Part shown: in pieces, positions 1 to 64,000 of the stretch | How positions within the stretch are numbered: the stretch's first letter is position 1 | Layout of the letters: each line of letters starts with the position of its first letter | Virus genome (UHGV): UHGV-1351982 | Length of the DNA: 64,000 nt | Strand: one strand, 5' to 3' | Source of the DNA: a virus | Program-made: the position numbers and the translations under genes | The notes under the pieces: model-generated | The model's database searches: none | Told to the model about the DNA's origin: nothing | The model's input: only the letters and a program-made list of their open reading frames with translations

Positions 1-159
1 GAAGATATTCTCGAAGAAGCTAAAGGTCAATTAAATCGCATTGGGATCTATGTTCCAGGCCTAAATGATGATTGATTTTCATTAGCCCAATCCTGATTAC
101 CGAGTCATTTTGGCTCGGTTTTCTCTGTGCTCAAAGACACTGATAGCACCTTCGGAAAA

Positions 160-196
160 ATTTTACTTGCAGGATGCTCAAAATCTTGATATAATA
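160..196 (+). promoter_or_regulatory. sigma70-type early promoter (extended -10 TGaTATAAT at 187-195)
   Basis: -35 TTGCAG about 17 bp upstream; AT-rich flanks; conserved downstream box TATTGAATTGAGAGA. Confidence 0.6.
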
Positions 197-691
197 TTTA
201 TATTGAATTGAGAGACATTAGTAAAAATTGATTTTGCTAATTTTTCTTGTTTACAATCCGCAATACGGAACAGTTAGGCTGCCCCATTAAGGGTTGTTTT
301 AACTATTACTAGTGTTTATACTGCATTAGTTAATTATCAATTAAGTGATCTGCGTACCCTGAATTCGGAAAGGTAAATCCAAACCGTGCATATTTAGCTC
401 GTTATATAGGCAGAGCTTTATATGGGGGTGCGAACGAAAAGAGCAGCGAATGGTGACACGTCCAGTAGCCACCTACCAATAGGATAGTGAGGGCAATCAG
501 AATCGGCTTAGCGGCCAATGACCTAGGTTCTGATCTGGATAAGAGTTAAGAGAGCGCAGCACTGAGGTATGATAACTTATTCATACTGCTTGATGATGAT
601 TAATGTTTGTGTAAATGGTAGTAATAGTTGTTCTATTCTTTTGAATAGTCCTAAAGAAAGATATCCGAATAACCAACATAGGAGTATTGTT

Positions 692-3481
692 GTGTTCTCA
701 ATCCTACAAGGTCACGCAGGATTTTCCAGAGATAAAGCCACTGGCATCTGGAAAGAGATCAAAGTGGAAGATTACACCTTTGCAAAGCGATTCTCTAAAG
801 AGCATCCAGAAGGTAAACCAGCTTCCATGCCCTTCAAATTTGATGTACTTGAAGAACTTGACCCGCAAAACCTTGCTGAAATGTTACCTATCATGCGTCG
901 TCTTACCAAAGACCCGCATATTGTAGCTATTCGTGGTAAATGTTTAGCTCCAAAAGATAATGTGCGTCGTACCAGGGGAAACTTTAACGTATCCAATCCT
1001 AGTCATATTATTGCTATGGACGTGGATGGTATTGTAGATACTGGTGGCTATGACAAGTTTAATCTTGTTGGCATGGCACGTCATATTATTAAGATGTTGA
1101 ATAGTATTAGTGAGGATATGTTTCCTCTTGATGCAGGGTTTATTGCCCATGCATCGTCTTCGGCTGGATTAAAACCAGGTATCCGAATGCACTTAATGCT
1201 AGAATCTAATGTCAAGGTAACGCAGGGACAGTTAAAGTTCTTATTTACATCTATCAATGACAGTAGTAAGCAAAAGTATGGCTTTGATATTGCTGACTTA
1301 GCTTATTATTCTTCTGTTCAGCTTCACTATTTTGCAGATCCCTTATTTGATGATGGTATAGTCGATCCGTTTAAAGCGGAGAATAAACCACGTCTTGTGT
1401 ATGTTAAGGGTTCGAAGGTGAATCTACCTAATAACCTAGTTGACTTTGAAACAACTAGAGGTGAGTTTAAAGAAGAGTTCTACTCCTTACTTGACCAAAT
1501 TAAAGGCAAGAAGGCTGCATCTGATAAAGTGGAAGAAACCATCAGCGAACTAGAAGAAGCTGAGGATGGAGTGTACCTGCGTATTATCCCAAAACTTTAT
1601 CACAGAGCGTTAGAAGATGGTGTTGACTTTACGTGGTTAGAACGTGAGATTAAACCAGCTTTATCTGAATATATTGCAACTAAAGATAATAGTCGTAATA
1701 TTCAGGATTACTTTAATAACGGTCGTAAGCAGGCTCTCAAAGCCTTTGTAAATAACTCCAAACGTGAGATTCCACCAAACTTAAAAGGTGTACCATTAAA
1801 ACGTCTAGACACAGATTCTCCACCAGAAGTTCCGTACCTGAAAATTAACATTGTACCCCCAAAAGGACATTTAACATTTGTTAAGGCAAGTCTTGGTACG
1901 GGTAAAACTACAGCAGTAACTAAGTGGCTAGATGCAGGTGTTCTTCCAGGAAACTTTATTGCAATCACAAATACTAGGGCACTTGTATCTTCTAACGCGA
2001 AGAAATTCGGTGCTGGTCAGTATGATAAGTCAGTTGATATGCTGAACTTCAAACGTGGTGCCATTGATCGTATGTCTTCAACTATTCACTCTATCCATAA
2101 GTTCAAGAGCTTTGTGGGTCAGATTGATACGATCTTTATTGATGAATGTGATGCAGTAATGAACGATCTGTTATTCGCTCCGGTTGTTAAAAACCGTCGT
2201 GAATGTATTCAGGTTCTTCGCGATATTCTTATTACTGCTAAAACTGTTATCTTATCTGATGGTGATATCAGTGCAGAAACGATTGAAGCCTATGGTTCTT
2301 TGATTGATTTTGATAAACCGGTTGCGTTCTATAATCATCACCGTAAAATGCTGGCGAAAGCTCACGCTTATGAATTCCCTGACGAATCCAGTATTTGGGT
2401 TGCACTTCAAACATCTCTAGAGATGGGTGAGAAGTCAATCCTAGTATCTGACTGTGGACCAGATGAACTGAATGAAAAGGGAATGGCATTACGTCGTAAT
2501 ACTGGTGCGTTAGTTAAAGAAATTCACTCAAACTCTACGTCTGATGTAGATATCCGACGTATTCTGGATTATACAACTAATGAGCTAATTGATCAACAGA
2601 TTGATTGTTTGTTATGTAGTCCATCTGTAACGAGTGGTGTTGACTTTAACTATTTTGATAATGTATTCGTAATCACTAGAACCTCAAACCAAGCGCCAAA
2701 CATGCGTTTCCAAGCAATCAGGCGCGACCGTGGTGCTCAGAACATTTATTATTTTATTGATAAATCTACGAGTGGATTTTCTGCGGGTTCCGAGCAATAT
2801 AATATTGACGAAGGTTGGATTGAGTTAGCCCAACAACTGTACGCACGCCGTCGTGAGCTGGAATCTAGAAACTATACTAGTACTTTGCGTTATTATCTGC
2901 TTGATCAGGGTGCAACTATCGATATTTTCAGCGAAAGCTGGGGAACTATCGAAGGTGCAGGCAAAGAGTATATAGAAGAGCGAATCAAAGCTATTTTGCA
3001 CTCAACTCCTGAATATTGCGCACCACGTCATGCAGACGCATATGAAGCTAAATTGCTTCTGGTTCGCTATTATCATCTGGATTCTATCAAAGATGTAACA
3101 GTGGAACATGTTGAACAGTATATCAAGGATAAACCGAATGATAGAGCTGCATTTTTCCATAAGATGCACGAGATGTTCTGGGAAGATATCAAGAAGTGTT
3201 CAAACGTAACAATCAAACCTTTTATTGAAGCTCTTAAGAATAAGAAGAAGGATTTCTTCCTTAAGACAGGTCAGAGTGCTAACCCAAAATATGCTCGTAT
3301 GTATCTTGGCATGATGGGTATCGGTAAAGATCTGGATACGGAAAAGATTGTGGACTGGTACAGAACTTACTGTAAGATCGAATGTATGCCGATTCCAGTT
3401 AAGTTTATGACAGATGAAGAACGTCAGATGCATGAGGAAGCTCTTGCTGAATTGGGAGCTAGAAATGACAGTGAAGAATAA
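692..3481 (+). CDS. putative replication origin-binding / initiator ATPase (P-loop, helicase-like)
   Basis: Track ORF 569-3481; likely start GTG 692 preceded by AGGAG. Walker A GTGKTT and Walker B-like IFIDECD motifs. Sits upstream of the replication module. Confidence 0.6.
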   Translation: MFSILQGHAGFSRDKATGIWKEIKVEDYTFAKRFSKEHPEGKPASMPFKFDVLEELDPQNLAEMLPIMRRLTKDPHIVAIRGKCLAPKDNVRRTRGNFNVSNPSHIIAMDVDGIVDTGGYDKFNLVGMARHIIKMLNSISEDMFPLDAGFIAHASSSAGLKPGIRMHLMLESNVKVTQGQLKFLFTSINDSSKQKYGFDIADLAYYSSVQLHYFADPLFDDGIVDPFKAENKPRLVYVKGSKVNLPNNLVDFETTRGEFKEEFYSLLDQIKGKKAASDKVEETISELEEAEDGVYLRIIPKLYHRALEDGVDFTWLEREIKPALSEYIATKDNSRNIQDYFNNGRKQALKAFVNNSKREIPPNLKGVPLKRLDTDSPPEVPYLKINIVPPKGHLTFVKASLGTGKTTAVTKWLDAGVLPGNFIAITNTRALVSSNAKKFGAGQYDKSVDMLNFKRGAIDRMSSTIHSIHKFKSFVGQIDTIFIDECDAVMNDLLFAPVVKNRRECIQVLRDILITAKTVILSDGDISAETIEAYGSLIDFDKPVAFYNHHRKMLAKAHAYEFPDESSIWVALQTSLEMGEKSILVSDCGPDELNEKGMALRRNTGALVKEIHSNSTSDVDIRRILDYTTNELIDQQIDCLLCSPSVTSGVDFNYFDNVFVITRTSNQAPNMRFQAIRRDRGAQNIYYFIDKSTSGFSAGSEQYNIDEGWIELAQQLYARRRELESRNYTSTLRYYLLDQGATIDIFSESWGTIEGAGKEYIEERIKAILHSTPEYCAPRHADAYEAKLLLVRYYHLDSIKDVTVEHVEQYIKDKPNDRAAFFHKMHEMFWEDIKKCSNVTIKPFIEALKNKKKDFFLKTGQSANPKYARMYLGMMGIGKDLDTEKIVDWYRTYCKIECMPIPVKFMTDEERQMHEEALAELGARNDSEE

Positions 3482-3698
3482 AAAGTGGGAGACAAGGAAG
3501 TTTCCCGTAAAAGAACGTAAAACTTCTGTTTACGATACTGCGGAGAAACTATGTAGGGTTGTACCACCTCGTCTCGCTGGTATCCCTAATGTCTCCATAT
3601 GGTTACTTAAACAACGGAAGACTCGTGTGTCTCTTCGCATTGGCTTTGAGTTAGATAAAGTCTATGCTGAACTTGCTTCTTTGCTCAAAGAATCGTAA
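3465..3698 (+). CDS. hypothetical small protein
   Basis: In-frame ATG inside track ORF 3414-3698, overlapping the end of the upstream gene; basic protein; weak support. Confidence 0.3.
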   Translation: MTVKNKKWETRKFPVKERKTSVYDTAEKLCRVVPPRLAGIPNVSIWLLKQRKTRVSLRIGFELDKVYAELASLLKES

Positions 3699-3704
3699 AA
3701 ATTT

Positions 3705-3736
3705 ATTTGCTTTCAGGAAAAATTTTCTGTATAATA
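3705..3736 (+). promoter_or_regulatory. sigma70-type early promoter (TTGCTT -35, TGTATAAT -10)
   Basis: 17-bp spacer; downstream CATAAATTTGAGAGAGGAG leader; drives gene at 3767. Confidence 0.7.
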
Positions 3737-3766
3737 GATTCATAAATTTGAGAGAGGAGTTTAAAT

Positions 3767-4471
3767 ATGGCTGGTTCTCGTAGAAAGAAACTTATCCATG
3801 AAATCCCTGATGAAACCTTTAAAAAGGTTATTGAACATCTGGAGAATGGTGGTACTAAGAAAGCAGCATGTGAAATGCTCGGTGTTTCTTCTAACCCAAC
3901 TATGGAACGAATGATCGAAGAATGGAGAGATCGTCAGGTTCAAGTTGCGGAAATGAAAAAGAAGAAGCGCGGAACACTGATTGAGGGTGTTGAGCTTGCA
4001 AACATAATTGAACAGTATCTTTCTGGTGATTCTTTTGAAGAAATTGCTGATCGTAACTATCGTTCTGTAGCGATGATTAAATCTGTTCTGGAACGTTATG
4101 GTGCTCTGCTTCGTTTAAACGATATTGTTGATCCATTGAATCCTCCGCTGATTCCTGATGATGCAATGGCAGAAGAGTTTGAAGTTGGTGAACTTGTTTG
4201 GGTTCCTGGCTATCAGTGTATTGGTGAGATCAAGAAAGCAATGACTAATCCAGTTGGTTGTTATCGTGTTTGGTTGTTATCAGAAGGTAAACAACAGAAC
4301 GTGCACTATATGCACTACGAATTAGCTTCTGTTAAACATCTGGAAAAGCTGGGTGTTGACGTTAAAGCTCTAGGCTTTAAGTGGAGTCGTGAAGAAGTTA
4401 TCACGTTGGTTAATGAAGCTGTTAAAGCTGCCCTGAAACTCGATAAAGAGAAAGGAAAACGCCGTGAGTAA
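3767..4471 (+). CDS. putative DNA-binding regulatory protein
   Basis: 234 aa ORF with GAGGAG RBS and a conserved early promoter upstream; N-terminal HTH-like segment (GGTKKAACEMLGVS). Confidence 0.6.
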   Translation: MAGSRRKKLIHEIPDETFKKVIEHLENGGTKKAACEMLGVSSNPTMERMIEEWRDRQVQVAEMKKKKRGTLIEGVELANIIEQYLSGDSFEEIADRNYRSVAMIKSVLERYGALLRLNDIVDPLNPPLIPDDAMAEEFEVGELVWVPGYQCIGEIKKAMTNPVGCYRVWLLSEGKQQNVHYMHYELASVKHLEKLGVDVKALGFKWSREEVITLVNEAVKAALKLDKEKGKRRE

Positions 4472-4718
4472 ACTAACTGATCTGTTAAAAGCTGGAGAGG
4501 TAAAATATCTCCAGCGAGATAGCTGGGAAAACAATACTTATTCTACTACTATTATCAAAGTAGATGTTGATAATAATGACATCGTAGAATTTACATGGTG
4601 GTGGTCTAAAGATGGACGCACTAAACTCACGCTAGACGATGCATCGTGGAAAACCACTGAGCTAACTCTAGACGAAGCTCTGGCCGACGATTGGGAGATC
4701 GTTGAACTAGATGTGTAG
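4464..4718 (+). CDS. hypothetical protein
   Basis: 84 aa ORF, GTG start overlapping the upstream stop (translational coupling). Confidence 0.5.
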   Translation: MSKLTDLLKAGEVKYLQRDSWENNTYSTTIIKVDVDNNDIVEFTWWWSKDGRTKLTLDDASWKTTELTLDEALADDWEIVELDV

Positions 4719-4737
4719 CAGTTACTGAAAAATTTCA

Positions 4738-4768
4738 GTTGCTTAATCCTGTAATTCTTGATATAATA
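4738..4768 (+). promoter_or_regulatory. sigma70-type early promoter (TTGCTT -35, TGATATAAT -10)
   Basis: 17-bp spacer; upstream of gene at 4826. Confidence 0.65.
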
Positions 4769-4825
4769 TTCTCATAGTTTGAAAGAACTATTCTGTTTAA
4801 TTCTTAATTAAGGAAATCGAAAAAT

Positions 4826-5236
4826 ATGACTACTCCAACTCAGTGGACTGATGAACTGTTCGAAAAAATGTCTTCCGACTACGTTGCTCGTATGGAGCAA
4901 TTCCCAGAAGATGAGCGTCCGGGCGTTAGCATGGAAATTGTTAGCGAAATTGCTCAGGAAAATGGTGTAACTCCGAATGGTTTCCGTATGAAGCTGACCA
5001 AAGCAGGTCTGTATATCAAGAAAGCTGCTGGCTCTACTTCTAAATCAAGCGCATCTACTGGAGAAAAAGCTTCTGGTGGTTCTCGTACTTCCAAAGCTCA
5101 GGCTCACTCCGATCTTCGCTCTGCATTCTCTGATGCTGGCTTAGCACCGGACTTCCTGGACGACGCAATCATCGACAAGCTGACCGGTAAAGCAGCTGCT
5201 CATCTGGCAGAAGCTATCCGAGCTATCACTAAGTAA
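4826..5236 (+). CDS. hypothetical early protein (host-like codon usage)
   Basis: 136 aa ORF, AAGGA RBS, conserved early promoter upstream; strong preference for ctg/cgt/ggt/ccg codons suggests high expression. Confidence 0.6.
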   Translation: MTTPTQWTDELFEKMSSDYVARMEQFPEDERPGVSMEIVSEIAQENGVTPNGFRMKLTKAGLYIKKAAGSTSKSSASTGEKASGGSRTSKAQAHSDLRSAFSDAGLAPDFLDDAIIDKLTGKAAAHLAEAIRAITK

Positions 5237-5272
5237 TTCTTAGATAAATCCACCAACACAAGGAATACAGCT

Positions 5273-5569
5273 ATGAATAAAGCTGAAATTATTGCTCAAT
5301 GCGAAAAATTTGGTGAGTTTTATCTTCATTACGAAAAACTTCGTCAGAAAGGAACCACGTACCTTCAGGGTACGATGGAATTTGATCCAGCTCAGGATAA
5401 ATACCTGGCTGAGCGTATTAAACGTGAGCGCATCCGTAAGCCGAAAGAAGATGAAATCCTTGTTTTCTCTCGTACTAATGATAGCTTCCGTTTCATTCCT
5501 GTTGCGAAAGTTCGCCGTGTGACGAGCCTCCAGTCAGAGTTAGATCGTGCTTCTCCAGTAGGCCGATAA
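5273..5569 (+). CDS. hypothetical protein
   Basis: 98 aa ORF with AAGGA RBS, followed by an intrinsic terminator. Confidence 0.55.
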   Translation: MNKAEIIAQCEKFGEFYLHYEKLRQKGTTYLQGTMEFDPAQDKYLAERIKRERIRKPKEDEILVFSRTNDSFRFIPVAKVRRVTSLQSELDRASPVGR

Positions 5570-5578
5570 GAAACCAAT

Positions 5579-5604
5579 TAGCCCCTATATGGGGCTTTTT
5601 GTAT
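5579..5604 (+). terminator. intrinsic terminator
   Basis: Hairpin AGCCCC-TATAT-GGGGCT followed by TTTTTGTAT. Confidence 0.7.
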
Positions 5605-5619
5605 ATTTGGGATATGTAA

Positions 5620-5928
5620 ATGAGCGATCAGGTAAATCAAAACTATGAAGGACACGTTGACGACCAGTCCATCATGCTTTGGGAGAAGGAGGGGGAACAA
5701 GTAAGACTAACCGTATCTGAATTTCGTGGGAATCTATACATGGGAATTCGTTACTGGCTCCAAGATATTACTGGAGAGTGGTTTCCAACGAAATCCGGCT
5801 TCTCTTTTCCTTATACCCTAGAAACTACATCACAGCTATTCTACGCTTTTACGCAAATCCTCAGTGAATCCGAGGTCTTGCATGAAGTACAGAAACGAGC
5901 TGAAGAACTCAAAGCCAAGAATGCCTAG
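5620..5928 (+). CDS. hypothetical protein
   Basis: 102 aa ORF followed by a hairpin plus T-run. Confidence 0.55.
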   Translation: MSDQVNQNYEGHVDDQSIMLWEKEGEQVRLTVSEFRGNLYMGIRYWLQDITGEWFPTKSGFSFPYTLETTSQLFYAFTQILSESEVLHEVQKRAEELKAKNA

Positions 5929-5945
5929 TTCTTGGCTTTTTCTTT
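5913..5945 (+). terminator. intrinsic terminator
   Basis: Hairpin AGCCAAGA...TCTTGGCT followed by TTTTTCTTT. Confidence 0.65.
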
Positions 5946-5954
5946 ATAAATGTA

Positions 5955-5985
5955 CTTGCTTTCGACTCAGTTTTCATATATAATA
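5955..5985 (+). promoter_or_regulatory. sigma70-type early promoter (TTGCTT -35, TATAAT -10)
   Basis: 17-bp spacer; conserved downstream box ATTTATATAAATTGATGAGAGGA. Confidence 0.7.
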
Positions 5986-6013
5986 TTTATATAAATTGAT
6001 GAGAGGATCAATT

Positions 6014-6214
6014 ATGGCAATGACAATAACACTTCCAAAGATTCAAGCAAAACTTAATTTGCTCTCCATAGCAAGAATCAATTATCAGGATAGTATCGGC
6101 ACTCCAAACCAGAAAGCGTACAAAGATGCGTGGTTGAAAGAGGCTGCTGATTTAGCTGGTATGGCTGCTCAGTATAATAAAGAACTCAAAATGGAAATTG
6201 CAGACGATGAATAA
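6014..6214 (+). CDS. hypothetical small protein
   Basis: Track ORF 5996-6214; ATG at 6014 lies 6 nt after GAGAGGA, just downstream of a conserved promoter. Confidence 0.5.
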   Translation: MAMTITLPKIQAKLNLLSIARINYQDSIGTPNQKAYKDAWLKEAADLAGMAAQYNKELKMEIADDE

Positions 6215-7178
6215 TGTAAAAGACTTTATCAAACGTTGTCAAGAAGCGTACTACCAGGGAATGAGTCTTATTTCCGATGAAGAATATGATCGTCTGATTA
6301 AAAGATTCCCGTTAGAGGAAGAAATCGGGCCGAAAGGTGATATCCCTCATTTGTATCGTATGTATTCTTTACAGAAAGTCTATTACGATCGTGGTGATAA
6401 AGCTCCATTTAACCCATTAGGTCAGGTTGAAACTGATAAGTTAGATGGTTGTGCGATTTCTCTATTATATATTAATGGTGAATTTGTTCAAGCGTTAACT
6501 CGTGGTAACGGTATTCTAGGGAATGATGTAACGCATAACGTTAAGATGCTGAACATTCCTAAAACTATTTCCCAAAGAGTACCAACTCAAATCACTGGTG
6601 AAGTTCTCATTACTAAAGAAGTAGAGAACAAACGTAACTACGCTTCGGGTGCTATTAACCTGAAAGATAGTGATGATTTCATACAACGTATTGGTGAAGG
6701 TGGTTTAATCTTCGTTGCATATGGTATCCAGTGTTCAGCGGAAACAGTCGGTATTACAGAAGCCTATTTAAAAGATATGCTTTGGCTAGAGAATGAGAAC
6801 TTCTTGACAGTTGTTAATGTTCGTTCCTTTTTTAAATGGATTCCGACGGACGGTAAAGTTGTTCGTATTAACGACAACAATAAATTCTTCCGTGAAGGTT
6901 GGACTAATAAATTTCCTCGTGGTGCATTTGCTATTAAAGAGGATGAAGAAGGCGAAATTACCACACTTGTTAAAGTTGAATGGCAAGTAGGGGCTTCTGG
7001 TAAAGTAACTCCAGTTGGTTATTTCGAGCCGGTGATTATTGATGATGCCACAATTGTTAAAGCAACTCTTAATAACGTTGATTATATTAACGCTCTCGAT
7101 TTAGAGATCGGTTGCCAGATTCGAGTGATTCGTGCTGGTGGTGTAATCCCTTGTATAGTAGAGCGAGTATACGACTAA
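6198..7178 (+). CDS. NAD-dependent DNA ligase, adenylation-domain subunit (ligase subunit A)
   Basis: 326 aa; KxDG adenylation motif (ETDKLDGCAIS); followed by a separate ORF carrying the Zn-finger/BRCT part; split ligase as recalled for T5. Exact start (TTG 6198 or ATG 6207) uncertain. Confidence 0.8.
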   Translation: MQTMNNVKDFIKRCQEAYYQGMSLISDEEYDRLIKRFPLEEEIGPKGDIPHLYRMYSLQKVYYDRGDKAPFNPLGQVETDKLDGCAISLLYINGEFVQALTRGNGILGNDVTHNVKMLNIPKTISQRVPTQITGEVLITKEVENKRNYASGAINLKDSDDFIQRIGEGGLIFVAYGIQCSAETVGITEAYLKDMLWLENENFLTVVNVRSFFKWIPTDGKVVRINDNNKFFREGWTNKFPRGAFAIKEDEEGEITTLVKVEWQVGASGKVTPVGYFEPVIIDDATIVKATLNNVDYINALDLEIGCQIRVIRAGGVIPCIVERVYD

Positions 7179-7320
7179 TTCGTAACCCTTTGCTACCCGT
7201 TTACCGTGTCGGAATTATAAAGTGGTTATTGACATTTTCGCCGCTTAGGTATATACTATTATCATTCAGTTGAGGGATAGAAAGTTATGGCGAGGGTAAG
7301 CAAAGTTAGTTAAAATTGTA

Positions 7321-7351
7321 GTTGCTAAATGCTTAAATACTTGCTATAATA
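7321..7351 (+). promoter_or_regulatory. sigma70-type early promoter (TTGCTA -35, TGCTATAAT -10) inside the split ligase locus
   Basis: 17-bp spacer; conserved downstream box ATTTATATAAATTGATAAGGAAG. Confidence 0.7.
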
Positions 7352-7380
7352 TTTATATAAATTGATAAGGAAGAAATTTG

Positions 7381-8160
7381 ATGAAAATCGAAATTCCAAC
7401 ACAATGTCCCTCTTGTGGTTCTAAGCTAGATCTTGTCAACGGGCAATTATTCTGTAGGAATAAGTCCAACTGTCCAGCGCAATCAAGTAAGTTAATCGAG
7501 AACTTCTGCACAAAAATGAAGTTAAAGGGCTTTGGCCCGAAAACTATTGAGAAGCTGGAGCTGACTAAGATCTCAGAACTGTTTTACCTGACCGAAGAAG
7601 ATTTGGTCGGAGCTGTGGGTAGCAAGGTTGCCGCTAAATTGATTAGCGAGTTAAATACTAAGGTTCGCGGAGACATTGACTTTGGTTCAGTTCTCGGTTC
7701 TTTAGGAATTCCTCTTATTGGAGAGGTTGCAGCAAAGAAACTGTCCCAAAATTGCACTAGCTTCCACGATGTGAAGGCTGACGGCAAGGCTGGAGAAAAT
7801 TACAAAACCTGGCTAAATTCCCCACAAGGCAAGGATGTTATTGAATTACCGTGGAAATTCTCAACAGGTATTCGAGGTGCTAAAGCGGATATCATCATTA
7901 CAGATGATTTAGTTGCCCAGCCAAATGGAATCACGGTCTGTATTACCGGATCTTTGCAAGATTTTGCAAATCGAACGGATGCAACAAACTATTTAGAAAG
8001 TCTAGGATATACGGTTAAGAAGTCCGTTACCAAAGACGTCAAATACCTAATCTGTGAGGATGAATCAAAACGTTCTTCCTCATCTTATAAGAAAGCCGAA
8101 ACGAATGGGATAGAAATCCTGTCGATTAAAGAACTATTGGAGAAAAATAATAATGTCTAA
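7381..8160 (+). CDS. NAD-dependent DNA ligase, C-terminal subunit (Zn finger / HhH / BRCT-like)
   Basis: Track ORF 7378-8160, ATG at 7381 after AAGGAAG; Cys4 motif (CPSCGS...CRNKSNCPAQ); own promoter upstream. Confidence 0.75.
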   Translation: MKIEIPTQCPSCGSKLDLVNGQLFCRNKSNCPAQSSKLIENFCTKMKLKGFGPKTIEKLELTKISELFYLTEEDLVGAVGSKVAAKLISELNTKVRGDIDFGSVLGSLGIPLIGEVAAKKLSQNCTSFHDVKADGKAGENYKTWLNSPQGKDVIELPWKFSTGIRGAKADIIITDDLVAQPNGITVCITGSLQDFANRTDATNYLESLGYTVKKSVTKDVKYLICEDESKRSSSSYKKAETNGIEILSIKELLEKNNNV

Positions 8161-8920
8161 ACTGAACTGGAACGTAGAAGGTGTAACCGAGTCTCTGAAA
8201 GCAAAAGCCACTGCTCTGGGTGTTGCTGTAATCTCTCAAGAACAAGTAGCTGCTATCGCTGCTGAACTGGCTACCGAGACTGGTAAAGACGTTACCGCTC
8301 GCTCTGTTGGCTCTAAGCTGCGTAAAGAAGGTTTCGAAGTACAGAAAGCAAACGAAGTACAGAAATCCCCGTGGACTCCTGAGCAGGAAGCTGAACTGGT
8401 TGATTTCCTGAACGCTCATGCTGGTCAGTATACTTACGCTGAAATCGCTGCTGCTGTAGCTGGTGGTCAGTTCGGTGCTAAGCAGGTACAGGGTAAGATC
8501 CTGAGTCTGGAAATGACTGCTTCTGTTAAGCCAACCGAAAAAGCTGCTGCTGTTCGTTCCTTCACTCCTGACGAAGAAACTGATTTCGTTAATCAGGTTG
8601 TTGCTGGTGCTACTATTGAAGCTATCGCTGCTCACTTCGGTCGCAATATTAAGCAGATCCGTGGTAAAGCTCTGAGTCTGCTTCGTGAAGGTCGTATCGC
8701 TGCTATGCCGGTACAGGAAACTTCAAGTGCTAAAACTCGTGAAGATCTGTTAGAAGGTCTGGATCTGGCTAACATGACTGTTGCTGAGATCGCTGAGAAA
8801 ACTGGTAAGTCTGAGCGCGGTGTTAAATCTATGCTGTCTCGTCGTGGTCTGGTTGCTAAGGACTATGATGGTGCCGCTAAGCGTGCTAAACTGGATGCAA
8901 AAGCTGCGGCTGCTGAATAA
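8153..8920 (+). CDS. DNA-binding protein with four tandem HTH-like repeats (possibly abundant early protein)
   Basis: 255 aa; four ~60 aa internal repeats each with an IAxxxG...K HTH-like core (e.g. TVAEIAEKTGKSERGVKSMLSRRG); host-optimal codon usage. Confidence 0.6.
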   Translation: MSKLNWNVEGVTESLKAKATALGVAVISQEQVAAIAAELATETGKDVTARSVGSKLRKEGFEVQKANEVQKSPWTPEQEAELVDFLNAHAGQYTYAEIAAAVAGGQFGAKQVQGKILSLEMTASVKPTEKAAAVRSFTPDEETDFVNQVVAGATIEAIAAHFGRNIKQIRGKALSLLREGRIAAMPVQETSSAKTREDLLEGLDLANMTVAEIAEKTGKSERGVKSMLSRRGLVAKDYDGAAKRAKLDAKAAAAE

Positions 8921-8937
8921 TCTGGTAAATTAAACCT

Positions 8938-8970
8938 AAGGGGAGGGGGCTATGCTCCTTCCCCTTTTTG
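8938..8970 (+). terminator. intrinsic terminator
   Basis: GC-rich hairpin (AAGGGGAGGGGG...CCTTCCCCTT) plus TTTTTG, directly after gene 8153-8920. Confidence 0.6.
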
Positions 8971-9002
8971 CATTTAGAAGGCACGAAAGCGTGCAAAGGA
9001 GA

Positions 9003-10475
9003 ATGACCTTGTTTAACGTGCAAGCTGTAGTGTTGAAGATGCTTCTCGCTTCTGAACAGAAGCAAATAGCATTGGAAACATTCTCAAAACTGCATAAAGA
9101 TCATTTTAATGACGCTTTCTCCTCAATTTACCAAGCCGTCCAGAATTATTATAAGAAATATAACGCAATGCCGTCCATTGACGCACTGATGCTTGAGGCC
9201 AATAGGAACGCCCGCCTTTCTCAAGCTCTTGTCGTCTTAGCTAACACTCAAATTCCAGAAGTGAGCATGGAACAGGCGCTTGAAGTCCTAGAAGCCGAAT
9301 ATACACAGGATCTATTCCTGAAACTTCTAGAAACAGACGTGCTTCAAGATTTAACAATGCTGGATCAGGGAGAAATTCTCAACCGAGTTGCCTCCCTTCA
9401 CTTAAAATTAGAAGAGAAAGTAACGAATACTGGAAAGGTATTCAACGCAGACACAATGCGTATTTTCCAGAGAGAAGAAGATACCAAACTGAACTTGATC
9501 GCTCTTGGTATTTGTAATGAGTTCGACGCTCAAATTGGTTTAGCTCGCACAGAAACGTTACTGCTTGGTGGTTGGCGTGGTACTGGTAAATCCATTATCT
9601 GTTCAAACATACAGGTTCAGCAATATTTGAATGGAGACATTGCTCCATATTTCTCAATTGAGATGAAAGAGCACGAAGTGTTTAGACGTAATCTGGCTAT
9701 GTTAGCTGGAGTATCTGCATTAGCAATGCGTAATAACACTCTTGAAGGTGCTGCTCTGTTGAGATTAGCCAGAACTAGGGCTAGAATGTTTAATGGTGGT
9801 GAAGAGCTTTTCGATAACTTCGTTAAGCAATACACTATGGCTAAAATGAGTGACTTCTATGATATGGAAAGTAAACTCCTTGAAGGCTATGAGCTTCACA
9901 CTCCTATGATCATCGTTTACGATCCTGAACTGTCTATTACGACGGTTGACGTAGAATTAAATAAACTAGTTGCTAAATATGGTGATAAGGTTACTGTAGC
10001 TCTTCTAGACTATATTAACCAAACAAGACTTCCAGATTCAAAGACCATTGATATGTATGACTGGAAAGAACAGATGGTTGTTAGTTCATCTTTCAAATCT
10101 ATATGCCAGAAACATAACGTGGCTGGTGTTGCCCCTTACCAGATTGACCAAGATGGTAGAACGCGTATGTCTAAAGGGATTCTTGATTCCGCAGATATGG
10201 CTGCTAATCTTAACGCTGCAAAAGCTGATAATGGTCAAGGTGCTATTATGTTTGATTTCGTTAAGACTCGTTCCTCTGATAGTGTGAAGTTTATGCCTAA
10301 GATGAACTGGGAAACTCTACGAATGGATAACACTACCAACCTAGCAATGGAAGATATTGCGCAAATGGAAGCTGAGTTCGTTATTCCTATTGAAAAGGAT
10401 AAACCAGCTCAACCTAAACGTGCTAAGAAAGACAAAGCTGAAAATTCAACAGGTGAACAGGCCAGCGATATATGA
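9003..10475 (+). CDS. replicative DNA helicase (DnaB-like)
   Basis: Track ORF 8952-10475; ATG 9003 follows AAAGGAG and clears the upstream terminator hairpin; P-loop GGWRGTGKS; immediately precedes primase. Confidence 0.75.
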   Translation: MTLFNVQAVVLKMLLASEQKQIALETFSKLHKDHFNDAFSSIYQAVQNYYKKYNAMPSIDALMLEANRNARLSQALVVLANTQIPEVSMEQALEVLEAEYTQDLFLKLLETDVLQDLTMLDQGEILNRVASLHLKLEEKVTNTGKVFNADTMRIFQREEDTKLNLIALGICNEFDAQIGLARTETLLLGGWRGTGKSIICSNIQVQQYLNGDIAPYFSIEMKEHEVFRRNLAMLAGVSALAMRNNTLEGAALLRLARTRARMFNGGEELFDNFVKQYTMAKMSDFYDMESKLLEGYELHTPMIIVYDPELSITTVDVELNKLVAKYGDKVTVALLDYINQTRLPDSKTIDMYDWKEQMVVSSSFKSICQKHNVAGVAPYQIDQDGRTRMSKGILDSADMAANLNAAKADNGQGAIMFDFVKTRSSDSVKFMPKMNWETLRMDNTTNLAMEDIAQMEAEFVIPIEKDKPAQPKRAKKDKAENSTGEQASDI

Positions 10476-11362
10476 GTAGAATAACAGAACTACTTGATCT
10501 GAAAGGCATTGAATACAAAGACACAGGTGGGGACATCCTCATCTGTTGTCTCAATCCAGATCATGATGATAAACACCCAAGCTTGCGTATTGACCCTGAA
10601 TCAGGTATTATGCATTGCTTGAGCTGTGGCTTCGGTAGAGGAATACCGAGCATTTACCATTATTTTAATGAGACTCAGTACAGACAGTCACCAAGATTGT
10701 CACAAGTACGTAAAAAGATTTCAGAGATTAGGAATGGATCTACGAATCTTGCAATTCCTGAATCTGCTTACCTTTTCGAAGGTGATTTCCGAGGTATCAG
10801 TTCTAAGACCTTGAAGAAATATTTTGCTTTCCAACATCAAGCAGACTGGGAAGGCAGAATTGTATTCCCAATAACAGATGCTGTTGGACGCAATATCCTA
10901 TTCCTGGGACGTTCTATAAACAGTTCTGCCCCTCCTAAATACTTAGTAAAACCAAAACAAGTTTCACCACCAATTTTCCCTGTACGATATAATACACCAG
11001 TTCTTGTTCTAGTTGAAGGTATCTTTGATATGTTAAATCTAGAAGATAACGGTGTGGATTATGCTTCTTGCTGCTTTGGTACACATCAGTTTACATCTGA
11101 TAACATTGCCGATAAGTTCAGTCCTTACATTATTGCTGGAGTAAGAGTAGTAGTTATCCTATTAGATAATGATGCCTCTGGTAATAAAGCCGCACAAGCA
11201 CTAGCGAAGCTAATTCGTACAAAAACGCGTTTAACACCTGTAGTTGGTAACTTCCTTCTTCCAGAAGGCAAAGACCCAGGTGATTTAAATAAAGAAGAGA
11301 TCGATATGTTGGCTCAACGTATTGAAATTTTAGTTGCCGAATCGCTCAAAGATTTGGTATAA
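10472..11362 (+). CDS. DNA primase (DnaG-like: zinc finger + TOPRIM)
   Basis: 296 aa; zinc-binding CLNPDHDDKHPS...CLSCG; TOPRIM-like VLVEGIFDMLNL ... LLDNDASG; start overlaps helicase stop. Confidence 0.75.
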   Translation: MSRITELLDLKGIEYKDTGGDILICCLNPDHDDKHPSLRIDPESGIMHCLSCGFGRGIPSIYHYFNETQYRQSPRLSQVRKKISEIRNGSTNLAIPESAYLFEGDFRGISSKTLKKYFAFQHQADWEGRIVFPITDAVGRNILFLGRSINSSAPPKYLVKPKQVSPPIFPVRYNTPVLVLVEGIFDMLNLEDNGVDYASCCFGTHQFTSDNIADKFSPYIIAGVRVVVILLDNDASGNKAAQALAKLIRTKTRLTPVVGNFLLPEGKDPGDLNKEEIDMLAQRIEILVAESLKDLV

Positions 11363-11424
11363 TATATTGGTAAGTTAGAGAAGAAACACTGAAGTTATAC
11401 TTACTTACCAAAAGGAGACTAAAT

Positions 11425-13992
11425 TTGAAAATTGCAGTAGTTGATAAAGCTCTAAATAACACTCGTTATGATAAACACTTCCAGCTTTATGGTGAGGAAG
11501 TTGATGTATTCCATATGTGTAACGAGAAGTTATCTGGTCGTTTGCTGAAAAAGCATATTACAATCGGAACTCCAGATAACCCGTTCGATCCGAACGATTA
11601 CGATTTTGTTGTACTAGTTGGTGCTGAACCTTTCCTGTATTTCGCAGGTAAGAAAGGTATCGGTGATTATACTGGTAAACGTGTGGAGCATGGCGGCTAT
11701 GCCAACTGGATTGCAAGTATTAGTCCAGCTCAGCTACACTTTAAACCTGAAATGAAACCAGTTTTCGATGCAACTGTAGAAAGTATTCATGACATTATTA
11801 ATGGTCGTGAGAAGATTGCAAAAGCTGGTGATTATCGTCCTATTACTGATCCAGACGAAGCTGAAGAATACATTAAGATGGTGTATAACATGGTTATCGG
11901 ACCTGTCGCATTCGACTCCGAAACCTCAGCTTTGTACGCTCGTGATGGTTATCTGCTTGGTGTTTCTATGTCTCACCAAGAGTATCAGGGTGTTTATATT
12001 GACTCTGACAGCATCACCGAAGTAGCTGTACATTATCTCCAGAAAATTCTGGATAGCAAGAATCATCAGATCGTTTTTCATAACTTGAAGTTCGATATGC
12101 ACTTTTATTCCTATCATTTAGGACTTTCCTTTGAGAAAGCACATAAAGAGCGTAGACTTCATGATACCATGTTACAACACTATGTTCTCGATGAACGTCG
12201 TGGTACTCACGGCTTGAAATCTCTGGCTATGAAGTATACTGACATGGGCGATTACGACTTTGAACTGGATAAGTTCAAGGATGATTATTGCAAAGCACAT
12301 AAAATCAAGAAAGAAGATTTCAGCTATGATCTGATTCCATTTGATATTATGTGGCCTTATGCTGCAAAAGATACCGATGCTACTCTGCGTCTGCATAACT
12401 TCTTCTTACCGAAAATTGAGAAGAATGAAAAACTTCGCAGTCTATACTATGATGTTCTGATGCCTGGTTGCGTATTCCTGCAACGTGTTGAAGATCGTGG
12501 TGTACCAATTTCTGTTGATCGCTTGAAAGAAGCTCAGTATCAGTTAACTCACAACCTGAACAAGGCTCGTGAAAAGCTGTATACTTATCCAGAAGTCGTT
12601 CAGCTAGAGAAAGATCAGAACAAAGCATTTAACCCGAACTCTGTTAAGCAACTTCGTGTTCTTCTGTTTGATTATGTTGGTCTGACTCCAACTGGTAAAC
12701 TGACAGATACAGGTGCAGATTCTACAAACGCAGAAGCTCTGAATGAATTGGCTACTCAGCACCCGATTGCGAAAACTCTGCTAGAGATTCGTAAGCTGAC
12801 TAAGCTGATCTCTACTTATGTTGAGAAGATTCTTCTGAGCATCGATGCAGATGGTTGCATTCGTACCGGTTTCCACGAACACATGACTACTTCTGGTCGT
12901 CTGAGTTCTTCTGGTAAGCTAAACCTGCAACAGTTACCGCGTGATGAATCTATTATCAAGGGTTGTGTAGTAGCTCCCCCTGGATATCGTGTAATCGCAT
13001 GGGACTTAACAACTGCGGAAGTTTATTACGCTGCTGTACTGTCTGGTGACAGAAACATGCAACAAGTATTTATCAACATGAAGAATGAGCCTGATAAATA
13101 CCCTGACTTCCACTCAAACATCGCACACATGGTATTTAAACTGACCTGTGAACCACGTGATGTTAAGAAGCTGTTCCCAGCTCTGCGTCAGGCTGCTAAG
13201 GCAATTACCTTCGGTATTCTGTATGGTTCTGGCCCAGCTAAAGTAGCTCATTCTGTTAACGAAGCTCTTCTGGAACAGGCTGCTAAGACAGGCGAACCGT
13301 TTGTTGAATGTACCGTTGCAGATGCGAAGGACTATATCGAAACTTACTTCGGTCAGTTCCCTCAGCTTAAGCGTTGGATTGATAAGTGCCACGATCAGAT
13401 CAAGAACTTTGGATTCATCTATAGTCACTTTGGTCGTAAGCGTCGTCTGCACAACATCCATTCCGAAGATCGTGGTGTTCAGGGTGAAGAAATCCGTTCT
13501 GGATTTAACGCAATCATTCAGTCTGCATCTTCTGATAGCCTGCTGTTAGGTGCTATTGATGCTGATGAAGAAATCCTATCCCTGGGTCTAGGAAAAGAGA
13601 TGAAGATCGTCATGTTGGTTCACGACTCCGTGGTTGCTATTGTACGTGAAGATCTGATTGATCAATATAACGAGATTCTGATTCGTAACATCCAGAAGGA
13701 TCGTGGTATTAGTATCCCTGGTTGCCCAATCGGTATTGATTCTGATTCTGAGAAAGGTGGTTCTCGTGACTACTCTTGTGGTAAGATGAAGAAACAGCAC
13801 CCATCAATCGCTTGTATTGATGATGATGAGTATACTCGTTATGTTAAGGGTGTATTACTCGATGCAGATTTCGAGTATAAGAAGTTAGCTGCAATGGATA
13901 AAGAGCATCCAGACCACAGCAAGTACAAGGATGATAAGTTTATTGCTGTATGTAAAGATCTGGATAATGTGAAAAGGATTTTAGGTGCTTGA
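11425..13992 (+). CDS. DNA polymerase, family A, T5-type (3'-5' exonuclease plus polymerase domains)
   Basis: 855 aa, the size recalled for T5 DNA polymerase; exonuclease motif AFDSETSAL; strong AAAGGAG RBS before TTG start. Confidence 0.9.
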   Translation: MKIAVVDKALNNTRYDKHFQLYGEEVDVFHMCNEKLSGRLLKKHITIGTPDNPFDPNDYDFVVLVGAEPFLYFAGKKGIGDYTGKRVEHGGYANWIASISPAQLHFKPEMKPVFDATVESIHDIINGREKIAKAGDYRPITDPDEAEEYIKMVYNMVIGPVAFDSETSALYARDGYLLGVSMSHQEYQGVYIDSDSITEVAVHYLQKILDSKNHQIVFHNLKFDMHFYSYHLGLSFEKAHKERRLHDTMLQHYVLDERRGTHGLKSLAMKYTDMGDYDFELDKFKDDYCKAHKIKKEDFSYDLIPFDIMWPYAAKDTDATLRLHNFFLPKIEKNEKLRSLYYDVLMPGCVFLQRVEDRGVPISVDRLKEAQYQLTHNLNKAREKLYTYPEVVQLEKDQNKAFNPNSVKQLRVLLFDYVGLTPTGKLTDTGADSTNAEALNELATQHPIAKTLLEIRKLTKLISTYVEKILLSIDADGCIRTGFHEHMTTSGRLSSSGKLNLQQLPRDESIIKGCVVAPPGYRVIAWDLTTAEVYYAAVLSGDRNMQQVFINMKNEPDKYPDFHSNIAHMVFKLTCEPRDVKKLFPALRQAAKAITFGILYGSGPAKVAHSVNEALLEQAAKTGEPFVECTVADAKDYIETYFGQFPQLKRWIDKCHDQIKNFGFIYSHFGRKRRLHNIHSEDRGVQGEEIRSGFNAIIQSASSDSLLLGAIDADEEILSLGLGKEMKIVMLVHDSVVAIVREDLIDQYNEILIRNIQKDRGISIPGCPIGIDSDSEKGGSRDYSCGKMKKQHPSIACIDDDEYTRYVKGVLLDADFEYKKLAAMDKEHPDHSKYKDDKFIAVCKDLDNVKRILGA

Positions 13993-14482
13993 TTTCAAAT
14001 TGCCCGTATATGCTTTACGGGCGTTTGTATCAATTGAGCAGGAAGGTGATTATTCCGTAATTACAACAAGATATAATAAATATGTGCTGGATAACAGGGA
14101 GTTGCCTGGCACATTCTCTCAACGTAGGTTAGCCTTATTTGAGAAGCGGAAAGAATTACCTTATAAGCTCTATCCTATTCGTGGTAGAATATCAATGTTG
14201 TCCCAATTAGTTGGGTCAAAGCGTAGCCAGTTCATAGATTCTGATGGAAATCTCATTAACTGGAAGAAAACTACGTTCTATGATGTTATCACGTCTAAAG
14301 TTCTGCATTCTGCAAGAATTTATAATGGAAAGTATCAATGCTATGTGGCTAAAGTCCCATATCCATTCGTGCTATCCTATGTTCCAGCTTATATAAGCTA
14401 TATTCTGGTAAATAATAGCCCTGTTATTTATCAAGTCCATCAAGAGGAGCCTGAAATTCCTAGACTTAGAATAAAATTATGA
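13985..14482 (+). CDS. hypothetical protein
   Basis: 165 aa ORF with GTG start overlapping the polymerase stop; no recognisable motif. Confidence 0.4.
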   Translation: MLDFKLPVYALRAFVSIEQEGDYSVITTRYNKYVLDNRELPGTFSQRRLALFEKRKELPYKLYPIRGRISMLSQLVGSKRSQFIDSDGNLINWKKTTFYDVITSKVLHSARIYNGKYQCYVAKVPYPFVLSYVPAYISYILVNNSPVIYQVHQEEPEIPRLRIKL

Positions 14483-15831
14483 AGGTTGTTATATCTAATA
14501 AAGCCTATTTCAAGCCCGATGATGAACTCTGGGATTATTGTAGTAAGCAAACCACTTATCACATCGAGACAATGACTAGTAAATACCCTATTATGTATAA
14601 GAATAGTGGTGTTGTTGCTAAAGAGATTAAGTGGATTCCCCTTACGCGCCTGGATTTACTAGATGCTAAGGGAGTAAAATACGAATTAGTTGATAAACGC
14701 ACATTAGCTCCGGTAGAAATACCAGAACCTCAGTTCAAGCTACGTGAAGAAGATCAGCTTCCTATATATGAAGAGTGCGATGATACCTGTATTATTAATG
14801 GTAAGCCTGGATTTGGTAAAACTATCCTAGCTCTAGCTCTTGCATATAAGTTTGGCCAGAAAACTCTGGTAATCTGCACTAACACATCCATTCGTGAAAT
14901 GTGGGCTGCAGAAGTTCGTAAATGGTTTGGATTCGAGCCGGGTATTATAGGTTCTGGAAAGTATAACATTGATCCACCAATCGTGGTCAGTAATATACAA
15001 ACAGTGAACAAACATGCGAATAATCTTTCTAAGGTATTCGGTACTGTTATAGTTGATGAAGTTCACCACTGTGTAGCTACAACTTTCACTAATTTCCTAG
15101 AGATCTCATGTGCTCGCTACAAGATCGGTCTATCAGGTACATTAAAACGTAAAGATGGGCTACAAGTTATATTCAAAGATTTCTTTGGATATAAGATCTT
15201 TAGTCCCCCTGTTAATAACACTGTTCCACCCACAATCCATAGGTACTCCGTACCTGTCGAGTTATCAGGAAACCAGAACGTACCATGGGCACTACGTGCT
15301 AATGATGTATATAATCATCCTGAATATCGGGAAACTATTATAAACCTAGCACATTTATATGTGTCTATGGGGCATAAGGTTCTCTTTGTAAGTGATAGGA
15401 CGGAACTAATCCAAACAATATTAGAAGCTCTCGCACAACGTGGTGTTACAACCTATGAGATTATAGGTGCAACTCCTTTGGATGACCGATTGAGAATCCA
15501 GAAAGATGTAGCGGAGGGCGGACCCTGTGTGCTTGCAGCAGCTCAGAGTATCTTCTCAGAAGGTATTTCTCTTAACGAGCTGTCTTGTTTAATAATGGGA
15601 AGTCTCATTAATAATGAATCTCTCATAGAACAGTTAGCAGGCCGCGTTCAACGTATTGTTGACGGAAAGCTAGATCCGATTGTTGTAGATTTAATTATGA
15701 AAGGAGGTACTGGTTTAAGACAGGCTTCTGGACGTATGGCCGTGTATCGCAATAATGCATGGAAAACTATTACTATGACTCCGGAGAAAGCAGTACAATT
15801 AGCTAAAATTGCATTTGGCAACTGCTCATAA
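14479..15831 (+). CDS. D10: SF2 DNA helicase (T5 D10-like)
   Basis: 450 aa; Walker A GKPGFGKT, DEVH box (VIVDEVHH); position after polymerase. Confidence 0.8.
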   Translation: MKVVISNKAYFKPDDELWDYCSKQTTYHIETMTSKYPIMYKNSGVVAKEIKWIPLTRLDLLDAKGVKYELVDKRTLAPVEIPEPQFKLREEDQLPIYEECDDTCIINGKPGFGKTILALALAYKFGQKTLVICTNTSIREMWAAEVRKWFGFEPGIIGSGKYNIDPPIVVSNIQTVNKHANNLSKVFGTVIVDEVHHCVATTFTNFLEISCARYKIGLSGTLKRKDGLQVIFKDFFGYKIFSPPVNNTVPPTIHRYSVPVELSGNQNVPWALRANDVYNHPEYRETIINLAHLYVSMGHKVLFVSDRTELIQTILEALAQRGVTTYEIIGATPLDDRLRIQKDVAEGGPCVLAAAQSIFSEGISLNELSCLIMGSLINNESLIEQLAGRVQRIVDGKLDPIVVDLIMKGGTGLRQASGRMAVYRNNAWKTITMTPEKAVQLAKIAFGNCS

Positions 15832-15844
15832 TTATTGTATAATA
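15814..15844 (+). promoter_or_regulatory. sigma70-type early promoter (TTGGCA -35, TGTATAAT -10), first of a tandem pair
   Basis: Conserved downstream box ATACACATAAATTTGAGAGAG, followed by a hairpin at ~15862-15895. Confidence 0.6.
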
Positions 15845-15913
15845 TACACATAAATTTGAGAGAGAAAGTTTCGGATTGATAAGAAAGTCCGAAGCAGAAA
15901 AATAAAAATTGTA

Positions 15914-15945
15914 CTTGTCAAATCCTCCCGATTTAATGTATAATA
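15914..15945 (+). promoter_or_regulatory. sigma70-type early promoter (TTGTCA -35, TGTATAAT -10), second of the tandem pair
   Basis: 18-bp spacer; conserved downstream box ATATACATAAATTGATGAGAGA; drives gene at 15972. Confidence 0.7.
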
Positions 15946-15971
15946 TATACATAAATTGATGAGAGACAAAA

Positions 15972-16334
15972 ATGAAATTCTTTGATTACGAGAGAATTTA
16001 CCTCTTAGCTAGAGGAAACTCCGACCTGATTGTCAAGCTATTTAATAGAATGCTTGCAGAGCCTGATGCTCACCAGTTACTGGTCGGTTCTTCATTCATC
16101 TTGAATGAATCAACTATTGTTGATAACCCTTACAAATTGTCTAATAGACAACTGGCAGAATATCTAGGAATTCTAAGTCTACGAAATTATGCCGAATATA
16201 AGTTTACAAACGATCCGAGTTTGGACATGCAATATGTTCCCATATGGATACCACGTTCTGTAATCGACACTAACCCACTAATTGCAATCAATAAATCGAA
16301 GATAATCTTTAAAGAGGAAATAAAATATGGCTAA
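15972..16334 (+). CDS. hypothetical protein
   Basis: 120 aa ORF downstream of tandem conserved promoters. Confidence 0.55.
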   Translation: MKFFDYERIYLLARGNSDLIVKLFNRMLAEPDAHQLLVGSSFILNESTIVDNPYKLSNRQLAEYLGILSLRNYAEYKFTNDPSLDMQYVPIWIPRSVIDTNPLIAINKSKIIFKEEIKYG

Positions 16335-17100
16335 GTCTTGGGGCGAAACTACTGGCGGTTCTAACGATAAAATCGACTTCCTGAAATTCAACAACGGTGT
16401 AACTCGTGTTCGTATCGTTTCTGGTGTTCTTCCACGTTATGTCTACTGGCTGACTAACAAAGATGGTAATGCAGCTCCGTTTGAGTGCCTGCGTTTCAAC
16501 CGTACTAAAGAGAGCTTCGTTCGCGGTAAAGCTGACCCGATTCACGAAATGGGCTTCTTCGAGAAAGAGCTGGACAAAGATGGTAATCGTGTTCCGCTGA
16601 AACCGAAGAAAAACTACATCGCTTTCGTTATCGACCGTTCTGATAACAAACTGAAAGTTATGGAAGTTAAAGCTACTATCCTGAAAGGCATCCAGTCTAT
16701 CATGAAGCAGCTGAAACTGTCCGACCCGTTCGATATCGATATTTCTATCGAGAAGAAAGGTAAAGGCTTCGATACTGAGTACGATGTACAGCAGATCGCA
16801 GCAATGCAGTTCCAGATGGCTCTGAAAGATCCTACTAGCGCAGAAGCTAAACTGCACGCCGCAGATGCCGATATTCTCGGTGAAGCTATGTGTGATGATA
16901 CTGGTGAGTTCATCAAGTTTGAAAAAGTTCCTTCTCTGGAAGAAACCTACCCGGTTCCGTCCTACGAAGAGCAGAAAGAAGCTATTCTCGCCTTCATGGA
17001 AGGTCGTGAGAAGCAAGACGGCGGTGACGCTAAGTCTGGTGGTGATGCTGGTTCTCAGAAAGGCATCGACGCTGAAGCTGCTAGCGATCTGGACGACTAA
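16327..17100 (+). CDS. hypothetical abundant protein with acidic C-terminal tail (possible ssDNA-binding protein)
   Basis: 257 aa; AGAGGAAA RBS; host-optimal codon usage; acidic C-terminus (EAASDLDD) as in many SSBs; followed by intrinsic terminator. Function is inference. Confidence 0.55.
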   Translation: MAKSWGETTGGSNDKIDFLKFNNGVTRVRIVSGVLPRYVYWLTNKDGNAAPFECLRFNRTKESFVRGKADPIHEMGFFEKELDKDGNRVPLKPKKNYIAFVIDRSDNKLKVMEVKATILKGIQSIMKQLKLSDPFDIDISIEKKGKGFDTEYDVQQIAAMQFQMALKDPTSAEAKLHAADADILGEAMCDDTGEFIKFEKVPSLEETYPVPSYEEQKEAILAFMEGREKQDGGDAKSGGDAGSQKGIDAEAASDLDD

Positions 17101-17108
17101 TAAACCAA

Positions 17109-17134
17109 GGGGAGCTACGGCTCCCTTTCTTTTT
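17109..17134 (+). terminator. intrinsic terminator
   Basis: Hairpin GGGAGC-TACG-GCTCCC followed by TTTCTTTTT. Confidence 0.7.
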
Positions 17135-17139
17135 AACTT

Positions 17140-18117
17140 ATGAGAATACTATTTAGTGCTGATCATCATATCAAATTAGGACAAGATAAAGTTCCAAAGG
17201 AATGGCAGAAGCGTCGCTTCCTGATGCTAGGAGAACGGTTAAATGACATATTCCATAATCATAACTGTGATCTGCATATTGCTGGTGGTGATATTCTTGA
17301 TGTTGCCGACCCATCGTCGGAAGAAATAGAACTTCTTGAACAGTTCATGTCAAGACTTGACCATTCAGGCAAGATCTTCACTGGGAACCATGAAATGTTA
17401 ACTAAAACTATTTCATGTCTGTATCATTATGCAGGAGTTATTAATAAAGTAACAAACGGAAATTGGGAAGTCATTACTAAACCATATCGTTCTCCTGAAT
17501 TTGATATTATCCCTTATGATGAAATCCACAAACCAAAGTGGAAACCATCTGAATCAAAACTATGTTTCACGCATGTTCGTGGTGAAATCCCTCCACATGT
17601 AAAACCAGAGATTGATCTAACGAGGTATAACTGTTATGACACTGTAATTGCTGGCGATTTACATTCTTATACTAATAGTCAAACTGTTGGTTCTACTAGA
17701 CTTCTTTATCCAGGATCTCCATTAACTACATCGTTCCATAGAGAAAGAACAAAAGGTACAAATGGTTGTTTTATCATTGATACCGACACATTAAAAGTAG
17801 AATGGATTGAACTTGGTGACTTACCACAACTGATTCGTAAAACAATCGGAGTTGGTGAGGAAATGGAGCCTAGTGACTATGACCGTGTAATTTATGAAGT
17901 CACTGGTGACGTCGTTCAGTTAAAGTCTATTAAAGATTCCGATCTCTTAGATAAAAAGATTAACCATCGAGTTACTAAAGATGCTAAGTTAAATCTTGTT
18001 GATCTTGATATGTTAGGCGAGCTTGAGCTTTACTTCCGTGAAGTTGAAAAGCTGTCTCAAGACGACATTGATAGAATCTTGGCTAGAGCTGCTAAATATG
18101 TCAAAGATTATAATTAA
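17140..18117 (+). CDS. D12: SbcD/Mre11-like nuclease (T5 D12-like)
   Basis: 325 aa; calcineurin-type phosphoesterase motifs (SADHH, GGDILD, GNHE); followed by SbcC-like gene. Confidence 0.8.
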   Translation: MRILFSADHHIKLGQDKVPKEWQKRRFLMLGERLNDIFHNHNCDLHIAGGDILDVADPSSEEIELLEQFMSRLDHSGKIFTGNHEMLTKTISCLYHYAGVINKVTNGNWEVITKPYRSPEFDIIPYDEIHKPKWKPSESKLCFTHVRGEIPPHVKPEIDLTRYNCYDTVIAGDLHSYTNSQTVGSTRLLYPGSPLTTSFHRERTKGTNGCFIIDTDTLKVEWIELGDLPQLIRKTIGVGEEMEPSDYDRVIYEVTGDVVQLKSIKDSDLLDKKINHRVTKDAKLNLVDLDMLGELELYFREVEKLSQDDIDRILARAAKYVKDYN

Positions 18118-19936
18118 GACACTAAAATTCAGCAACGTTATGTCTTACGGTAAGGATATAGTAATTCATTTCGATAAGAATCCAGTTACTCAGTTAATCG
18201 GAGGAAACGGTCTAGGGAAGTCCACTATTGCTACTGTTATCGAGGAATTGTTCTATAACAAGAACTCACGTGGTATCAAGAAGGACGCCCTATTCTCTTG
18301 GGGTTCTCCGAAGAAAGAGTATGATATGCACGCTTACTTCTCGAAAGATGAAGATGAGTATGAGTTGCATAAAGTAGTTAAATCAACTGCTAAGGTTACA
18401 CTGATTAAGAATGGAGAAGATATCAGTGGACACACAGCAACTCAAACGTACAAGATGATTGAAGAGATTATGGGTGGTGACTTCCAAACATTCACTAAAC
18501 TGATCTATCAATCTGTTGGTTCCAATCTAGACTTCCTCAAAGCAACTGATGCAACACGTAAAGCTTTTCTTGTTAATCTGTTCAATCAGGAACAGTATAA
18601 AGAGATGTCAGAAACTATTAAGGCTGATCGTAAAGAAGTGGCAAGTACGTTAAGTAACTTGCAAGGCCAGATGGCCGTAATTACGAAGATCCTCAACGGA
18701 AAAGGCAATCTCGGAAGTTTACAAGAGCCAGTTGAAGTTCCAGAGTTTGATGAAGAACCATTAGCACAAGAACTTACTGAATCGAAAATTAAGGCGGCAT
18801 TAGCCAAGTCACAAGAGGCTAATATTACTAAACTCCGTAATTTGGACAAAGCTGTACAAGTTGCCGAACAATCTTTCGAGCCTTTCAAAAATTTCCCTGC
18901 GCCCACTGACCAATCTGAAGAGATCTCAAGTGTTACGCGTGACCTAACGATTGTTACCTCACGTGCGGGAGAAGTCAAGAAACGTTATCAGAAGTTTAAG
19001 CAAGAGGCTTCAAATACTGAATGTCCTACTTGTGGTACGCATCTTGATACAACTGCTGCTCAAAAAGCAATGGATATGGCTAGAACAGAATATGATCCTC
19101 TGTTTAAAGAGAAACAATCTCTTGAAGCTACATTGGAGCAGTTAAAGAAAGAACAACTCGAGTACACTGCGTATACTAGAGCTAAAGATACTTTGGATAG
19201 GGCAGTAGCAGCTAGAGACGAGTTCAAAAATTCAATGAGTGATGCTTCTTTTGAAGAACTCAATGTGCAAATCCTACAGGTGCAAATCCGACAATTAGAA
19301 CAGGAAATCGCAGATGGACGTTCTAAAGTTGCAATTGCCAAAGAGCATAATGCAAATGTCGAATTAGCCAATGCAAAATATAAGGCGAAATTAGAACAGA
19401 TTGAGAAAGCTGAGGCAGAAATGTCTGAGATAACGTCCAAACTGGATGGAGTATCAGAAGCTGTTGCTGATCTTGATATTCTGATCACTGCATTGAAAAA
19501 TCTGGTAGGATATAAATTAGAGCATAGTGTGAAAGTATTTGAGGAATTGATTAATAAATATCTTTCTATTATGACTGGTGGTAAGTTCGCACTTGGATTT
19601 GAGCTTGATGAAACGAAATTACAAGTAGTAATCTTCAATGATGGGAACCGTACCAGTATGGAGAACTGCTCTACTGGTCAGCAAAGTAGAATTAACCTAG
19701 CAACTCTGTTAGCTATTCGAATGCTGTTAACATCTATTAGTAAAGTTAATATTAATCTTCTGTTCCTTGACGAAGTTATTAGCTTTATTGATACGAAAGG
19801 ACTTGATACTCTCGTTGAATTATTAAATGAGGAAGATAGTCTGAATTCTATCATTGTTTCTCATGGGCATACGCATCCATTAGCCCATAAGATTACTGTC
19901 AAAAAAGATGCAGAAGGATTTTCCTACTTAGAATAA
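18098..19936 (+). CDS. D13: SbcC/Rad50-like ATPase (T5 D13-like)
   Basis: Track ORF 18023-19936, ATG at 18098; Walker A GGNGLGKST, long coiled coil, CPTCG zinc hook, Walker B LLFLDE. Confidence 0.8.
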   Translation: MSKIIIKTLKFSNVMSYGKDIVIHFDKNPVTQLIGGNGLGKSTIATVIEELFYNKNSRGIKKDALFSWGSPKKEYDMHAYFSKDEDEYELHKVVKSTAKVTLIKNGEDISGHTATQTYKMIEEIMGGDFQTFTKLIYQSVGSNLDFLKATDATRKAFLVNLFNQEQYKEMSETIKADRKEVASTLSNLQGQMAVITKILNGKGNLGSLQEPVEVPEFDEEPLAQELTESKIKAALAKSQEANITKLRNLDKAVQVAEQSFEPFKNFPAPTDQSEEISSVTRDLTIVTSRAGEVKKRYQKFKQEASNTECPTCGTHLDTTAAQKAMDMARTEYDPLFKEKQSLEATLEQLKKEQLEYTAYTRAKDTLDRAVAARDEFKNSMSDASFEELNVQILQVQIRQLEQEIADGRSKVAIAKEHNANVELANAKYKAKLEQIEKAEAEMSEITSKLDGVSEAVADLDILITALKNLVGYKLEHSVKVFEELINKYLSIMTGGKFALGFELDETKLQVVIFNDGNRTSMENCSTGQQSRINLATLLAIRMLLTSISKVNINLLFLDEVISFIDTKGLDTLVELLNEEDSLNSIIVSHGHTHPLAHKITVKKDAEGFSYLE

Positions 19937-19939
19937 AAC

Positions 19940-20422
19940 ATGGCCGTAGATAGTAGAGAGAAAGGTAAACGTGGGGAATATCAGGTAAGAGATATACTAC
20001 GTGAACGTACAGGTCTTGAGTGGGAACGTGTTCCAGGCTCTGGTGCTTTTGGCCAGAGCCATGGACTGAAGGGCGACATCTACCTTCCACCACAAAGCGG
20101 ACACATTAGTAAATACTGCTTCGAAGTTAAGTGGTATAAAGATGATAACATATCAAGTAATTTATTTAACGTTGGTGAATCCACTCTAGAGAAGTGGTGG
20201 CAGCAGTGTTCCCGTGAGGGTGAACAGATGAACTCCAAACCAGCCTTAATATTCAAGAAAGACAGAGGACAGTGGTTAATTGCTTTGGATAGCTCAGACC
20301 CGATGGTAGACAACTTAATGAGTCGTACCCATATGGTGTTAAATAAGAAAGACATGGAAATCGTAATCGGGTTATTCGAACCGTGGTTACATCACGCATC
20401 TGTTGAGGACTTAATTAAATAA
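19940..20422 (+). CDS. D14-like protein, putative PD-(D/E)xK nuclease or resolvase
   Basis: 160 aa; position between D13 and D15 homologues; nuclease assignment is a weak motif-based guess. Confidence 0.5.
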   Translation: MAVDSREKGKRGEYQVRDILRERTGLEWERVPGSGAFGQSHGLKGDIYLPPQSGHISKYCFEVKWYKDDNISSNLFNVGESTLEKWWQQCSREGEQMNSKPALIFKKDRGQWLIALDSSDPMVDNLMSRTHMVLNKKDMEIVIGLFEPWLHHASVEDLIK

Positions 20423-21297
20423 TGAGTAAATCCTGGGGAAAATTTATTGAAGAGGAAGAAGCTGAGCTGGCTTCTCGTCGCAACCTAATGATTGTTGATG
20501 GAACTAACTTAGGCTTCCGCTTCAAACATAATAATAGTAAGAAACCATTCGCATCAAGTTATGTTTCTACAATTCAATCTCTGGCAAAATCCTATTCAGC
20601 TAGAACTACAATAGTTCTCGGTGATAAAGGAAAGTCTGTATTCCGTTTAGAGCATCTCCCTGATTATAAAGGGAACCGTGACGAAAAGTATGCACAACGT
20701 ACAGAAGAAGAAAAAGCACTAGATGAACAGTTCTTTGAATATCTTCGTGATGCTTTCGAATTATGTGAAACCACATTCCCGACCTTTACTATTCGTGGTG
20801 TAGAAGCAGACGATATGGCAGCTTATATTGTTAAGCTCATTGGTCATTTATATGATCACGTTTGGCTGATCTCTACTGATGGTGACTGGGATACCCTATT
20901 AACTGATCGAGTTTCTCGCTTCTCCTTCACCACACGTCGTGAGTACCATCTTCGTGATATGTATGAACACCATAACGTTGATGATGTTGATCAGTTTATC
21001 TCCCTGAAAGCAATCATGGGGGATCTCGGTGATAACATTCGCGGCGTTGAAGGCATTGGTGCAAAACGTGGTTATAACATTATCCGTGAATTTGGTAATG
21101 TTCTGGATATTATTGATCAACTCCCTCTGCCTGGGAAACAGAAGTATATACAGAATCTGAACGCATCGGAGGAGTTGCTTTTCCGAAACTTGATTCTGGT
21201 TGATTTACCGACCTATTGTGTAGATGCTATTGCTGCTGTGGGTCAAGACGTATTAGATAAGTTTACGAGAGATATTTTGGAGATCGCAGGACAATGA
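20422..21297 (+). CDS. D15: flap endonuclease / 5'-3' exonuclease (T5 D15-like)
   Basis: 291 aa, matching the size and N-terminal sequence I recall for T5 exonuclease (MSKSWGKFIEEEEAE...); conserved acidic residues. Confidence 0.9.
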   Translation: MSKSWGKFIEEEEAELASRRNLMIVDGTNLGFRFKHNNSKKPFASSYVSTIQSLAKSYSARTTIVLGDKGKSVFRLEHLPDYKGNRDEKYAQRTEEEKALDEQFFEYLRDAFELCETTFPTFTIRGVEADDMAAYIVKLIGHLYDHVWLISTDGDWDTLLTDRVSRFSFTTRREYHLRDMYEHHNVDDVDQFISLKAIMGDLGDNIRGVEGIGAKRGYNIIREFGNVLDIIDQLPLPGKQKYIQNLNASEELLFRNLILVDLPTYCVDAIAAVGQDVLDKFTRDILEIAGQ

Positions 21298-21740
21298 TTA
21301 AAATTAAACTAACTCATCCAGATTGCATGCCAAAGATTGGCTCTGATGATGCCGCAGGTATGGATCTGCGTGCGTTCTTCGGCACTAACCTTGCAGCAGA
21401 TTTACGTGCTATTGCACCAGGCAAATCCCTTATGATTGACACCGGTGTTGCGGTGGAAATTCCGCGAGGTTGGTTTGGTTTGGTAGTTCCTCGCAGCTCT
21501 TTAGGTAAGCGTAAACTGATGATCGCAAATACCGCAGGAGTGATCGACTCAGACTACCGTGGTACTATTAAGATGAACCTTTATAACTACGGTTCTGAAA
21601 TGCAAACTCTGGAGAATTTCGAGAGACTTTGTCAGCTAGTAGTACTACCACACTACTCAACTCATCATTTTGAAATCGTTGACGAACTAGAGGAGACTGA
21701 TCGTGGAGAAGGCGGCTTTGGAAGCTCAGGAAGTAAATAA
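21294..21740 (+). CDS. dut: dUTPase
   Basis: 148 aa; dUTPase motifs (AGMDLRA, IDSDYRG, C-terminal GGFGSSG). Confidence 0.8.
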   Translation: MIKIKLTHPDCMPKIGSDDAAGMDLRAFFGTNLAADLRAIAPGKSLMIDTGVAVEIPRGWFGLVVPRSSLGKRKLMIANTAGVIDSDYRGTIKMNLYNYGSEMQTLENFERLCQLVVLPHYSTHHFEIVDELEETDRGEGGFGSSGSK

Positions 21741-21972
21741 TTATAACTATTCAGATCCTAATATGGTAGGCAATTTTGAGCAGTCAAATACTTATCATGT
21801 TGCAGTTGCTGAACCTAACCTGAATAATGTAGTTCTTAAGGTAGATCGTGAAGGTAACGTAATCCATTGGGATGAAGAAGCTTTTGTCGAATTATGTAGT
21901 AAGTCTGATGATCCTACACTTAGAACTATGTTGGCAGTGTTTAACTTAGGTATTATTGCTGGAAGCAGATAA
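21703..21972 (+). CDS. hypothetical protein
   Basis: 89 aa ORF overlapping dUTPase 3' end; followed by bidirectional terminator. Confidence 0.35.
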   Translation: MEKAALEAQEVNNYNYSDPNMVGNFEQSNTYHVAVAEPNLNNVVLKVDREGNVIHWDEEAFVELCSKSDDPTLRTMLAVFNLGIIAGSR

Positions 21973-21977
21973 TAATA

Positions 21978-22010
21978 AACCCCAGTGGATTTCCACTGGG
22001 GTTTTCTTTT
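21978..22010. terminator. bidirectional intrinsic terminator between convergent early and late blocks
   Basis: Stem CCCCAGTGGA/TCCACTGGGG with A-run upstream and T-run downstream. Confidence 0.75.
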
Positions 22011-23223
22011 ACTTATCAAGTAATTGTTTTACCAATTTCTTAAGTTCATCAATTTCTTGCTGTTGCTTTTCAACAACTTCATTAAGTTCATTAAAAGCAT
22101 TAACTAGGAGAGCGGTAACACCGCTATAACTTACACCTAAATACTCGCTGTTAGAGATTTTATAAACAGCCTCCGGCAAAACTGCCTGTACATCCTGAGC
22201 TATTACACTTGCTTCCTCAGAATAAATAGAGTGTTCATCTTCATCAAGATTATTACGTTTAAAATAAGTATAACCCTTAATAGATTTAACTTTCTCTCTT
22301 GCTGTTTTAATCTCTTTTAAATTGGCTTTTAATCTAATATCAGAAGTGCTAACCCATTGAACGCAAGACGCATATCCAGCATCATTAAATGTGTAGATTG
22401 CACCTTTTATGTTAAAATGAGCCTCACAACCCCCGGCACTATATCTAACAACATCAAGGCCAGCAGCCCAGTCACCACCCCATCTAACTACTTTAAACAC
22501 GTTTGAGGCAGCATCATCACCTGGTAATTCAACAAGAAGGCCACAAGCGCGATCGGCTTCAGCCTTAGCACGATTTGCCTCAGTAGTAGCATCTACAGCC
22601 TTATCTCCTGCTTCTACAGCAGAACCAGCCGCATTAGTTTCTGATTCTTTAGCATTTAATTCTGATTGTTTAGCGGAAGCAGCATGTTCTCCAGCAGTTG
22701 TAGCAGCAGCTTCTGCACCTGCTTTTGCTGTTTCAGCACCAGTCTTAGCAGTTTCTGCAGCTGTCTGAGCTTGTTGAGCCGCAGTTTTAGCTTGTTCGGC
22801 AAGTCTACGACTGGTCTCCGCATTTTGAGCAGCTAATTCAGCAGAATTCCTGAATCCTTTAGATTCTTCCGCCGATGTAGCGGATGCTTCAGCACTCTTT
22901 TGTGACAGACCAGCTTGTCTCTCAGCTTCCGCGGCAGATGCCGCAGATTGAGTTGCAGATGTTTCAGAAGAAGTAGCATAAATTGCAGCTAGGTTCTCCG
23001 AGTCCTTAGCATTTGTTTCAGATTCTTTTGCTGCAATCTCAGAATCTTTTGCTGCCGCAGCAGAAGAAGCAGAGGCTTCTACAGCAGCAGTTAATTCACC
23101 AGCAGTAATAGAACTAATAGAATTACCTAAAACTACTGTATATTTAGGATACTTACTAGCAGTAGTTGTAGTGTCATCTATATTCAGAATCTGCTGTACA
23201 ATAATTTTAGTTTTAAGTGCCAT
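22009..23223 (-). CDS. tail fiber protein with C-terminal intramolecular-chaperone (peptidase S74-like) domain
   Basis: 404 aa; Ala/Ser/Glu-rich low-complexity N-terminal half; C-terminal part resembles autoproteolytic chaperone domains of phage fibers. Confidence 0.65.
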   Translation of the reverse strand: MALKTKIIVQQILNIDDTTTTASKYPKYTVVLGNSISSITAGELTAAVEASASSAAAAKDSEIAAKESETNAKDSENLAAIYATSSETSATQSAASAAEAERQAGLSQKSAEASATSAEESKGFRNSAELAAQNAETSRRLAEQAKTAAQQAQTAAETAKTGAETAKAGAEAAATTAGEHAASAKQSELNAKESETNAAGSAVEAGDKAVDATTEANRAKAEADRACGLLVELPGDDAASNVFKVVRWGGDWAAGLDVVRYSAGGCEAHFNIKGAIYTFNDAGYASCVQWVSTSDIRLKANLKEIKTAREKVKSIKGYTYFKRNNLDEDEHSIYSEEASVIAQDVQAVLPEAVYKISNSEYLGVSYSGVTALLVNAFNELNEVVEKQQQEIDELKKLVKQLLDK

Positions 23224-23645
23224 TATTGAGTTACTCCATCGCTGATGTATACTTTACCTTCCATAATACGGAAAGAACTGACTTCAGAGCCAATTACATC
23301 ACGAGTCATTAGGATATCATAATAACCAGCAAAACGTTGTCTTGGGTTATACTTATCACGTTCTTTAGATGCTTTTTCACCAATATTAGTAACGTCTGCA
23401 ACGGAAAGACTAATTGCAGCAGCACCTTGAGCAGCATCAATAACACGAGTTTTAAAGTTAGCTAGAACCTCGGCGTTCTCATCTAAACTAGATTTAATAG
23501 TTCCTCGGAGTGAATATCCGGTTAAGTTAACAGGAACTTCTGTTGGTGGATATACACTGTCATCAACATCCATAAACTGCATGATAAGACCATAAGGTAC
23601 TTTCTCATCAACAACAATATCAATAACTCGGTTTTCTGTACTCAT
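23223..23645 (-). CDS. hypothetical tail-associated protein
   Basis: 140 aa ORF; stop overlaps the start of the fiber gene (TAATG); lies within the tail gene block. Confidence 0.5.
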
Positions 23646-23650
23646 TATAA

Positions 23651-25708
23651 TTACCTTATATGGATATACCCACTATTTAGGTCTATCTTCATCTTGTAGT
23701 ATGCTTCAGGGTTCCCTGATAACGCAGCATTTCTATCATAGATTATATTAACACCGATTTGTGATAAGAAGGCATTTCCTGCCACAATCTTATCCGCAGT
23801 AACAGTTCCATTAACAATCATATTGCCATGAAGAACCATTGCAGGGTTAATCCATCCAGCTCCGTTCCATTGACGGGTAAATGCTGTTTGTGGAGCATTA
23901 CTGTTAAATTGTGTTAGAACATCGTATTTAACCGGAGGTTTTCCAAAGTTATTTTGAAAGAATGCGTTAGCTTGTCCATCATCCCAACCGCCTAATCCAG
24001 GAATACCCATGGAGTACATCCCAGGACCACGCTGTCCATCATGTCCTATAGTACCTTCAGTACCACTCCATTGAACTACATCAGACCAGCTAGTACCTTC
24101 AAGAAGTTTGTCAGTAACTGGATCAAGTGTACCTGTAGTCGCATAGATATTTTGTGTCATATCTGTACGGTTAGGTGGAGTTTTTGACCAACCAGGAGGT
24201 GGATAATCTTGTTCTAACGGTTTGGCCGGTAAAGATGTTGCTAACTTATAAACAAATACTATTTGCTTACCTTGTAAACCAGTTCCAATATCTACGTCAC
24301 CATTTGGTGTTCCAATTACTACACCACTAGAAATACGCAGAGTAGTACCATCATAACGTATCCATTGTGTAGCATTACCAATGTCTAACTTAGCTTTGGC
24401 AGAGGTATTATCCATACCCATCCAAATACCAGAGTTATTATCCCCCCAGGATTTACCTTGAGTGTAAATTGCTGGGTTATCTTTACCAGACAAGTTAGTC
24501 ATGATAAAGTTCGCAGCATTAATATCTCTAGTAATTACTTTACCATCAACGTTAACAACACGGTTTATAGGGTCAAAAGAAATAGGTGCTTTACCTTCTT
24601 CATCTAGCAGACCAATGTTAATAGCACCAGTAGCTGCATCAATTAGGAATGTTTGTCTCCAGATTTCCCCATCTTTCATACTACCCTTAATAAAGGCATA
24701 GTTAACATCAATACCCGTCTCATTGACAAAACTATTATCTAGAGGAGTATCTTCATTCAGAATAAATGTTACAGGAGATGACTCTGTTATATCTTGTTTG
24801 TTTGGTCCCCAGGCAATTGATGAAACCTTAAAGGTATGTTCAACTTTCCATGGGAATGATATAATCGTTGCAGCTCTGGCAGCACCCACGTTTATCTTTT
24901 GAGCTTTAGCCCATCCGGTTTTAGCGTATTCCTCGGAGTTTATGTAAGTAACCAAGAATTCACGAACGTTAGCACCAGCACCACGTTCCCAGTCCCACTC
25001 AATTCTAACATCATATCGTTCTTTACCATCAGCAATTCGTGCAGCTTTAAAAACAATATCGATAGGTGCAGTAGGAGGAACAAAATTATAAGCTACAGTT
25101 AGAATATTAGGGAACTCATAGTACCCAGAAGAATCAACTGTAACACCATCAGGCATAGTTACTTGACCAGATATTCTGATCTTATAATCTCCGATAGGAA
25201 CTCCACCAAATTTAATAGTAGAACCTAAAGCCCCAATATAATATTTAGTCCATGGACTGTCTTCAGTGGCTGTACTTTTTAACTCAATAGTACAGTAGCT
25301 TGCTTCACCAGTTGTTTCCACAACAACTATTGGTGCGCCCACCCCAACATCCACAGGTTCTGACTCAGATCTTGCTGCAACAATTATTGGCTTCTCTTTT
25401 GTTTTAAAGTTAGTTTCATTAGAGAGGTTAATACCAATTTTTGCATTTAAAAGTTCTGAGTCAATAATTGAGTCATAAAAAGCTCCCTGAACCTGATAGG
25501 TAGTTGAGGGAGTTAAGTTATTGATCATAACAAAGAAAGTGTCGATTCCAGTGAAATCTCTCCTATCCACTTCTTCGCCAAGTTTAAGCCAGAATGATCT
25601 ACCGATAACATCGTAGTCGGTATAGATAGAATGCTGGATATACGCCATAGTATATCCAGTCATAATACTATTTAAGACCATCTTGGCTGGTGCATTATTC
25701 GAAATCAT
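23651..25708 (-). CDS. baseplate / central-fiber protein (T5 pb4-like)
   Basis: 685 aa (T5 pb4 recalled as ~688 aa); synteny after pb3-like gene. Confidence 0.7.
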
Positions 25709-28558
25709 TTAAATAGATGCCCAATCCACAGATTGCTCGCCATTATCACCTTCTGCTCTTATACGGAAGCGTAACTTCCTATTAATACCTAGAGCATCCT
25801 CGTTATGAAGAGCATAGTCTGCCTTATTGTATATCAGTAGATAATCGTAGACATACTGATCTTCAATTCGTACACTTCTTAATAAACGATCTAGGTTATC
25901 GTAGATTTCGAGAGTGTAGAAGATTCCATCAATGATATCTTCTTCTGGAATTCTATCCCAGGCCAACTTAACGTCTGGTCCTACAAACTCCGATGCATCT
26001 CCTGAAGCTGTGTTAGTAACCCTGAAATTACTAACGATGCTTAAGTTTTTAGCAGAGTTAAGTTCTACCGATAATGTTACAGGAGAACTTCGTCTACCAT
26101 TAATATCTACAGCTCTAATCTCAAAGACTGCTAAACCAGCAGGTTCTCCAATAATTTCTTGGATCATTCGTAGATTTGGATTAGTTTCTAGTTGCTGTAT
26201 GATATAAGGATCAGCATGCCCTGAATGAACGATGGAGTAATAAACAACGTTATTAGTTAAGCTAGGAAGCCAAGATAACTCACCATTCTTACCAATAGAT
26301 CCTACTTGTCCACCCGGTGTTGGTGTGTACATAAAGTCTCTAGGAGGCAGTACGTTATTACTAACATCAGGGATATCGTTACCACTATTATCAACCTGCT
26401 CGGAGTTAATGAATACATCCTCACCATACTCTTGCAGTGTAATATTAATCTTACCTTCTCTAGAGTTTTCAACTTCATCAACTAGGAAGTATTTCTTATC
26501 CCAACCATAACGACCATATGTAAAAGCAATCGGATCGTTAGGCTCAATGCCTATGAAATGATATGGTAATGAGAATGTGAGAGTTCGTGAGTAACGAGAC
26601 TTTTTCAGTTCTCTATCTGCAAAGCTACGTGCAGTATAGTAGTTAGTGATATTTGCAAAAGAAAGCTGAAGTTTTTTATCTAATCCTTTATCTTGTTCCT
26701 TAAATATAGAGTTAAAGAATGTAATGGAGTTAGTTTTCCAGCTTAATGCGGGATCTAATATAGAGGCTTGTACTGAGTTAAACTTATTTCTACCAGTAGT
26801 ATCTGATAGCTCCAGATCACCATAGGTATCTAAGAAGTCAATCTCTAATGGGGTGTTTGAGAACTTCTCAACAGTTATTCTATACTGTCCAGATAAGTTG
26901 TTGATAGCACCGCCATAAGACTCTATTAATCCCTGCACGTTTTTAAATACTGACTCAGAGGTATCGAGAATAGTATTCATTTGAACTATTTGTCTATTCT
27001 CTCCTACAGCATCAGTCCATCCAACGTATCTCCAGTAGGGTTGCCAAGAAACCTGATAGGATTCATCAATGATATCCAGGATAGCTGCTTCTTGAATAAG
27101 TTGCTGGAGAGGGAACTGATCAATAGTGATATTAGCACCATAGCGATCAGAGGTTAGGTAGTCCAGAGTTTGCCAGATACCATTTAAGCTAGTCTTGTCA
27201 GCAGTTACTCTACCATCTGAATGATAGATCTTAATCTTCTTACCCTGAACTTCAGCACTAACTTCTGGAATTTCTGTTCTGTTTTCATTAATAGTAAAGC
27301 GAACGATAGCATAAGCAGTATCTAACAGTTTATAACGAGAGTCCCAGTATTCCGGGCCATTCTCATTCATGTTCTGTAAATAGAAACCTTTCTCTTTTGC
27401 AATGTTAACTAGAACATCCGCAGCAGATTGATCTGCTTTACCATGATAAGTCCATATACGGATATCGCCATTACCATCATTATACTTATATTCCTGTCCA
27501 TGAACAGAAGGTTCAGAGCTTGGCTGGCCTGAAGCAATACGTTGCATGGTATCACCAGCTACTTTCTTAGTACCAAAGCAAGTACGAGACTTACTATCAT
27601 TAGGATCAATACAGATCATTGGTACATCACCAAAGTAGAAATCTAGGAATCCATCAATCTCACCCTCACAGAAAGCGTATACTACATATACGATATTAGG
27701 GTTATGCAGTTCAGTATCTGCGAATACTGGGATTCCAGGAATTTTCTGAACTCCGTACACTACTGGCAGGAATTTAGCAGCTAAGTTAAAATCAAGATCT
27801 ACTTCCTTAGTTACAGTCTCATAGTATTTCTTTAGGCTATAGCTTCTAGAAAGACCAAATAACTTTTTCTTAGATTGTAACTTATAACGTTCTTCCTGAA
27901 CCTGATACTTAGCAAGAATAGAGATACTCTTGTTAGCGTGGAAGAACCCGTAGTCCTCTTGATATTCAGGTCGCTTAGCACCATTAGACGGAACTAATTG
28001 TCCGGCAACAATCTCAAGCCCTCTATGGTCAGCATCATCTGTGAAACGTCCATTTACTCTATCAAAGTCATAGAATTGGTTTGAACAGTTCCATGTAATA
28101 ACGGATGTACTAACTCCCGAAGTACCAATGTTATCCTTAATACCACCACCAGTGATTTTACCACGGAAGTAAAGTAAAGGACCATTAGTGTCTGGATCTA
28201 CAGGAAGAATGTTACCTTCTTCATCAATAACCGCTTGATGGATTGAGATAGATCTATCTAGGAAGGATACACCATTTTGGACTAGTTTTAATACTTCATC
28301 CTCAGCAGTACCTGTGATAGTAAAAGAAAGGCTACCAATGGAAAGTTTTCTATTTTGTTTATGTGTTGTTATAGACTTAACTTTACCGGATGTGTAAAGA
28401 ATACCATTATAAATTACATCCCTAAAATAGTCTGTAAGATAAATGTATGCAGAACTTGATCCGGTAGAGCTTGGCAATTCAAGAGTAATAAGGCATGCAG
28501 TTTTTATTTTATTATTAGTTCTTAAATACTCTCTTGCACTGTCAAGAATTTTCTTCAT
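25709..28558 (-). CDS. baseplate hub protein (T5 pb3-like)
   Basis: 949 aa, same size as T5 pb3 as I recall; synteny pb2-pb9-pb3-pb4. Confidence 0.75.
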   Translation of the reverse strand: MKKILDSAREYLRTNNKIKTACLITLELPSSTGSSSAYIYLTDYFRDVIYNGILYTSGKVKSITTHKQNRKLSIGSLSFTITGTAEDEVLKLVQNGVSFLDRSISIHQAVIDEEGNILPVDPDTNGPLLYFRGKITGGGIKDNIGTSGVSTSVITWNCSNQFYDFDRVNGRFTDDADHRGLEIVAGQLVPSNGAKRPEYQEDYGFFHANKSISILAKYQVQEERYKLQSKKKLFGLSRSYSLKKYYETVTKEVDLDFNLAAKFLPVVYGVQKIPGIPVFADTELHNPNIVYVVYAFCEGEIDGFLDFYFGDVPMICIDPNDSKSRTCFGTKKVAGDTMQRIASGQPSSEPSVHGQEYKYNDGNGDIRIWTYHGKADQSAADVLVNIAKEKGFYLQNMNENGPEYWDSRYKLLDTAYAIVRFTINENRTEIPEVSAEVQGKKIKIYHSDGRVTADKTSLNGIWQTLDYLTSDRYGANITIDQFPLQQLIQEAAILDIIDESYQVSWQPYWRYVGWTDAVGENRQIVQMNTILDTSESVFKNVQGLIESYGGAINNLSGQYRITVEKFSNTPLEIDFLDTYGDLELSDTTGRNKFNSVQASILDPALSWKTNSITFFNSIFKEQDKGLDKKLQLSFANITNYYTARSFADRELKKSRYSRTLTFSLPYHFIGIEPNDPIAFTYGRYGWDKKYFLVDEVENSREGKINITLQEYGEDVFINSEQVDNSGNDIPDVSNNVLPPRDFMYTPTPGGQVGSIGKNGELSWLPSLTNNVVYYSIVHSGHADPYIIQQLETNPNLRMIQEIIGEPAGLAVFEIRAVDINGRRSSPVTLSVELNSAKNLSIVSNFRVTNTASGDASEFVGPDVKLAWDRIPEEDIIDGIFYTLEIYDNLDRLLRSVRIEDQYVYDYLLIYNKADYALHNEDALGINRKLRFRIRAEGDNGEQSVDWASI

Positions 28559-29169
28559 AGACTTTCCCTCAAGGAAAGTGAAATACCAGTATATGTACCA
28601 TTACTATTTAACGTAGAGCCGAAGCTGTCTCCGTTCATTAATTTAGTTCTAAATAGAATACCATTAAATACCGGTTTCTCACTACCCGTAGTAGTAATGA
28701 ATAGATCAGGGTAAACACTTATATTCCAAGTATTTCCTACTGTGTTGATAGAAGTGATTTTGTACACTTTTGGGTGGTTGGACAATTTAAATAAATCGCC
28801 TGGTTTAGGCAGTCCACGAAGTGTACCTTTAGTGTCCATAATAACTGTTGAACCTTTTTGTCCAGCAGGAATATTTACAGCACTAGTATCACCACGAACT
28901 CGGAAAGCTTCATATTGTGGTAATAACACATCAATATAGCTACCTGTTCTTTTGTAATCTAGAATGAATGAATCTAATTTAGCAAATTCATCTGGGAATA
29001 ATTCTGGATAAGAGATATTAATACCCCAATATTGAGCAGACACCTTAACCTCCCTAACTTTACCATTAGGTAATTCATCACGAATCATAGGGTCATTGTC
29101 TACTAAGTTAACGCTTTCAAAACCTAACCCTGATAGCTCTGGGTTCGTGTATGGGTCTGGTAGTCTCAT
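28555..29169 (-). CDS. distal tail protein (T5 pb9-like)
   Basis: 204 aa; position directly downstream of the tape measure gene. Confidence 0.7.
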   Translation of the reverse strand: MRLPDPYTNPELSGLGFESVNLVDNDPMIRDELPNGKVREVKVSAQYWGINISYPELFPDEFAKLDSFILDYKRTGSYIDVLLPQYEAFRVRGDTSAVNIPAGQKGSTVIMDTKGTLRGLPKPGDLFKLSNHPKVYKITSINTVGNTWNISVYPDLFITTTGSEKPVFNGILFRTKLMNGDSFGSTLNSNGTYTGISLSLRESL

Positions 29170-29224
29170 AGTTAATTTCTCCTCTTAATAACAATATTAT
29201 AATAGGATTGGAAAATTTTATCAA

Positions 29225-29272
29225 GAAATTTTTATTTTTCCATAAAGAAAAGGAGGACATAAAGTCCTCCTC
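29225..29272 (-). terminator. intrinsic terminator (- strand) after tape measure gene
   Basis: Hairpin GGAGGAC-ATAAA-GTCCTCC; T-rich tract follows on the - strand. Confidence 0.65.
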
Positions 29273-29277
29273 CAGTA

Positions 29278-32200
29278 TTAAGAATTACCAAGTGATTTCA
29301 GGGTGGTTCCATTCTCATTAAGAGCCTGTTCCACGGCATCCCTGAAAGCAGCACTATTGCTCGAAGCAAAATCTCGGAAGCTAGCCGCATCCATCGTACT
29401 GATGTTCAGCACAATAGGTCTACCCGATGTGCCTTTTGAAGATCCTTTGAGTTCATCAGTAGGGGTAGCCTTCATCGGAACCATAGGAGTGATTACTTCG
29501 GTACCATGCTCACCCATCTGGTAACTAACTCCAGGATACATATTACCACCTTCTGCACGAGGTACGAAAGAGTTAGCATTACCAATCCCTTGATCTCCTC
29601 GAATATAAGAAAGTTCACCTGCGTTAGCCGACATAGAAACGTCTACATTCTTCTGGCGCTCTCCAAGAGTTAAGTAACCCGCTGTCTCAGCACCAGAGTC
29701 TCCAATAGAAGACATACCAGATGCAGAGGATGCTTGAGCAAGAGCCATAGCACCTGCTAAACCAGCCGCAACCATCAGAGGAATAGAGAATGGATACGGA
29801 ACAGCTGTTGCTGCTTGCATCACCGCTACTGCCGTCTGGATAATGATTTGCTTCTTAGCTGCATCTTGCTGGATCTTGAGCTTTTCAGCCTCTAACTTCT
29901 TGATCTTAGCTTTGGATTGCTCAGATTTACCATCACGTTTCTGTTCTGCTGCAATAGCTGCATCAATAGCACTTACCTGTTGACCAACACTATACTGAAT
30001 CATTGAAGACACAGTTTGCATACCAGCCGCTACTAGAGAAGTGGTATCCAGAGATCCTTGTGAGAACTGGATCATAGCGTTAGTTAGGTTACCCATGCTT
30101 TGTGCTACAGCGGTTGCTTCGGAGTTCAGTTCAGACAGCTTAGAAATAGCCTGGTCATAGGACGCCATTCTATTCTGCATATCTGCGAAGTTTTTATCTT
30201 CTCCAGTTAATCCAGTAGTAGGAGTATACGTAGCCCCTACAGCCGCACCTACAGAAGACTGCATTTCTGCATCGCGCTGTACTCTTAAAGCTGCGAGCTG
30301 GGCTCTAGTTTCTGCTAGCTTTTTATTATACTCTAACTGAGCAGCAGCATTCCCTAAAGTTTTTTGCTTAAGGTCTTCGAATAGCTGGATTTGCTCCTTG
30401 ATACGTTCCGCAGCTCCCATTAAAGGATTTGCGGTAAATTTCCTTTGTTGCTCCTCTTCCCTGCCAGCAGCCATTTCCCTTTGCTGATCCTGACGGAATT
30501 TCCAGATTTCACGTTCAATTTGTGCCTGAGCACGTCTTGATTGTTCAGCTTCCTTATGCTTATCAACCTGTTTGGAGTACCATTCATACTTTTCTTTCTC
30601 GACAGTCAGTTCAAGGTTCAACTGAGCTAAACGATATTGAGTATCTGTCATAGTACGGTTATTCAGGAGAGCAATTTCACGATCAACACCAAGAATCTTA
30701 TCGGTATAGTCCTTAACCTTCTTCTGGGCTTCCATACCCTGGTTAGTAATCTTGATACGTTCTAACTGAATCTTAGCTATTTCACCTTCGATTGCTTTGT
30801 TACCTTTGTTAGTTTCTAGGACACGCTTAAGAGCTGCTTCCTGTTCTTCTAACTGTTGAATTTCCAAACGTCTACCAGCTTCCTGTGCTTTCTCTTTGTC
30901 CTTAGTCTGGTTATACACTTCGGCAATCTTCTGCTGAACTTCTAACTGATTCTTAGTCTCATTACCAGTTAATTTTACATAACCAGCAAGAGCTTGTGAA
31001 GCAGTCTTCATCTCACTAAGAGTATTATATCCTAAGTTCAGGCTCTTAACATACTCATCAGCATTTTTACCAGTACCAGCAGAAAGAGACTCAATAGTCT
31101 TAATCGTATCTGATAGGGATGCACTAGTTTTAGCCGCAGTATTAGTATTCTGAGCAATGTTCTGGATATCATTAGCTAAGTCGCTAGCAGTTTTCTTAGC
31201 TTGGTCATACGCTTTCTGCTGTTCTGTCAATCCTTTCAGAGTTGCAGAGTTAAAGTCATAAACCGCATCAGGATCATTCATATCCTTCTGCAGATTAATC
31301 TGCTTCTGAAATTCTGGATTAGCCTTAGCAGCCGCAGCACCCGCAGCTTGATATGCAGATTTCCATGCACCTAAATTATCGGTTGAATCAGTAACTTCCT
31401 TATCCAAACGTTCTACTTGGAGTGCCATAGCCGCAGTTTCAGCTACGAACTTCTTGTTTTCCTCAGAAGCACCAAGAGCCGCAGCACTTACCGGAACACC
31501 CTGAGCCACAGAACGAATTGCACCTGCAGTAAAGAAGTCAGCCTGTTCCATACGCTTGTCTAGATCAGCTTTTAACTTATTACGCTTTTCTAGAGATTCT
31601 TTATACATATCAAGAGCTTTATTATACCCTTCCTCAGAAGCGGAAAGACTTAAAGCTACAGCGCCAACGTTAGTTGGGTCAATCTGACGGTTAGTTTCTT
31701 CCTGTGCTCTAGCAGCAGAAGCTGAGATAGATGCTTGAGAAGTATAGAATACTGCGTTAATAGAATCAATTACCGGACCTAAATACTTAGCAGCAGCCTG
31801 TTGAACCTTTCTCAGTGCAGCATCAGCATTAGCAGCAAACTGTTCCCATGGAGTTGCGCGAAGTACATCATCTAGGTAGCCGAAACGTTTAGTAGATTCA
31901 GCGATTACTGCGTTAGCATATGCTTGTTGCTTCTGGAAAGTAGATAGACTATTAACGTTATATGTAATACCTGTGTTAGCAGCATTTAACTGTTTAACAT
32001 AGTCAGCATAAGCATCGTTAAGACGTATAGTAACACCAAGTTCGTCCAGAAGTTCGATTTCTTGTTTAGATACACCCTTGATTACACGGTTAAGTGCATC
32101 AGTCATATCAACACCAAGAACAGCAGCAGCACGACGAGCTACTAGACCAAATTTATTAAGTTGTTCCGCATCGAATCCATATGCAGAAGCAGAGGATGCC

Positions 32201-32958
32201 TGTCTCATTGCTTCTTCGAAGGAGATTGCGTAACCAGCAGCCTCTTGTAGAGATCTAGCTAGAGTTTGTACCGGAGTACCTGTTTGAGTACCAACAATAG
32301 TACCAAACTTCTCAAGACGGTTTAACTGGTCACCCATCTTAAGCTGTTCAAATGCAGATTGTAGAACGAACACGTTAGATGCGATAGCAGCGTACATAAG
32401 AGGTAAACCACCACCCACTTTAGCCATAGCTGCGAAGTCACGAGTAGCACCACGTGCTGAGCCAGAAGTATTACCAATTGCACGACTAGCACGTCCTGCA
32501 GCGGTAGTTGTATCATTAAAGCCTCTAGCAGTATTACCTAGGGCTCGGTTAGTATCATATAATCTATCTTGAACTTTTTCAGTTGCAGCAGCTACATCAT
32601 TACCCATCGCCTTAACAGATTTACCAACATGTGTAAATCCAGACTCTAGCTTCTCAGATACCTCGATCATAGCAAGGGCAAGATCATCTAGCTTATCACC
32701 AATACCCTCAATGGATTTAGTGATACCAGCCATACCTCTGCTAGCCTGCATTTTAGTTAGACTTTTAGCTGCTCTATCCGCCGCCCTCTCAATGGAGTAA
32801 AGAGTTTTGGGCATTTTTCCTAACTGCTCATTAGTCAGTTCGGAAGCGGCAGCAGCATTTTCTAACGCATCGGAAACGTTCTCAATAGATTTTGCAGTAC
32901 GGGTTGCCCCTTTCTGCTTTACATCTATAAGTAGTTCTCGTATTAGCTTATCAGTCAT
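29278..32958 (-). CDS. tail tape measure protein (T5 pb2-like)
   Basis: 1226 aa; long Ala/Gln/Lys-rich coiled-coil; largest tail gene; flanked by terminators. Confidence 0.85.
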   Translation of the reverse strand: MTDKLIRELLIDVKQKGATRTAKSIENVSDALENAAAASELTNEQLGKMPKTLYSIERAADRAAKSLTKMQASRGMAGITKSIEGIGDKLDDLALAMIEVSEKLESGFTHVGKSVKAMGNDVAAATEKVQDRLYDTNRALGNTARGFNDTTTAAGRASRAIGNTSGSARGATRDFAAMAKVGGGLPLMYAAIASNVFVLQSAFEQLKMGDQLNRLEKFGTIVGTQTGTPVQTLARSLQEAAGYAISFEEAMRQASSASAYGFDAEQLNKFGLVARRAAAVLGVDMTDALNRVIKGVSKQEIELLDELGVTIRLNDAYADYVKQLNAANTGITYNVNSLSTFQKQQAYANAVIAESTKRFGYLDDVLRATPWEQFAANADAALRKVQQAAAKYLGPVIDSINAVFYTSQASISASAARAQEETNRQIDPTNVGAVALSLSASEEGYNKALDMYKESLEKRNKLKADLDKRMEQADFFTAGAIRSVAQGVPVSAAALGASEENKKFVAETAAMALQVERLDKEVTDSTDNLGAWKSAYQAAGAAAAKANPEFQKQINLQKDMNDPDAVYDFNSATLKGLTEQQKAYDQAKKTASDLANDIQNIAQNTNTAAKTSASLSDTIKTIESLSAGTGKNADEYVKSLNLGYNTLSEMKTASQALAGYVKLTGNETKNQLEVQQKIAEVYNQTKDKEKAQEAGRRLEIQQLEEQEAALKRVLETNKGNKAIEGEIAKIQLERIKITNQGMEAQKKVKDYTDKILGVDREIALLNNRTMTDTQYRLAQLNLELTVEKEKYEWYSKQVDKHKEAEQSRRAQAQIEREIWKFRQDQQREMAAGREEEQQRKFTANPLMGAAERIKEQIQLFEDLKQKTLGNAAAQLEYNKKLAETRAQLAALRVQRDAEMQSSVGAAVGATYTPTTGLTGEDKNFADMQNRMASYDQAISKLSELNSEATAVAQSMGNLTNAMIQFSQGSLDTTSLVAAGMQTVSSMIQYSVGQQVSAIDAAIAAEQKRDGKSEQSKAKIKKLEAEKLKIQQDAAKKQIIIQTAVAVMQAATAVPYPFSIPLMVAAGLAGAMALAQASSASGMSSIGDSGAETAGYLTLGERQKNVDVSMSANAGELSYIRGDQGIGNANSFVPRAEGGNMYPGVSYQMGEHGTEVITPMVPMKATPTDELKGSSKGTSGRPIVLNISTMDAASFRDFASSNSAAFRDAVEQALNENGTTLKSLGNS

Positions 32959-33003
32959 TTATTTTTCCCAATAAAAAAGGCTCTGGGCAAATCACCCAGA
33001 GCC
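32956..33003 (-). terminator. intrinsic terminator (- strand) plus conserved 25-mer leader
   Basis: Hairpin GGCTCTGGG-CAAATCA-CCCAGAGCC followed on the - strand by TTTTTTATTGGGAAAAATAAATG, which includes the tape measure start codon. Confidence 0.65.
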
Positions 33004-33038
33004 AAGCCTCATCGTGGAACGCCCATTGGAGGAAACTT

Positions 33039-33407
33039 TTACTGAGCTCGAGATCTAGCATGCGGTTTAATGTTCGGAGTACGACCATTAGGTTTACTAT
33101 GCTTCTCGGCTCTCTTACGAGCTGCATCTACAGCTTTCGAATCAAATATATTGATTATGTGTAGAACAAACTCTTTCTCTATGGGATCAGTAATCCCATA
33201 GATATCAAATAAAACACCTAATGCACTTTTGTCTTTTCCTATAAATATAGGAAAATCGCCTGGTATGAAGCAGTCAATAAGACTATTATAAATATTCATA
33301 CTAGTAGATACAATAGGTGGAAAATCTTCGAGTTCAACAGGCATTGCCTTAGGATCAGGTTCAATACCAAGTGACTCACAAAGCATTAAATATTGTTGTT
33401 TTGTCAT
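33039..33407 (-). CDS. putative tail assembly chaperone
   Basis: 122 aa ORF immediately upstream (in transcript order) of the tape measure gene. Confidence 0.5.
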   Translation of the reverse strand: MTKQQYLMLCESLGIEPDPKAMPVELEDFPPIVSTSMNIYNSLIDCFIPGDFPIFIGKDKSALGVLFDIYGITDPIEKEFVLHIINIFDSKAVDAARKRAEKHSKPNGRTPNIKPHARSRAQ

Positions 33408-33468
33408 TTTAGATGCCGAGGATTTAATGCATTTATCAGCAAAATCGGCAACAGCATCTAGTAACTGC

Positions 33469-33873
33469 TTACGCTTTTGAGCTACGAAAAGTGTCTAAGT
33501 GGAACACTGTCTGGTTGATCCAAGAATCAAACGCAGCAGAGTTCTGCATAAGCATGATAGCGTTATCGCGACTAAATGGAACTTCAGTAGTAGGATCAGC
33601 CTCAGTTTCGATAAGCATCAGCTTCTCAACATCTCCAATCGTCAAGCCAGTCCAGCCAGCAATTGCAGTATCAACGAAAGCTTCAATAAACTTATCATCA
33701 TCCTGAACCTGAATCATAGTACCGTTAACCCACTCGTCACGCTTAGCGGAAGAGATAACACGCTTAGACGCAGCACGAGACATGTAGTTCAGTTGCAGCT
33801 TGAAGTTAGGCATACCTGGGTAAGCCAGCTCAATAGTACGAGTTTCAAGGGTAATATCTTTTAAATTGATCAT
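33469..33873 (-). CDS. tail protein (hypothetical)
   Basis: 134 aa ORF between tail tube and tape measure genes. Confidence 0.5.
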   Translation of the reverse strand: MINLKDITLETRTIELAYPGMPNFKLQLNYMSRAASKRVISSAKRDEWVNGTMIQVQDDDKFIEAFVDTAIAGWTGLTIGDVEKLMLIETEADPTTEVPFSRDNAIMLMQNSAAFDSWINQTVFHLDTFRSSKA

Positions 33874-34769
33874 TTCTTTATTTCTCCAAAGAAGTCGATT
33901 CTTACCGGATCAGAGTCTGCAGTAGGGATTACATCCCATTCAACTCTGTATATATCCGAGAATTGTAGGCGTTTTGTTATACGTGCTGAAGGAAAATCAA
34001 TCGAAATATGTTCATTTCGGATGGTTAATGGTATGTCAGTTTCGGGTTCAATATTATAAAACATATCGCCAGCAAATCGCTTGGTGTAGTAAAATGCAAT
34101 TGTTGCCGAAGCATTCATTTCATTAACATAAGCTCTCTTATTATTATATATTTTGTTTATGTCAAATACGCTTTTATCTTCTCTCCAAGAACATTGTTGC
34201 TGGAATGACATAGAAGCGGATAAAAGAGCCGGTAAAACGTTACTGTTAGTAGATACTCTAGGAGGACTATATGACATAACTTCACCCTGAACAATAGAAC
34301 CAGCAGGAGTAAAAGTAGACACCTCAGAGAACTTACCAGATTCAATTCCTACGTTTAGAATAGGAACGCTTTTATCTAGAGAAAAGTCTACAGTAGATAC
34401 ATAGCAATTCTCAAAATACACACAGTTATTATCTTTATTAACTATGTATATATTAAACATTGTTGGCTCAATATTTGTACTATAAAGTGGTAGTAGGAAT
34501 GTGTTACCCTCTCGGTCAAAGCCCATCCATTCAAAGAAGTTAGCTTCAGTAAGGGTATTACTAAAATTTATAGCCAGCGATATTGAAGATGGAGTTTGTG
34601 CATTAATAATAGAGTCAGCATAGTTGGTTCTACGATGTATAGTCCTACGAAGAGTTTTAAATTCCTCATAGGACGTATTGATATCGTAATTTGACAGGGC
34701 ATCAAAATGATAAGCCCTGCCATCGTACTCAACTATAACTTTTGACTCCCTCATTAGAGAGTAGTACAT
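33870..34769 (-). CDS. tail protein (T5 p140-like)
   Basis: 299 aa; position after the tail tube gene. Confidence 0.55.
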   Translation of the reverse strand: MYYSLMRESKVIVEYDGRAYHFDALSNYDINTSYEEFKTLRRTIHRRTNYADSIINAQTPSSISLAINFSNTLTEANFFEWMGFDREGNTFLLPLYSTNIEPTMFNIYIVNKDNNCVYFENCYVSTVDFSLDKSVPILNVGIESGKFSEVSTFTPAGSIVQGEVMSYSPPRVSTNSNVLPALLSASMSFQQQCSWREDKSVFDINKIYNNKRAYVNEMNASATIAFYYTKRFAGDMFYNIEPETDIPLTIRNEHISIDFPSARITKRLQFSDIYRVEWDVIPTADSDPVRIDFFGEIKK

Positions 34770-34773
34770 TTAA

Positions 34774-36183
34774 TTAGCCACCAGAAGCAGTAACTGTAAT
34801 GCTCTTAGTACCTTCTACACCAGAACCATCTTTAGCTACAGCTTTCACAGTAACTGCACCAGTCTTAGAAGCATCAGCGGTTAGTAACCCAGAAGTTGCA
34901 TCAATAGTGGCAGCAGTACCAGAGGAAATAGACCAAGTTACTTCCTTATTAGTAGCTTCAGCAGGTAAAACATCTACAGTCATCTGAAGAGTTGCACTAT
35001 TCTTGACGGAAGTTGCATCACCCGCAGATTTAACAGTAATACCTGTTACTTTTACTGGAGCTGCTTTACCACCGTCACCAGTTGCAATCAGATTTGCAAT
35101 AGTAGCTTTGGTGTACTTATTAGAGAAACCAAGATAACCTTCATCACCAGTATCCAGATCAGTAGGAATTGCTTTGAACTCTACAGAAGTACCAAGTACA
35201 TCGTCAGTCTCAATAGTTGGGATGTTTACGTGGGCTTGCTTAGCAACCAGAACAGCAGCAGGGCGCTCATCATCATATTCACCCCCAAGTACTAGAGCGA
35301 TTTCGAAACGGTTAACTACTTTCAGGGTCTTAATTAGATCTTTGTACAGATCCATAGAACCTAGAGCTTTATCGTTAAGATAAGCAGTTAGAGAACCAGT
35401 TAGTTCGAATGCACCAGTAAATGAACCGATTGGGATGTTAACACGGGACATAACGTTCGGAGTCAGGTAGGTGATGTTGTTGTTGATTGTAAAACTACCA
35501 CCAGTGATCGGAATGTCATATGCCTTACCAGTATCCATATCCTTAATTTTGAGGATAGTCAGTTTGTTCTTGATATAAGAACCCTGGATAGTCATGTAAG
35601 TTTCATCATCAATACCTACAGTATCAGGATCAAATGGAGCAGCATCCAGAGGGATCAGCTGGTTACCATTACCTGACCAAGTTACACGACCGATATCTTC
35701 GATATCAACGTTTACTTCAGCCTGGTTGATCTGGCAGGAATCGATGTAGCTCCATGCTTTATCAGTAAGGATGTAAATATGTAGCATTGCCAGTTCGTGG
35801 TATGCGTTATCCTTAAAGTTAACCATGAAGTTAGTTTCGTTAGTGTGTGCACCTGTATCACCATCTAGGTTGATAGGCTTACCACTAGAAAGAGCATGCC
35901 ACAGCATGTAGTCCGGAACGATCTGCTTACTCGTAGTCTTGTCTAAGTAAGGCAGGATGTAAGTAGAGAAACTCCACTCAGCTGCGTTCAGGGAGTCGTT
36001 GAAACGTTTTGAACCACGAGTTGGACGCGGACCAGCTTCGTTAACAGTAATATCGGTTGAGTTACTGTCCTGACCCCAAGAAATATCATCTTGAACTAGA
36101 ATCTCTTGCGTGTTTTCTTTGGTGTGACCAGACTTAACCGTAGACACGAAGATTCGAGTATTACGTAATAGTTGTAAAGACAT
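34774..36183 (-). CDS. tail tube protein (T5 pb6-like) with C-terminal Ig-like domain
   Basis: 469 aa (T5 pb6 recalled as ~464 aa); C-terminal Big_2-like segment (VTGITVKSAGDATSVKNSATLQMTVDVLPAEATNKEVTWS). Confidence 0.8.
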   Translation of the reverse strand: MSLQLLRNTRIFVSTVKSGHTKENTQEILVQDDISWGQDSNSTDITVNEAGPRPTRGSKRFNDSLNAAEWSFSTYILPYLDKTTSKQIVPDYMLWHALSSGKPINLDGDTGAHTNETNFMVNFKDNAYHELAMLHIYILTDKAWSYIDSCQINQAEVNVDIEDIGRVTWSGNGNQLIPLDAAPFDPDTVGIDDETYMTIQGSYIKNKLTILKIKDMDTGKAYDIPITGGSFTINNNITYLTPNVMSRVNIPIGSFTGAFELTGSLTAYLNDKALGSMDLYKDLIKTLKVVNRFEIALVLGGEYDDERPAAVLVAKQAHVNIPTIETDDVLGTSVEFKAIPTDLDTGDEGYLGFSNKYTKATIANLIATGDGGKAAPVKVTGITVKSAGDATSVKNSATLQMTVDVLPAEATNKEVTWSISSGTAATIDATSGLLTADASKTGAVTVKAVAKDGSGVEGTKSITVTASGG

Positions 36184-36209
36184 TTATATATATTCTCCTA
36201 ATCTGTAAC

Positions 36210-36695
36210 TTATCTGCGTAATGCACGCTTAGGTGGCATATAACGCACTGTTACATTTATTTCCGCTAAACCATATGGGGCCAGTAGACCTTCATCTGTA
36301 GCTACTGAGGTGATGTTCATATCAGTTGCCTCACATGGGAAGGTCGATCCATTAGGTTTACTAACAGTATATTCTAAATTTCCACCTGTGTCAATGACGG
36401 TTTTTATGTCAGCTACGAGTTTTTCAAGTTGCTCTTGAATATCTGTTTTCTCTTTGTCATACACGAGGATTGGAAGTTCTAAAAACATCCACTGTTGGCC
36501 TGAAGGAAGATACTGCCCAGTTTCAGTTCCGATATGGACTGCCACATAAGGAAATTCTCGGATTTCCTCAAATTTATAAGTTTGACGAGAAACGTTTCCA
36601 TAAAGGTTATTGAAATACTCGTCAGGTTGTGAACCATCCATTTGTGTGGCGATTCGGTCAACCACTGCTTGTGCAATACTTGTTCTGTGATCCAT
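36210..36695 (-). CDS. tail completion / terminator protein (putative)
   Basis: 161 aa ORF between neck genes and tail tube gene. Confidence 0.5.
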   Translation of the reverse strand: MDHRTSIAQAVVDRIATQMDGSQPDEYFNNLYGNVSRQTYKFEEIREFPYVAVHIGTETGQYLPSGQQWMFLELPILVYDKEKTDIQEQLEKLVADIKTVIDTGGNLEYTVSKPNGSTFPCEATDMNITSVATDEGLLAPYGLAEINVTVRYMPPKRALRR

Positions 36696-36698
36696 TTA

Positions 36699-37466
36699 TT
36701 AGGTTCCTTGATTAACCTTGATTTTATATCTAGAATGAATCAGGTCTCTTGCAGCTTTTGCGATTGCTTCCCCAATAAGTTTTTGAGGGTTTCGAGCGCC
36801 AGGGTAAGGTCGTAGAGAAAGTCTTCGATATGTAGAAACTGCGGGGTTGAACACAGAATAAGGACGAACCATATAATTATACGTCACATTCAGCTCTGGA
36901 GCACCTTTACTAGTTTCTGCATCACGTAGCATAACGTCTTTAATCTTTAAGGAGTTAGCAAAGCGACCAGTTCTGAACTTCAATGGTGCTCCTGCTTTTT
37001 TCATATCCTTGATTAAGTATTCCTTAGCTACTATCTCAAGAATAGCACGCATGTTACTATTCGATACGAAACGACCGGAAGCACCTGTTACTGCACCAGA
37101 ATAGCCATCTTCAGTATCTCTAGGATCTCCAAAGTTTACCTGAACTCTACCGGTAGAACGTTTTTTACCAACAGCAGAACGTTTACCTGCGGTTGCTTGA
37201 ATTAGATTCTCTAGAGCACCTAAATCACCAGAAAGATCTAAGTTAGAAGAGACGGCCTTCAATATAGATGCTGTCCTAACATTTAATAAGTCTTGAGATA
37301 CTGGTTTTGAGAATTTGAAAGATACCTGTGCAACTGTACCATCTCTTGTAGGATCTTTCAAACCTGTCTCAACTGTATACACAACAGTATTCTTATTATT
37401 CTCAGATCGTCCTGCAGTATCTAGCTGCTCTTTAATAATTTGTCTAGCTAGATCAGAAAGAGCCAT
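36699..37466 (-). CDS. head-tail joining protein (putative)
   Basis: 255 aa ORF in neck gene position. Confidence 0.5.
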   Translation of the reverse strand: MALSDLARQIIKEQLDTAGRSENNKNTVVYTVETGLKDPTRDGTVAQVSFKFSKPVSQDLLNVRTASILKAVSSNLDLSGDLGALENLIQATAGKRSAVGKKRSTGRVQVNFGDPRDTEDGYSGAVTGASGRFVSNSNMRAILEIVAKEYLIKDMKKAGAPLKFRTGRFANSLKIKDVMLRDAETSKGAPELNVTYNYMVRPYSVFNPAVSTYRRLSLRPYPGARNPQKLIGEAIAKAARDLIHSRYKIKVNQGT

Positions 37467-37978
37467 TACACTCTCCTATAGACTTCGATGATTGTACGAA
37501 TATGCTCTGGAATACCAGACTTAGTATTGTTAAACGTAACTGTCTCACCACCAATAGTCTTGGCTTGACGATAATCTTGCTTATGCCAGTGATCTACTAA
37601 CAGACATGCTGCCAGTTTAAGATCTTCAGGCATTGGATTGAAACCACCTTGAGTATACTCTACATCCATGTATCCTTCAGGAGGATTAAACTTAAGGAGA
37701 ATAACACCATCAGGATACAGTTTAAACTGTTCCGGGTCTATTTCATTCTCGTTAATAGTCATCTTTGTAATAGATGTGGCTGAGGGAGAACTCAGAAAAT
37801 ATTTTCTGCGAGTAGGTTTTGTGTTGATTAGCTGATCTATCGCATCCGCATCATCCATACCTAAAAGGCTAGTAATCAGCGTATTGGCAGCCTTAATCAT
37901 CATGTCTACTCCAGATTCGATTTCAGGTCGTTTTAGGCTACCGTATAGTCTATAATCTTCAGCTGTGATGATTTGCAT
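37466..37978 (-). CDS. head completion protein (putative)
   Basis: 170 aa ORF immediately downstream of the major capsid gene. Confidence 0.5.
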   Translation of the reverse strand: MQIITAEDYRLYGSLKRPEIESGVDMMIKAANTLITSLLGMDDADAIDQLINTKPTRRKYFLSSPSATSITKMTINENEIDPEQFKLYPDGVILLKFNPPEGYMDVEYTQGGFNPMPEDLKLAACLLVDHWHKQDYRQAKTIGGETVTFNNTKSGIPEHIRTIIEVYRRV

Positions 37979-38018
37979 TTATTTTTCCCAATAAAAAAGG
38001 AGAGCCGAAGCTCTCCTT
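37976..38018 (-). terminator. intrinsic terminator (- strand) after major capsid gene plus conserved 25-mer leader
   Basis: Hairpin AGGAGAGC-CGAA-GCTCTCCT followed on the - strand by the same TTTTTTATTGGGAAAAATAAATG. Confidence 0.7.
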
Positions 38019-38037
38019 ATCGGCTGAAAAGCCTGTA

Positions 38038-39411
38038 TTAAGCAGCGTAAGCACCAGATACAACGCCGTTTTCGAAGTAACGTTGCAGGTTAACACGCTG
38101 AGTAACGTAGTATGCGTCACGCTGTTTTCCAGCTTGGCGCTCACGTTCAACAGTAACAGCACGCTGACGCGGCATTACGAAGTTATCTTTGTAAACAATA
38201 ACTGCGAATTCAGCGGAAGCAGCTTTAGCTGGGAAGTACTCAGAAACTACAACCGGTAGACCGTAAATACGACCAACCTGACCCTGCAGTTTAACAGCAT
38301 CATTACCAACCTGGGCAACATCCTGCCATTCTTCATCTTCCAGCAGATCGTAGTAAGCATCCATAGATACGATCAGTACCAGTTTACTCAGTTTCAAACC
38401 ATGACGGCCCAGTTTACGACGCAGCTTGGAGATAGTCTTAGCAGTTACCAGAACAGAACCGTCAGCTTTAGCTTCGGTAACAACCTTAGCACCATCATCA
38501 GCAGCCAGTTTCAGCAGACCCTTAGGCTGACCAGTACCATTACCAGACATGAAAGCTTCTTCGATAGAAACAGCGTGTGCTTCGATCAGACGCTTACGCA
38601 GCAGAGGCAGCAGGGAGAAGATTGCATCTTCTTCAGTTTCATCAGTGATGAAGGATTTAGCAGCCAGCTTGTAAGTTTTGAAGCTGATTTCAGTCAGTTG
38701 ACCTTTAACTTCGTCACCAACAGTTTCGTCAGTACCGAATTTGGAAGCGTCTACCCAAGTAGCACGACCAGCTTCTGGTTCAACGAGCATAGTAAGAATT
38801 TTGCTGGACATTGGCAGTTCATCGAACAGTGCACCAACTACCAGTTCCTTCTGCAGGTCACGGATAATACGGGTAGAGAAGATAGTTTCGTATGCTTCGC
38901 TAGACATGGAAACGGAAGAAGAACCGTTAACAGCTTTAACGTGAGCCTTACCATGTTCAGTTTCGAATACGTCCTTCTCCATCATATAAGACAGAAGAAC
39001 CAGTTTCTCAACTTCATCCTCGAAAGCATCCTGAGTGCCATAAAGAGCTTTAGCTACGCTATCACCAACGAAGGAACGACCTTCACGAGCTGCCAACAGA
39101 GACTTGATTTCGTCCTGAAGACCAACGATGGTTTCCTGTTGCTTTTCTACAGTCTGTGCAAACAATTCTGCGCTCTTCTTAGACTTCTCGTCCAGGTTCT
39201 TAACCAGATCCAGAGCTTCTTCCAGACGCTTACGGTCTTCACCAACAGCTTTAGATACTAGGTCGTTCATACGAGCCAGTTCTTTTTCTTCCTGCTCTTC
39301 ACGCAGACGCTTAGCTTCCGCAGCTTTCTGAGCAGCAGTCAGACCTTCCAGAGATTTAGCCAGATCACCCAGACCAAGTTCTTCCTTCAGCTTATTAATA
39401 TCAATAGTCAT
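38038..39411 (-). CDS. major capsid protein (T5 pb8-like)
   Basis: 457 aa (T5 pb8 recalled as 458 aa); host-optimal codon usage; follows protease gene; intrinsic terminator downstream. Confidence 0.85.
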   Translation of the reverse strand: MTIDINKLKEELGLGDLAKSLEGLTAAQKAAEAKRLREEQEEKELARMNDLVSKAVGEDRKRLEEALDLVKNLDEKSKKSAELFAQTVEKQQETIVGLQDEIKSLLAAREGRSFVGDSVAKALYGTQDAFEDEVEKLVLLSYMMEKDVFETEHGKAHVKAVNGSSSVSMSSEAYETIFSTRIIRDLQKELVVGALFDELPMSSKILTMLVEPEAGRATWVDASKFGTDETVGDEVKGQLTEISFKTYKLAAKSFITDETEEDAIFSLLPLLRKRLIEAHAVSIEEAFMSGNGTGQPKGLLKLAADDGAKVVTEAKADGSVLVTAKTISKLRRKLGRHGLKLSKLVLIVSMDAYYDLLEDEEWQDVAQVGNDAVKLQGQVGRIYGLPVVVSEYFPAKAASAEFAVIVYKDNFVMPRQRAVTVERERQAGKQRDAYYVTQRVNLQRYFENGVVSGAYAA

Positions 39412-39428
39412 TTTTAAATAATTCTCCG

Positions 39429-40061
39429 TTATTCTTTAACGTAGCCTAAAGCTATCGCAAGTTTTTCTAGTTCAGAAAGATTACGTTCTTGAGCTGGGAC
39501 AGCCTTAGAACTTGTTGCAGTAAAAGATTTGCGCCATTCAGTGTAATCGTGGCCATTCATACTCTTAGCGAGGTTGAACGTTGAGTCCTGATTACAAGGT
39601 ACAGAAACTACCGAAACTTCGTATAGTTCTAAATCTTTAATAATAAATATGTCAGTAGCTTCATCCCATTCTGCGTCTAGGCAGCGGAATCCGATACTGA
39701 AGGTTTTCAGTACACCGTTTTTAATTAGTGAGAAGATAGCTGGATCAGAACTTTCATAAATCTCGCATTCAATTTCGAGACCCATTTCAGTAGGGTTAAG
39801 ATCAATACACTTGCCGATTGGACGACGATGGTCGTGGCCGAAAAGAATAATCGGGTTTTTCATGTAGTTAGCAAGTGCATTAGACGTTTTCCATGCCGAA
39901 GCAGGAATTACGTCACCAGCGCGATCTTTACTAATTGTATTAGCGAATCCACGGATTTTTACAACACCCTCTTTGGATTCGCTATCAATAGACTTAATGT
40001 AAGCGTCTAAATGAACCGGTGCTGATTTTAACTTGTTATAGTCAATAGCAGCATTTGTCAT
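39429..40061 (-). CDS. prohead protease (T5 pb11-like)
   Basis: 210 aa, matching T5 pb11 size; located between decoration and capsid genes. Confidence 0.7.
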   Translation of the reverse strand: MTNAAIDYNKLKSAPVHLDAYIKSIDSESKEGVVKIRGFANTISKDRAGDVIPASAWKTSNALANYMKNPIILFGHDHRRPIGKCIDLNPTEMGLEIECEIYESSDPAIFSLIKNGVLKTFSIGFRCLDAEWDEATDIFIIKDLELYEVSVVSVPCNQDSTFNLAKSMNGHDYTEWRKSFTATSSKAVPAQERNLSELEKLAIALGYVKE

Positions 40062-40064
40062 TTA

Positions 40065-40547
40065 TTAAGCCTCCAGCGCAGGGTTGATAGTTGTTACGCA
40101 CTCGTTAGAAGTAATAGAAGTAGATTTACTATCCGTTACAACAACTTTGTAAGTACCAGCATCTTCTGCAGCAGCTGTAGCTTTGTTGAAATTAGGGCCA
40201 GTAACACCACTAAGTGGAGAACCGTCTTTAGTCCAAGCATAAGTATATGGTGCAGTACCACCAGTAACTGTTACGCCCAGATTAATTGCTGCACCAGTAT
40301 CAACAGCTAGAGTTTTAGCCAGATTCTTCGTGAAAGCTAGAGCCGGAACAACCGGAGCAGTAACTTCGTATGCTTCTTTGAACTTATTCCAAACCTTGCG
40401 GTTGGTATGTGCAGTGGTCATTCCAAACTCTTTACGTAGAGTAGTGTAGTTTGGAACGAACTTGTGTGCTGCAACCGTAGCAAAGAAGATATGAGATTCT
40501 GGCAGCTTTTCACCAAAAATGGCCTTTAGACCATCATAATCAATCAT
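40065..40547 (-). CDS. capsid decoration protein (T5 pb10-like) with Ig-like domain
   Basis: 160 aa; Ig-like segment (VTGGTAPYTYAWTKDGSPLSG...AGTYKVVVTDS). Confidence 0.7.
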   Translation of the reverse strand: MIDYDGLKAIFGEKLPESHIFFATVAAHKFVPNYTTLRKEFGMTTAHTNRKVWNKFKEAYEVTAPVVPALAFTKNLAKTLAVDTGAAINLGVTVTGGTAPYTYAWTKDGSPLSGVTGPNFNKATAAAEDAGTYKVVVTDSKSTSITSNECVTTINPALEA

Positions 40548-41761
40548 TCTTTATCCCCATCGGCAGTGCCTTGCGGTCTACCACCTTCTTGACCAGATAC
40601 ACCTGTTGCAGAACCAGCAACGTTAGCAGGAATACGAATCTTATTCATCTGCTCATCATCTAAAGGTTCAAGGTTAAGCTCTTCACGAGCTTCGTTACCA
40701 GTCATGATACCGTTATTAACCAAAGAGGTTAAATGTTTAGCCTCAGCTTCTTTATCTGGCGTCAGTGCAGCTACTTCCTTAGTATTAGGAGTAACCTTGT
40801 AGCCAAAGAAGAAAGTAAGAGAACTAGTCAGCTTGTTCAGCATAGGAATGATAGTCATGTAATAGAACAATTCGATGTTTGGTCGAATGTTAGCATTATT
40901 ACCACCATCAAGTAACACTTGCGGAACACCAAAGGCAAGACAGATGGATTTATTAAATCCTTCGATATCTTCCTTGAAGTCTAGATCTTTAAAAGAGGAT
41001 ATTTGGGAGTACGGTTTTGCTTTCATACCACCATCTAGAATCAGGACAGTAGACTGACCAGTACTAGGATTATAATCGAGTTGTAATTCTTCTTGTTTAC
41101 GCTCACGCAATTTCTTGTTCAGGATTTCATCCGTCTCAAGAATAAGACCAATCACTGTGCCGTTATCGAGGAACTTCTCTTTAAAGTTAAGCATTTTAGA
41201 ACGCTTCTCAAGAGAGTCAATAACTGTAGCAACACGAGATTGTCCAGAAATTTGGGAGTTTGTGCCACACACGTAACTGTTATCCTTTATAAAGATAATC
41301 TCATCTACGCGATAGTCTATCTGGTTATTAAATATGAATTTTTTGATAAACTTATTGGCATCTGCCTCTACTTGCATTAGTGCAGCAGGGACATGGTAAA
41401 GTGCTGTGCCATCCCAATAGATGTATGCACAACCCTCAAAAAGTAGGTCAGTGACTACAAGTCTACGGAATGTGCTTATATCCATGAATGGATTAGGTCG
41501 TACATTTAAGAGAGTGTCTAGAGTCTTTGCCTTGACGCCATTAGCGTACGTGACAATATTATATTTATCTCCGACAGTATAAGAACACTCCGCCGCACTA
41601 TCGATAACCATGTTAGCAGTTCGGTTGAGAATCTCAATCTTACTGTAGGCTTGTCCAGTGGTAAATGGCTTACGGTTAGTGCGATGACTAACTGGTTCCA
41701 TGTCTCTTATAATACGTTGACCCGGATTTAGCTTTTCAGTAATCCAGCTTTTTAAACCCAT
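40544..41761 (-). CDS. portal protein (T5 pb7-like)
   Basis: 405 aa (T5 pb7 recalled as ~403 aa); position after terminase. Confidence 0.75.
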   Translation of the reverse strand: MGLKSWITEKLNPGQRIIRDMEPVSHRTNRKPFTTGQAYSKIEILNRTANMVIDSAAECSYTVGDKYNIVTYANGVKAKTLDTLLNVRPNPFMDISTFRRLVVTDLLFEGCAYIYWDGTALYHVPAALMQVEADANKFIKKFIFNNQIDYRVDEIIFIKDNSYVCGTNSQISGQSRVATVIDSLEKRSKMLNFKEKFLDNGTVIGLILETDEILNKKLRERKQEELQLDYNPSTGQSTVLILDGGMKAKPYSQISSFKDLDFKEDIEGFNKSICLAFGVPQVLLDGGNNANIRPNIELFYYMTIIPMLNKLTSSLTFFFGYKVTPNTKEVAALTPDKEAEAKHLTSLVNNGIMTGNEAREELNLEPLDDEQMNKIRIPANVAGSATGVSGQEGGRPQGTADGDKE

Positions 41762-42285
41762 TATAAGAACCTTGCGAATCCTGATTTAATTTCAGTCTTG
41801 ACTTGTGTCTTTTCTTGAGGATTCTGTAGCTTTTCCTTTTGTTTAAGAACCCATACCTTCTGCTTATTAGCAGAGAAAAGGGGAGGTTCTTTAGTGTACA
41901 CCTTATGTAATAGTTGGTGATGGTGGACACAAAGGGTAACAGTGTCATCTACTAGCTCATGCCTATATCTTTCATAGAATGCCGTCCTATTTGAGAGGAC
42001 TGTTTCTTCGTCAGTGAAATCCAACTGGAGTTCTTTAGCAAATTTTTTAACTAGTAGAGACACTGTATGGTAATGATGAAGCTCTAATTCTTCACCACAA
42101 CCACAGATTTCGCAGCGATCGGCTTTTTTATATTGACTTTTTATACCGTCTCGCATGAGTGATATAGCATCACGTTTATATTTTACATTTCCTGCCACAG
42201 TATTCTCCTCAACTGTATGAATATAGTATACATAATCATGTCGAATTTGTAAAGGGGATTTTAAAATGCAGGAATGGGATACCAA
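41761..42285 (-). CDS. HNH endonuclease
   Basis: 174 aa; Cys pairs and His-rich HNH core (CEICGCGEELELHHYH ... LCVHHHQLLH); sits between large terminase and portal. Confidence 0.6.
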   Translation of the reverse strand: MVSHSCILKSPLQIRHDYVYYIHTVEENTVAGNVKYKRDAISLMRDGIKSQYKKADRCEICGCGEELELHHYHTVSLLVKKFAKELQLDFTDEETVLSNRTAFYERYRHELVDDTVTLCVHHHQLLHKVYTKEPPLFSANKQKVWVLKQKEKLQNPQEKTQVKTEIKSGFARFL

Positions 42286-42312
42286 CTGAGTAGTATCCCA
42301 TCCTATACTTAT

Positions 42313-43629
42313 TTATTTCCCACGGGAAATTGAGTAAATTCCATAACGCAGTGCGTCACAAAGGTGAGAGTTCGCATCATGACGTGGTTTTTCACGTGAT
42401 AATTTCTCTTCGCCTTCCTGGAAGTCCCACTTGTAGTTCGCTAGGGCGTGGATCAATGAGGTACATGAAGCATCTACGATGATCTTGCCTTGCTGGAACA
42501 GTGCTTGCAGACATGCCAAACCATCTAGGACAGATTTCTTAGCAGGTGCAGAAGCGATTTCATGTTCATATGCTAAGTCCTGACGGAACTGAGCAGCAGC
42601 GGAGTCTACAAATATACGATCAACATTATAACGATCTATGCAGTGTTGGATATAAGCAGCGTGTTGAGCTGTAGTCTTTTCAGCTTGCTGATATTCTTCC
42701 AGTACGTAATAAACATCAGTATCATAGTGATACTTGATAGTAAGAACTGCTGTAGGGTCACGATAACCAACGTCGATACCAAGTAATGTTTCGAAAGCCT
42801 CATCATCTTTAAAGAAGTGGCGCATACCTTTGAGGTCTTTAACATGTTCGATAGCATTGAAGGTGTCAAAGATCTGACCTTCGAATACAGAGAAGTCAGC
42901 CTCATATTCTTGACGGAAGTAGTTTTTACTAACAGTACGACGCGCTTCTTCGATATCGTTCAGATCAGCACGTGGGTTATCACGATATGTACCATGAATA
43001 GATACCCAGTTAGGTAGCGTTTCGTTAAATCCTTTCTCATAGAACTCTTTAAACCAGTTACCACCACGAGGTGTGGAAATAAACAGAGCTTTAGAGTTTG
43101 GCTTATCTAGAGTAGGACGTAACTGAATATCGAAAGCTGCACCACCAACGTCGGAAATCGCTGCTTCGTCAAAAATGATGAAGTCATATGAACGACCAAC
43201 CGCGGAGTCAGCCTGCGCCGCAGAAGCCAGCTTAAAGAGAGAGCCGTTTGCTAGCTCAATCTCTTTATCTTTGGCGTTCTCACGTTCAGTCTGTAGTCCA
43301 TACTTCTTAATAAGACCACGAATCTGTGACCAACCGATGTTAGCCAGTGAGTAGTTAGGTGCAACTACCAGCACCTTCACATTGGGTTCCAGAAGTTTTA
43401 GGAACCCAAGTGTATATGCGATGAATGACTTACCTACACGACGTGATACACATGCAGTCACGAAGCGGTGTCTTGGGTCTTCCAGCGCATTAATGATTGC
43501 AATCTGAGGGGCATTAGGTGTAATTCCCTCTTGAGCTAGAATGCTAGAGACTGGCAGACGGAAGAATCGTTTGTCAATACCAAAGTCAATAACATCTGTG
43601 GTGTTAATATAGTCTCTAGAGACTTTCAT
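42313..43629 (-). CDS. terminase large subunit
   Basis: 438 aa; Walker A-like (VSRRVGKSF); nuclease-type acidic residues C-terminally; canonical position. Confidence 0.85.
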   Translation of the reverse strand: MKVSRDYINTTDVIDFGIDKRFFRLPVSSILAQEGITPNAPQIAIINALEDPRHRFVTACVSRRVGKSFIAYTLGFLKLLEPNVKVLVVAPNYSLANIGWSQIRGLIKKYGLQTERENAKDKEIELANGSLFKLASAAQADSAVGRSYDFIIFDEAAISDVGGAAFDIQLRPTLDKPNSKALFISTPRGGNWFKEFYEKGFNETLPNWVSIHGTYRDNPRADLNDIEEARRTVSKNYFRQEYEADFSVFEGQIFDTFNAIEHVKDLKGMRHFFKDDEAFETLLGIDVGYRDPTAVLTIKYHYDTDVYYVLEEYQQAEKTTAQHAAYIQHCIDRYNVDRIFVDSAAAQFRQDLAYEHEIASAPAKKSVLDGLACLQALFQQGKIIVDASCTSLIHALANYKWDFQEGEEKLSREKPRHDANSHLCDALRYGIYSISRGK

Positions 43630-44111
43630 TATCTCTTACCTCCTCCTGCTAGAGCGGTAATAAGATTCATATAGTTTTCGTCACCACTTCCAGCAATAAT
43701 ATTATTCTGAATATTAGTCTGGTTAGCCGGAGTACGGGCTGCTGCCTTCACTTTCTCCAGTTCTACCATCATTTTCATTTCTTCCATCTTCATCTTGTGC
43801 GCCTTCCAGAGAATATCCATGATATCCTGGTCAGAACCCATGCCAGTTTCTTCGAGTTCTTCCAACTTGCGCTTGATAACTTCATCAAGAACTCCGAATA
43901 AGCGGTCACGATTACGGAAGCCGCTTTCCATAAAGATATCGTTAAGATAGTTTTTAACTTCCCCACGATTCATTATATCACGGAATGCAATCTCGGACAT
44001 CCCAAGACTACGAGCAGCGGCAGGAACATCACTACCGCACTGTAAATAGGCTTCAATAACATCCATGCCTTCGGGAGACATGAGATCGGGAACTAATACA
44101 TCATTTGCCAT
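43629..44111 (-). CDS. terminase small subunit (putative)
   Basis: 160 aa; N-terminal HTH-like region; stop overlaps large terminase start. Confidence 0.6.
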
Positions 44112-44121
44112 ATATCCTCCT

Positions 44122-45903
44122 TTAGGTTAGGCGTTGAACTGTTACACGTAGTCTTGGCAAGAAAACAGCTGCCGCTTCTGCAGCGTGAATGATAACACCC
44201 AACTCAACGTTGCCATTACCAAGGTTTTTAATAGTATAAATATATCCGTTCCTACGGAAAGCAAACTTATCAGGCCTACTAGCCCAAGTTTGTGTATAAC
44301 TATAGGAAGTTGTACTGTGATAAGGTACTAGATATCCAGGTGGCAGAGTAAGAATCTGGTGGAATACACCATCACCAGCTGTATAACTTTGTTGACGTCT
44401 ACCTTGTACCTGCCAAGCGCTACCGCCGTAAGTACGCACAGGCATTCCAGCAGTATTAAGATTACCCATAATAACTTCAGTAGTTAATATAACGGTAGAG
44501 TGAGCATTAGGTAATCCTAACCAAACAGTGGCCAAAGGTGTATAGAAGTCACCAGCACCAGGGTAGGAAGGAGTTATATCATCACCAACATAAGTACTTG
44601 CAACGTTGCCTGGAAATAACCTGAGGGGTACAGTACTAGGACTCCACACAGGTCCATGTTCATTACCGATGGAGTTGGTATTAGTATCTACATACCATTG
44701 TTTACCTACACCAAATTTATATAAGCTAATTTGAGAAGCTGCACCCCCATAGTTAACAGGAGACCACAACCCGCCATTACTAGAGCCGATAAATTCACAT
44801 CGTGCAGTATTATCACCAAAAACTCCGGTATACGCAGCGTTATTACCAACATACTCCATATCAGGGCGATAGCCTAAGTTTCCAAAGGCATTCTGGTTAA
44901 TGAATTTATATCCTGTATTTGGTAAACTAACACCTTTAATAGTAAAGTTAGATGGAGATATTAGGATATCTGAACCGGTAAATGGATTACCAGAAACTCC
45001 CATACTACCATTAGAATAGCGCAGATTTAGCACATACCAAATAACCTTAGTTGGCGTAACGTTATACCAGTCCTGTACATATACCTTTCTAGCAGACTGA
45101 GCAGCCATATTAGAAGTAGAACCTCTACAAACATATATTTTTTTTGGATATGCAGGAGATTGGTAAAGAACGTTTACGTTATCTGGTAGTACACCTTTCT
45201 TACCTGCAAAGCCACGAATATTAGAATTACAAACATAAAACCAATCATGGCCTCTACCAGCAGAACCAACAGGCGCCTGCCAGTTAGGTTCCCAATAATC
45301 TGCGTTACCACCATCTAAAGGAACAGTAGAGACACCAGTTGGAAAACCCATAAGACTCCAGGCTCTGGCAATGGCTTCACCAGCAGAAACACCACCAGGT
45401 CTAAAGATCTGGAAACCAGAGGACTGTAGTAAACTGCCTCCAGAACCTTGCCGAGCAATAGATTCCTCATGACCAAGACCACCATTATAGATATAGGTAC
45501 CATGAGCTAAACTATCACCGATCGCAAAAGCAGATGTTACAGATAATTCAGCACCAGCACGTGGTTGGTCTTCAAAGAATGATAAGAACTGGCCAACCTG
45601 AGATTGTGTACCATTAAGGAAACCCCTATGAGTACCATTTATCTCAATAGCAGTTAATATAACTCTACCAGGATCATTGGATTTAATGTTTATAATATCC
45701 CAAGGCATCTGAGTAACAAAGTACCCATTACCTGCATCACCTAGGGCAGCCTCATAAGTCCCATCAACTAGGACGAAGGGCATATCTGAGTGGAAGATAC
45801 TATTAGTATTTGGAGAGTAGTGCTGATTTATATCACCACCATTAGCAGCGTTTAGAGATAATACAGTTTTACCATCACTAAATTTTCCTGCGAAAAAACT
45901 CAT
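44122..45903 (-). CDS. receptor-binding tail protein (T5 pb5-like)
   Basis: 593 aa; Gly/Asn/Ser-rich; N-terminus MSFFAGK... resembles what I recall of T5 pb5; divergent from a lipoprotein gene, as for oad/llp in T5. Confidence 0.6.
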
Positions 45904-45927
45904 ACAATCTCCTTCTTTAAAAATGTA

Positions 45928-45959
45928 TTTGCTTAGATCCCTCTATTTTGCTATAATAT
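45928..45959 (+). promoter_or_regulatory. sigma70-type promoter for the lipoprotein gene (TTGCTT -35, TGCTATAAT -10)
   Basis: Conserved downstream box ATATTTATAAATTAAACAGAGGA; lies in the divergent region shared with the receptor-binding gene. Confidence 0.65.
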
Positions 45960-45986
45960 ATTTATAAATTAAACAGAGGAACGATT

Positions 45987-46253
45987 ATGAAAAAGTTACT
46001 AGCTATCGTAGTTGCAGCAGTAGTGTTGACTGGTTGTGTGCCAGCTCCCGAGCCATTTTGTAGGGCATATGTGAAGTCTTATGGTCATGTTGGTGAAGAA
46101 CACTACGCTTTAGATATTCGAGAAGCACGTACTGTGGGCTACCGATTCCCTAAAACTCAGTTACGCACTAAGTTTGGGTGGTGGGATTTGTCACAGTTTG
46201 ATCTCAAATATGGCGATTGCAAATTTAAACTAGAACAATCTGGTCACTTGTAA
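45987..46253 (+). CDS. llp: lipoprotein, Llp-like (candidate receptor-blocking / superinfection-exclusion protein)
   Basis: 88 aa; signal peptide with lipobox (AVVLTG-C); conserved early promoter upstream; divergent from receptor-binding gene. Confidence 0.7.
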   Translation: MKKLLAIVVAAVVLTGCVPAPEPFCRAYVKSYGHVGEEHYALDIREARTVGYRFPKTQLRTKFGWWDLSQFDLKYGDCKFKLEQSGHL

Positions 46254-46327
46254 TTAGTATAAAGTAAAAAGATCTCGAAGTAAACAAAAATTTTTATTTC
46301 TGGGATGAGGTACAGGTAGCAAACACA

Positions 46328-46642
46328 ATGCAAGATGAAGAAAAGTCCTTTCAGGAACCTGTTAACTTTGAAATAGATCCCAGGACTAAAGCAATACATG
46401 ATGCGATTAACGAAATCATTCAAGACGTCATAGAAGATACAATGGAAGATGTGATGGGAACATCCTTCTTACTAGAAGAATCCGGCTTCGATGAAGTAAT
46501 GGATCTTATCGGGACAGTCATAATGGTTCGTGCAATTGCTAGGATATTCCAAATACCAGGACTACAGGAGAAGCAAAGAGATGTCAGACGACAACAGAAG
46601 AAAGAACAGACGCGGGGAAGTGTACGAAAGTTGGATAAATAG
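46328..46642 (+). CDS. hypothetical acidic protein
   Basis: 104 aa ORF; overlaps the next small gene in another frame. Confidence 0.4.
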   Translation: MQDEEKSFQEPVNFEIDPRTKAIHDAINEIIQDVIEDTMEDVMGTSFLLEESGFDEVMDLIGTVIMVRAIARIFQIPGLQEKQRDVRRQQKKEQTRGSVRKLDK

Positions 46643-46715
46643 TTTCGGATTCGGGACTGTATTATTCTTTATCTTTGTACTCTTTTGGTTAGCGGCTATG
46701 GCGGGATGGTTATAA
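46581..46715 (+). CDS. small membrane protein
   Basis: ATG at 46581 after GGAGAAG inside track ORF 46530-46715; basic N-terminus then one hydrophobic helix. Confidence 0.4.
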   Translation: MSDDNRRKNRRGEVYESWINSFGFGTVLFFIFVLFWLAAMAGWL

Positions 46716-46819
46716 TGGAAGTAGTAATTATTGCTTTACTAGTTGTGGTACTTATCGGGCAGTGCATCTTAGACAACCACTTAGCTCGTATCGAACGTAA
46801 GCTGCGGGGAGACAAATAA
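46715..46819 (+). CDS. small membrane protein (34 aa)
   Basis: Not in track (below size cutoff); ATG overlaps upstream stop (TAATG); hydrophobic N-terminus MEVVIIALLVVVLIG. Confidence 0.4.
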   Translation: MEVVIIALLVVVLIGQCILDNHLARIERKLRGDK

Positions 46820-47013
46820 TGGATTGGTTAGGACTTATTACACTTGTAGTATGGCTTGTCTGGATTGTTGGATATATGACTTCACATCGTAACCGTATAC
46901 AGCGGCTAGAGGATAAAGTCACCCAGCTTAATATTAATATGGATAAGTTACTGGACTCCCAACGTAATGATCGGGCACGTATTCACCAACTTGAGAGGGA
47001 ATTAGATGTTTAG
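46819..47013 (+). CDS. small membrane protein
   Basis: 64 aa; start overlaps upstream stop (TAATG); N-terminal TM helix followed by a charged helical tail. Confidence 0.5.
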   Translation: MDWLGLITLVVWLVWIVGYMTSHRNRIQRLEDKVTQLNINMDKLLDSQRNDRARIHQLERELDV

Positions 47014-47233
47014 CTTTGTAGCTATCTTCATTATCGGGGTGCTTGCGGGAATCTTCGGAACACTCGGGGCTATTAACAAGCATCGTGAATACGTTGCGGG
47101 AGTATCGCGGGAGCTTTCGGAAAGGGAGCGGAAGTTTGCGGAGAAACGTGCGGAGTTTGAGCGAGAGTGGTCGGATGGATCTCGGGCGTCGCAGAGGAGG
47201 TTTCGGGCTGATTCCGTGAGTTCTCCTAAGTAG
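47006..47233 (+). CDS. small membrane protein
   Basis: 75 aa; N-terminal TM helix, Arg/Glu-rich tail; followed by strong terminator. Confidence 0.5.
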   Translation: MFSFVAIFIIGVLAGIFGTLGAINKHREYVAGVSRELSERERKFAEKRAEFEREWSDGSRASQRRFRADSVSSPK

Positions 47234-47340
47234 CGCTAATTTGACTTTTGCCAAATCTCATAAGATTACACATGAAGGTGTGCCCAGAGGTTCCCTAGAT
47301 GAGAATGAGTCTCATTACCGCCCCCTTACTTAGCAAGCTA

Positions 47341-47390
47341 ATAGTCACACCATGTTATCATTACACAGTGTGACTATTTTATTTTTAATT
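47341..47390 (+). terminator. intrinsic terminator after small-membrane-protein genes
   Basis: 10-bp stem ATAGTCACAC/GTGTGACTAT followed by TTTTATTTTT. Confidence 0.6.
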
Positions 47391-47391
47391 G

Positions 47392-48126
47392 TTAGGCAAC
47401 TTTTAATTTATCAATGAATTGTTGCGGTGTGGTACTATATTCCGCGCGTTCTTCCTCGGTCATACCTTCCCAACACATTTTTAAACGTTCGGCTAGGAAT
47501 TGATAATCGTTATCATCATCAAGCGATTCATCAATAAAGGTTTCACCGATCAATGTTACGCCGATTGATAGGATATCGTTAACGGCTTGAGCATCCAGCG
47601 TTTTAAATCCAGCACTTGCCGCCGCTGATAATACACCTTTATGATCATCAATCATTGTAAAATCAGCATTAGGATATAGCTGTTTAAACAGTTCAAAGTA
47701 ATAAGATTTATATACAGCGTCTTTACTGTGGTATATTTCGCTAACCTTATTTGCATCAAAGTATTTATGTAATGTATCGCGGGAAAATACGCGAATATTA
47801 CTATTTCCGCGCCCTCGCAAGCCTTGTTTGCGTAAATAAAAATAATCGCTTTTAGACATTAGGCGCGCGGTACAAATAATATTTAAAGTATTTGCATCAT
47901 TCATACATTGGCGCATATATTCAACCAATGGCAATAAAGAATCCTGCATAATTAAATCATGCTTGCAGGCTTCGCGGGAATATTTATTTAAATCTAAATT
48001 CCCATTATCATCAAAACAAGGCCCGACACGGTGCATTGAGTTAATGATTGTACCGTCTAAATCCCAAATCATAACGCGGGAAATATGCGGGAAAGTGCGG
48101 GTAATATTCATGTTGACTTGATTCAT
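47392..48126 (-). CDS. dmp: 5'-deoxyribonucleotidase, HAD-like (T5 Dmp-like)
   Basis: 244 aa; HAD motif I (VMIWDLDGTI); pre-early gene neighbourhood with A1/A2 homologues. Confidence 0.7.
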   Translation of the reverse strand: MNQVNMNITRTFPHISRVMIWDLDGTIINSMHRVGPCFDDNGNLDLNKYSREACKHDLIMQDSLLPLVEYMRQCMNDANTLNIICTARLMSKSDYFYLRKQGLRGRGNSNIRVFSRDTLHKYFDANKVSEIYHSKDAVYKSYYFELFKQLYPNADFTMIDDHKGVLSAAASAGFKTLDAQAVNDILSIGVTLIGETFIDESLDDDNDYQFLAERLKMCWEGMTEEERAEYSTTPQQFIDKLKVA

Positions 48127-48213
48127 TTGTTACATTCTCCATTTAAGGGATTTAGGTTAATTCAATCTTGCCAGCTAATTATATTGGATTAGCTGGCAAT
48201 GTTCAATTAACTA

Positions 48214-48606
48214 TTAATTAGTGAGGCCATACGCTAGCGCGTCACCAATAAAGCTAAGATCTTCACCATGTACGCTAGAACGAATCCCCGCGCAAGTGTA
48301 GACCATCGCGCTAGCTTCTGGATTGCAGACCGGACACGGCTTAACAACCGCAAACGCTAGACCGGATTTAAGCGCATCAATAATAATTGTTTGTACTGTT
48401 AAAGTATCAGCGTAAACACCTTTTGCTTTTGTATGGCTTGCCACTTTGCCGGTATCATAAGCAAAGGTAGTAACCTGCAAAACGTCGTTATAATTCAGCA
48501 AATCGAAATTAACTTGCCCCGCCTCGACGTGATAACGTTCGCCATTAGAATAAACTAGAACGATGGAAGAAGTAGCGCGGTCAAAAGGAATGCTTTGGTT
48601 TTTCAT
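48214..48606 (-). CDS. hypothetical protein
   Basis: 130 aa ORF in pre-early operon. Confidence 0.5.
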   Translation of the reverse strand: MKNQSIPFDRATSSIVLVYSNGERYHVEAGQVNFDLLNYNDVLQVTTFAYDTGKVASHTKAKGVYADTLTVQTIIIDALKSGLAFAVVKPCPVCNPEASAMVYTCAGIRSSVHGEDLSFIGDALAYGLTN

Positions 48607-48638
48607 GTTTATGACTCCAGATTATTTAATTACGGGAT

Positions 48639-48917
48639 TTATTGAAAAAATACATTTAAAGATAAATCAGTTTTACGAAAATATGTTTCGTCGCCGTCTT
48701 TCCTTTCTTGATTAAGGTAATCGCCTGTCATTACCTGAATAGAATCTTTTCCGAAAAAGATCATATTTTCGCCAATATTACTATCCCATACGGCGTACAT
48801 TCCCGCGTACATTCCACGGGTAACTAAATAAACGCAACTATCAAAAGACATTTCAGACCATGCAATATCTTCTAAACAATTGCTATCAGGGATAGATATA
48901 TTAATTTTACTAGCCAT
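48639..48917 (-). CDS. hypothetical protein
   Basis: 92 aa ORF in pre-early operon. Confidence 0.5.
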   Translation of the reverse strand: MASKINISIPDSNCLEDIAWSEMSFDSCVYLVTRGMYAGMYAVWDSNIGENMIFFGKDSIQVMTGDYLNQERKDGDETYFRKTDLSLNVFFQ

Positions 48918-48969
48918 TTAATAAACCTTTTATTAATGGCGGTATATTTCAACCGCCGATTAAATTTAA

Positions 48970-50634
48970 TTATGCAAAGAATTTACCGTTCTTAAAGTCA
49001 ATCAATGTTCTTTGACCGTTTGCATAGGTAATTAAATGCGTTTGCGTCCAGCTTGACGCGCCCACGTTGTAGCCCATATCAAGGGAACCAGCAACGCCAG
49101 CGGTATAAACGCCGCCGTAAATGCTAGCCGTATGAGTATGACCAGTGTTAAGGCGTCCCAACTTTTTAAACTGCTTAGGATTGCCCCGACTGCCGTTAAT
49201 GCCATTGTGACCATGTACGCCGCATTCAATGCCAGCGATTTTAAACGACTGGTCAGTAGTCAGGAAAATAGCGTTAAATTCGCAACCTGCGACACTACGC
49301 AAGGCGTAATCTAGCACGTTAAAAGTATCATCCTTTTCAGCAATAGCGGCGTATATAGCAGCGTTTAGACGGTGATACAATTCCGCGTTTGCGGGATCGT
49401 CTTTAATGTTAGCGTTACGATCATCTAACCAGCGGGATAAAGCTAAATCATGGTTAGATTCAACAATGATTGTTTGAGAGAAATCACGCTCCATTGATTC
49501 TAATACGCGTCCAGTGTCGATAAGATCATCTAGAACCTTGTCACGTCCTGCGGCGTACTGTTTAGCAAGGAATACACCACTAGCGCGGTTGTGATGGTTA
49601 CGCGATGTAAAATCATGCACATCATGAATAAACTGATATTTAGGCTTGAGAATATCAAGCAAGCTGTTTTCACTAGCCCATGAAGCAACGGCGCATTCAT
49701 CATCTAATTTTTCGGCGTGAATATCACCATATTGCAAGCCTAGAACATGATCGGACGTTTCAAAACATCCGGTAGGCATAGCGCAAACATTCAAATCATA
49801 AAACATTCCGCTTTCGTCCATCGTTTCAAGCTGACGAACAAAAAATTCGCCGTCGTCGTCAAATTCTACCAGCAAAGCGCCGAAATTATGTAAAGCCTCG
49901 GCCTTTTGTCCTGCCTTTTGCTGGATATAGTTTTTAAGCGTAGCCGTTCCGGTTGAATACATACGGCGCACTACTTCACCTTTTAACGCTGGCACACTTT
50001 CAGCGGTAATTTTAGCGTGACCAATTGCCAGACCTTCAATATTTAAAGCCGTGGCGGTTTCTGCGAATCCTGAAAGCGGATAGTCTGCCGTTGGTAACAC
50101 GTTAATTTCAGCCATGAAAGCAAAACGGCGATTATTTAAAAATACGTTTTTCTCGCAAATATATTTATTAAATGCGGGATCGTATTTAATGCCTTCGTTA
50201 CCTTCTCCATTCTGGAAGCCGTTTTTATTGTAAATGAATTTACTAACCAGCAATTCACCGCCGATATATTCAGCGAATTTTTCCAGACTTGCTAAAAAGT
50301 TTTTATGCGGGAAAGTATTATTTTGAATCGACGTTAGAATAAAACGGCGACCGGATTTAACTTCCCACTGTTCCACGGTACTAGAAACAATTCCCGCCGC
50401 TTCGGGGCGATCATCATTTTTAATCGCCTTTTCAGCTTTTGCCGCTTTCGGTTTTGCTGGCTTATTTGCTTCCAACCAATCGCAAATTGCGGTTGAATGT
50501 TTCGTTGTATCGTAAACAGCTTTTGATATATCGTCGCAAACTTCCAGCTTAGTAGCGCGTAAACGTTTACCGTAGAAATTAAAATCAGCGGCAAGTTTAA
50601 CGATCTGGGCTTGTTTTTCTGCGGAAATATTCAT
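48970..50634 (-). CDS. A1: A1-like pre-early protein, metallophosphoesterase fold
   Basis: 554 aa (T5 A1 recalled as ~556 aa); calcineurin-type motifs (SDH, GDIH, ESNHD, GHTHT). Confidence 0.8.
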   Translation of the reverse strand: MNISAEKQAQIVKLAADFNFYGKRLRATKLEVCDDISKAVYDTTKHSTAICDWLEANKPAKPKAAKAEKAIKNDDRPEAAGIVSSTVEQWEVKSGRRFILTSIQNNTFPHKNFLASLEKFAEYIGGELLVSKFIYNKNGFQNGEGNEGIKYDPAFNKYICEKNVFLNNRRFAFMAEINVLPTADYPLSGFAETATALNIEGLAIGHAKITAESVPALKGEVVRRMYSTGTATLKNYIQQKAGQKAEALHNFGALLVEFDDDGEFFVRQLETMDESGMFYDLNVCAMPTGCFETSDHVLGLQYGDIHAEKLDDECAVASWASENSLLDILKPKYQFIHDVHDFTSRNHHNRASGVFLAKQYAAGRDKVLDDLIDTGRVLESMERDFSQTIIVESNHDLALSRWLDDRNANIKDDPANAELYHRLNAAIYAAIAEKDDTFNVLDYALRSVAGCEFNAIFLTTDQSFKIAGIECGVHGHNGINGSRGNPKQFKKLGRLNTGHTHTASIYGGVYTAGVAGSLDMGYNVGASSWTQTHLITYANGQRTLIDFKNGKFFA

Positions 50635-50743
50635 AACTAATTCAACTCCTATAAAGGGATAAAGATTAAAGCTGGCAATATTGCCAAATATAACGCCTTG
50701 CCTGAAGTGAGGACAATTTAAAAGGCGTTATAATTTGCAACAT

Positions 50744-50968
50744 TTAATTAATCGGCATTAAACTAGAACAAAAGCCAAATACAATGCCAATTGTAAGAAA
50801 GATAATTGACATATATTTTTGAATGTTCGCGTTTTTGCGGAAATTATTTGCGGCGTAAACGTTATTAATTCCAATTATTGCCAGAATTGACCGCGTATAA
50901 TTCAGAATAAAAGCGGCGGCAATAATAAATAAACCTAAAATAAACGCTTCGCTAGGATAAAAGATCAA
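50744..50968 (-). CDS. small membrane protein
   Basis: 74 aa; two hydrophobic segments. Confidence 0.45.
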   Translation of the reverse strand: MIFYPSEAFILGLFIIAAAFILNYTRSILAIIGINNVYAANNFRKNANIQKYMSIIFLTIGIVFGFCSSLMPIN

Positions 50969-51018
50969 GATTATTCTCCTTTAAGGGATAGCGGGGAATA
51001 TTCCCCGCTAATTAAAAT

Positions 51019-51435
51019 TTATTCACCTGCGGCCTGTTTTACTTCCTCCGCTACGCCTAACAATTGCGCTACGGCGTCCAGCGTTTCCAGTTTTGCACTT
51101 TCCAGACTTGCCAAATCGTCGGCATCTTTTACAATGCCGCTATCAATGGCATGTTTAGCAATGACGCGCACATAGTGAGCTTTACGGACAGAGCTACCGC
51201 CGCCAACTTTACGCGGTTTATCGCTTTTCTGATAGGCTTTTGCACTGGCCAATTTAGAACGTACAGAAACAGGGGACGCAGCGCCAACGGCGGCGGCAAT
51301 TTCTTTTAAGCCGTCACTATTCGCAAACTCAATCCCGCTTTTAGCAACCATTTCAGAGTACATAGAAACAGCTTTTTCGGTGTTTTCTTCGTTCCAAGAG
51401 AATTTTGCGGTTTTTTCGGTTTTAACGTTAGACAT
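51019..51435 (-). CDS. A2: A2-like pre-early protein (putative DNA-binding)
   Basis: 138 aa; immediately upstream of A1 homologue in transcript order; size consistent with T5 A2. Confidence 0.6.
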   Translation of the reverse strand: MSNVKTEKTAKFSWNEENTEKAVSMYSEMVAKSGIEFANSDGLKEIAAAVGAASPVSVRSKLASAKAYQKSDKPRKVGGGSSVRKAHYVRVIAKHAIDSGIVKDADDLASLESAKLETLDAVAQLLGVAEEVKQAAGE

Positions 51436-51535
51436 AATTTAATACTCCATTCAATTATTAATTAAGGGATTATGATTAACTAATGTTAATCCATATATTC
51501 CCCATATTTCAGGGGAATATAAAAGTAACACTAAT

Positions 51536-51787
51536 TTATGCTATAGCTTGCCATTTATCATCTTTCTGAATGATCTTTACAACGTCGCCAGATTTAACGC
51601 GAACATTATAAATAGGCTTGCTGTTGTTACTGCGTTCCGTTTCCGCATAGACCGCTTCAATCTTATCAAAGGGATCAAGCGCCGCACCTTTGATACGTTC
51701 GGCTTTTCCGGTTAATTCATCAGTTTTAGTTACAAAAGGAATGAAAACAGATTGACCTACTTTCGGCGCGGTAATAACGTTTTGCAT
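51536..51787 (-). CDS. hypothetical protein
   Basis: 83 aa ORF in pre-early operon. Confidence 0.5.
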   Translation of the reverse strand: MQNVITAPKVGQSVFIPFVTKTDELTGKAERIKGAALDPFDKIEAVYAETERSNNSKPIYNVRVKSGDVVKIIQKDDKWQAIA

Positions 51788-51898
51788 TTTTAATACTCCG
51801 GTTTATTGGGGATTATTCCACAATAGCGCCTCGATACTTTGAAACGCTATTAGATTATAATCCGCTAGGAGTTAGCCTAAACATTACCATTATCCAAA

Positions 51899-51944
51899 TT
51901 TTTAAAGAGCAGTTACTACGGGGAACATCTTAAAACCTATCGGC
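51899..51944. repeat. composite repeat A+B upstream-flanking a small basic ORF
   Basis: 13-mer TTTTTAAAGAGCA (A) plus 25-mer GGGGAACATCTTAAAACCTATCGGC (B); partner at 52204-52243 has B inverted and A direct. Confidence 0.55.
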
Positions 51945-51951
51945 TAGCGTG

Positions 51952-52170
51952 TCAAGCGTTTTTTAAACTTTTTTCGATTTGATGTGAGTTATATAAATCA
52001 ATCATTATATTACGCCACACCATTTCCAGACCTTGCTGCTTACCTTTCTTGTATTGCTTGAATCTGTATTTTACAGATCGTTGCGCTACTGTCAACAAAT
52101 TTTTTGTTCTGCTATCCAGTGGGCTAGCAGGTTTTGCACTAATCACTAAAGCGTTTTTTGATTTGATCAT
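51952..52170 (-). CDS. small basic protein (possible DNA-binding)
   Basis: 72 aa, Lys/Arg-rich; flanked by 25-bp inverted repeats. Confidence 0.45.
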   Translation of the reverse strand: MIKSKNALVISAKPASPLDSRTKNLLTVAQRSVKYRFKQYKKGKQQGLEMVWRNIMIDLYNSHQIEKSLKNA

Positions 52171-52203
52171 TATCGTCGATTCCTTATAATGTATAAGTTT
52201 ACC

Positions 52204-52243
52204 GCCGATAGGCTTTAAGATGTTCCCTAGTTTTTAAAGAGCA
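52204..52243. repeat. composite repeat B'(inverted)+A
   Basis: GCCGATAGGCTTTAAGATGTTCCC is the reverse complement of B (2 mismatches), followed by a direct copy of TTTTTAAAGAGCA. Confidence 0.55.
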
Positions 52244-52560
52244 TGGCGGTAAACTTCCCCGCCGTGTAATCTTGCGTTTCGTTTCCGTCCCGCCGTCCTA
52301 CGAGATAAATAATAGGGGATTCCCGAAAATGGCGCAACCTTATTTTTGTAAAGAAACGTAAAGAAAACCACTACCCGCACCACGGCAAGCGGCGCACTAA
52401 GTTTAATGAAACAGGCGCGCGAATAACACTAAAACAACCACTTTAGCAAGTAATTTTTTCATTTATATCTGCTCTAGGGTACTTGACAAAATCTAAAATC
52501 CTCGTGGTGAGGTTTTCTCGGTGTACCCCTTATGATTGCCTATCTTTTCCTTTGATGCGC

Positions 52561-52587
52561 TTAGAATCGCTTACAGAGCGTTTTAGA
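52561..52587. repeat. ~27-bp direct repeat, copy 1 (TTAGAATCGCTTACAGAGCGTTTTAGA)
   Basis: Near-identical copy at 56302-56329. Confidence 0.6.
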
Positions 52588-52799
52588 CCCTGTTAATAAC
52601 TTATACAAAAAGCAAAAATGAAATTTAATGAGTTATCCACTTGATTTTTCAAAAAAGTATTTTCTGCTGTTATTTTTCATTGACAAATAAGTTTAGACGT
52701 GCATTGATTGGTTAGCAGACTAACAATCGCTAGGATAATAATCACGCTGGTGGATTGTAACAGCCGAAACAGTTAGCAGACTATTAATACTCTAAAAAC

Positions 52800-52834
52800 C
52801 TATTAGCCAACTAACTATTTCATATTATATAATA
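52800..52834 (+). promoter_or_regulatory. orphan promoter-like element (TATAAT at 52828-52833) in a non-coding region
   Basis: Matches the conserved -10 plus downstream box (TATAATATACTTATAAATTAAAGAGA) but no ORF follows for >400 bp; -35 weak. Confidence 0.35.
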
Positions 52835-52904
52835 TACTTATAAATTAAAGAGAAATAATAACTATAAGAAACTATCGGCTAAGTGAGAACCACTATCATT
52901 TAGG

Positions 52905-52974
52905 TTATTCACAAAGTTATCCACAGCACAAAATAACTTGACGCAATAGGCGACGTTTTGGCGACTTATCCACA
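52905..52974. promoter_or_regulatory. DnaA-box cluster (TTATTCACA 52905-13, TTATCCACA 52917-25, TTATCCACA 52966-74)
   Basis: Two perfect and one near-consensus 9-mer matching the E. coli DnaA box TTATCCACA, inside an ~1 kb non-coding region. Confidence 0.6.
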
Positions 52975-52994
52975 GACTTATGTACAGGTTATCC

Positions 52995-53014
52995 TACTGT
53001 ATAAATATACAGGG
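52995..53014. promoter_or_regulatory. LexA-type SOS-box-like palindrome (TACTGTATAAATATACAGGG)
   Basis: CTGT-N8-ACAG with AT-rich core, next to the DnaA boxes. Confidence 0.5.
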
Positions 53015-53261
53015 TAGAATGGTAGCAGTAACAACCGCAATCAAATTTAAGCGGCCTAGAACGCGCTACACGGCGTTTTCTCACTGCTACCCTTATTATA
53101 ATAAAGCCTTGTGTACGCTTACAGAGAGCTAGAAATAGAAAACGCGCGGTTATCATAAAAACAGGCAGTAGGCAAGGAATAAAAAACCTTTTCTTTTTTC
53201 TTGCCCATAGTGAACAAATATCTATATCATTCACTCACCGATTAACGAGGGAGGCAAAGAA

Positions 53262-54281
53262 ATGTCTACTGTAAGAATTGCAGTGCCAGCAAACGCAACT
53301 ATTGTTAAAGGTAGTTTGCGCAACCTGCTAGATGGTAGTAGTGCGGCAAGTATTCAGCACACCGCTACTATTGTAGAAAAGATTCACGATGAAATTTTAG
53401 ACAATAATGATACTCATTATTCAGTTGATGATTTCACGCTATTACTAGACCAGACAAGGGCGCTAGTAATTTTCAACCGTGATTATCACATTTTCCGTAA
53501 TAGTCGGGGAACTGATATTGATTTTATCATTGTTGGTTATAGTGAGTCTCATAGTGGTTACATTGCGCGATTATATAACGTGCAAGAAAAGGAGCAGGTA
53601 ACAGCAACAAAAGTAAATAATATCCGGCTGGATAGTGTCGGATCGTTATTAAATAGTATCTGGCGTGAATTATCCTCAAGCTATAAAGGTGCGGATAGTG
53701 ACGCAATCGAAACAACTGGCGTATTGTGTTTTGAAAAGTCAACGGGTAACATGTTGATCCCTAGCGATTATTTAGGGTATGGGAATGAATCAAACGTTGC
53801 AAACGCTGGATTTACACTTTTCCCGCTTGACAATGTAACAAAACAGGCTGTAAACTCTCAAACTTCAAGCGCAATTGCGCAAACTACTGAAAATAAAGGA
53901 AATAACACTATGTCTAAAGTAACCGCTATCGTTGCCGCTAATAAATCCGCCGCCGCTACCGCTGCAAAACTGGAAGCGGGTAAAGTAGCACTAACTCAGC
54001 TTACAAAAGTAGCGGCTAAAGCCCTGCCTTCTGGTATGGCTGGCATGTTCGCTAAACAGTATTTAGATACTCCGGTCGGGCGCGTTGTTGTTGCCAACTT
54101 GTTAAATCTGGCAATCGAACAATACGCACCGAATAACCAGAAAGCGCGAATTGTTGCTAAAGCCGCAATGGATGCCGCAATGCTGGAAGTGGTACAGAGT
54201 TTCAATATTTCTGAAATGATCGACAAGGCAATCGAGGGAATCAACATTGATGCTTTGACTGCTAATATTTCAGAAGAGTAA
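53262..54281 (+). CDS. hypothetical pre-early protein
   Basis: 339 aa; GAGGGAGG RBS; Ala-rich C-terminal half; intrinsic terminator downstream. Confidence 0.6.
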   Translation: MSTVRIAVPANATIVKGSLRNLLDGSSAASIQHTATIVEKIHDEILDNNDTHYSVDDFTLLLDQTRALVIFNRDYHIFRNSRGTDIDFIIVGYSESHSGYIARLYNVQEKEQVTATKVNNIRLDSVGSLLNSIWRELSSSYKGADSDAIETTGVLCFEKSTGNMLIPSDYLGYGNESNVANAGFTLFPLDNVTKQAVNSQTSSAIAQTTENKGNNTMSKVTAIVAANKSAAATAAKLEAGKVALTQLTKVAAKALPSGMAGMFAKQYLDTPVGRVVVANLLNLAIEQYAPNNQKARIVAKAAMDAAMLEVVQSFNISEMIDKAIEGINIDALTANISEE

Positions 54282-54289
54282 TAATAACA

Positions 54290-54325
54290 AGCGGGAATTA
54301 ATTTTCCCGTTTTCTTCCCTTTTAG
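54290..54325 (+). terminator. intrinsic terminator
   Basis: Hairpin CGGGAA-TTAATT-TTCCCG followed by TTTTCTTCCCTTTT. Confidence 0.65.
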
Positions 54326-54339
54326 TTAGGAGACTAATT

Positions 54340-54831
54340 ATGTTTGGTAACAGAAATTATGGCAACCCTATTGAAGCACGATCCCTTAATCATGACGCAA
54401 TTGTATTCACTCATGCGTCTACCGGTTATTGTGGATCAGATGGGAATGATTATCATTTCGTTCCCGCTGGTGACGATATTGATGATCTATGTAATGAGGC
54501 AGGTTATGAAAATGCTTGCTCTTATGGTCTAGAAGTTATTGAAGTAGACGACGGCGAATATGAGGATAATGATAATATTGAATGCTCCGCTTATCATTAT
54601 CAGTTAAGTGAATCAGGTTGTTATATTGGCGGCGGCGATCCTATTAATTCCATCACTGAAATAATTATTGAAAATGGTGGCGTTTCGCTGAATGGTAACA
54701 AGGCGTTACTATATGCAAACCGATTAAAGCAACTTGTATATATTCCTGATGGGAAAGAATGGGAAGAATACAACGTTCTAATTGCAGAATTGAAAAGCTG
54801 TTTCGGCGTGGAAGTGGTAGAAATAGTCTAA
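54340..54831 (+). CDS. strongly acidic protein (candidate DNA mimic / anti-restriction)
   Basis: 163 aa; roughly 30 Asp+Glu against about 7 Lys+Arg, several Cys; AGGAG RBS; own terminator. Confidence 0.6.
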   Translation: MFGNRNYGNPIEARSLNHDAIVFTHASTGYCGSDGNDYHFVPAGDDIDDLCNEAGYENACSYGLEVIEVDDGEYEDNDNIECSAYHYQLSESGCYIGGGDPINSITEIIIENGGVSLNGNKALLYANRLKQLVYIPDGKEWEEYNVLIAELKSCFGVEVVEIV

Positions 54832-54845
54832 TGTAAAGTTTTGTA

Positions 54846-54875
54846 AAGGTCGCCCTAATCGGCGGCCTTTTTTGT
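54846..54875 (+). terminator. intrinsic terminator
   Basis: Hairpin GGTCGCC-CTAAT-CGGCGGCC followed by TTTTTTG. Confidence 0.65.
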
Positions 54876-54938
54876 TATAATGCCTTTACACCGAAACGGT
54901 GGATTGAAAATTTTCCCTGATTTCTAGGAGGCGTTAAA

Positions 54939-55169
54939 ATGGTTGCTTTCTCTTCTTCTGACTCCCTTTTCACTGGTAAAGGTTGGGTATCTAATCGCTG
55001 GATCATTGATCAAATGGTTTCGGAATTTGGGATTGGTAAAACTTATGTTACCATTCAGGCGCTTTATGATAATGACAAGATTGACCAGCAAACCGCCGGA
55101 TTTTTGCTGGATACGCTGAAAGCGGAACATTGCACTAAAAAGCAAGCGGCAAAAATTGTTTTAATGTAA
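54939..55169 (+). CDS. hypothetical protein
   Basis: 76 aa; TAGGAGG RBS 7 nt upstream. Confidence 0.55.
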   Translation: MVAFSSSDSLFTGKGWVSNRWIIDQMVSEFGIGKTYVTIQALYDNDKIDQQTAGFLLDTLKAEHCTKKQAAKIVLM

Positions 55170-55216
55170 TTAATAACGGGGCGTTACTTTCGCCCCTCAT
55201 TCCCTTACTAGGAGTT

Positions 55217-55435
55217 ATGCAAATGTTAAAGAATGTTTCCCTTGCCCGTTCTAAAGGTTTTAAGCTGGTGGATGTTAACACCTTCGAGCGTCCAGATTGT
55301 AAAATCGAATATGTAGCACGCAACAAAAACCCTTTCCGTGTTACAGAAAAGAAATTTGACAAGCGCGGCAATTTGATAGCCGAAACGGTTAAACACTTTG
55401 CTACTTTTTACGCTGCTTTTCGTGGGGTATTATGA
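55217..55435 (+). CDS. hypothetical protein
   Basis: 72 aa; TAGGAG RBS. Confidence 0.55.
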   Translation: MQMLKNVSLARSKGFKLVDVNTFERPDCKIEYVARNKNPFRVTEKKFDKRGNLIAETVKHFATFYAAFRGVL

Positions 55436-55544
55436 GATCCTTATATATTGCTCTAGCGTTTGCTACTGTTGGCGTTGTATGCTCATTCGCCGCATTTGTT
55501 TTAAAAATGTACATGATATTTTCCCAGCTTTAGGAGGTTGACAA

Positions 55545-55892
55545 ATGGTAATTTATGAGGGCAATCGTTTTGTTGCTAATTGCCGTCCGGCATTGTTAGC
55601 AAACTATTTAAATCAGCTTTCACCAGTTTATAAAGGCGTGGTTAATATCTATGAAGGCAAAGCACATTATAAAATTTCTGCCGTTGTCGCTCGCGAGCTT
55701 GCCTTTCAGTTTCTTACTTTTAACTCATGCGATATTCAGGTTATGGGTGAGCCATTAGTCGCAGAAAATGAAAATGAATTTATTGACATTTTCCGCAAAG
55801 TATGTACAGAGCGCCTGATTATGAAGGGCGCGTATATTCAATCAACCGCTGAAAGTATTGAAACAGCGTTTCGAAAAATTGTAAATGAATAG
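55545..55892 (+). CDS. hypothetical protein
   Basis: 115 aa; TAGGAGG RBS. Confidence 0.55.
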   Translation: MVIYEGNRFVANCRPALLANYLNQLSPVYKGVVNIYEGKAHYKISAVVARELAFQFLTFNSCDIQVMGEPLVAENENEFIDIFRKVCTERLIMKGAYIQSTAESIETAFRKIVNE

Positions 55893-56018
55893 CTGGTGGC
55901 GAAAAACACAAAGCCATAAATCTAATAATACCGCTGGGAAACATTCCCAGCGTTTACGATTTGGTAATGGCTGCGTAATGATATTGATAATCATCCTCAT
56001 TCTAGGAGCGATGGCGTT

Positions 56019-56213
56019 ATGAGTGATAAAATTGTTGTAACTAAAACTACTGTTACCGTTGATACTTTCTTTGTGCCTGATACGCTGGAAAATCGGCAAT
56101 TAGTCGAGCGTGGCGATTATGACAAAGTGATATATGATGGGGATGGATACTATCAACATTTGGTAGACTCCTACGGCGAAAGCGAAAAGATCACACATCG
56201 ACTACCAGACTAA
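56019..56213 (+). CDS. hypothetical protein
   Basis: 64 aa; TAGGAG RBS; terminator downstream. Confidence 0.5.
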   Translation: MSDKIVVTKTTVTVDTFFVPDTLENRQLVERGDYDKVIYDGDGYYQHLVDSYGESEKITHRLPD

Positions 56214-56216
56214 TAA

Positions 56217-56250
56217 TAACGGGGCGCAACTATCGGCCCCGTCTTTTCTG
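56217..56250 (+). terminator. intrinsic terminator closing the pre-early + cassette
   Basis: Hairpin ACGGGGC...GCCCCGT followed by CTTTTCT. Confidence 0.55.
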
Positions 56251-56301
56251 GCCTTCCTCAAATTTCCCCTTATTAAAATACCTCTTCCAAAAATAAACGC
56301 G

Positions 56302-56329
56302 TTAGAATGCGTTACAGAGCGTTTTAGAG
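56302..56329. repeat. ~27-bp direct repeat, copy 2
   Basis: TTAGAATGCGTTACAGAGCGTTTTAGA, matching 52561-52587. Confidence 0.6.
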
Positions 56330-56358
56330 CTATATTAGAGTTATTCACTACGCAGGAA

Positions 56359-56378
56359 TACTGTATAAATATACAGTA
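56359..56378. promoter_or_regulatory. LexA-type SOS-box-like palindrome (TACTGTATAAATATACAGTA)
   Basis: Near-perfect match to the LexA consensus TACTGTATATATATACAGTA; second copy, in inverted module. Confidence 0.55.
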
Positions 56379-56398
56379 GAATAATCTGTTGATAAGTC

Positions 56399-56468
56399 TG
56401 TGGATAACGCCTCAAAATCGCTAGGATTTTGTCAAGTCAAATCGTGCTGTTAATAAACCTGTGGATAA
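56399..56468. promoter_or_regulatory. DnaA boxes in inverse orientation (TGTGGATAA at 56399-56407 and 56460-56468)
   Basis: Two perfect reverse-complement DnaA 9-mers; with the LexA-like box they form an inverted copy of the 52.9-53.0 kb module. Confidence 0.6.
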
Positions 56469-56499
56469 CTTAAATAACAGTGTTTCTCACTTCGCTTTG

Positions 56500-56640
56500 T
56501 AAATGCGAGTCATTCTCATTATCATTCGCGTTTCCCTTCCTAAATGCAAATCATTCTCATTCGTATTCCGGTAGTCAAATGATAACTATTCTCATTCGCA
56601 TTCAACTTCTCAAATGCGAATCAATCTCATTATCATTCGC
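56500..56640. repeat. four tandem ~30-bp dyad-symmetric iteron-like repeats
   Basis: AAATGC(G/A)A(G/A)TCATTCTCATT(ATCATTCGC) units at about 56500, 56542, 56575 and 56610, each with an internal GCGA..TCATTCGC inverted repeat. Confidence 0.6.
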
Positions 56641-56680
56641 ATTTCGGCAGGCAGGGCATTTTCTATTTGCCCTGCGCTTT

Positions 56681-57281
56681 TGTGCAAATCCGACATTTGC
56701 CCCCACGGATTACGTGCCAGCGTGTATGTGCGAATCCGACAATTTTTGGTAGTGTGCAAATCCGACCCGAAATATTTTTATAGTGTGCGAATCCGACAAT
56801 GAATTTCCCTAAAAACTCCAGCAATCTCGAACTGCGATCGAATCCTGTGGGATATGCGCAAATCCGACATGAGTTTGCTAGGAGACAGATTTATGGTTTC
56901 AGGAATATTTTTGTGACTTCGATGAGAGGGTGTGTAATTGTGTGAGTTTGGGGAGAAGTGCGAATCCGATGAGGTTTTGGGAGGAACTATGAGAGGAGCA
57001 GCGGTGTTGGTGCTTTAGCACCGATTTGCTGCGTTTTTGGGGATAATGTGAGATGTTTTGGGATAATTGGGCGTGGGGTGAGATAAAGTGAAATTTTATT
57101 AGTTAAATGGGGCAAAATCGCTTGACAAGTGAAAATTCCTGTGTCCCTAAAAACTCAGGCAATCATGGGCCTTCGGCCCGAAATAATGCTGCTATTTTCA
57201 GGAGATTATGTGCTCATGAAAACTTAGGCAATTGTGCAAATCCGACCAGTTTTTAAACTTATATCAGTGTGCAAATCCGAT
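56681..57281. repeat. eight dispersed copies of the 13-mer GTGCRAATCCGA(C/T)
   Basis: Copies at about 56681, 56727, 56754, 56784, 56855, 56958, 57232 and 57266, in a region with no convincing ORF. Confidence 0.65.
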
Positions 57282-57817
57282 AGCAATTTCCAGAAATGTG
57301 TTTTCAAAAAATGTTGTCTAGAAATAACCGCCCTCCCCATAACCGCCCTGTATTAACCGCCTATTGCTGGAGTTTCTAGGAACATGAAAACCGCCTGAGT
57401 TAATGGGAGTTTTCCTAGAAACTTAGGAGTCTAGAAGAAAGTGTTGTGCCATCCTAGCAGATGAGCGGCAACAGGTGTATCATCTTGAACGTTAATTTAT
57501 CTATTTAACAGTATTAGTTTTTATATAAGTATAAGATCCCCAAGGGTTCTCATATAGAGCTTTGCCCCCGCCAGAAGGTCTCGTGATGTTTCTAGTAATC
57601 TTTATTAAATTACTTGTTGACTTGTCCTGTCGCTCCGTAACCTACGCTACAAGTCAGTAATTTAAGATTCCTGAACCACCACACCTTCTGTGTGGCAACT
57701 CTAAATGGTTAATTCTATTAACTCATAGAGTTATGATAACATACATTTAGCTATCTGTCAACGAGAGTTTGTATCTGAGTCTCGGTACAGGTATTGTGCA
57801 CCGAGACATGCAGGATC

Positions 57818-58705
57818 TTACAGTAACTCTTGGTATGCTTTTTGGTACGCCTCAGTGTTAGTAGGTGTATCTTTTGCAATAGTTATTAATTCATCTGTGA
57901 TCTGAATATTCGTATTATAACGTGAGTGGAACTCGTCAGGAATTTCTAGATACCTATTGATGAATGCTGCAGCAAGCGGTGAAGCTATACCCATTTCTAG
58001 AACCCATCCAACTTGTTTCTCAAACTTCAAATAAGGAGATTCTGTTTGAATAGTAGAAGTTTTGGTTTCCTTGATTTCTTTTATTGGTAGGATTGGATTT
58101 TCATAACGTGCTTCTTCAGGGATAGCAGATCTACGTTCTTTATAAATATAAGTCTCTAGATCCGATGCTTTAGACCCTGAATATACTGCAAAGACACTTG
58201 CTTTACCTTGTGATGCTCTAATTGGTAAATAGCAATTTGGATAACTTCTCAATGCATCGTGGAAAGGGCTTCCAGAATATTGATAACGCTCTCCATATAA
58301 ATCATCAATGTTCATTCGTTCATCTTCGAAGATATGGAATGCACTAAATGAAGGTAGTGTGAAATATTCTGTTTCTAGCGCGCGAATTAAGAATCGATGA
58401 GCATATGCACTAATCTTAATAACTGTGTAGGGTTTTTCTCCTTCTTTGAGAGCGTTACCCTTAGATGTAACTTGATAACGTTTTCCGAAGAACTCTACTA
58501 AACGCTTCTCGTTTAAAGAGAGTGTAGAGTATAAACGTCCGTTCAGTCCTAGCAAGGTATCAAACATAAATGCTAGCTTATCTTTTTCTTCTTGGGTTAG
58601 TTCAGGAAATGGTAGGATCTTAGCATTTGGAATGTTATTTGTTTCCTTTGCCTTTCCTTTGCCAGCATTTTGTCTCAGTTTGTCTTTAAAATTATAAGTA
58701 CCCAT
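57818..58705 (-). CDS. hypothetical early protein
   Basis: 295 aa ORF; hairpin just downstream of stop. Confidence 0.55.
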   Translation of the reverse strand: MGTYNFKDKLRQNAGKGKAKETNNIPNAKILPFPELTQEEKDKLAFMFDTLLGLNGRLYSTLSLNEKRLVEFFGKRYQVTSKGNALKEGEKPYTVIKISAYAHRFLIRALETEYFTLPSFSAFHIFEDERMNIDDLYGERYQYSGSPFHDALRSYPNCYLPIRASQGKASVFAVYSGSKASDLETYIYKERRSAIPEEARYENPILPIKEIKETKTSTIQTESPYLKFEKQVGWVLEMGIASPLAAAFINRYLEIPDEFHSRYNTNIQITDELITIAKDTPTNTEAYQKAYQELL

Positions 58706-58774
58706 TGTATTTCCTTTTTAAGGTCAGATGACCTGCTTTTTATTTTAAAGCCTCCGTAGAGGCTTTTGTGTTAG

Positions 58775-59020
58775 CTACTTTTTGCGTGGTATTACATCCA
58801 CACATACTAGACCTAGTTGTTTAACAAGATCTGCTAAATAACAATGATGCAAGATTGCTTCTTTTGGTATTTTACTTACTAACTCAATAATAGTGCGTAG
58901 ATCTTGTTGGTTAGCAAAGAAAACATGTCTGATTTCTTCTTTTAAATAAATACCAAACGTATCTGTATTAATAAGTTTTATACTAAAGTCTTCATGTTCA
59001 TAAGAGAGCAGTGTATCCAT
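58775..59020 (-). CDS. hypothetical protein
   Basis: 81 aa ORF in - strand early gene array. Confidence 0.5.
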   Translation of the reverse strand: MDTLLSYEHEDFSIKLINTDTFGIYLKEEIRHVFFANQQDLRTIIELVSKIPKEAILHHCYLADLVKQLGLVCVDVIPRKK

Positions 59021-59682
59021 TAACGACCTCTAGCCTTATCTGCATCAATAGCTTCGAATACTTTCGTTAACATTTCTTCAAGCTCACCTTCTTTGCTAGG
59101 ATTGCTCAAGCGAATAGTATATGAGTTCCTAGAAACTCCGGAGTCCTCGAACTGTTTCTGTGCTATCTCTTGGAACTTCTCGGTAGACCCCGTCCCACCA
59201 TCCGCAATCTTTAGAGCATCAATTTTAGTACCGATTACCATTCCATTAGCTAGAATGGGTTCTCCACTAACTTCACCAAACTTATAAGACTGTGTGCTAT
59301 TTACTACACCACCACACTTAATATTGTGCATATCCAACATTAATCTTTTATCAGAATTATTTAATATCGTGATTGGTCCCGACTGCCACGGATCTCTAAT
59401 AGTTACTGGAGTACTCGGGCGATTCACCTCAGTCTTCACGAGTTTGTATCCAGCGTCGATTAGTGAATTAATCAGATTATCAGCCGGGATGCGAGCTGTG
59501 CCAAAGATCTTACGAGCATTCATGAGTTTAGCCTGAAACTCTTTGCACGCCTGAAGATCAATGTGCAAAAACGACAGTTGCATAGATTTAAATTGTACTG
59601 TAGCAGTCAGATCTTTAAAGCTATAATCCCACGTGTCGAGTTCGTGATCTGCAACTACTTTAATGGTTTGTTGTGTAAACAT
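59020..59682 (-). CDS. hypothetical protein
   Basis: 220 aa ORF; start overlaps upstream stop. Confidence 0.55.
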   Translation of the reverse strand: MFTQQTIKVVADHELDTWDYSFKDLTATVQFKSMQLSFLHIDLQACKEFQAKLMNARKIFGTARIPADNLINSLIDAGYKLVKTEVNRPSTPVTIRDPWQSGPITILNNSDKRLMLDMHNIKCGGVVNSTQSYKFGEVSGEPILANGMVIGTKIDALKIADGGTGSTEKFQEIAQKQFEDSGVSRNSYTIRLSNPSKEGELEEMLTKVFEAIDADKARGR

Positions 59683-59867
59683 TATCTATTCTCCAGTTTA
59701 TCTAACAGCTTACGAGCTGCGATATTATGTTGTTTAATTTCTCGGTTAAGAATCTCATTCTCACTATTTAATTCTAGATTCTTAACATTAAGACGACTGC
59801 ATATAATTATCAAGCCTAGAATAGTTAAGAGTGAGCCGCCTAGTAGTACAAGAAGTAGTGTTTCCAT
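59682..59867 (-). CDS. small membrane protein
   Basis: 61 aa; N-terminal TM helix, coiled C-terminus. Confidence 0.45.
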   Translation of the reverse strand: METLLLVLLGGSLLTILGLIIICSRLNVKNLELNSENEILNREIKQHNIAARKLLDKLENR

Positions 59868-59868
59868 A

Positions 59869-60153
59869 TTAACCCCAGATTAGCATCCAACTTTTATCAA
59901 AGGTGGCTGCTCTATTAATTACTTCACGCATAGAGATACTATTATCTTCTACAGCTTCTATTACAAACTCATGCCCAAAAGAGTCTAGCAGATATTCTTT
60001 ACCATCAATCTTTACCTTAAATAGGGTAGGAACTAACGGATGATTATTTGGGTAAGGATTTGTACCTATAAAGACTTCATGCCTCCCCCACGTCGTCTTG
60101 AATAGTTTGTGGGAGAGTAGAGCTAAGGGGTTTGACCAGACTACGTACTCCAT
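59869..60153 (-). CDS. hypothetical protein
   Basis: 94 aa ORF; overlaps upstream gene by ~77 nt. Confidence 0.45.
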   Translation of the reverse strand: MEYVVWSNPLALLSHKLFKTTWGRHEVFIGTNPYPNNHPLVPTLFKVKIDGKEYLLDSFGHEFVIEAVEDNSISMREVINRAATFDKSWMLIWG

Positions 60154-60619
60154 CTTTCTTTAACTCCTGTTTTAACTTTTGATCTTTATTATACCAAATT
60201 ATGTGCTCACCGTCAACTACAAATTTGTGGAAAGATGCTGGTACGGTGTACACTCCATATTCTGTTAAGCGTGTCACAACTTTATGGGCGCATAATCGGC
60301 AACCGTGTCCTTCTAAGTGAGACCGTGCAGTTTGCAAGAAGTAACCATCGTGATCTGGACAATAGATTTCAACTTGCTGTTGCATCGTTCTATACTTAAC
60401 TCTTTCATACCCAAAGAACTTACCATGTGCTTCTACAGCTCTTCTAATAAAGATTAGATTAAGTGCATCTTGCTGAAAGTCTGGATGAAGTTGTTTGAGT
60501 TTAGTTCTATTAATAGATCCATCTGACTTAGTGAATCTATTTATAGGGAATTGTAGTGCTTCCTCATACAGTAATTCGTTTATTTTATCACGCATAGTAT
60601 ACACGAAAGGCCAGAACAA
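60077..60619 (-). CDS. hypothetical protein with Cys/His cluster (possible zinc-binding)
   Basis: 180 aa; CPDHDGY...HLEGHGCRLCAH cluster. Confidence 0.5.
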   Translation of the reverse strand: MFWPFVYTMRDKINELLYEEALQFPINRFTKSDGSINRTKLKQLHPDFQQDALNLIFIRRAVEAHGKFFGYERVKYRTMQQQVEIYCPDHDGYFLQTARSHLEGHGCRLCAHKVVTRLTEYGVYTVPASFHKFVVDGEHIIWYNKDQKLKQELKKDGVRSLVKPLSSTLPQTIQDDVGEA

Positions 60620-60639
60620 TTAAGTTCTGGCCTCTAGGA

Positions 60640-61023
60640 TTAGTGAAGTTGCTTGCCGTTTAAGGCCATATCAGCAGTTTCCAGAAGAGATTCGGTAATC
60701 TCACGAGAAACTAGATATTCATCAATTGAATGGCGGCGTTTATAGGCATAAGCATTAACAATCAGATCTAGAGCACCGAGAACATCATGAACAGTTACTT
60801 CTTCATCATTATCTAGCTCTTCTTGGGTGATCTCAATTAATTGGCCCACTGCCATTAAAAGCCCAAGAATATCTGCTGTTTCACCTGCCACCAGCGGATT
60901 AGCACATCCTACTGTAAGATCGAAAGCATGATTGACAATTGACTGTCCATCAACGCTTCCTTCTTCAATCTGCTTCTCCAACTGCTTCATCTGCTCTAGC
61001 ACTGGATTTTTCTTTTGTGTCAT
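60640..61023 (-). CDS. hypothetical acidic protein
   Basis: Track ORF 60640-61089; ATG at 61023 preceded by AGGAAA; overlaps the 3' end of the upstream gene. Confidence 0.45.
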   Translation of the reverse strand: MTQKKNPVLEQMKQLEKQIEEGSVDGQSIVNHAFDLTVGCANPLVAGETADILGLLMAVGQLIEITQEELDNDEEVTVHDVLGALDLIVNAYAYKRRHSIDEYLVSREITESLLETADMALNGKQLH

Positions 61024-61432
61024 GGTAAAGATTTCCTGTATCAGTTGGAAGGAATGCCGATTGTGCCTTCGGCGGATGTTGTTTAGCAATCCAGTTGAGG
61101 ATCAGTACACGGCTAGGAACGATATCGGTATTATACCAGAAGTCATGAACCCAATGTCGTGCATCTTCGAACTTACCGAACTTATATGCTTTCTTAAACA
61201 GTTCAAAACCAAAACAGTCAGGTGCAAAATCTACATCACGATAAGGAATTACCTTAGAACCAGTGAGATCTTGAATCGCTGCGTTAATCTCTGTATGCGA
61301 GAACTTCGTTTCATGGAAAGTATTAAAGAAGCGGTAATTAAAACGTCCGTTCGTTTCGACAAACAACTGGATGAATAAATCATTAAATTGGCTATCAAAC
61401 CAGTAATTCTGTAATCTTTGCAGTGCTGTCAT
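60965..61432 (-). CDS. hypothetical protein
   Basis: 155 aa ORF. Confidence 0.5.
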   Translation of the reverse strand: MTALQRLQNYWFDSQFNDLFIQLFVETNGRFNYRFFNTFHETKFSHTEINAAIQDLTGSKVIPYRDVDFAPDCFGFELFKKAYKFGKFEDARHWVHDFWYNTDIVPSRVLILNWIAKQHPPKAQSAFLPTDTGNLYHDTKEKSSARADEAVGEAD

Positions 61433-61629
61433 TTACGAACTCCATTTATTGCTGCGATAACGCCTTCATACATGAAAGGAAGAACTTGTGAAATGTGGAA
61501 ATCTTGAACTGTCCAACCAGCTTCTTGGTACATAATGTTAATGATTGCACAACTTAACATAAAGGCTGGTAGAACTATAAAGTAATCCCACGTTGCTTTC
61601 TGCAAGTTAGGGTTATAAAAATTAATCAT
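61429..61629 (-). CDS. hypothetical small protein
   Basis: 66 aa ORF, stop/start overlap with neighbour. Confidence 0.45.
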   Translation of the reverse strand: MINFYNPNLQKATWDYFIVLPAFMLSCAIINIMYQEAGWTVQDFHISQVLPFMYEGVIAAINGVRK

Positions 61630-61729
61630 CTATTTTTAAGTCTCCGTATTACTTTGGCCTGCTCAACGATTATGAAAACGGCAACCACTAAACCGAAGAT
61701 TAGGATTGCCGTAATAGTTGTTAAATCAA

Positions 61730-62062
61730 TCAAGGCAGACGCCAAACGTAATGGGCTGTCCAAAGTGTTTCTGGTTCATCGTCATGATGCATCACTAGGG
61801 ACTCTGGAGAATAACTATTAGCCAGTTCTTTACGAACCATTTCACGTTCTTCACCAGTTTCAATATTTTTAACAATCACTTTCATATTAAGAGGAGTTAA
61901 CTCAGAAAGCGGTCGCCATAAGTCTTCCAGATCTGTTTTAGTTTTATTCTGGATGGATTGCAGTACTTCTAGTGTCTGAGGGTCTACGTTAATAAACCCA
62001 CATTCAGTAACAAAACCTAGAAACTCGTCCAGCAGGGTTAGTTCACTAAAATTAAGCTTCAT
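61730..62062 (-). CDS. hypothetical protein
   Basis: 110 aa ORF. Confidence 0.5.
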   Translation of the reverse strand: MKLNFSELTLLDEFLGFVTECGFINVDPQTLEVLQSIQNKTKTDLEDLWRPLSELTPLNMKVIVKNIETGEEREMVRKELANSYSPESLVMHHDDEPETLWTAHYVWRLP

Positions 62063-62297
62063 CTTTCAGGATATCCTCGATCATGTCAGAAGATTGCTGT
62101 AGTTCGTCTACAATGCGTCTAACGTCAGTTTTTGTTACTTTACCGGCCAACATCGTGAATAGCATAGCAACGATGATGATAGGAACCGGCAGAACAAACA
62201 GTGCTACTTTACCAACGTTCTTCGGAGTCCAGGTGTGATACTTAGTAACCAGAACACCAACAATAACCAGATAAAAAGCTAAGATAATTAACATCAT
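62052..62297 (-). CDS. small membrane protein with two TM helices (holin-like topology)
   Basis: 81 aa; two hydrophobic segments and a charged C-terminus. Confidence 0.45.
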   Translation of the reverse strand: MMLIILAFYLVIVGVLVTKYHTWTPKNVGKVALFVLPVPIIIVAMLFTMLAGKVTKTDVRRIVDELQQSSDMIEDILKDEA

Positions 62298-62575
62298 TTC
62301 TTAATCTCCGTGATTACCTGAGCGCGCAGGACTTTAATAGGAAGTTTAGTGTTACCAACAAGAGTTTCAATATTCGTTAGCTTTTCTTTAAGGAGATCTG
62401 AGCGTCTTTGCGTGTCCTCGATATCTTTTTCAGCAGCTATATATTTTTCCCAAAGCGCATTGTTGGTGGCCTTCATTGCTTCCATATTTTTATTAGCATT
62501 AAGAATGCCAATGATTCCACCAATTGCTGCTAAAGTAGTGAGAACCAGCAATCCAATTAAAATTTCTGTAATCAT
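62294..62575 (-). CDS. small membrane protein (single TM plus coiled coil)
   Basis: 93 aa; N-terminal TM helix (LIGLLVLTTLAAIGGIIGIL). Confidence 0.45.
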   Translation of the reverse strand: MITEILIGLLVLTTLAAIGGIIGILNANKNMEAMKATNNALWEKYIAAEKDIEDTQRRSDLLKEKLTNIETLVGNTKLPIKVLRAQVITEIKK

Positions 62576-62970
62576 TTAAATACTCCGTTGCCACATTCAA
62601 TATATGGGCTTATAGTTCTATAAAACGTGATTTTTTCTAAAGATTGGTCTATTGATTTACAAAATCTTTTGGCCTCTTCAATTTGATGCTTTATTTCTTC
62701 CAAGTCTTTCATAACGTGTGCATCTTTTACTTCAGCACCGGAATATTTTGAGAGAGCTATATCAAACTCTGCTTGATTAAGCACAAGGTTTGCTTCTGCG
62801 AGCATTTTATTACGTTTTGCTTGTTCTTTGATTTCCGGGCTAATGTACACTTGTTCAAGAGCTTCTTTCTTCTCATGCTGATTAAGCATGAAGTCACTAA
62901 CACCGAGTGTGATAGCTAGAGAGACTAGGGCATTCAGCCCTAGTACAAGTAAGAATTTTCCATTAGTCAT
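62572..62970 (-). CDS. membrane-anchored / secreted protein
   Basis: 132 aa; N-terminal hydrophobic signal-like segment. Confidence 0.45.
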   Translation of the reverse strand: MTNGKFLLVLGLNALVSLAITLGVSDFMLNQHEKKEALEQVYISPEIKEQAKRNKMLAEANLVLNQAEFDIALSKYSGAEVKDAHVMKDLEEIKHQIEEAKRFCKSIDQSLEKITFYRTISPYIECGNGVFK

Positions 62971-63221
62971 TATTTCTTACCTTTCAGTTGCTTAACTTCA
63001 CGCTCAAAGGATGCTGCACGACGTTCGGCAGTTGCCTGATGCTCTTTCGCAAAACGTGCTTCCTGTTTTGTTAGGTTGAATGCCATAGCATTCTTGTTCA
63101 GAGAATCATACATTTTTTTCATTGCCGGAATAGACATCTTCATGAGCTGACCTTCAAAACCCTGCATATCGAGGAGAATTGCCAGAACGTTAGCCATTTC
63201 AGTTTTAGTCATGTTTTCCAT
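62970..63221 (-). CDS. hypothetical protein
   Basis: 83 aa ORF; overlapping stop/start. Confidence 0.45.
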   Translation of the reverse strand: MENMTKTEMANVLAILLDMQGFEGQLMKMSIPAMKKMYDSLNKNAMAFNLTKQEARFAKEHQATAERRAASFEREVKQLKGKK

Positions 63222-63301
63222 TAGAATTTCCTCTCTCTCATTAATTTATGAACTTATTATACAGAATTTTAAAGCTAAAAGCAACTGAATTTTTTATTTA
63301 C

Positions 63302-63733
63302 TTACCAATCGTTAACGAAACCTGAGAACTCAGAAGCAAATACTAGCTCAAATTTCTCAGCAATTTCAGGATGATCTTTACAGATCAGTTCGATACACTT
63401 CTCAGGTTCCATACCATCTTCTTCGGGGTCACCATAATACTTGTCCCAAAGATCGTCAGGAATAACTTGCTCAGCTAGATCTTGGAAGTTCACTAACTGA
63501 TAGCGTGGAGTATCCTCATTAATAAAGATCTCATGCAATTCCTCAGATACTTCTCCTTTATAATCGGAAATTAGCAGAGCATTGCAAGCAAAACATTCCC
63601 ACATCATCAAACGCTCAGAAATCGGGTTAGATTTGTCTTGAACATAGGACTGAAAGACTGCCTTAAAAGTAGCTTTAACTTGCTCAAACTTATCTGCTGT
63701 TGCGATTAAAAGTGCTTTATCAATCTTTTGCAT
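63302..63733 (-). CDS. hypothetical acidic protein
   Basis: 143 aa ORF with a conserved early-type promoter upstream on the - strand. Confidence 0.5.
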   Translation of the reverse strand: MQKIDKALLIATADKFEQVKATFKAVFQSYVQDKSNPISERLMMWECFACNALLISDYKGEVSEELHEIFINEDTPRYQLVNFQDLAEQVIPDDLWDKYYGDPEEDGMEPEKCIELICKDHPEIAEKFELVFASEFSGFVNDW

Positions 63734-63754
63734 TTTGATTCCTTCTCATCAATT

Positions 63755-63795
63755 TATAAAGTATATATACAGAAAACTAAGCGTTTTAGCAAATG
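63755..63795 (-). promoter_or_regulatory. sigma70-type early promoter on the - strand
   Basis: Reverse complement reads TTGCTA-17 bp-TATATAT then CTTTATAAATTGATGAGAAGGA before the ATG of gene 63302-63733. Confidence 0.5.
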
Positions 63796-63807
63796 AAGTT
63801 TTAAAAT

Positions 63808-63832
63808 AAAAGGCCTAAGCCTAGGCCTGTAA
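63808..63832 (-). terminator. putative intrinsic terminator (- strand)
   Basis: Palindromic GGCCTAAGCCTAGGCC hairpin with T-rich tract on the - strand side. Confidence 0.4.
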
Positions 63833-64000
63833 AGAAAGAGATAAGGACTACTATCCCTATTGCTATAAATAGCTCACGAGCCATTCCATCAAAATCAAAC
63901 ATCATATACTCCCATCGCTAAATCTCCAGCATCAATTTCAGATACCACACCAGTTACAGGATCAACAATTTTATTCCACGTCTGAAACTTGCCAGATACA

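Follow-up and report, generated by a model that had tools for sequence, protein, structure and literature searches.

Why should 25 nucleotides be identical to the letter at two borders between late genes of one phage genome? The window (the whole stretch of 64,000 nucleotides analysed here, virus genome UHGV-1351982) comes from a T5-like phage (Epseptimavirus) whose late genes lie on the minus strand. The 25-mer CATTTATTTTTCCCAATAAAAAAGG is present on the plus strand in two exact copies, at 32956-32980 (copy 1) and 37976-38000 (copy 2), against an expectation of 0.00 in 100 dinucleotide-preserving shuffles. Besides these two, no match with up to three mismatches was found in the window, and a repeat search of the window detected a third, degenerate copy at 29229-29253 (19 of 25 positions, 76% identity). 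The 16-mer TTGGGAAAAATAAATG has only two weak matches elsewhere in the window (2-3 mismatches), which is about chance level. One weak match that was inspected sits within an ORF.

On the minus strand, both exact copies read hairpin-TTTTTTATTGGGAAAAATAAATG and share one layout: the last 2 bp of a GC-rich hairpin, the 9-nt U-tract TTTTTTATT, a weak Shine-Dalgarno (SD) site GGGA, a 7-nt A-rich spacer and ATG. The exact identity is confined to the stretch from the last two stem pairs to the ATG. Neither the hairpins nor the coding starts of the two copies are related to each other, and similarity does not run on into the flanks as it does in dispersed repeats or mobile elements. We consider it likely, with good confidence, that each of the two 25-mers joins an intrinsic terminator to the translation initiation region of the following late gene, giving a step-down of expression. 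The initial annotation had reported the identity of the two sites, which the window-wide search bore out, as well as the order of terminator hairpin, U-tract, GGGA and start codon of the next late gene, which holds for the two exact copies in view of their strong hairpins, Pfam-supported ATGs and replacement of the SD site in other lineages. The third copy that it placed near 29230-29253 exists in degenerate form, but a promoter rather than a start codon follows there.

Table. Features of the three gene borders, in window coordinates.
Feature	Position	Strand	Basis and remarks
Major capsid protein gene, upstream of copy 2	38038..39411	-	ORF of 457 aa; Pfam Phage_capsid, E 5e-23; annotated in relatives as major head protein
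Small upstream hairpin GGCTTTTCAGCC	38022..38033	-	-4.7 kcal/mol; GGC..GCC stem retained in other genera
Terminator hairpin AAGGAGAGC-TTCG-GCTCTCCTT (copy 2)	37997..38018	-	Terminator scan; -14.5 kcal/mol
U-tract TTTTTTATT (copy 2)	37990..37998	-	Read from sequence
Leader, weak SD GGGA and A-rich spacer AAAATAA (copy 2)	37979..37989	-	Anti-SD duplex -4.2 kcal/mol, ends 6 nt before AUG
Head completion/head-tail adaptor gene (p144 homologue), ATG 37976-37978	37466..37978	-	Pfam HCP, E 1e-77
Second tail assembly chaperone ORF (T5.142 homologue), upstream of copy 1	33039..33407	-	ORF; annotation in relatives
Conserved element TTTCCTCCAATGGGCGTTCCACGATGAGG, chaperone stop codon to terminator	33007..33035	-	Hairpin of -6.1 kcal/mol
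Terminator hairpin GGCTCTGGGT-GATTT-GCCCAGAGCC (copy 1)	32979..33003	-	Terminator scan; -19.1 kcal/mol
U-tract TTTTTTATT (copy 1)	32970..32978	-	Read from sequence
Leader, weak SD GGGA and A-rich spacer AAAATAA (copy 1)	32959..32969	-	Anti-SD duplex -4.2 kcal/mol
Tape measure protein gene (pb2 homologue), ATG 32956-32958	29278..32958	-	Pfam TMP_N and TMP_C
Terminator hairpin behind tape measure gene (third copy)	29249..29273	-	Terminator scan; -15.7 kcal/mol; annotated in T5
U-tract TTTTCTTTAT of third site	29242..29251	-	Read from sequence
A-rich tract GGAAAAATAAAAATTTC, UP-element-like, abutting -35 hexamer	29225..29241	-	Read from sequence
Sigma-70 promoter TTGATA-17-TATAAT, homologue of T5 late promoter P-G25	29196..29224	-	11/12 match; T5 'promoter P-G 25' at same place
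Distal tail protein gene (pb9 homologue), strong SD AAGAGGAG	28555..29169	-	Pfam DTP-pb9 domains; SD duplex -9.1 kcal/mol

The anatomy of the junctions, the identities of their genes, the start codons and the conservation can be read off directly. At all three sites, the transcribed strand carries a GC-rich stem of 9-11 pairs, 5-7 of them G-C (intrinsic terminators have ~5-12 bp), with a U-rich tract right behind it (~7-9 nt in such terminators) that is TTTTTTATT at the exact copies and TTTTCTTTAT at the third. The three hairpins lie in sense orientation and start 4 to 35 nt past the stop codon of the preceding gene (capsid, chaperone or tape measure). In an alignment of 10 lineages, 98.6% of the cells of the copy 1 stem pair (vs at most 62% in slid registers), and two of its seven pairs have compensatory, two-sided changes, whereas the capsid-site hairpin barely varies and is uninformative in this respect. 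The core GGAGAGCTTCGGCTCTCC of the latter is identical in Spivey, PM135, PR1 and KKP_3711 and lies inside a longer stem in Slocum. Of the copy 1 U-tract, TTTTTTAT does not vary among the 10 lineages aligned at the chaperone/tape measure junction (PM135 has A as the ninth base); the copy 2 tract is the same in most relatives, being shorter or interrupted in Slocum, L070 and two Vibrio phages. The element between chaperone stop codon and terminator, TTTCCTCCAATGGGCGTTCCACGATGAGG, is almost invariant among genera (1-2 nt indels), and an Rfam search with it gave no match.

All three terminators recur across Demerecviridae (at the same gene borders in T5, HASG4, Spivey, Slocum, PM135, PR1, KEY, KKP_3711 and Vibrio phages), and the T5 reference and several relatives already carry annotations for them. 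Indeed, depositors labelled many of these border hairpins as terminators (that of copy 1 in T5, HASG4, Spivey, Slocum, PR1 and KEY; one identical to that of copy 2 as putative rho-independent terminator in T5), and for Spivey and Slocum they also entered a ribosome-binding site right behind them. The T5 reference (NC_005859) lists putative rho-independent terminators at 101563-101586, 96553-96587 and 92087-92113 and promoter P-G25 at 92013-92087. These are the same borders as in the window; the capsid hairpin and the 25-mer are identical, the chaperone hairpin is nearly so, and terminator and promoter behind the tape measure gene match. Unlike the window, T5, which is viable, has a 753-nt homing endonuclease gene (T5.141) between the U-tract and the tape measure gene and therefore possesses a single 25-mer copy. 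The shared leader goes unmentioned in the T5 annotation, and in the papers searched we found no Term-seq or 3'-end mapping for a T5-like phage.

Among the relatives, the intergenic DNA of the capsid junction is 73-85% identical (vs 69-82% in the capsid-gene flank and 35-71% in the adaptor-gene flank), that of the tape measure junction 76-92% (vs 52-74% in the coding flanks). Across Demerecviridae, both junctions share the consensus hairpin-T6ATT-GGG[A/T]AAAAT-N0-5-ATG, and the identity of the two 25-mers follows from both junctions sitting on it. As distant genera carry this consensus independently at both sites, with different small deviations, the junction state is old and maintained.

The Pfam HCP profile (positions 1-169) aligns with residues 2-170 of the adaptor protein, whose 170 aa equal those of T5 p144 in number (PMC11313276), and the TMP_N profile (1-82) with residues 1-82 of the tape measure protein. 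Since the profiles align from residues 2 and 1, both ATGs are true starts, and they are kept in all relatives. The purine-rich GGGA pairs with the 3' end of 16S rRNA in a duplex that ends 6 nt before the AUG, within the 5-10 nt usual for SD sites. Of the 21 late genes compared, few have sites as weak as these two; GGAG/GAGG-type sites of -6 to -13 kcal/mol prevail. Lineages that have lost the GGG carry another SD site at the same distance: at copy 2 it is swapped for AGAGG in L062, TGGAG in L070 (which has TGGAG/TGAGG) and AAGGAG in PG07, and at the tape measure copy of KKP_3711 the GGG is gone (GTC), with a new AGGTGA after it. Two observations do not fit so well. Tequintaviruses have 3 additional nt ahead of the ATG at the tape measure copy, and the ~10 nt that separate their GGGA from the AUG there are a long distance for an SD site; furthermore, GGG and spacer are kept more tightly than a weak SD site by itself needs.

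At neither exact copy did a promoter scan detect a promoter between hairpin and ATG, and only at the third site is the A-rich tract followed by a -35/-10 pair spaced by 16-18 bp. The gap from hairpin to ATG is too short to hold a promoter, so transcription of the adaptor and tape measure genes must depend on read-through. Each junction has the 9-nt U-tract UUUUUUAUU; that of copy 1 follows the tail assembly chaperone and opens the tape measure gene, and that of copy 2 follows the major capsid gene and opens the head-completion/adaptor gene. Most transcripts would end at the terminator and the remainder would read through, this RNA then being translated from a weak, unstructured ribosome site to yield less adaptor and tape measure protein. 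We infer termination at both junctions, its leakiness and its effect on stoichiometry; leaky terminators and weak starts that lower the expression of low-copy virion proteins are the most likely interpretation. The tape measure protein is a trimer. Published copy numbers are 775 capsid vs 12 adaptor subunits, and the tail tube protein forms 40 trimeric rings (PMC11313276). These copy numbers fit a step-down towards proteins of which few copies are needed. Judged from their sequences, the terminators at the exact copies look strong, which counts against a step-down that needs enough read-through. The junction would be read by host RNA polymerase and ribosome, with no dedicated factor, and its consensus would represent the weak-SD form of a compact terminator/ribosome-binding site junction found in many phages.

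The third copy was also considered as a leader and rejected: it consists of a terminator tail and the A-rich upstream region of the P-G25 homologue, it is followed by a promoter and not by a start codon, and the first ATG comes 56 nt further on. In other genera, the tract GGAAAAATAAAAATTTC keeps its A/T-richness but not its GG. Late transcripts from P-G25 have been demonstrated by primer extension (PMC7472727). Here, a terminator tail directly joins the A-rich region ahead of a late promoter, and expression would rise again.

The hairpins could instead act mainly as 3'-end stabilisers or processing barriers, shielding capsid and chaperone mRNAs against 3' exonucleases once read-through and cleavage have occurred, with the leader still being a ribosome-binding site. 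Such a role would suit the second small hairpin ahead of each terminator, as well as the fact that both downstream genes are essential and without own promoter, i.e. require substantial read-through. We nevertheless regard it as unlikely to be the main one: a GC-rich stem followed by a 9-nt U-tract is the defining mark of intrinsic termination, and a conserved U-tract is needless for stability, yet T6AT is invariant in 10 lineages. The stabiliser and terminator roles are compatible with each other. Exact identity had also led the initial annotation to suggest a late-gene regulatory site, and the leader UUGGGAAAAAUAAAUG might accordingly be a specific operator at which a phage or host factor (translational repressor, antiterminator or RNase) co-controls adaptor and tape measure synthesis. 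Its conservation at the nucleotide level does exceed the needs of a weak SD site (in Providencia phage PR1, hairpin and leader are identical to the window, with flanks at most 69% identical), and in tequintaviruses the position of the motif is fixed to the terminator, not to the ATG. Comparison does not support the suggestion, however. The leader differs among genera and between the two sites of one genome, several lineages carry ordinary SD sites instead, and T5 lives with T5.141 inserted behind the U-tract. In IMG/VR, a hairpin adjoins the 18-mer TTTTTTATTGGGWAAAAT and an ATG lies close by in 19 of 45 non-T5 contexts; it thus serves as terminator tail plus ribosome-binding site in 19 or more contexts from unrelated phages, and for a GGAG control version this is commoner still (76 of 89). 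Beyond the two junctions, TTGGGAAAAATAAATG is found in the window at about the chance level given above. A dedicated regulator (e.g., of the phage T4 RegA type) uses a fixed, indispensable sequence at all regulated genes, which is not what we see, and our analysis found no evidence for a dedicated regulatory site at the 25-mers; we consider an operator quite improbable.

Still less probable is that the identity reflects recent copying (duplication or gene conversion between the junctions) and has no function of its own. Exact identity over 25 nt within one genome is what copying would leave, and T5-like genomes do reuse regulatory cassettes, e.g. the early promoter families D1-D3. But the identity ends exactly at functional borders, with unrelated hairpins and coding starts, a 3-nt indel separates the two copies in tequintaviruses, and the junction state is old and maintained in distant genera. 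Finally, the A-rich motif could be an UP element at all three sites, driving late promoters within the first adaptor and tape measure codons, in line with the homologous tract that, at the third site, abuts the -35 hexamer of the P-G25 homologue, and with P-J5, an intragenic late promoter of T5. We give this hardly any credence, as neither exact copy has a usably spaced -35/-10 pair downstream of the motif, and a transcript starting there would be without start codon.

The compact junction of terminator and ribosome-binding site is an ordinary, family-conserved one, whose terminators the T5 annotation already lists. In phage T7, the terminator T-phi stands behind the major capsid gene 10, and the downstream structural genes rely on read-through and are less expressed. 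As in the window, a terminator lies right behind the most abundant structural gene; unlike there, T-phi acts on T7 RNA polymerase, is not fused to the next ribosome site and is not repeated in the operon. The UP elements of strong sigma-70 promoters resemble the third copy, where an A/T-rich tract abuts the -35 of a validated late promoter, but not the two exact copies, which have no promoter core downstream. Ribosomal protein S1 has been reported to help leaders with A/U-rich enhancers upstream of weak SD sites, and the window leader is similar in that its weak SD site and A-rich spacer directly follow a U-rich tract; by this analogy, the terminator U-tract may double as an S1-type translational enhancer. 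One of the 18-mer junctions in IMG/VR precedes a tail gene, read as P2 gpD-like. Late-operon junctions in IMG/VR have the same arrangement as the window (hairpin-T6ATT-SD-A-rich spacer-ATG), e.g. behind tape measure genes, but they are single and located in unrelated genomes, whereas the junction described here is doubled in one operon and family-wide.

The 25-mer CATTTATTTTTCCCAATAAAAAAGG occurs exactly at two sites in the window, 32956-32980 (copy 1, at the chaperone/tape measure junction) and 37976-38000 (copy 2, at the capsid/adaptor junction). A window-wide search returned no further site with up to three mismatches, and the 25-mer was found in none of 100 dinucleotide-preserving shuffles; the exact repeat described in the initial annotation is thus borne out. 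A repeat search added a third member with 76% identity (29229-29253, family D7). Beyond the two junctions, only two further places in the window match the 16-mer TTGGGAAAAATAAATG, both weakly (2-3 mismatches); this number is close to chance expectation, and the one inspected lies inside an ORF; they were rejected as further copies of the leader. Over 32700-38300 the window shares 98% identity with Salmonella phages of the genus Epseptimavirus (Demerecviridae, T5-like) and ~84% with tequintaviruses; its late structural genes occupy the - strand between about 45900 and 22000. As the Pfam profile HCP (head completion/adaptor family) aligns from adaptor residue 2 and TMP_N from tape measure residue 1, the ATGs at 37978 and 32958 are the true starts.

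Positions of the late-gene junctions and neighbouring elements (window coordinates, except for insertions in relatives)
Feature	Position	Strand	Remark
Major capsid protein	38038-39411	-	Pfam
Head completion/adaptor protein	37466-37978	-	Pfam
Tape measure protein	29278-32958	-	Pfam
Distal tail protein	28555-29169	-	Pfam
Copy 2, upstream element	38033-38022	-	small hairpin
Copy 2, terminator hairpin AAGGAGAGC-UUCG-GCUCUCCUU	38018-37997	-	-14.5 kcal/mol
Copy 2, U-tract UUUUUUAUU	37998-37990	-	
Copy 2, SD GGGA	37989-37986	-	spacer AAAAUAA; AUG at 37978
Copy 1, upstream element TTTCCTCCAATGGGCGTTCCACGATGAGG	33035-33007	-	conserved, 29 nt; after second chaperone ORF
Copy 1, terminator hairpin GGCUCUGGGU-GAUUU-GCCCAGAGCC	33003-32979	-	-19.1 kcal/mol
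Copy 1, U-tract UUUUUUAUU	32978-32970	-	
Copy 1, SD GGGA	32969-32966	-	spacer AAAAUAA; AUG at 32958
Third site, promoter TTGATA-17-TATAAT	29224-29196	-	
P-J5-position promoter TTGACA-17-TATACT	36394-36366	-	inside tail-terminator gene
Fourth hairpin	42303-42272	-	-17.5 kcal/mol, poor U-tract
Fourth hairpin with TTTACA-17-TATACT	42225-42303	-	
First chaperone ORF	33469-33873		
Second chaperone ORF	33039-33407	-	
Early promoter cassettes (D1-D3)	144-216, 3696-3770, 4716-4770, 5945-6005, 7299-7371, 15804-15965, 45906-45978, 52821-52854	+	
Direct-repeat cluster (D4, D5, D8)	56484-56645, 56738-57280	+	
Insertion, L003 (T5)	15778-16530		
Insertion, L067	10411-11001		
Insertion, L078	17193-17966		
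Insertions, L034/L039/L058			upstream of capsid-junction hairpin

Judged from the sequence, the order of hairpin, U-tract, Shine-Dalgarno sequence (SD) and start codon proposed initially is correct for both exact copies. The 25 nt in common extend from the last two pairs of the stem through U-tract, SD and spacer to the start codon; neither the hairpins nor the flanking coding sequences of the two copies are related. Neither exact copy has room for a sigma-70-like promoter between hairpin and ATG, and both genes must therefore be transcribed by read-through from upstream; a promoter reading of the two copies fails, as no usable -35/-10 pair lies downstream of either. A small hairpin that would display the SD (UUUAUU-GGGAAA-AAUAAA) was considered and rejected: it is worth merely -1.5 kcal/mol, some pairing is expected of any U-tract with an A-rich spacer, and it is absent in KEY, KKP_3711, PM135 (site 1) and the relative L062 (site 2). 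An Rfam search of 28500-46500 (E up to 1) for known RNA families gave just a chance U7 match elsewhere.

The strength of the ribosome sites was calculated as the duplex of the 16S rRNA 3' end with the 20 nt before each start of 21 late genes. Both post-terminator leaders reach -4.2 kcal/mol, with the duplex stopping 6 nt short of the AUG; the majority of late genes carry GGAG/GAGG-type sites (-6 to -13 kcal/mol), and of the few sites as weak as these two, most adjoin or overlap the gene ahead of them. Compared with the other late genes, the two leaders are thus weak, free-standing ribosome sites.

The junctions were compared among 30 IMG/VR contigs and 13 GenBank genomes, covering Tequintavirus, Epseptimavirus, Sugarlandvirus (Spivey), Novosibvirus (Proteus PM135) and Priunavirus (Providencia PR1) as well as Serratia phage Slocum, Erwinia KEY, Enterobacter KKP_3711 and two Vibrio phages. 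Terminator-like hairpins are present at the capsid/adaptor, chaperone/tape measure and tape measure/distal tail borders in all relatives compared; the deposited records of T5, HASG4, Spivey, Slocum, PR1 and KEY already mark them as terminators, and those of Spivey and Slocum also mark a ribosome-binding site directly behind. The consensus at both junctions is hairpin-T6ATT-GGG[A/T]AAAAT-N0-5-ATG. In terms of nucleotide identity, the only measure used here, intergenic DNA at the tape measure junction is 76-92% conserved versus 52-74% for its flanks, and at the capsid junction 73-85% versus 69-82% (capsid-gene flank) and 35-71% (adaptor-gene flank). The PR1 capsid-junction hairpin and 25-mer are even those of the window, flanked by coding DNA of at most 69% identity. 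In the chaperone/tape measure stem, 98.6% of cells pair across 10 lineages (two pairs changed on both sides), versus at most 62% in slid registers; for this score the structure was specified by hand and the alignment was shorter than the whole-spacer MAFFT alignment, on which RNAalifold misaligned the stems.

The leader itself varies among relatives (e.g., GGGTAAAAT, GGAAAAAATC, GGGAAAAATTC). Where its G-run is lost, another SD stands at the same distance (TGGAG and TGAGG in L070, AGAGG in L062, AAGGAG in PG07; KKP_3711 has GTC instead of the G-run and then a new AGGTGA), which is the behaviour of an SD and not of a sequence-specific operator. The two junctions do not co-vary and usually differ within one genome. 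In tequintaviruses 3 additional nt precede the tape measure ATG (GGGAAAAATAAAACATG). Identity over the full 25 nt therefore characterises genomes of the Epseptimavirus type; the outgroups KEY, Slocum and PR1 have the shorter form. Furthermore, T5 has T5.141, a homing endonuclease gene of 753 nt with CapR and treble-clef domains, between U-tract and tape measure gene; the start of the latter overlaps the endonuclease stop codon, and the fused junction is thus not indispensable. The tequintavirus HASG4 lacks this insert. Homing-endonuclease-like genes or extra ORFs adjoin these terminators in several relatives, and the terminator spacers look like preferred landing sites for inserted genes.

The third copy, which had been listed as a degenerate form of the same leader, is of a different kind. 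After the tape measure stop codon (29278), a hairpin (29273-29249, -15.7 kcal/mol) is followed by the U-tract UUUUCUUUAU, the tract GGAAAAAUAAAAAUUUC and a sigma-70 promoter, and the distal tail protein ATG at 29169 has a strong SD of its own (AAGAGGAG). The equivalent stretch of the T5 reference is annotated as a putative terminator and 'promoter P-G 25'. Late transcripts from P-G25 have been detected by primer extension in infected cells (PMC7472727). In other genera the tract is still A/T-rich and its GG is lost; given this and the promoter context, the likeness is that of a U-tract followed by an A-rich tract serving a promoter, not a ribosome. The site is thus a terminator tail running into the P-G25 homologue. 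Another promoter lies ahead of the tail tube gene, at the position of the T5 late promoter P-J5, and a fourth hairpin with TTTACA-17-TATACT behind it follows the large terminase gene, a border that has a hairpin and a consensus promoter in relatives.

Other elements were noted along the way. Between chaperone stop codon and terminator, the TTTCCTCCAATGGGCGTTCCACGATGAGG element hardly changes from T5 to Proteus PM135, Providencia PR1 and Erwinia KEY; it shows 1-2 nt indels and is therefore not coding. It folds into a CCUC/GAGG hairpin (-6.1 kcal/mol; no compensatory changes seen), has no Rfam match, is unique in the window, and in IMG/VR occurs on T5-like contigs only, apart from three chance matches in coding regions. 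The second chaperone ORF lacks an SD (-1.7 kcal/mol). No stop codon interrupts its frame in the 61-nt 'gap' upstream, where it reaches, in the +1 frame, into the last ~9 codons of the first chaperone ORF, likewise on the - strand. Erwinia KEY is annotated with the same frame relation. This arrangement suggests a programmed G/GT-type frameshift, +1 or -2 instead of the usual -1. The T5-type early promoter cassettes (TTGC..-TATAAT, then ATAAATTTGAGAGAG) are another reuse of regulatory modules here. The direct-repeat cluster, with three units of 51 nt (..AAATGCGA.TCA.TCTCATT..) and at least five containing TGTGCAAATCCGA, is a possible iteron or protein-binding array.

IMG/VR has 30 stretches with the 23-mer TTTTTTATTGGGAAAAATAAATG, 28 of them on T5-sized contigs (104-122 kb) and two on shorter metagenome fragments. 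The 18-mer TTTTTTATTGGGWAAAAT is found in at least 120. Among the matches listed, 45 distinct contexts are not T5-like; 29 of these have an adjacent hairpin, 25 an ATG within ~7 nt and 19 both, with examples that follow tape measure genes or precede a tail gene read as P2 gpD-like. A control with a canonical SD (TTTTTTATTGGAGWAAAT) gave hairpin and ATG in 76 of 89 distinct contexts among the matches listed. A terminator tail running into a ribosome site is therefore a common phage design. Over-representation of the GGG version cannot be claimed, since the GGG and GGAG counts are both lower bounds.

How should the exact identity be explained? The late-gene regulatory site first proposed from it, i.e. 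a dedicated operator, is disfavoured, as the leader varies, other SDs replace it, T5 carries an insertion and junctions of this type occur in unrelated phages. A recent duplication would also yield identical copies but is disfavoured as well: in distant genera each site has the consensus independently, and the identity ends at functional borders. A stabilising role of the hairpins is compatible with the data and does not exclude termination. Finally, U6AUU-GGGA-A5UAAAUG might, besides acting as a weak ribosome site, link read-through of the terminator to translation as a conserved cis-acting RNA signal, which we consider very improbable. One possibility would be a U-tract serving as S1/standby platform; alternatively, a late phage factor could recognise the motif at both genes. 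Either would, if true, explain the identical hairpin and leader in two phages as distant as this Epseptimavirus and Providencia phage PR1. The common occurrence of the design suggests that the junction is read by host RNA polymerase and ribosomes, not by a phage-specific factor. More generally, two sites that each meet the same general requirements (U-tract, SD, A-rich spacer, ATG) can come to share an exact intergenic repeat without a dedicated regulator.

The tape measure protein forms a trimer. The T5 virion contains 775 capsid versus 12 adaptor subunits, and its tail tube protein makes up 40 trimeric rings (PMC11313276). These numbers correspond to copy ratios of 65:1 for capsid to adaptor and 40:1 for tail tube to tape measure. 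The junction layout fits these copy numbers: a leaky terminator with a weak ribosome site would lower expression at the capsid/adaptor and chaperone/tape measure borders, and the P-J5 and P-G25 homologues would raise it again ahead of the tail tube and baseplate genes, respectively. This provides a simple account of how T5-like phages may balance abundant proteins (capsid, tail tube) against rare ones (adaptor, tape measure). Transcript 3'-end maps or Term-seq data for any T5-like phage were not found in the literature searched. The result gives precise positions for three terminators, one promoter and two start codons and is of little importance beyond annotation. The feature is ordinary, its terminators being already annotated in T5, and the T5 junction is the weak-SD version of the common terminator/ribosome-site design.

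Follow-up and report, generated by a model that had tools for sequence, protein, structure and literature searches.

A probable orthologue of the T5 nicking endonuclease SciA between the large terminase and portal genes of a phage of the EPS7 group

We analysed a 64,000-nt stretch of the virus genome UHGV-1351982 (hereafter the window), which megablast placed in the EPS7 group of T5-like phages (Epseptimavirus, Demerecviridae), with Salmonella phage KKP_3831 99.5% identical across the stretch that contains the sciA region. On the minus strand, terS is followed by terL, an ORF first called at 174 aa, and the genes for portal, decoration protein, prohead protease and major capsid protein (Table 1), and the T5 gene order holds for the remainder of the window. 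The window TerL is 96% identical to T5.155 and the portal protein 97% identical to T5.152. Just upstream of terS lie genes for a pb5-like receptor-binding protein and a divergently transcribed Llp-like lipoprotein, and between 47 and 52 kb there are ORFs whose sizes and order match T5 dmp, A1 and A2. The homologue of D13 (SbcC-like) is the plus-strand ORF 18023..19936.

Table 1. Features of the window that are discussed in the text. Positions are those of the window; a slash within a motif marks the nick.
Feature	Position	Strand	Basis or remark
terS	43629..44111	-	phrog_3802, 2e-90
terL, large terminase subunit, upstream neighbour	42313..43629	-	Pfam Terminase_6N 1.2e-14 and Terminase_6C 2.3e-12
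Terminator-like hairpin just past the terL stop	42272..42303	-	Scan: 13-pair stem, T-rich tail
5' extension of the 174-aa ORF, 29 codons from TTG	42199..42285	-	Conservation start, T5.153 length, DNA-level identity
Putative sigma-70-like promoter, upstream of sciA	42225..42253	-	TTTACA-17 nt-TATACT; consensus scan, 10/12 matches
sciA orthologue (probable), 145-aa site-specific nicking endonuclease	41761..42198	-	GTG start 42198; TAA stop 41763..41761
Portal protein, downstream neighbour	40544..41761	-	Pfam Phage_portal 2e-51; start overlaps sciA stop
Predicted SciA target, terminal repeat/injection-stop region	56671..56678	-	5'-A/GCGCAGG; orthologue of T5 9748/9749
Predicted SciA target inside D13 (SbcC-like) gene	18896..18903	-	5'-G/GCGCAGG; orthologue of T5 78573/78574
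Possible minor site in terL	43212..43219	-	G/GCGCAGGC, match to R/GCGCRGG
Plus-strand match	40075..40082	+	A/GCGCAGGG, same 9-mer as three T5 major sites

The first-pass annotation had placed a 174-aa ORF with a TTG start (41761..42285, minus strand) between terL and portal. A gene does exist there, but its 5' end was over-called. In an alignment of 39 diverse homologues, conservation begins at M-A-x-N, which is residue 30 of the 174-aa form, with K8 nearly invariant and R9 invariant (145-aa numbering). T5.153 (ORF142) and most database entries have 145 aa, and GAGGAG-N6-GTG at 42198 in the window stands at the exact place of GGAGGAG-N2-ATG in T5, so that the T5 gene starts with ATG and the window gene with GTG. 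We rejected the TTG start because the family conserves M1, A2, K8 and R9 (numbered as in the 145-aa form) and the GTG has a ribosome-binding site; the ATG at codon 15 that is used in some GenBank records, giving 131 aa, was rejected on the same grounds. At the other end, the TAA stop and the portal ATG share one base (TAATG), and the coordinates of the T5 record give the same 1-nt overlap. The overlapping stop and start described for this junction are thus confirmed on the portal side, whereas on the terL side there is a gap of 27 nt in the 174-aa reading and 114 nt with the 145-aa gene.

The 87 nt that precede the GTG are most likely a non-coding leader. This segment is near-identical as DNA in T5 and in the phage TrudiRoth despite an insert of about 730 nt before sciA in both, and is therefore conserved as DNA rather than as part of the SciA protein. 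It carries both the putative promoter and the terminator-like hairpin (42303..42272). The promoter belongs to a block of conservation that the window, T5 and TrudiRoth share and that ends at the T5.154 insert, and the hairpin is identical in T5 and TrudiRoth.

The 145-aa protein is orthologous to T5.153, with 116/145 identical residues (80%) and no gaps in BLASTP (9e-90). A phmmer search of PDB sequences matched 9qgv_A and 9qgx_A, both named "Nicking endonuclease", over the full length (1.8e-75). The T5 protein is an endonuclease named SciA that was crystallised on GCGC DNA, as database records state: in the PDB titles the solved orthologue appears under the name SciA, as the "single-chain interruption" endonuclease of T5 in complex with GCGC DNA. 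The window protein has the same three-dimensional fold as this solved SciA. In a large protein search, all 93 homologue clusters, including the cluster of the window protein, carried a precomputed assignment to PF26848 (Phage_T5_Nicking_endo), and the UniRef or GenBank entries of several are named "Nicking (site-specific) endonuclease". When the 174-aa form and the 145-aa form were scanned against local copies of Pfam and NCBIfam, neither returned a family, with no Pfam match, PF01844 included, at E<=1; the local Pfam copy predates PF26848 and does not contain that model. Among the PHROGs, the best-supported family was phrog_3497 (unknown function, 1.5e-67) and the single HNH match was a weak one to phrog_8048 "HNH endonuclease" (2.2e-5). 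The phrog_3497 and PDB matches are far stronger than chance would give. A profile search of 1.84 billion representatives yielded no more than 164 clusters, which were nearly all short and of which 27 reached E<=1e-30; no link to a larger characterised family emerged.

Based on these matches, we conclude that the gene is the EPS7-lineage orthologue of T5 SciA, a divergent HNH/His-Me-finger endonuclease with nicking activity, and we put the probability of this reading at roughly 0.9. Since our literature search found no paper on SciA biochemistry or on the 9QGV and 9QGX structures, the function assigned here is based on PDB titles, on names in databases and on a single secondary citation (PMC3517423). 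One point against a firm assignment is the divergence of SciA from its T5 counterpart: identity is only 80%, compared with 96% for TerL and 97% for the portal protein, so that specificity could have drifted; the substitutions cluster in residues 21-37 and 64-91.

Eight residues (C29, C32, H41, H42, C90, H93, H94 and H98) are invariant in the 39 sequences, and all are present in the window protein, as they are in T5 SciA. The window protein also keeps E39 and R71, two further residues that are invariant in the family. The roles suggested for these residues draw on the alignment, the model and the titles of PDB entries. C29, C32, C90 and H93 probably form a structural zinc site, and H42, in the ELHH strand, is the likely catalytic histidine: in the solved T5 chains 9qgv_A and 9qgx_A, Q or A replaces the second His of ELHHYH, which is the H42 position. 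H94 and H98, on the following helix, are assumed to hold the catalytic metal by analogy with canonical HNH enzymes. In the structural model, strands at 38-42 and 86-90 and a helix at 91-101 are predicted to form a beta-beta-alpha core, the two strands of which are separated by a helical insert of about 43 aa.

Canonical HNH and His-Me finger enzymes (PF01844; EcoKMcrA, the Gme HNH nickase, PacI and Cap5) have a parallel layout, CxxC...HH...N...CxxCH...H, against CxxC...HH...CxxH-H...H in the window protein, and the beta-beta-alpha core predicted by the model would be a further resemblance. The window protein differs in falling below the Pfam HNH threshold and in its helical insertion between the strands; moreover, the fourth zinc ligand of SciA would be His rather than Cys and there is no conserved Asn at the usual position. 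The HNH label given in the first pass therefore needs qualification: it agrees with the invariant Cys/His pattern and the match to a solved endonuclease, but one weak PHROG match is all that the family scans provide for it. The description of the product as a small HNH-like endonuclease, of the His-Me finger type, at the terL/portal junction holds.

The T5 record lists four major single-chain interruptions, all on the minus strand, at 9748/9749, 22336/7, 39746/7 and 78573/78574. Three of these sites read A/GCGCAGGG and one reads G/GCGCGGGC. The nick consensus reported for T5 is R/GCGCRGG, and both sciA and sciB have been placed in the late region (PMC3517423). Both of the T5 major nick sites that fall inside the span of the window are conserved in it, on the same strand and in sequence and context. 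At the orthologue of T5 9748/9749, the 25 nt upstream are identical to T5 (GGGCAAATGTCGGATTTGCACAAAA/GCGCAGGGCAA), and the flank aligns to window positions 56399-56958. For the other, the 600-nt flank of T5 78573/78574 aligns at 89% to window positions 18605-19199 with the motif in register, within the D13 homologue. SciA of the window and of T5 thus share a target motif at two orthologous genome sites. T5 has the match in terL as well, at the corresponding position (107517, minus strand), but no nick is annotated there. The plus-strand match at 40075 lies on the strand that is not nicked in T5 and is not conserved at the homologous T5 position.

Counts of the motif gave no further guidance. 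RGCGCRGG was neither significantly enriched nor strand-biased in the window (4 found, 2.1 expected), and GCGC was not depleted, its 88 sites (O/E 0.86) being within the range of other 4-mer palindromes. Motif counts are therefore uninformative and only the orthology of individual sites is informative; with the motif not enriched and GCGC not specially avoided, the 8-mer is not the whole specificity. A full prediction of sites is held back by the same point, since GCGC is palindromic and common, a plus-strand copy of the 9-mer exists, and the known motif underspecifies both position and strand. In T5 as well, the un-nicked strand carries five copies of the consensus (PMC3517423).

We propose that sciA would be expressed together with the packaging and head genes, from its own promoter-like site after terL and with its stop overlapping the portal start. 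The enzyme would recognise GCGC-containing sites (T5 consensus 5'-Pu/GCGCPuGG) and cut one strand, 5' of GCGC, leaving the fixed single-strand interruptions that are typical of T5-like virion DNA. In the window, cuts would be expected on the minus strand at 56678/56677, in the terminal-repeat/injection-stop region, and at 18903/18902, in the D13 homologue. By analogy with T5, nicking of this phage's DNA at the predicted sites probably takes place late in infection.

In all members of the family, the C-terminus consists of a disordered linker and, at the very end, a short conserved peptide, which is SGFARFL in enterobacterial phages and L-S-x-F-K-V or GRFSRFKC elsewhere, and is sometimes duplicated. 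The crystal models, with coverage of 119-121 of 148 residues, appear to lack this tail. A six-frame translation of the window contained no other copy of an SGFARFL-type peptide. It is conceivable, though doubtful, that SciA acts while tethered to the packaging machinery, with the terminal peptide docking on terminase or portal, the products of the two flanking genes. If so, nicking would be tied to the direction in which the DNA is translocated. Tethering would then account for the cutting of one strand despite the palindromic GCGC and the 9-mers on the other strand (window 40075), and for a gene that never leaves the terL-portal junction.

The first-pass annotation had also suggested that the HNH protein might assist the terminase in packaging. 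An accessory nuclease or cofactor of the HK97 gp74 type, needed by the terminase to cut concatemers, would fit a gene that lies inside the module terS-terL-gene-portal and overlaps the portal start, and the small HNH-like proteins of this type in cos phages are likewise encoded in the packaging cluster. They differ from SciA in subfamily, in position within the module and in the type of DNA end. T5-like genomes have long direct terminal repeats, not cos ends, and gp74-type genes usually lie beside cos and terS, not between terL and portal; both points speak against such a cofactor, as do the position of the present gene on the portal side of terL and the lack of a canonical HNH Pfam match at the threshold given above. 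Phage HNH proteins encoded beside terminase genes do form a described class (PMC3592412), and the T5 nicks arise late in infection, so that the enzyme may act near the time of packaging (PMC3517423). However, T5 mutants that lack nicks are reported to be viable (Rogers et al. 1979, cited in PMC3517423), so that the enzyme would not be required for packaging; its product, the fixed nicks, is dispensable in T5. We consider a role as an obligatory terminase cofactor improbable, and the SciA reading is retained.

The other suggestion had been a free-standing homing endonuclease, that is, a selfish gene that recently entered the terL-portal junction and spreads by cutting relatives that lack it and copying itself in. 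This suggestion has some basis, since sciA encodes a small nuclease and stands alone within a tight junction, HNH homing endonucleases are abundant in T5-like genomes (T5 annotation; PMC10644984), and the locus does host a polymorphism of the homing type. In tblastn searches, however, homologues were found in 902 phage records, compared with 908 records that have a T5-type TerL, and the hosts include Salmonella, Escherichia, Klebsiella, Proteus, Aeromonas and Vibrio. Sporadic presence and absence among close relatives, as expected of a homing gene, was not seen in these records. In all the relatives that we checked, namely T5, TrudiRoth, Vibrio phage AG74, Proteus phage PM135 and metagenomic contigs, the gene lies directly upstream of portal; in a brine metagenome contig, among the most distant members, it overlaps the portal start. 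This position is kept in Tequintavirus, Epseptimavirus, Thalassavirus, Novosibvirus and metagenomic relatives. The near-equal record counts and the kept position identify a core gene and not a homing element.

Divergence and composition agree with this. SciA identity drops roughly in step with that of TerL across hosts (68% and 90%, respectively, in Klebsiella; 62% and 66% in Proteus; 45-48% and 52-59% in Vibrio phages). There was no compositional break at the gene borders in 300-nt windows (GC 0.36-0.39 over the gene and 0.38-0.47 in the flanks), and the borders are collinear in all relatives examined. Conservation of the position in relatives with no discontinuity of the flanking sequence is what the first-pass annotation had itself named as an argument against recent mobility. 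Salmonella phage SP_Thor, in whose record no more than the first 30 residues match, was considered as a natural sciA-less relative. We rejected it because the portal and major capsid genes are missing from that locus too, and the anomalous record looks defective. The gene that does occur sporadically at this junction encodes another protein, T5.154, which is absent from the window. The homing-endonuclease reading of sciA is thus largely refuted, and we regard it as very unlikely indeed.

T5.154 is a protein of 224 aa, a putative homing endonuclease of T5, TrudiRoth and others, which like sciA is encoded in the terL-portal junction of some relatives and is the kind of mobile gene that the first-pass annotation had in mind. 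It is unrelated to SciA and has a sporadic distribution. Its domains are T5orf172 (2.7e-8) and the GIY-YIG-related MUG113 (7.9e-9), with treble-clef zinc fingers. In T5 and TrudiRoth the gene lies between the promoter-like site and the sciA start, and full-length copies are present in about 110 records; a distant metagenomic lineage has a T5orf172-type gene in the same slot between terL and sciA. In the window, T5.154 is absent and the site is empty, the alignment being collinear up to TATACTATATTCAT and divergent from there.

A comparison of TrudiRoth with the window is informative here. The two are 89-100% identical in 150-nt windows over terS and terL (95.5% overall) and 99-100% identical over portal. 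By contrast, T5.154 and the first ~350 nt of sciA in TrudiRoth are T5-like (86-97% to T5), and are 75-84% identical to the window where sciA can be aligned, until window-type sequence returns near the 3' end of sciA. To judge from the sequences, this pattern looks like the co-conversion tract that accompanies a homing endonuclease. Where T5.154 is present, the T5-type 5' allele of sciA goes along with it, and co-conversion may account for the lower identity between the window and T5 in SciA (only 80%) than in TerL and portal (96-97%). The presence/absence polymorphism at the terL-portal junction belongs to T5.154 and not to sciA.

In conclusion, the gene between terL and portal is not a mobile gene of recent arrival, nor is it a novel type of packaging helper. 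It is already known as a core gene of T5-like phages and is routinely annotated; it has a Pfam family, its T5 orthologue is represented by two solved structures, and for learning what the nicks of T5-like phages are for, the window adds nothing beyond T5 itself. Our re-analysis corrects the start of the gene, which encodes 145 aa and not 174 aa, and predicts where the DNA of this phage should be nicked. The mobile element suspected at the junction is T5.154, for which this genome holds the empty, and probably cleavable, allele.

We found that the intergenic region between terL and sciA, the T5.153 orthologue predicted to encode a nicking endonuclease, is a recurrent insertion site for T5.154, a T5orf172/MUG113 and zinc-finger endonuclease gene. 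A T5.154-type gene is present in T5, in TrudiRoth and in a distant metagenomic lineage, and is absent from the window. The insert begins directly 3' of a promoter-like -10 region (…TATACTATATTCAT).

On comparison of the available sequences, sciA appears to exist as two allele types, that of the window and that of T5. The window type (at least 90% identity) was found in records free of the insert, from both Epseptimavirus and Tequintavirus, and the T5 type (about 80%) goes together with T5.154. Between the window and T5, SciA is 80% identical, and TerL and the portal protein are 96-97% identical. In TrudiRoth, a T5-type tract comprises T5.154 and the initial ~350 nt of sciA within flanks that are otherwise window-like; judged from this mosaic, the tract looks like the product of homing co-conversion.

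Coordinates of the features discussed. L002, L004 and L012 are comparison loci bearing the insert; L003 is the SP_Thor locus.
Feature	Location	Strand	Remark
terL-sciA intergenic region, insertion spot	window 42199-42312		
T5.154-type insert in relatives	L004 3774-4607; L002 1971-2645; L012 3442-4428		
sciA allele comparison	window 41850-42198 vs L002 2635-3000 and L004		
SciA C-terminal tail	window 41764-41844		residues ~119-145
A/GCGCAGGG match	window 40075-40082	+	exact match to 9-mer of three T5 major nick sites
G/GCGCAGGC match inside terL	window 43212-43219	- (nicked strand)	T5 equivalent 107517
SP_Thor anomalous locus	L003 (NC_103484, Salmonella phage SP_Thor) 1800-3100		
Receptor-binding-protein and lipoprotein ORFs	window 44122-46253		

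The C-terminal tail of SciA is predicted to be disordered, with pLDDT below 50 at residues 131-145, and is apparently unmodelled in the crystal structures, which cover 119-121 of 148 residues. Despite this disorder, it closes with a conserved peptide, SGFARFL, which is replaced by LSSFKV or GRFSRFKC according to lineage and is duplicated in some cases, with no second copy in the window. This terminal peptide could be a docking motif for some partner.

Two matches to the nick motif lie outside the nicks annotated in T5. The A/GCGCAGGG match, at the 3' terminus of the gene for the decoration protein, is on the strand not nicked in T5, and the homologous position of T5 lacks it; either this site is cut in the window phage, or the motif by itself is insufficient to define a site. 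The G/GCGCAGGC match is kept between the window and T5 and, since no nick is annotated there in T5, may represent a 'minor' nick site.

Database annotation of this region is uneven. In GenBank and UniRef the sciA product is given as 131, 145 or 174 aa and named 'hypothetical protein' or 'nicking endonuclease', and T5 record AY587007 gives the name SciB to a gene whose present annotation is small terminase. In SP_Thor, a terL-sized ORF labelled only 'hypothetical protein' is followed directly by decoration-protein and protease genes. With portal and apparently major capsid genes missing as well as sciA, and product names scrambled (terS, for example, is labelled ribonucleotide reductase), this record probably reflects an error of assembly or annotation rather than a natural phage without sciA.

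At 46-64 kb, the late region passes directly into ORFs matching T5 pre-early dmp, A1 and A2 in size and order (47-52 kb), followed by an injection-stop region at ~56.4-57 kb and more genes beyond; thus, the source record seems to be circularly permuted, with a single copy of the terminal repeat. A 593-aa receptor-binding-protein ORF, without a match in Pfam, occupies the T5 pb5/oad position and adjoins a divergently transcribed 88-aa lipoprotein (signal peptide plus Cys), the analogue of T5 Llp. By analogy, these two ORFs are the receptor-blocking pair usual in T5-like phages.

Follow-up and report, generated by a model that had tools for sequence, protein, structure and literature searches.

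The divergent gene pair at positions 44122–46253 of the window, by which we mean the whole stretch of viral DNA that was analysed (64,000 nucleotides, UHGV-1351982), is very probably a BtuB-specific host-recognition and lytic-conversion cassette of a T5-like phage (Epseptimavirus) that would work by the mechanism set out below. The pair consists of the RBP (receptor-binding protein) gene and, on the other strand, a gene for a small lipoprotein (Llp), and it shows all the features of a BF23-type hrs/llp module that can be read from sequence. The initial annotation had described a pb5-like RBP and a divergent lipoprotein under a conserved early promoter, both proteins clearly unlike their T5 counterparts and thus suggestive of another outer-membrane receptor. 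This first reading was right and is not new: the module is the already known BF23-type hrs/llp in its Epseptimavirus allele. The BtuB variant of hrs/llp has been described in BF23 since 2006, on the account of Mondigler et al. 2006 (Mondigler, Ayoub & Heller) given in PMC4728585 and PMC8624392, and the genes of the module are deposited and annotated in >130 genomes.

How would such a cassette operate? The RBP would sit at the tip of the central, straight tail fibre and bind the TonB-dependent vitamin B12 transporter BtuB irreversibly, which would lead to DNA ejection; by homology, it would insert loops into the extracellular lumen of BtuB as pb5 does on FhuA (PMC9586334). Its gene would be a late gene, expressed in an operon-like block with the terminase genes, and llp would be transcribed early, on the other strand, from a strong T5-type sigma-70 promoter. 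Llp would then be exported, lipidated at Cys17 and sorted to the outer membrane, where it would bind BtuB. Infected cells and debris would stop adsorbing the phage itself and other BtuB-using phages, and the outcome of this blocking would be superinfection exclusion and protection of the progeny. By analogy with T5 Llp on FhuA, Llp may act from the periplasmic side, binding the plug and causing the extracellular loops to fold inward.

The two ORFs lie as the initial annotation had them (Table 1). The RBP gene is found at the end of the late region adjoining the terminal repeat, directly upstream of the genes for the small and large terminase subunits (TerS and TerL), an arrangement shared with Stitch, T5, SPC35 and DT57C. 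This is consistent with published data, according to which the position of the RBP gene next to the terminase genes is invariable in Markadamsvirinae (BASEL paper, PMC8594841). At the DNA level the locus shares 98.6% identity with that of Salmonella phage vB_SalS-SIY1lw, 98.4% with that of KKP_3831 and 97.7% with that of Salmonella phage Stitch, in the Demerecviridae (Markadamsvirinae, Epseptimavirus), and the 24 kb upstream of it are 97.5% identical to the same Epseptimavirus group. Altogether, 412 phage records match the locus, 137 of them at 95–99% identity; they usually annotate its products as 'receptor-binding (tail) protein' and as 'receptor-blocking protein' or 'Cor superinfection exclusion protein'.

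Table 1. Features of the gene pair and its surroundings, with positions in the window.
Feature	Position	Strand	Basis
Tail-tip RBP of the BtuB class (pb5/Hrs/Oad family), 593 aa	44122..45903	-	ORF list, PHROG 4815 and pairwise identities
Llp-type receptor-blocking (superinfection exclusion) lipoprotein precursor, 88 aa, predicted function	45987..46253	+	Signal peptide aa 1-16, predicted lipid-modified Cys17, conserved Cys25 and Cys78
Terminase small subunit (SciB-like), defines the locus context	43629..44111	-	Immediately downstream of the RBP gene; so annotated in relatives
TerL (terminase large subunit)	42313-43629	-	ORF list; after TerS
Small early ORFs of 104, 44, 64 and 75 aa	46328..47233	+	Downstream of llp; ORF list
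llp early promoter (predicted): -35 TTGCTT 45929-45934, 17-bp gap, extended -10 TGcTATAAT 45949-45957	45929..45957	+	Read from the sequence and alignment
RBP gene ribosome-binding site AAGGAG	45909..45914	-	Read from the sequence; matches the annotated Stitch site (L001 5310-5314)
llp ribosome-binding site AGAGGA	45975..45980	+	Read from the sequence; matches the Stitch site (L001 5378-5381)

The four small early ORFs past llp are probably co-transcribed with it. Their counterparts are gp162-165 in Stitch, Orf1-4 in BF23 and ORF148-151 in T5, and the first of them, the 104-aa ORF, gave no Pfam match. A terminator-like stem-loop of 9 pairs followed by a T-rich tail occurs at the end of that ORF (46639-46660, + strand) and may form the boundary of a short early transcript made of llp and the 104-aa ORF.

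Judged by its sequence, the 593-aa protein is an RBP of the pb5/Hrs/Oad family and not a chance resemblance. It matched PHROG 4815, 'receptor binding tail protein', over residues 1–593 (E 3.2e-283), and a PDB sequence search aligned it with the solved T5 pb5 (8b14_B, E 1.6e-46; 8a8c_B was also matched) in two stretches, 1–195 and 274–593, in agreement with the pb5-like RBP first proposed. Direct comparison with T5 pb5 by BLASTP gave 29% identity (E 2.6e-52). Similarity to pb5 is lowest at residues 101–220 (8–22%) and 541–593 (12%), regions that also show the highest divergence from BF23 and in which the 17 conservative differences from SuperGirl cluster. The same regions align with Gln115, Phe170 and loop L4 (at 570–590) of pb5, which contact the receptor in the FhuA-pb5 structure (PMC9586334). 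Pfam holds no model for the RBP or for Llp and returned below-threshold matches only (LPAM_1, Phage_lipoprotein, KOW6), and PDB sequence searches found no entry for a BtuB-type RBP or Llp.

The divergent RBP and llp genes are separated by an 83-bp spacer (45904–45986) that carries the putative llp promoter. Its -10 hexamer, TATAAT, occupies 45952–45957 with TG just before, and both hexamers are invariant in a spacer alignment of the window, Stitch, SuperGirl, BF23 and T5, as expected of the conserved early promoter that had been called from the window. In addition, (i) the hexamers coincide exactly with the llp -35 and -10 annotated in the BF23 record (minus_35, minus_10); (ii) they fall inside the 'putative early promoter T5P41' annotated in T5; and (iii) Stitch and SuperGirl, which were the near-identical records aligned, have the same intergenic promoter as the window. 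A generic sigma-70 promoter scan did not list the site, since TTGCTT agrees with TTGACA in only 3 of 6 positions, and the promoter call therefore rests on alignment to the promoters annotated in BF23 and T5. Strong T5 promoters such as PN25 characteristically have TTGCTT as their -35. We infer that llp would be transcribed early from a sigma-70 promoter.

The 88-aa protein starts with MKKLLAIVVAAVVLTGC, where a basic n-region (MKK) and a hydrophobic core are followed by a lipobox. The lipobox, L14-T15-G16-C17, fits the pattern [LVI][ASTVI][GAS]C and is followed by Val at position +2. The Pfam model LPAM_1 scored 18.6 bits on the window Llp, just under its cut-off of 20, and BF23 Llp passes at 23.9 bits. 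Llp is thus predicted to be lipidated at Cys17 and, since residue +2 is Val and not Asp, to be sorted to the outer membrane. The ORFs of the window and the loci of its relatives both support the lipoprotein with lipobox LTGC that had been proposed as divergent partner in an oad/llp arrangement, and all T5-like loci examined with an RBP of the BtuB or FhuA type keep the divergent RBP/Llp pairing. Consistent with this, the divergent RBP/Llp module has been called a hallmark inherited as a unit (PMC8624392).

Among known proteins, the window Llp is 98.9% identical to Llp of Stitch and SuperGirl and 67–69% identical over 88/88 residues to Llp of BF23, SPC35 and DT57C (E about 1e-48; for BF23, 68% and E 2.7e-48), and it matched phrog_1119 with an E of 2.3e-23. 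Its database matches are bimodal, with 192 records at 95–99% identity, 204 at 60–80% and almost none between; the window protein belongs to an Epseptimavirus (Stitch-type) class apart from the class of BF23, SPC35 and DT57C. The family as a whole is narrow: a database of 5.8 billion proteins holds 10 clusters of it at 90% identity; the clusters with a source name come from T5-like phages, and several others lie on contigs of 92–120 kb. In an alignment of 11 family members, 28 columns are invariant, including Cys17, Cys25 and Cys78. The phage collection contained no copy identical to the window Llp, the best being 98.9%. Right after the invariant Cys25, the window protein has Arg26 (46062–46064), a position at which Stitch and SuperGirl have Lys.

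What is the relationship between the BtuB-type Llp and T5 Llp? T5 Llp is periplasmic and binds a non-native conformation of the FhuA plug, so that extracellular loops 7 and 8 fold inward (PMC9586334). The BtuB-type Llp could be structurally homologous to T5 Llp though highly diverged, sharing its small disulphide-stapled beta-barrel lipoprotein fold and its plug-binding 'reverse allostery', both belonging to one ancient Llp/Cor family; we hold this view tentatively, at somewhat less than an even chance. If true, the Llp/Cor family would retarget among TonB-dependent transporters together with its RBP partner. Alternatively, Llp may block BtuB as an analogue of T5 Llp and not as a homologue, for instance by using a different binding site or by acting without plug-mediated reverse allostery, which we consider rather unlikely. 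This alternative agrees with the BtuB cassette on the identity of the module and differs only in the mode of action of Llp.

By its sequence, the window Llp falls outside the T5 Llp family, though in its working it is very probably alike. BLASTP against T5 Llp gave no significant match (E 0.06), in line with the clear difference from T5 that had been noticed at first in both proteins, and a PDB sequence search with Llp returned nothing at E up to 10. When the BtuB-type Llp alignment was compared with T5 Llp by hhalign, signal peptides included, a match of 93% probability was obtained over 28 columns (residues 1–29 only); covering only the signal peptide, the lipobox and the first Cys, it was rejected as a sign of mature-domain homology. 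Once the signal peptides had been taken out and a second database search, which found only 4 clusters, had supplied a T5-type profile, the mature-domain comparison was not significant (E 0.14). A BLASTP match between T5 Llp and BF23 Llp (30% over 67 aa, E 1e-4) was also discounted, as it includes the signal peptides. Both hhalign results speak for an analogue, as does the literature, which calls T5 and BF23 Llp non-homologous (PMC4728585, PMC10644984). The Llp of the window, of BF23 and of T5 all match phrog_1119; these matches are not independent evidence because the profile was built from the heterogeneous members themselves.

An AlphaFold2 model of Llp made from the family alignment (pLDDT 83.4; >90 for most of residues 21–88) is a small five-stranded barrel with a C-terminal helix. 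A Foldseek search of the PDB with this model found nothing significant, the best match being a Tudor-like fragment (E 0.058). In terms of the model, T5 Llp would be the nearest fold, though its structures (8A60 chain B, 7QJF) are absent among the best 50 Foldseek matches listed; this absence, together with the SH3-like small barrel being a very common fold, again favours an analogue. The two Llp types have an architecture in common, with a lipid-bearing Cys, a second Cys 8–10 residues later and a third near the C-terminus. Cys25 and Cys78, invariant in the BtuB-type family, parallel in position Cys26 and Cys73 of T5 Llp, a protein that has an intramolecular disulphide. It is plausible that the BtuB-type and T5 Llp belong to the same fold class, and by analogy the window Llp may exert 'reverse allostery' on BtuB.

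Which receptor does the phage use? RBPs of the subfamily fall into three clusters from which the terminal receptor (BtuB, FepA or FhuA) can be predicted (BASEL study, PMC8594841), and we took BF23 Hrs, EPS7, SPC35, DT57C and BASEL Bas26-34 as the BtuB-specific cluster. The window RBP clusters by sequence with BtuB-dependent phages (SuperGirl, SPC35, BF23 and DT57C, 65–97% identity) against 28–29% for the FhuA and FepA types. Among its near relatives, identity is 99.7% to KKP_3831, 98.7% to Stitch, 97.1% to SuperGirl and 90% to S126; it is 82.7% to SPC35, 75.8% to BF23 Hrs and 64–65% to DT57C within the BtuB type, and 28–29% to other classes (T5 and SP15, FhuA type; S124, FepA type; Klebsiella phage Spivey). 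FhuA or FepA specificity was rejected on these low identities. BtuB dependence has been reported for BF23, SPC35, EPS7 and DT57C (PMC4728585, PMC8624392, PMC10644984), S126 is listed among the BtuB-binding phages, and the terminal receptor of SuperGirl (Bas29) is listed as BtuB (BASEL table S5; repeated in PMC11619597). As DT57C is BtuB-specific at only 65% identity, a receptor other than BtuB is hardly to be expected at the 97% identity to SuperGirl. The terminal receptor of the window phage is thus almost certainly BtuB as judged from RBP relationships: the comparison with BF23 and DT57C that the initial annotation had suggested gave a direct answer, the BtuB class, and its expectation of a receptor different from that of T5 is borne out by 65–99% RBP identity to BtuB-dependent phages.

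It could still be argued that the RBP, while in the Hrs cluster, has shifted to another receptor, either a TonB-dependent transporter or a Salmonella-specific protein, and that Llp blocks that one. The authors of SIY1lw regard the receptor of this RBP subclade (OSY-STA group) as unknown, RBP identity to BF23 Hrs is only 76% and drops to 50–57% at residues 141–200, and Llp, in its separate sequence class, is only 68% identical to the tested BF23 type. However, SuperGirl is listed with BtuB at an RBP identity of 97.1% and with an Llp that differs by one residue, DT57C is still BtuB-specific at 65%, S126 counts among the listed BtuB-binding phages at 90%, and EscoHU1, a reported BtuB user, has a 97.7%-identical Llp, making such a shift very improbable.

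BtuB as the target of Llp is consistent with what is known of its relatives. BF23 Llp blocks BtuB on infected cells, according to Mondigler et al. 2006 as cited in PMC4728585. DT57C Llp differs from it by one residue, and cloned DT57C llp cuts the plating of BF23 and DT57C >100-fold and leaves T5 unaffected (PMC4728585). We infer that the 68%-identical window variant would likewise block BtuB. That the 88-aa ORF is instead some small lipoprotein or moron of a generic kind, with no part in receptor blocking and beside the RBP gene by coincidence, would fit the lack of a Pfam family above threshold and is extremely improbable in view of its 68% identity to a protein shown to exclude BF23, its kept divergent pairing with BtuB- or FhuA-type RBP genes in all T5-like loci examined and the confinement of its family to those 10 clusters, with T5-like phages as named sources.

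A close known counterpart is hrs/llp of BF23 (GenBank DQ097178), which has the same layout: the RBP gene is upstream of the TerS gene, the divergent lipoprotein is likewise of 88 aa, and the -35 and -10 hexamers are unchanged. Its RBP is 76% identical over the full length, and its Llp (68%) has the identical Cys17/25/78 pattern and a nearly identical C-terminal half; BF23 differs in the length of the RBP (595 aa versus 593 aa here) and in genus (Tequintavirus versus Epseptimavirus here). Essentially the same genes as in the window are present in Stitch (gp160/gp161), SuperGirl (Bas29; bas29_0209/0208), KKP_3831, SIY1lw and about 130 other Epseptimavirus records, the near-identical ones having RBPs at 97.1–99.7% identity, with 2–17 conservative substitutions, and Llp at 98.9%.

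The oad (pb5)/llp module of T5, reportedly described as FhuA-specific by Decker et al. in 1994, encodes an RBP of the same family, in which the N-terminus MSFFAGK and the C-terminus QRLT are conserved, and has gene order, divergent lipoprotein and early promoter in common with the window. In contrast, the window RBP is 29% identical to pb5 and 47 aa shorter, the mature Llp has no detectable homology to that of T5, and the receptor would be BtuB where T5 has FhuA. The T5 structures used for comparison were 8A8C, 8B14, 8A60 and 7QJF. Cor lipoproteins of T1/phi80-type phages are also small and located in the outer membrane, where they block a TonB-dependent transporter that serves as phage receptor, and they fall in the same PHROG, phrog_1119; they differ in targeting FhuA and in coming from unrelated small siphoviruses, and their likeness to the window Llp is one of description and shared PHROG.

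Beyond its correct annotation, the importance of the module is small. Resistance to the window phage would be expected to arise through btuB loss, which is relevant for instance in Salmonella biocontrol, and cross-exclusion with other BtuB-using T5-like phages, expected in both directions, matters for cocktail design. A structure of BtuB-Hrs or BtuB-Llp would show whether the T5/FhuA mechanisms generalise, a question for the whole family and not for the window in particular.

Several other observations were made in the window and its relatives. A gene of S124 annotated as 'receptor blocking protein; T5 Llp-like' (L008 267-578) encodes a protein without signal peptide or lipobox and is a homologue of the 104-aa ORF at 46328–46642 (+ strand) of the window, whose product has no lipobox either. 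In S124, whose RBP is of the FepA type, only about 120 bp lie between that gene and the RBP gene, and there is therefore no Llp gene at the canonical position; the 'receptor blocking protein' annotation looks wrong. Among the database matches to window 20000–46700, several records at about 97–98% identity bear names whose hosts are implausible for this enterobacterial T5-like phage, namely Campylobacter phage A148, Listeria phage LM 4-14-1, Klebsiella phage 150049 and Obesumbacterium phage Ob_P; they are probably contaminating phages or have mislabelled hosts. Between the TerL gene and the portal-side genes, a 174-aa ORF with a TTG start (41761–42285, - strand) shows HNH-like Cys/His motifs (CEICGC...HHYH...CVHHHQLLH) and gave no Pfam match at E 0.01 or better. 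At this position UTK0010 carries an ORF just as long, and Stitch a shorter one of 438 bp; the 174-aa ORF may be a homing-endonuclease-like insertion.

Finally, the lateral tail fibre (LTF) locus of the window is unusual in that it is without 3.85 kb that are present in phage UTK0010 (L005 6053-9898). The junction lies near 22547–22554, at the 8-nt microhomology GCGCGATC, and no record among the 318 matching phage records extends across it. The product is an in-frame 404-aa ORF (22009–23223, - strand) that joins residues 1–230 of LtfA (97% identity) to about 215 residues from the C-terminus of LtfB (78% identity), the latter part containing a Peptidase_S74 intramolecular chaperone domain. Either this fusion marks an LTF-deletion variant, of natural or laboratory origin, with only the RBP to rely on, or it arose as an artefact of assembly. 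If the fusion is true, the phage would be without O-antigen-binding parts of the lateral fibre and dependent on RBP-BtuB alone, comparable to LTF-less T5 mutants on rough hosts.

Follow-up and report, generated by a model that had tools for sequence, protein, structure and literature searches.

A probable single assembled copy of a T5-like long direct terminal repeat in the viral genome UHGV-1351982

The record of phage T5 (NC_005859) places dmp, A1 and A2 in both copies of its long terminal repeat (1-10219 and 111532-121750), and the receptor-binding and lipoprotein genes oad/llp about 0.9 kb to the inside of the right copy, both in agreement with a preliminary description of the DNA studied here. 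The order dmp-A1-A2 is common to all 25 T5-like phages studied by Davison. In the related Salmonella phage Stitch (KM236244), the repeat was set from raw reads by PAUSE (PMC4319617). Such repeats can collapse to one copy during assembly; this has been described for T5-like phages of Salmonella, where coverage was roughly 2x and PFGE gave confirmation (PMC10783031), and there are further precedents (PMC5816814; BF23, by PhageTerm).

Here we compare these systems with a stretch of 64,000 nucleotides from the viral genome UHGV-1351982 (hereafter, the window). Judging by homology, we put the probability at about 0.93 that it is T5-like phage sequence assembled or deposited with one copy of a direct terminal repeat of about 9.87 kb, and with an arbitrary start elsewhere.

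Source and gene order

Against T5, the window is collinear with the stretch that begins near 58.9 kb (58,855) and reaches the right end, and then with positions 1 to about 15,800. On the basis of this collinearity across the 64 kb and of nucleotide similarity over an 11.2 kb query, its source is a T5-like phage (Demerecviridae, Markadamsvirinae) that is Epseptimavirus-like, a placement drawn from the similarity of this query, whereas species or genus assignment needs whole-genome similarity. Many Epseptimavirus records cover at least 91% of the query, at 91-95% identity, and the nearest relative among the matches listed is E. coli phage NG_S8 (94.6% identity over the region). The exact A1 protein also occurs on a Logan contig of 17.9 kb (SRR5677846) that matches the window at 99.96% identity; the contig stops at window position 52850, just ahead of an inverted-repeat arm, and so bears neither on the termini nor on coverage. 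No tRNA genes or Rfam families were found in the 64 kb window.

The proposed succession of late genes, a pre-early block and then about 6 kb of further minus-strand early genes is borne out by the ORFs, family matches and collinearity with T5 (Table 1). The terminase pair (42313-44111, minus strand) is the end of the late packaging module. The pb5 homologue has the position of T5.157 and CPT_Stitch160, and the Cor/Llp-like lipoprotein is the counterpart of the Stitch receptor-blocking protein. The small ORFs that follow (46328-47233) align, in Stitch, SIY1lw and T5, to the unique DNA that precedes the right terminal repeat. Within the pre-early block, dmp, A1 and A2 run leftward in this order at the left end, as in a T5-like first-step-transfer region. 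Beyond it, the minus-strand ORFs encode a T5.018-like 295-aa protein and then small proteins, homologous to T5.018 onward and collinear with T5 10936-15814 and Stitch 11871-16746. For pb5, llp, dmp, A1 and A2, our local copy of Pfam gave no matches at E < 1e-3, and these genes were instead identified by PHROGs and by newer Pfam families recorded on identical Logan genes.

Table 1. Features of the late, pre-early and early regions, with window coordinates
Feature	Position	Strand	Basis
Terminase large subunit	42313-43629	-	Pfam Terminase_6N/6C, PHROG terminase large subunit; collinear with T5.155/T5.156
Terminase small subunit	43629-44111	-	PF26823 T5_Terminase_small on 99.96% identical Logan contig; collinear with T5.155/T5.156
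Receptor-binding tail protein pb5 / oad homologue	44122-45903	-	PHROG 4815, E 3e-283; PF26860 Phage_T5_RBP5
Cor/Llp-type receptor-blocking lipoprotein	45987-46253	+	PHROG 1119, Cor superinfection exclusion protein, E 2e-23
Small ORFs, T5.159-162 equivalents	46328-46642, 46819-47013, 47006-47233	+	ORF list
Long direct terminal repeat, single assembled copy (first-step-transfer / pre-early region)	47281-57147 (9,867 bp by T5-equivalent ends)	.	Homology
dmp, deoxynucleoside-5'-monophosphatase	47392-48126	-	PHROG 415; PF26880 Phage_T5_dNMPase; position as T5.001
Small pre-early ORFs, T5.002- and T5.003-like	48214-48606, 48639-48917	-	ORF list; collinear with T5, Stitch
A1, DNA transfer protein	48970-50634	-	PHROG 1745, E 1e-243; position as T5.004
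Small membrane protein, T5.005-like	50744-50968	-	PF26907 Phage_Bf23_A1 on identical Logan gene; position as T5.005
A2, DNA-binding protein needed for second-step transfer	51019-51435	-	PHROG 1725, E 6e-50; PF26822 Phage_T5_A2
Small pre-early ORFs, T5.007- and T5.008-like	51536-51787, 51952-52170	-	PF23801, PF24188 on Logan genes; T5 alignment
Non-coding divergent-promoter and repeat region	52171-53261	.	No long ORF; T5 annotation
Large inverted repeat, left arm (IRC-spacer-IRD)	52878-53012	.	Consensus DnaA boxes at 52905, 52917, 52966
Rightward pre-early arm	53262-56213	+	ORFs, family matches; aligned to T5.012-T5.015, Stitch genes 9-14
DUF7566 protein, T5.011-like	53262-54281	+	In rightward arm
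163-aa ORF, absent from T5	54340-54831	+	PHROG 6741
Small ORFs of rightward arm	54939-55169, 55217-55435, 55545-55892, 56019-56213	+	ORF list
Large inverted repeat, right arm (IRD'-spacer-IRC')	56361-56495	.	DnaA boxes at 56399, 56460
Direct repeats, 27-51 nt (AAATGCGAnTCAnTCTCATT...)	56484-56645	.	Repeat families D2, D3; part of iss repeat region
Predicted major single-strand nick site	56674-56678	-	...AAAA↓GCGC...; homologous to T5 interruption 9748/9749
DRD repeats, 8 copies of 12-mer GYGCRAATCCGA	56682-57280	+	6 within repeat, 2 past right end
Unique non-coding DNA right of repeat end	57148-57817	.	Alignment
Early genes after left repeat in T5-like genomes	57818-63733	-	ORF list; PHROG 8583

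The pre-early block had also been described as more GC-rich than its neighbours, which does not hold. GC content is 39.6% in the repeat, 41.4% in the late flank, 38.0% in the early flank and 39.9% in the whole window, and 79% of equally long sliding windows have a GC content at least as high as that of the repeat. A GC-rich island or distinct codon usage is ruled out, with per-ORF GC and GC3 showing no difference from either flank (Mann-Whitney p 0.14-0.91); GC is locally raised only in the genes for A1 (42.6%) and A2 (46.8%).

Predicted ends of the repeat

To set the boundaries of the repeat, we aligned the window by blastn and MAFFT with T5, Stitch, SIY1lw and vB_SenS-3 and carried over their annotated repeat ends (annotated with the first-step-transfer function in T5, and as repeat_region in SIY1lw and vB_SenS-3). 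On the left, position 1 of T5 corresponds to window position 47281, and position 1 of Stitch and vB_SenS-3 to 47282. On the right, the repeats of T5 and SIY1lw end at 57147, that of vB_SenS-3 at 57150 and that of Stitch at 57152 (Stitch-equivalent ends, 47282-57152). Among the four references, the left end varies by at most 1 nt and the right end by at most 5 nt. The passage from the late flank into the repeat occurs only at the right end of the references (three right-end loci), and that from the repeat into the early flank only at their left end (three left-end loci). The boundaries match the genome termini of the relatives; pb5/llp lie beyond the left one and the early genes beyond the right one.

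The preliminary description had the layout right, but the repeat starts about 1 kb later and ends about 350 bp earlier than the span it gave (47281/47282 to 57147-57152, and not 46300-57500). The excluded margins are unique DNA with small plus-strand ORFs (46300-47280) and unique non-coding DNA (57148/57153-57500). It had also named a relative with the same gene order and distant ends as a refutation; we saw the opposite, as the ends of T5, Stitch, SIY1lw and vB_SenS-3 all map here.

A collapsed repeat that is real but bounded elsewhere than at the T5- and Stitch-equivalent positions, such as the shorter repeat of some T5-like groups, is very improbable. The ends proposed here follow from homology, and repeat lengths among T5-like phages range from 8,451 to 10,219 bp, which counts against taking such ends as exact. 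However, the differences in length among the references are internal insertions and deletions that leave the ends unmoved; T5 (10,219 bp), Stitch (9,982 bp), SIY1lw (10,101 bp) and vB_SenS-3 (9,455 bp) end at the same nucleotides, within 1-5 nt, and the window retains a conserved context at both cuts.

Each cut site lies within an island of locally high conservation. Immediately left of the left cut, 22 of 22 nt match T5, and 57098-57217 is 88-100% identical to T5, versus 45-70% for the neighbouring non-coding DNA. This second block holds the hairpin GGGCCTTCGGCCC, and is flanked on both sides by DRD 12-mers. Comparing the alignments by eye, we saw no obvious cut-site motif common to both boundaries, and a scan for consensus promoters and terminators gave many weak matches that did not help in placing them. 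Perhaps the islands (the 22-nt block left of 47281, and 57098-57217 with its hairpin) are terminase recognition elements, although we consider this rather doubtful. If they were, they would let a T5-type terminase cut twice, 9.9 kb apart, on a concatemer, and the window would add one comparative data point towards defining these so far undefined elements.

The putative injection-stop region

In Davison's scheme (bioRxiv 10.1101/866236), the central non-coding region (52171-53261) is the counterpart of Repeat Regions 1 and 2, which the HNH gene hegG does not split here; it includes a T5-type promoter repeat at 52821-52854 (repeat family D2). The two arms of the large inverted repeat are 135 nt long and 75% complementary; the equivalent pair in T5 lies at 6188-6228 and 9411-9451. 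The 64 kb window has seven consensus DnaA boxes, five of them within these arms. Boxes occur in pairs 3 bp apart, and each of the two consensus boxes in the right arm has a variant box at this distance. We regard the right arm as a candidate for the core of the injection stop signal, which is annotated in T5 (iss) at 9140-10149; the IRD'-spacer-IRC' inverted repeat itself was already described by Davison (bioRxiv 10.1101/866236).

The DRD 12-mer has 10 matches in the window at up to one mismatch, eight of them in 56682-57280, versus 0.55 expected by chance; nine copies are listed for T5 (bioRxiv 10.1101/866236). The nick site is predicted from the T5 alignment and the annotated consensus NPu↓pGCGCN. 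The right end of the repeat is a large untranslated region with an inverted repeat, paired DnaA boxes and DRD repeats, as in a T5-like injection-stop region. For two-step injection, which halts at iss and resumes with A1/A2, the comparison covered the sequence determinants.

One assembled copy and comparison with known phages

No second copy of the repeat, full or partial, was found, and long direct repeats are absent across the 64 kb window; the only long-range repeats are the T5-type promoter families and the 135-nt inverted repeat. As both flanks surround one repeat copy, the window cannot be the virion molecule. The earlier proposal of a single collapsed copy gains support from the homology of the ends and the continuity of the flanks, by which the window belongs to an assembly that was closed into a circle or collapsed and that starts at an arbitrary point, its sequence the same as that of a concatemer junction. 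We infer that the virion DNA would end at 47281 and 57147-57152 and carry two repeat copies. From a start near 47281, it would lead with dmp, A1 and A2, then the rightward pre-early arm and the injection-stop region. The early genes (from 57818) would come next and, after the remainder of the genome, the late genes with pb5/llp would precede a terminal second copy of 47281-57147. Assemblers would merge the identical copies, closing the contig on itself as late genes, one repeat and early genes; the junction of a replicative concatemer would have the same order.

Less probable still than displaced ends is a virion that truly lacks a long terminal repeat, for example a circularly permuted, headful-packaged genome with these genes contiguous once per genome. 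Although one copy is what the sequence displays, all characterised relatives (T5, BF23, Stitch, chee24 and, with PFGE, K37) carry long direct terminal repeats, dmp/A1/A2 and the injection stop signal must occupy a fixed leading end for two-step transfer, the window encodes a T5-like terminase, and both cut-site contexts are conserved. Least probable of all is a chimeric misassembly, or the sequencing of intracellular concatemers instead of virion DNA: the same contiguous arrangement recurs in dozens of independent records, the independent Logan contig matches the continuity from late genes into repeat with 99.96% identity across the junction, and although a concatemer has an identical junction order, such that by sequence a collapsed virion assembly looks no different from reads of concatemer origin, either case has the same implication for genome structure.

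With a collapsed repeat, the single-copy assembly would fall about 9.9 kb short of the true virion genome. The natural start of that genome would be window position 47281 and its end the second copy of position 57147, and about 14 genes in 47392-56213 would be present twice per virion. The coordinate origin of the record is arbitrary. The value of this is practical, for annotating and using the sequence, and leaves knowledge of T5-like biology unchanged.

A single copy between late and early genes is the usual deposited form, and our finding, while correct, is ordinary. Among the best 30 related matches, 26 are single-copy records of 108-116 kb, nearly all with the region internal and at scattered coordinates. 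The internal features (dmp-A1-A2, the DnaA-box inverted repeat, DRD repeats and nick site) have already been described for T5-like phages. The single-copy records NG_S8, KKP 3953, INF11, SmurfNell and SB10 share the contiguous late-repeat-early order, nearly always internal to 108-116 kb, and the window does not differ from them in kind but is a different isolate (best identity 94.6% among the matches listed). The NG_S8 record opens about 100 bp beyond the repeat end, and not at an arbitrary internal position.

With T5, the window shares the order dmp, T5.002, T5.003, A1, T5.005, A2, T5.007, T5.008, followed by divergent promoters, a rightward arm (T5.011-T5.017-like) and an injection stop region with DnaA-box inverted repeat, DRD repeats and GCGC nick site. 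Both ends lie at homologous nucleotides; pb5/llp directly precede the right copy, and the genes from T5.018 on directly follow the left one. However, nucleotide identity to T5 is only about 70-88%, the central non-coding region is without the hegG HNH endonuclease, the 163-aa ORF (54340-54831) is extra, and the repeat is about 350 bp shorter and present once, whereas the T5 record has two copies. Stitch (Epseptimavirus; 9,982-bp repeats) is closer: its identity to the window is about 90-94% in the repeat and 97% in the late flank, it has the same 163-aa-type ORF, and its ends fall within 0 nt (left) and 5 nt (right) of the other references. Unlike the window, Stitch was deposited with both copies (123,475 bp), has an extra 250 bp or so (ORF 165) directly left of the repeat, and carries different genes in place of the window's T5.018-like gene, leaving 57541-59273 of the window unaligned.

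Gene order and collinearity with T5

With window positions 46300-57500 as the query, a megablast search of 50,697 phage records returned 550 matches, nearly all of them T5-like phages of Salmonella, Escherichia or Klebsiella; the best was E. coli phage NG_S8, which covered 97% of the query at 94.6% identity. By blastn, collinearity with T5 (NC_005859) extends along the entire window. Positions 3-41415 correspond to T5 58,855-105,000, where + strand genes for replication give way to - strand genes for tail and head; 41415-47280 corresponds to the final unique T5 segment left of the right terminal repeat, and 47349-62566 to the T5 left end (83-15,814). Key gene identities were confirmed by protein searches (see table). 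The order given in the preliminary description, in which a late module precedes a pre-early block and about 6 kb of early genes on the - strand come last, is real. Its placement of dmp, A1 and A2 within the T5 terminal repeat is also correct (1-10219 and 111532-121750 in the T5 record), and the T5 genes oad (pb5) and llp terminate about 0.9 kb to the left of the right copy. Within the tail genes, T5 ltf (pb1, the L-shaped tail fibre) encodes 1,396 aa, whereas the ORF at this position of the window, 22009-23223 (-), is only 404 aa long. T5 81,435-85,769 has no nucleotide match in the window.

The pre-early block had also been described as more GC-rich than its neighbours, which it is not. The repeat has 39.6% GC, against 41.4% in the late flank (the DNA to its left, with terminase, pb5 and llp), 38.0% in the early flank (to its right, with the T5.018-like gene) and 39.9% in the window, and 79% of same-length sliding windows have a GC content at least as high. 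Neither per-ORF GC nor GC3 differed between the repeat and either flank (Mann-Whitney p 0.14-0.91).

Boundaries and copy number of the terminal repeat

We aligned to the window both ends of T5 and Stitch (KM236244), together with the repeat ends as annotated in SIY1lw and vB_SenS-3. On the left, 47281 corresponds to position 1 of T5 and 47282 to position 1 of both Stitch and vB_SenS-3; on the right, 57147 corresponds to the last base of T5 and SIY1lw, 57150 to the vB_SenS-3 repeat end and 57152 to that of Stitch. Repeat length varies among the four references (10,219 bp in T5, 9,982 bp in Stitch, 10,101 bp in SIY1lw and 9,455 bp in vB_SenS-3) because of internal insertions and deletions, yet they agree to within 1 nt at the left end and 5 nt at the right. 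The Stitch repeat was derived from raw reads by the PAUSE method (PMC4319617), and hence is no mere copy of the T5 annotation. These aligned ends refine the predicted boundaries in the window to 47281/47282 and 57147-57152, giving a repeat of about 9,867-9,871 bp. The region originally proposed, 46300-57500, does contain the repeat, but the predicted start lies about 1 kb later and the predicted end about 350 bp earlier.

At the right-end loci of the reference phages (L001, L002 and L005), the window's late flank is continuous with the repeat, and the reference ends at 57147-57152; at the left-end loci (L003, L004 and L006), the reference begins at 47281/47282 and continues unbroken into the window's early flank. 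In a virion molecule these two junctions would lie on different repeat copies, whereas in the window both lie on one. No second copy of the repeat was found anywhere in the 64 kb window, which, together with the shared junctions, points to an assembly that was closed into a circle with its repeats merged; the sequence of a concatemer junction is identical. Homology to the reference genome ends thus supports the earlier suggestion of a collapsed terminal repeat, and from these alignments we consider this reading of the single copy highly probable.

A single assembled copy is the norm in databases. Among the best 30 of the 550 matching records, 4 are 120-124 kb long with the repeat at both ends, and the other 26 are 108-116 kb long, nearly all with the region at an internal position, scattered between records (26 kb, 55 kb, 64 kb, 82 kb, 97 kb and others). 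The same collapse has been reported for T5-like Salmonella phages, where coverage was roughly 2x and PFGE confirmed it (PMC10783031), and repeats have been defined by coverage pile-up in T5-like phages (PMC5816814) and with PhageTerm in BF23 (PMC10644984). Collapse of this kind is already known from assemblies of T5-like phages and does not represent new biology.

A Logan contig of 17.9 kb (SRR5677846_44523) is 99.96% identical to window 38970-52850 (5 mismatches in 13,881 bp), so raw data exist for an almost identical phage (SRR5677846). The contig breaks at 52850, just before an arm of the 135-nt inverted repeat, and is uninformative on the termini.

Conservation and variation around the predicted cut sites

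Near the right end, non-coding DNA shares 45-70% identity with T5; the non-coding block 57098-57217, which spans the predicted cut at 57147, is 88-100% identical, including 40 of 40 positions at 57158-57197. It contains the hairpin GGGCCTTCGGCCC and has DRD 12-mers (direct repeats described by Davison in T5) on both sides. On the left, the window and T5 are identical at 22/22 positions directly before the predicted cut. Conservation at both sites supports the view that this phage would be cut at the same places as T5. The conserved islands might be terminase recognition elements and, as such candidates, are the only lead with some novelty; the right-hand block may instead be a terminator.

Directly outside the left boundary lies a 75-aa ORF, 47006-47233 (+), with 53% GC and 57% GC3, against about 40% GC for the genome. 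Stitch and SIY1lw have about 250 bp more than the window between this ORF and the repeat, including an extra 216-bp ORF. The first early genes right of the repeat (57541-59273) are mosaic: the window, T5 and vB_SenS-3 share a T5.018-like 295-aa gene, whereas Stitch has unrelated genes and no alignment here.

Anatomy of the repeat and comparison with T5-like phages

Features of the terminal repeat and its flanks
Feature	Position	Strand	Basis
Terminase large subunit	42313-43629		Protein search
pb5 receptor-binding protein	44122-45903		Protein search
Cor/Llp-like lipoprotein	45987-46253		Protein search
Leftward arm: dmp, two small ORFs, A1, small membrane protein, A2, two more small ORFs	47392-52170		
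dmp	47392-48126		Protein search
A1	48970-50634		Protein search
A2	51019-51435		Protein search
Non-coding region, 1.1 kb, with T5-type promoter repeat	52171-53261		
135-nt inverted repeat, either side of rightward arm	52878-53012 and 56361-56495		
Rightward arm: DUF7566 protein, 163-aa ORF, four small ORFs	53262-56213		
DUF7566 protein	53262-54281		Protein search
Direct repeats, 27-51 nt	56484-56645		
Predicted nick site A|GCGC, conserved copy of T5 nick site	56674-56678	-	
Eight copies of GYGCRAATCCGA (DRD) straddling repeat end	56682-57280		
T5.018-like protein	57818-58705		Protein search

The HNH gene hegG splits the central non-coding region in T5, whereas this region of the window has no HNH endonuclease. 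The 163-aa ORF, 54340-54831 (+), has no T5 counterpart and is found in Stitch, SIY1lw and NG_S8; it belongs to PHROG 6741 (function unknown), and a Pfam search gave no match.

A family of direct repeats of 34-61 nt (TTGC...TATAAT...ATAAATTTGAGAGAG) occurs at 156, 3696, 5945, 7338, 15804, 15932, 45918 and 52821; the copy at 45918 lies between pb5 and llp, that at 52821 in the central non-coding region of the terminal repeat. By sequence, they look like the strong early promoters of T5 type, whose downstream region is conserved. Two DRD-like 12-mers, GTGCAAATCCTA and GTGCAAATCCGA, lie 15 nt apart at 19265-19291 (+) in coding sequence aligning to T5 D13. Translated, they would give a short repeated peptide (VQIL/VQIR), so the pair is probably coincidental.

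The injection-stop region of the window retains the sequence of the major nick site of T5 (consensus Pu|GCGC), and a gene matching PF26848 (Phage_T5_Nicking_endo), 41761-42285 (-), adjoins the terminase genes. T5 has a counterpart of the 135-nt inverted repeat. In the window, the two arms of this inverted repeat hold five of the seven consensus DnaA boxes present in all 64 kb, paired 3 bp apart, as Davison described in 25 T5-like phages (bioRxiv 10.1101/866236). T5 carries nine DRD copies, in a repeat region that overruns its terminal repeat end by 270 bp (bioRxiv 10.1101/866236). These features of the repeat, from the leftward arm to the DRD copies, have all been catalogued before in T5-like phages.
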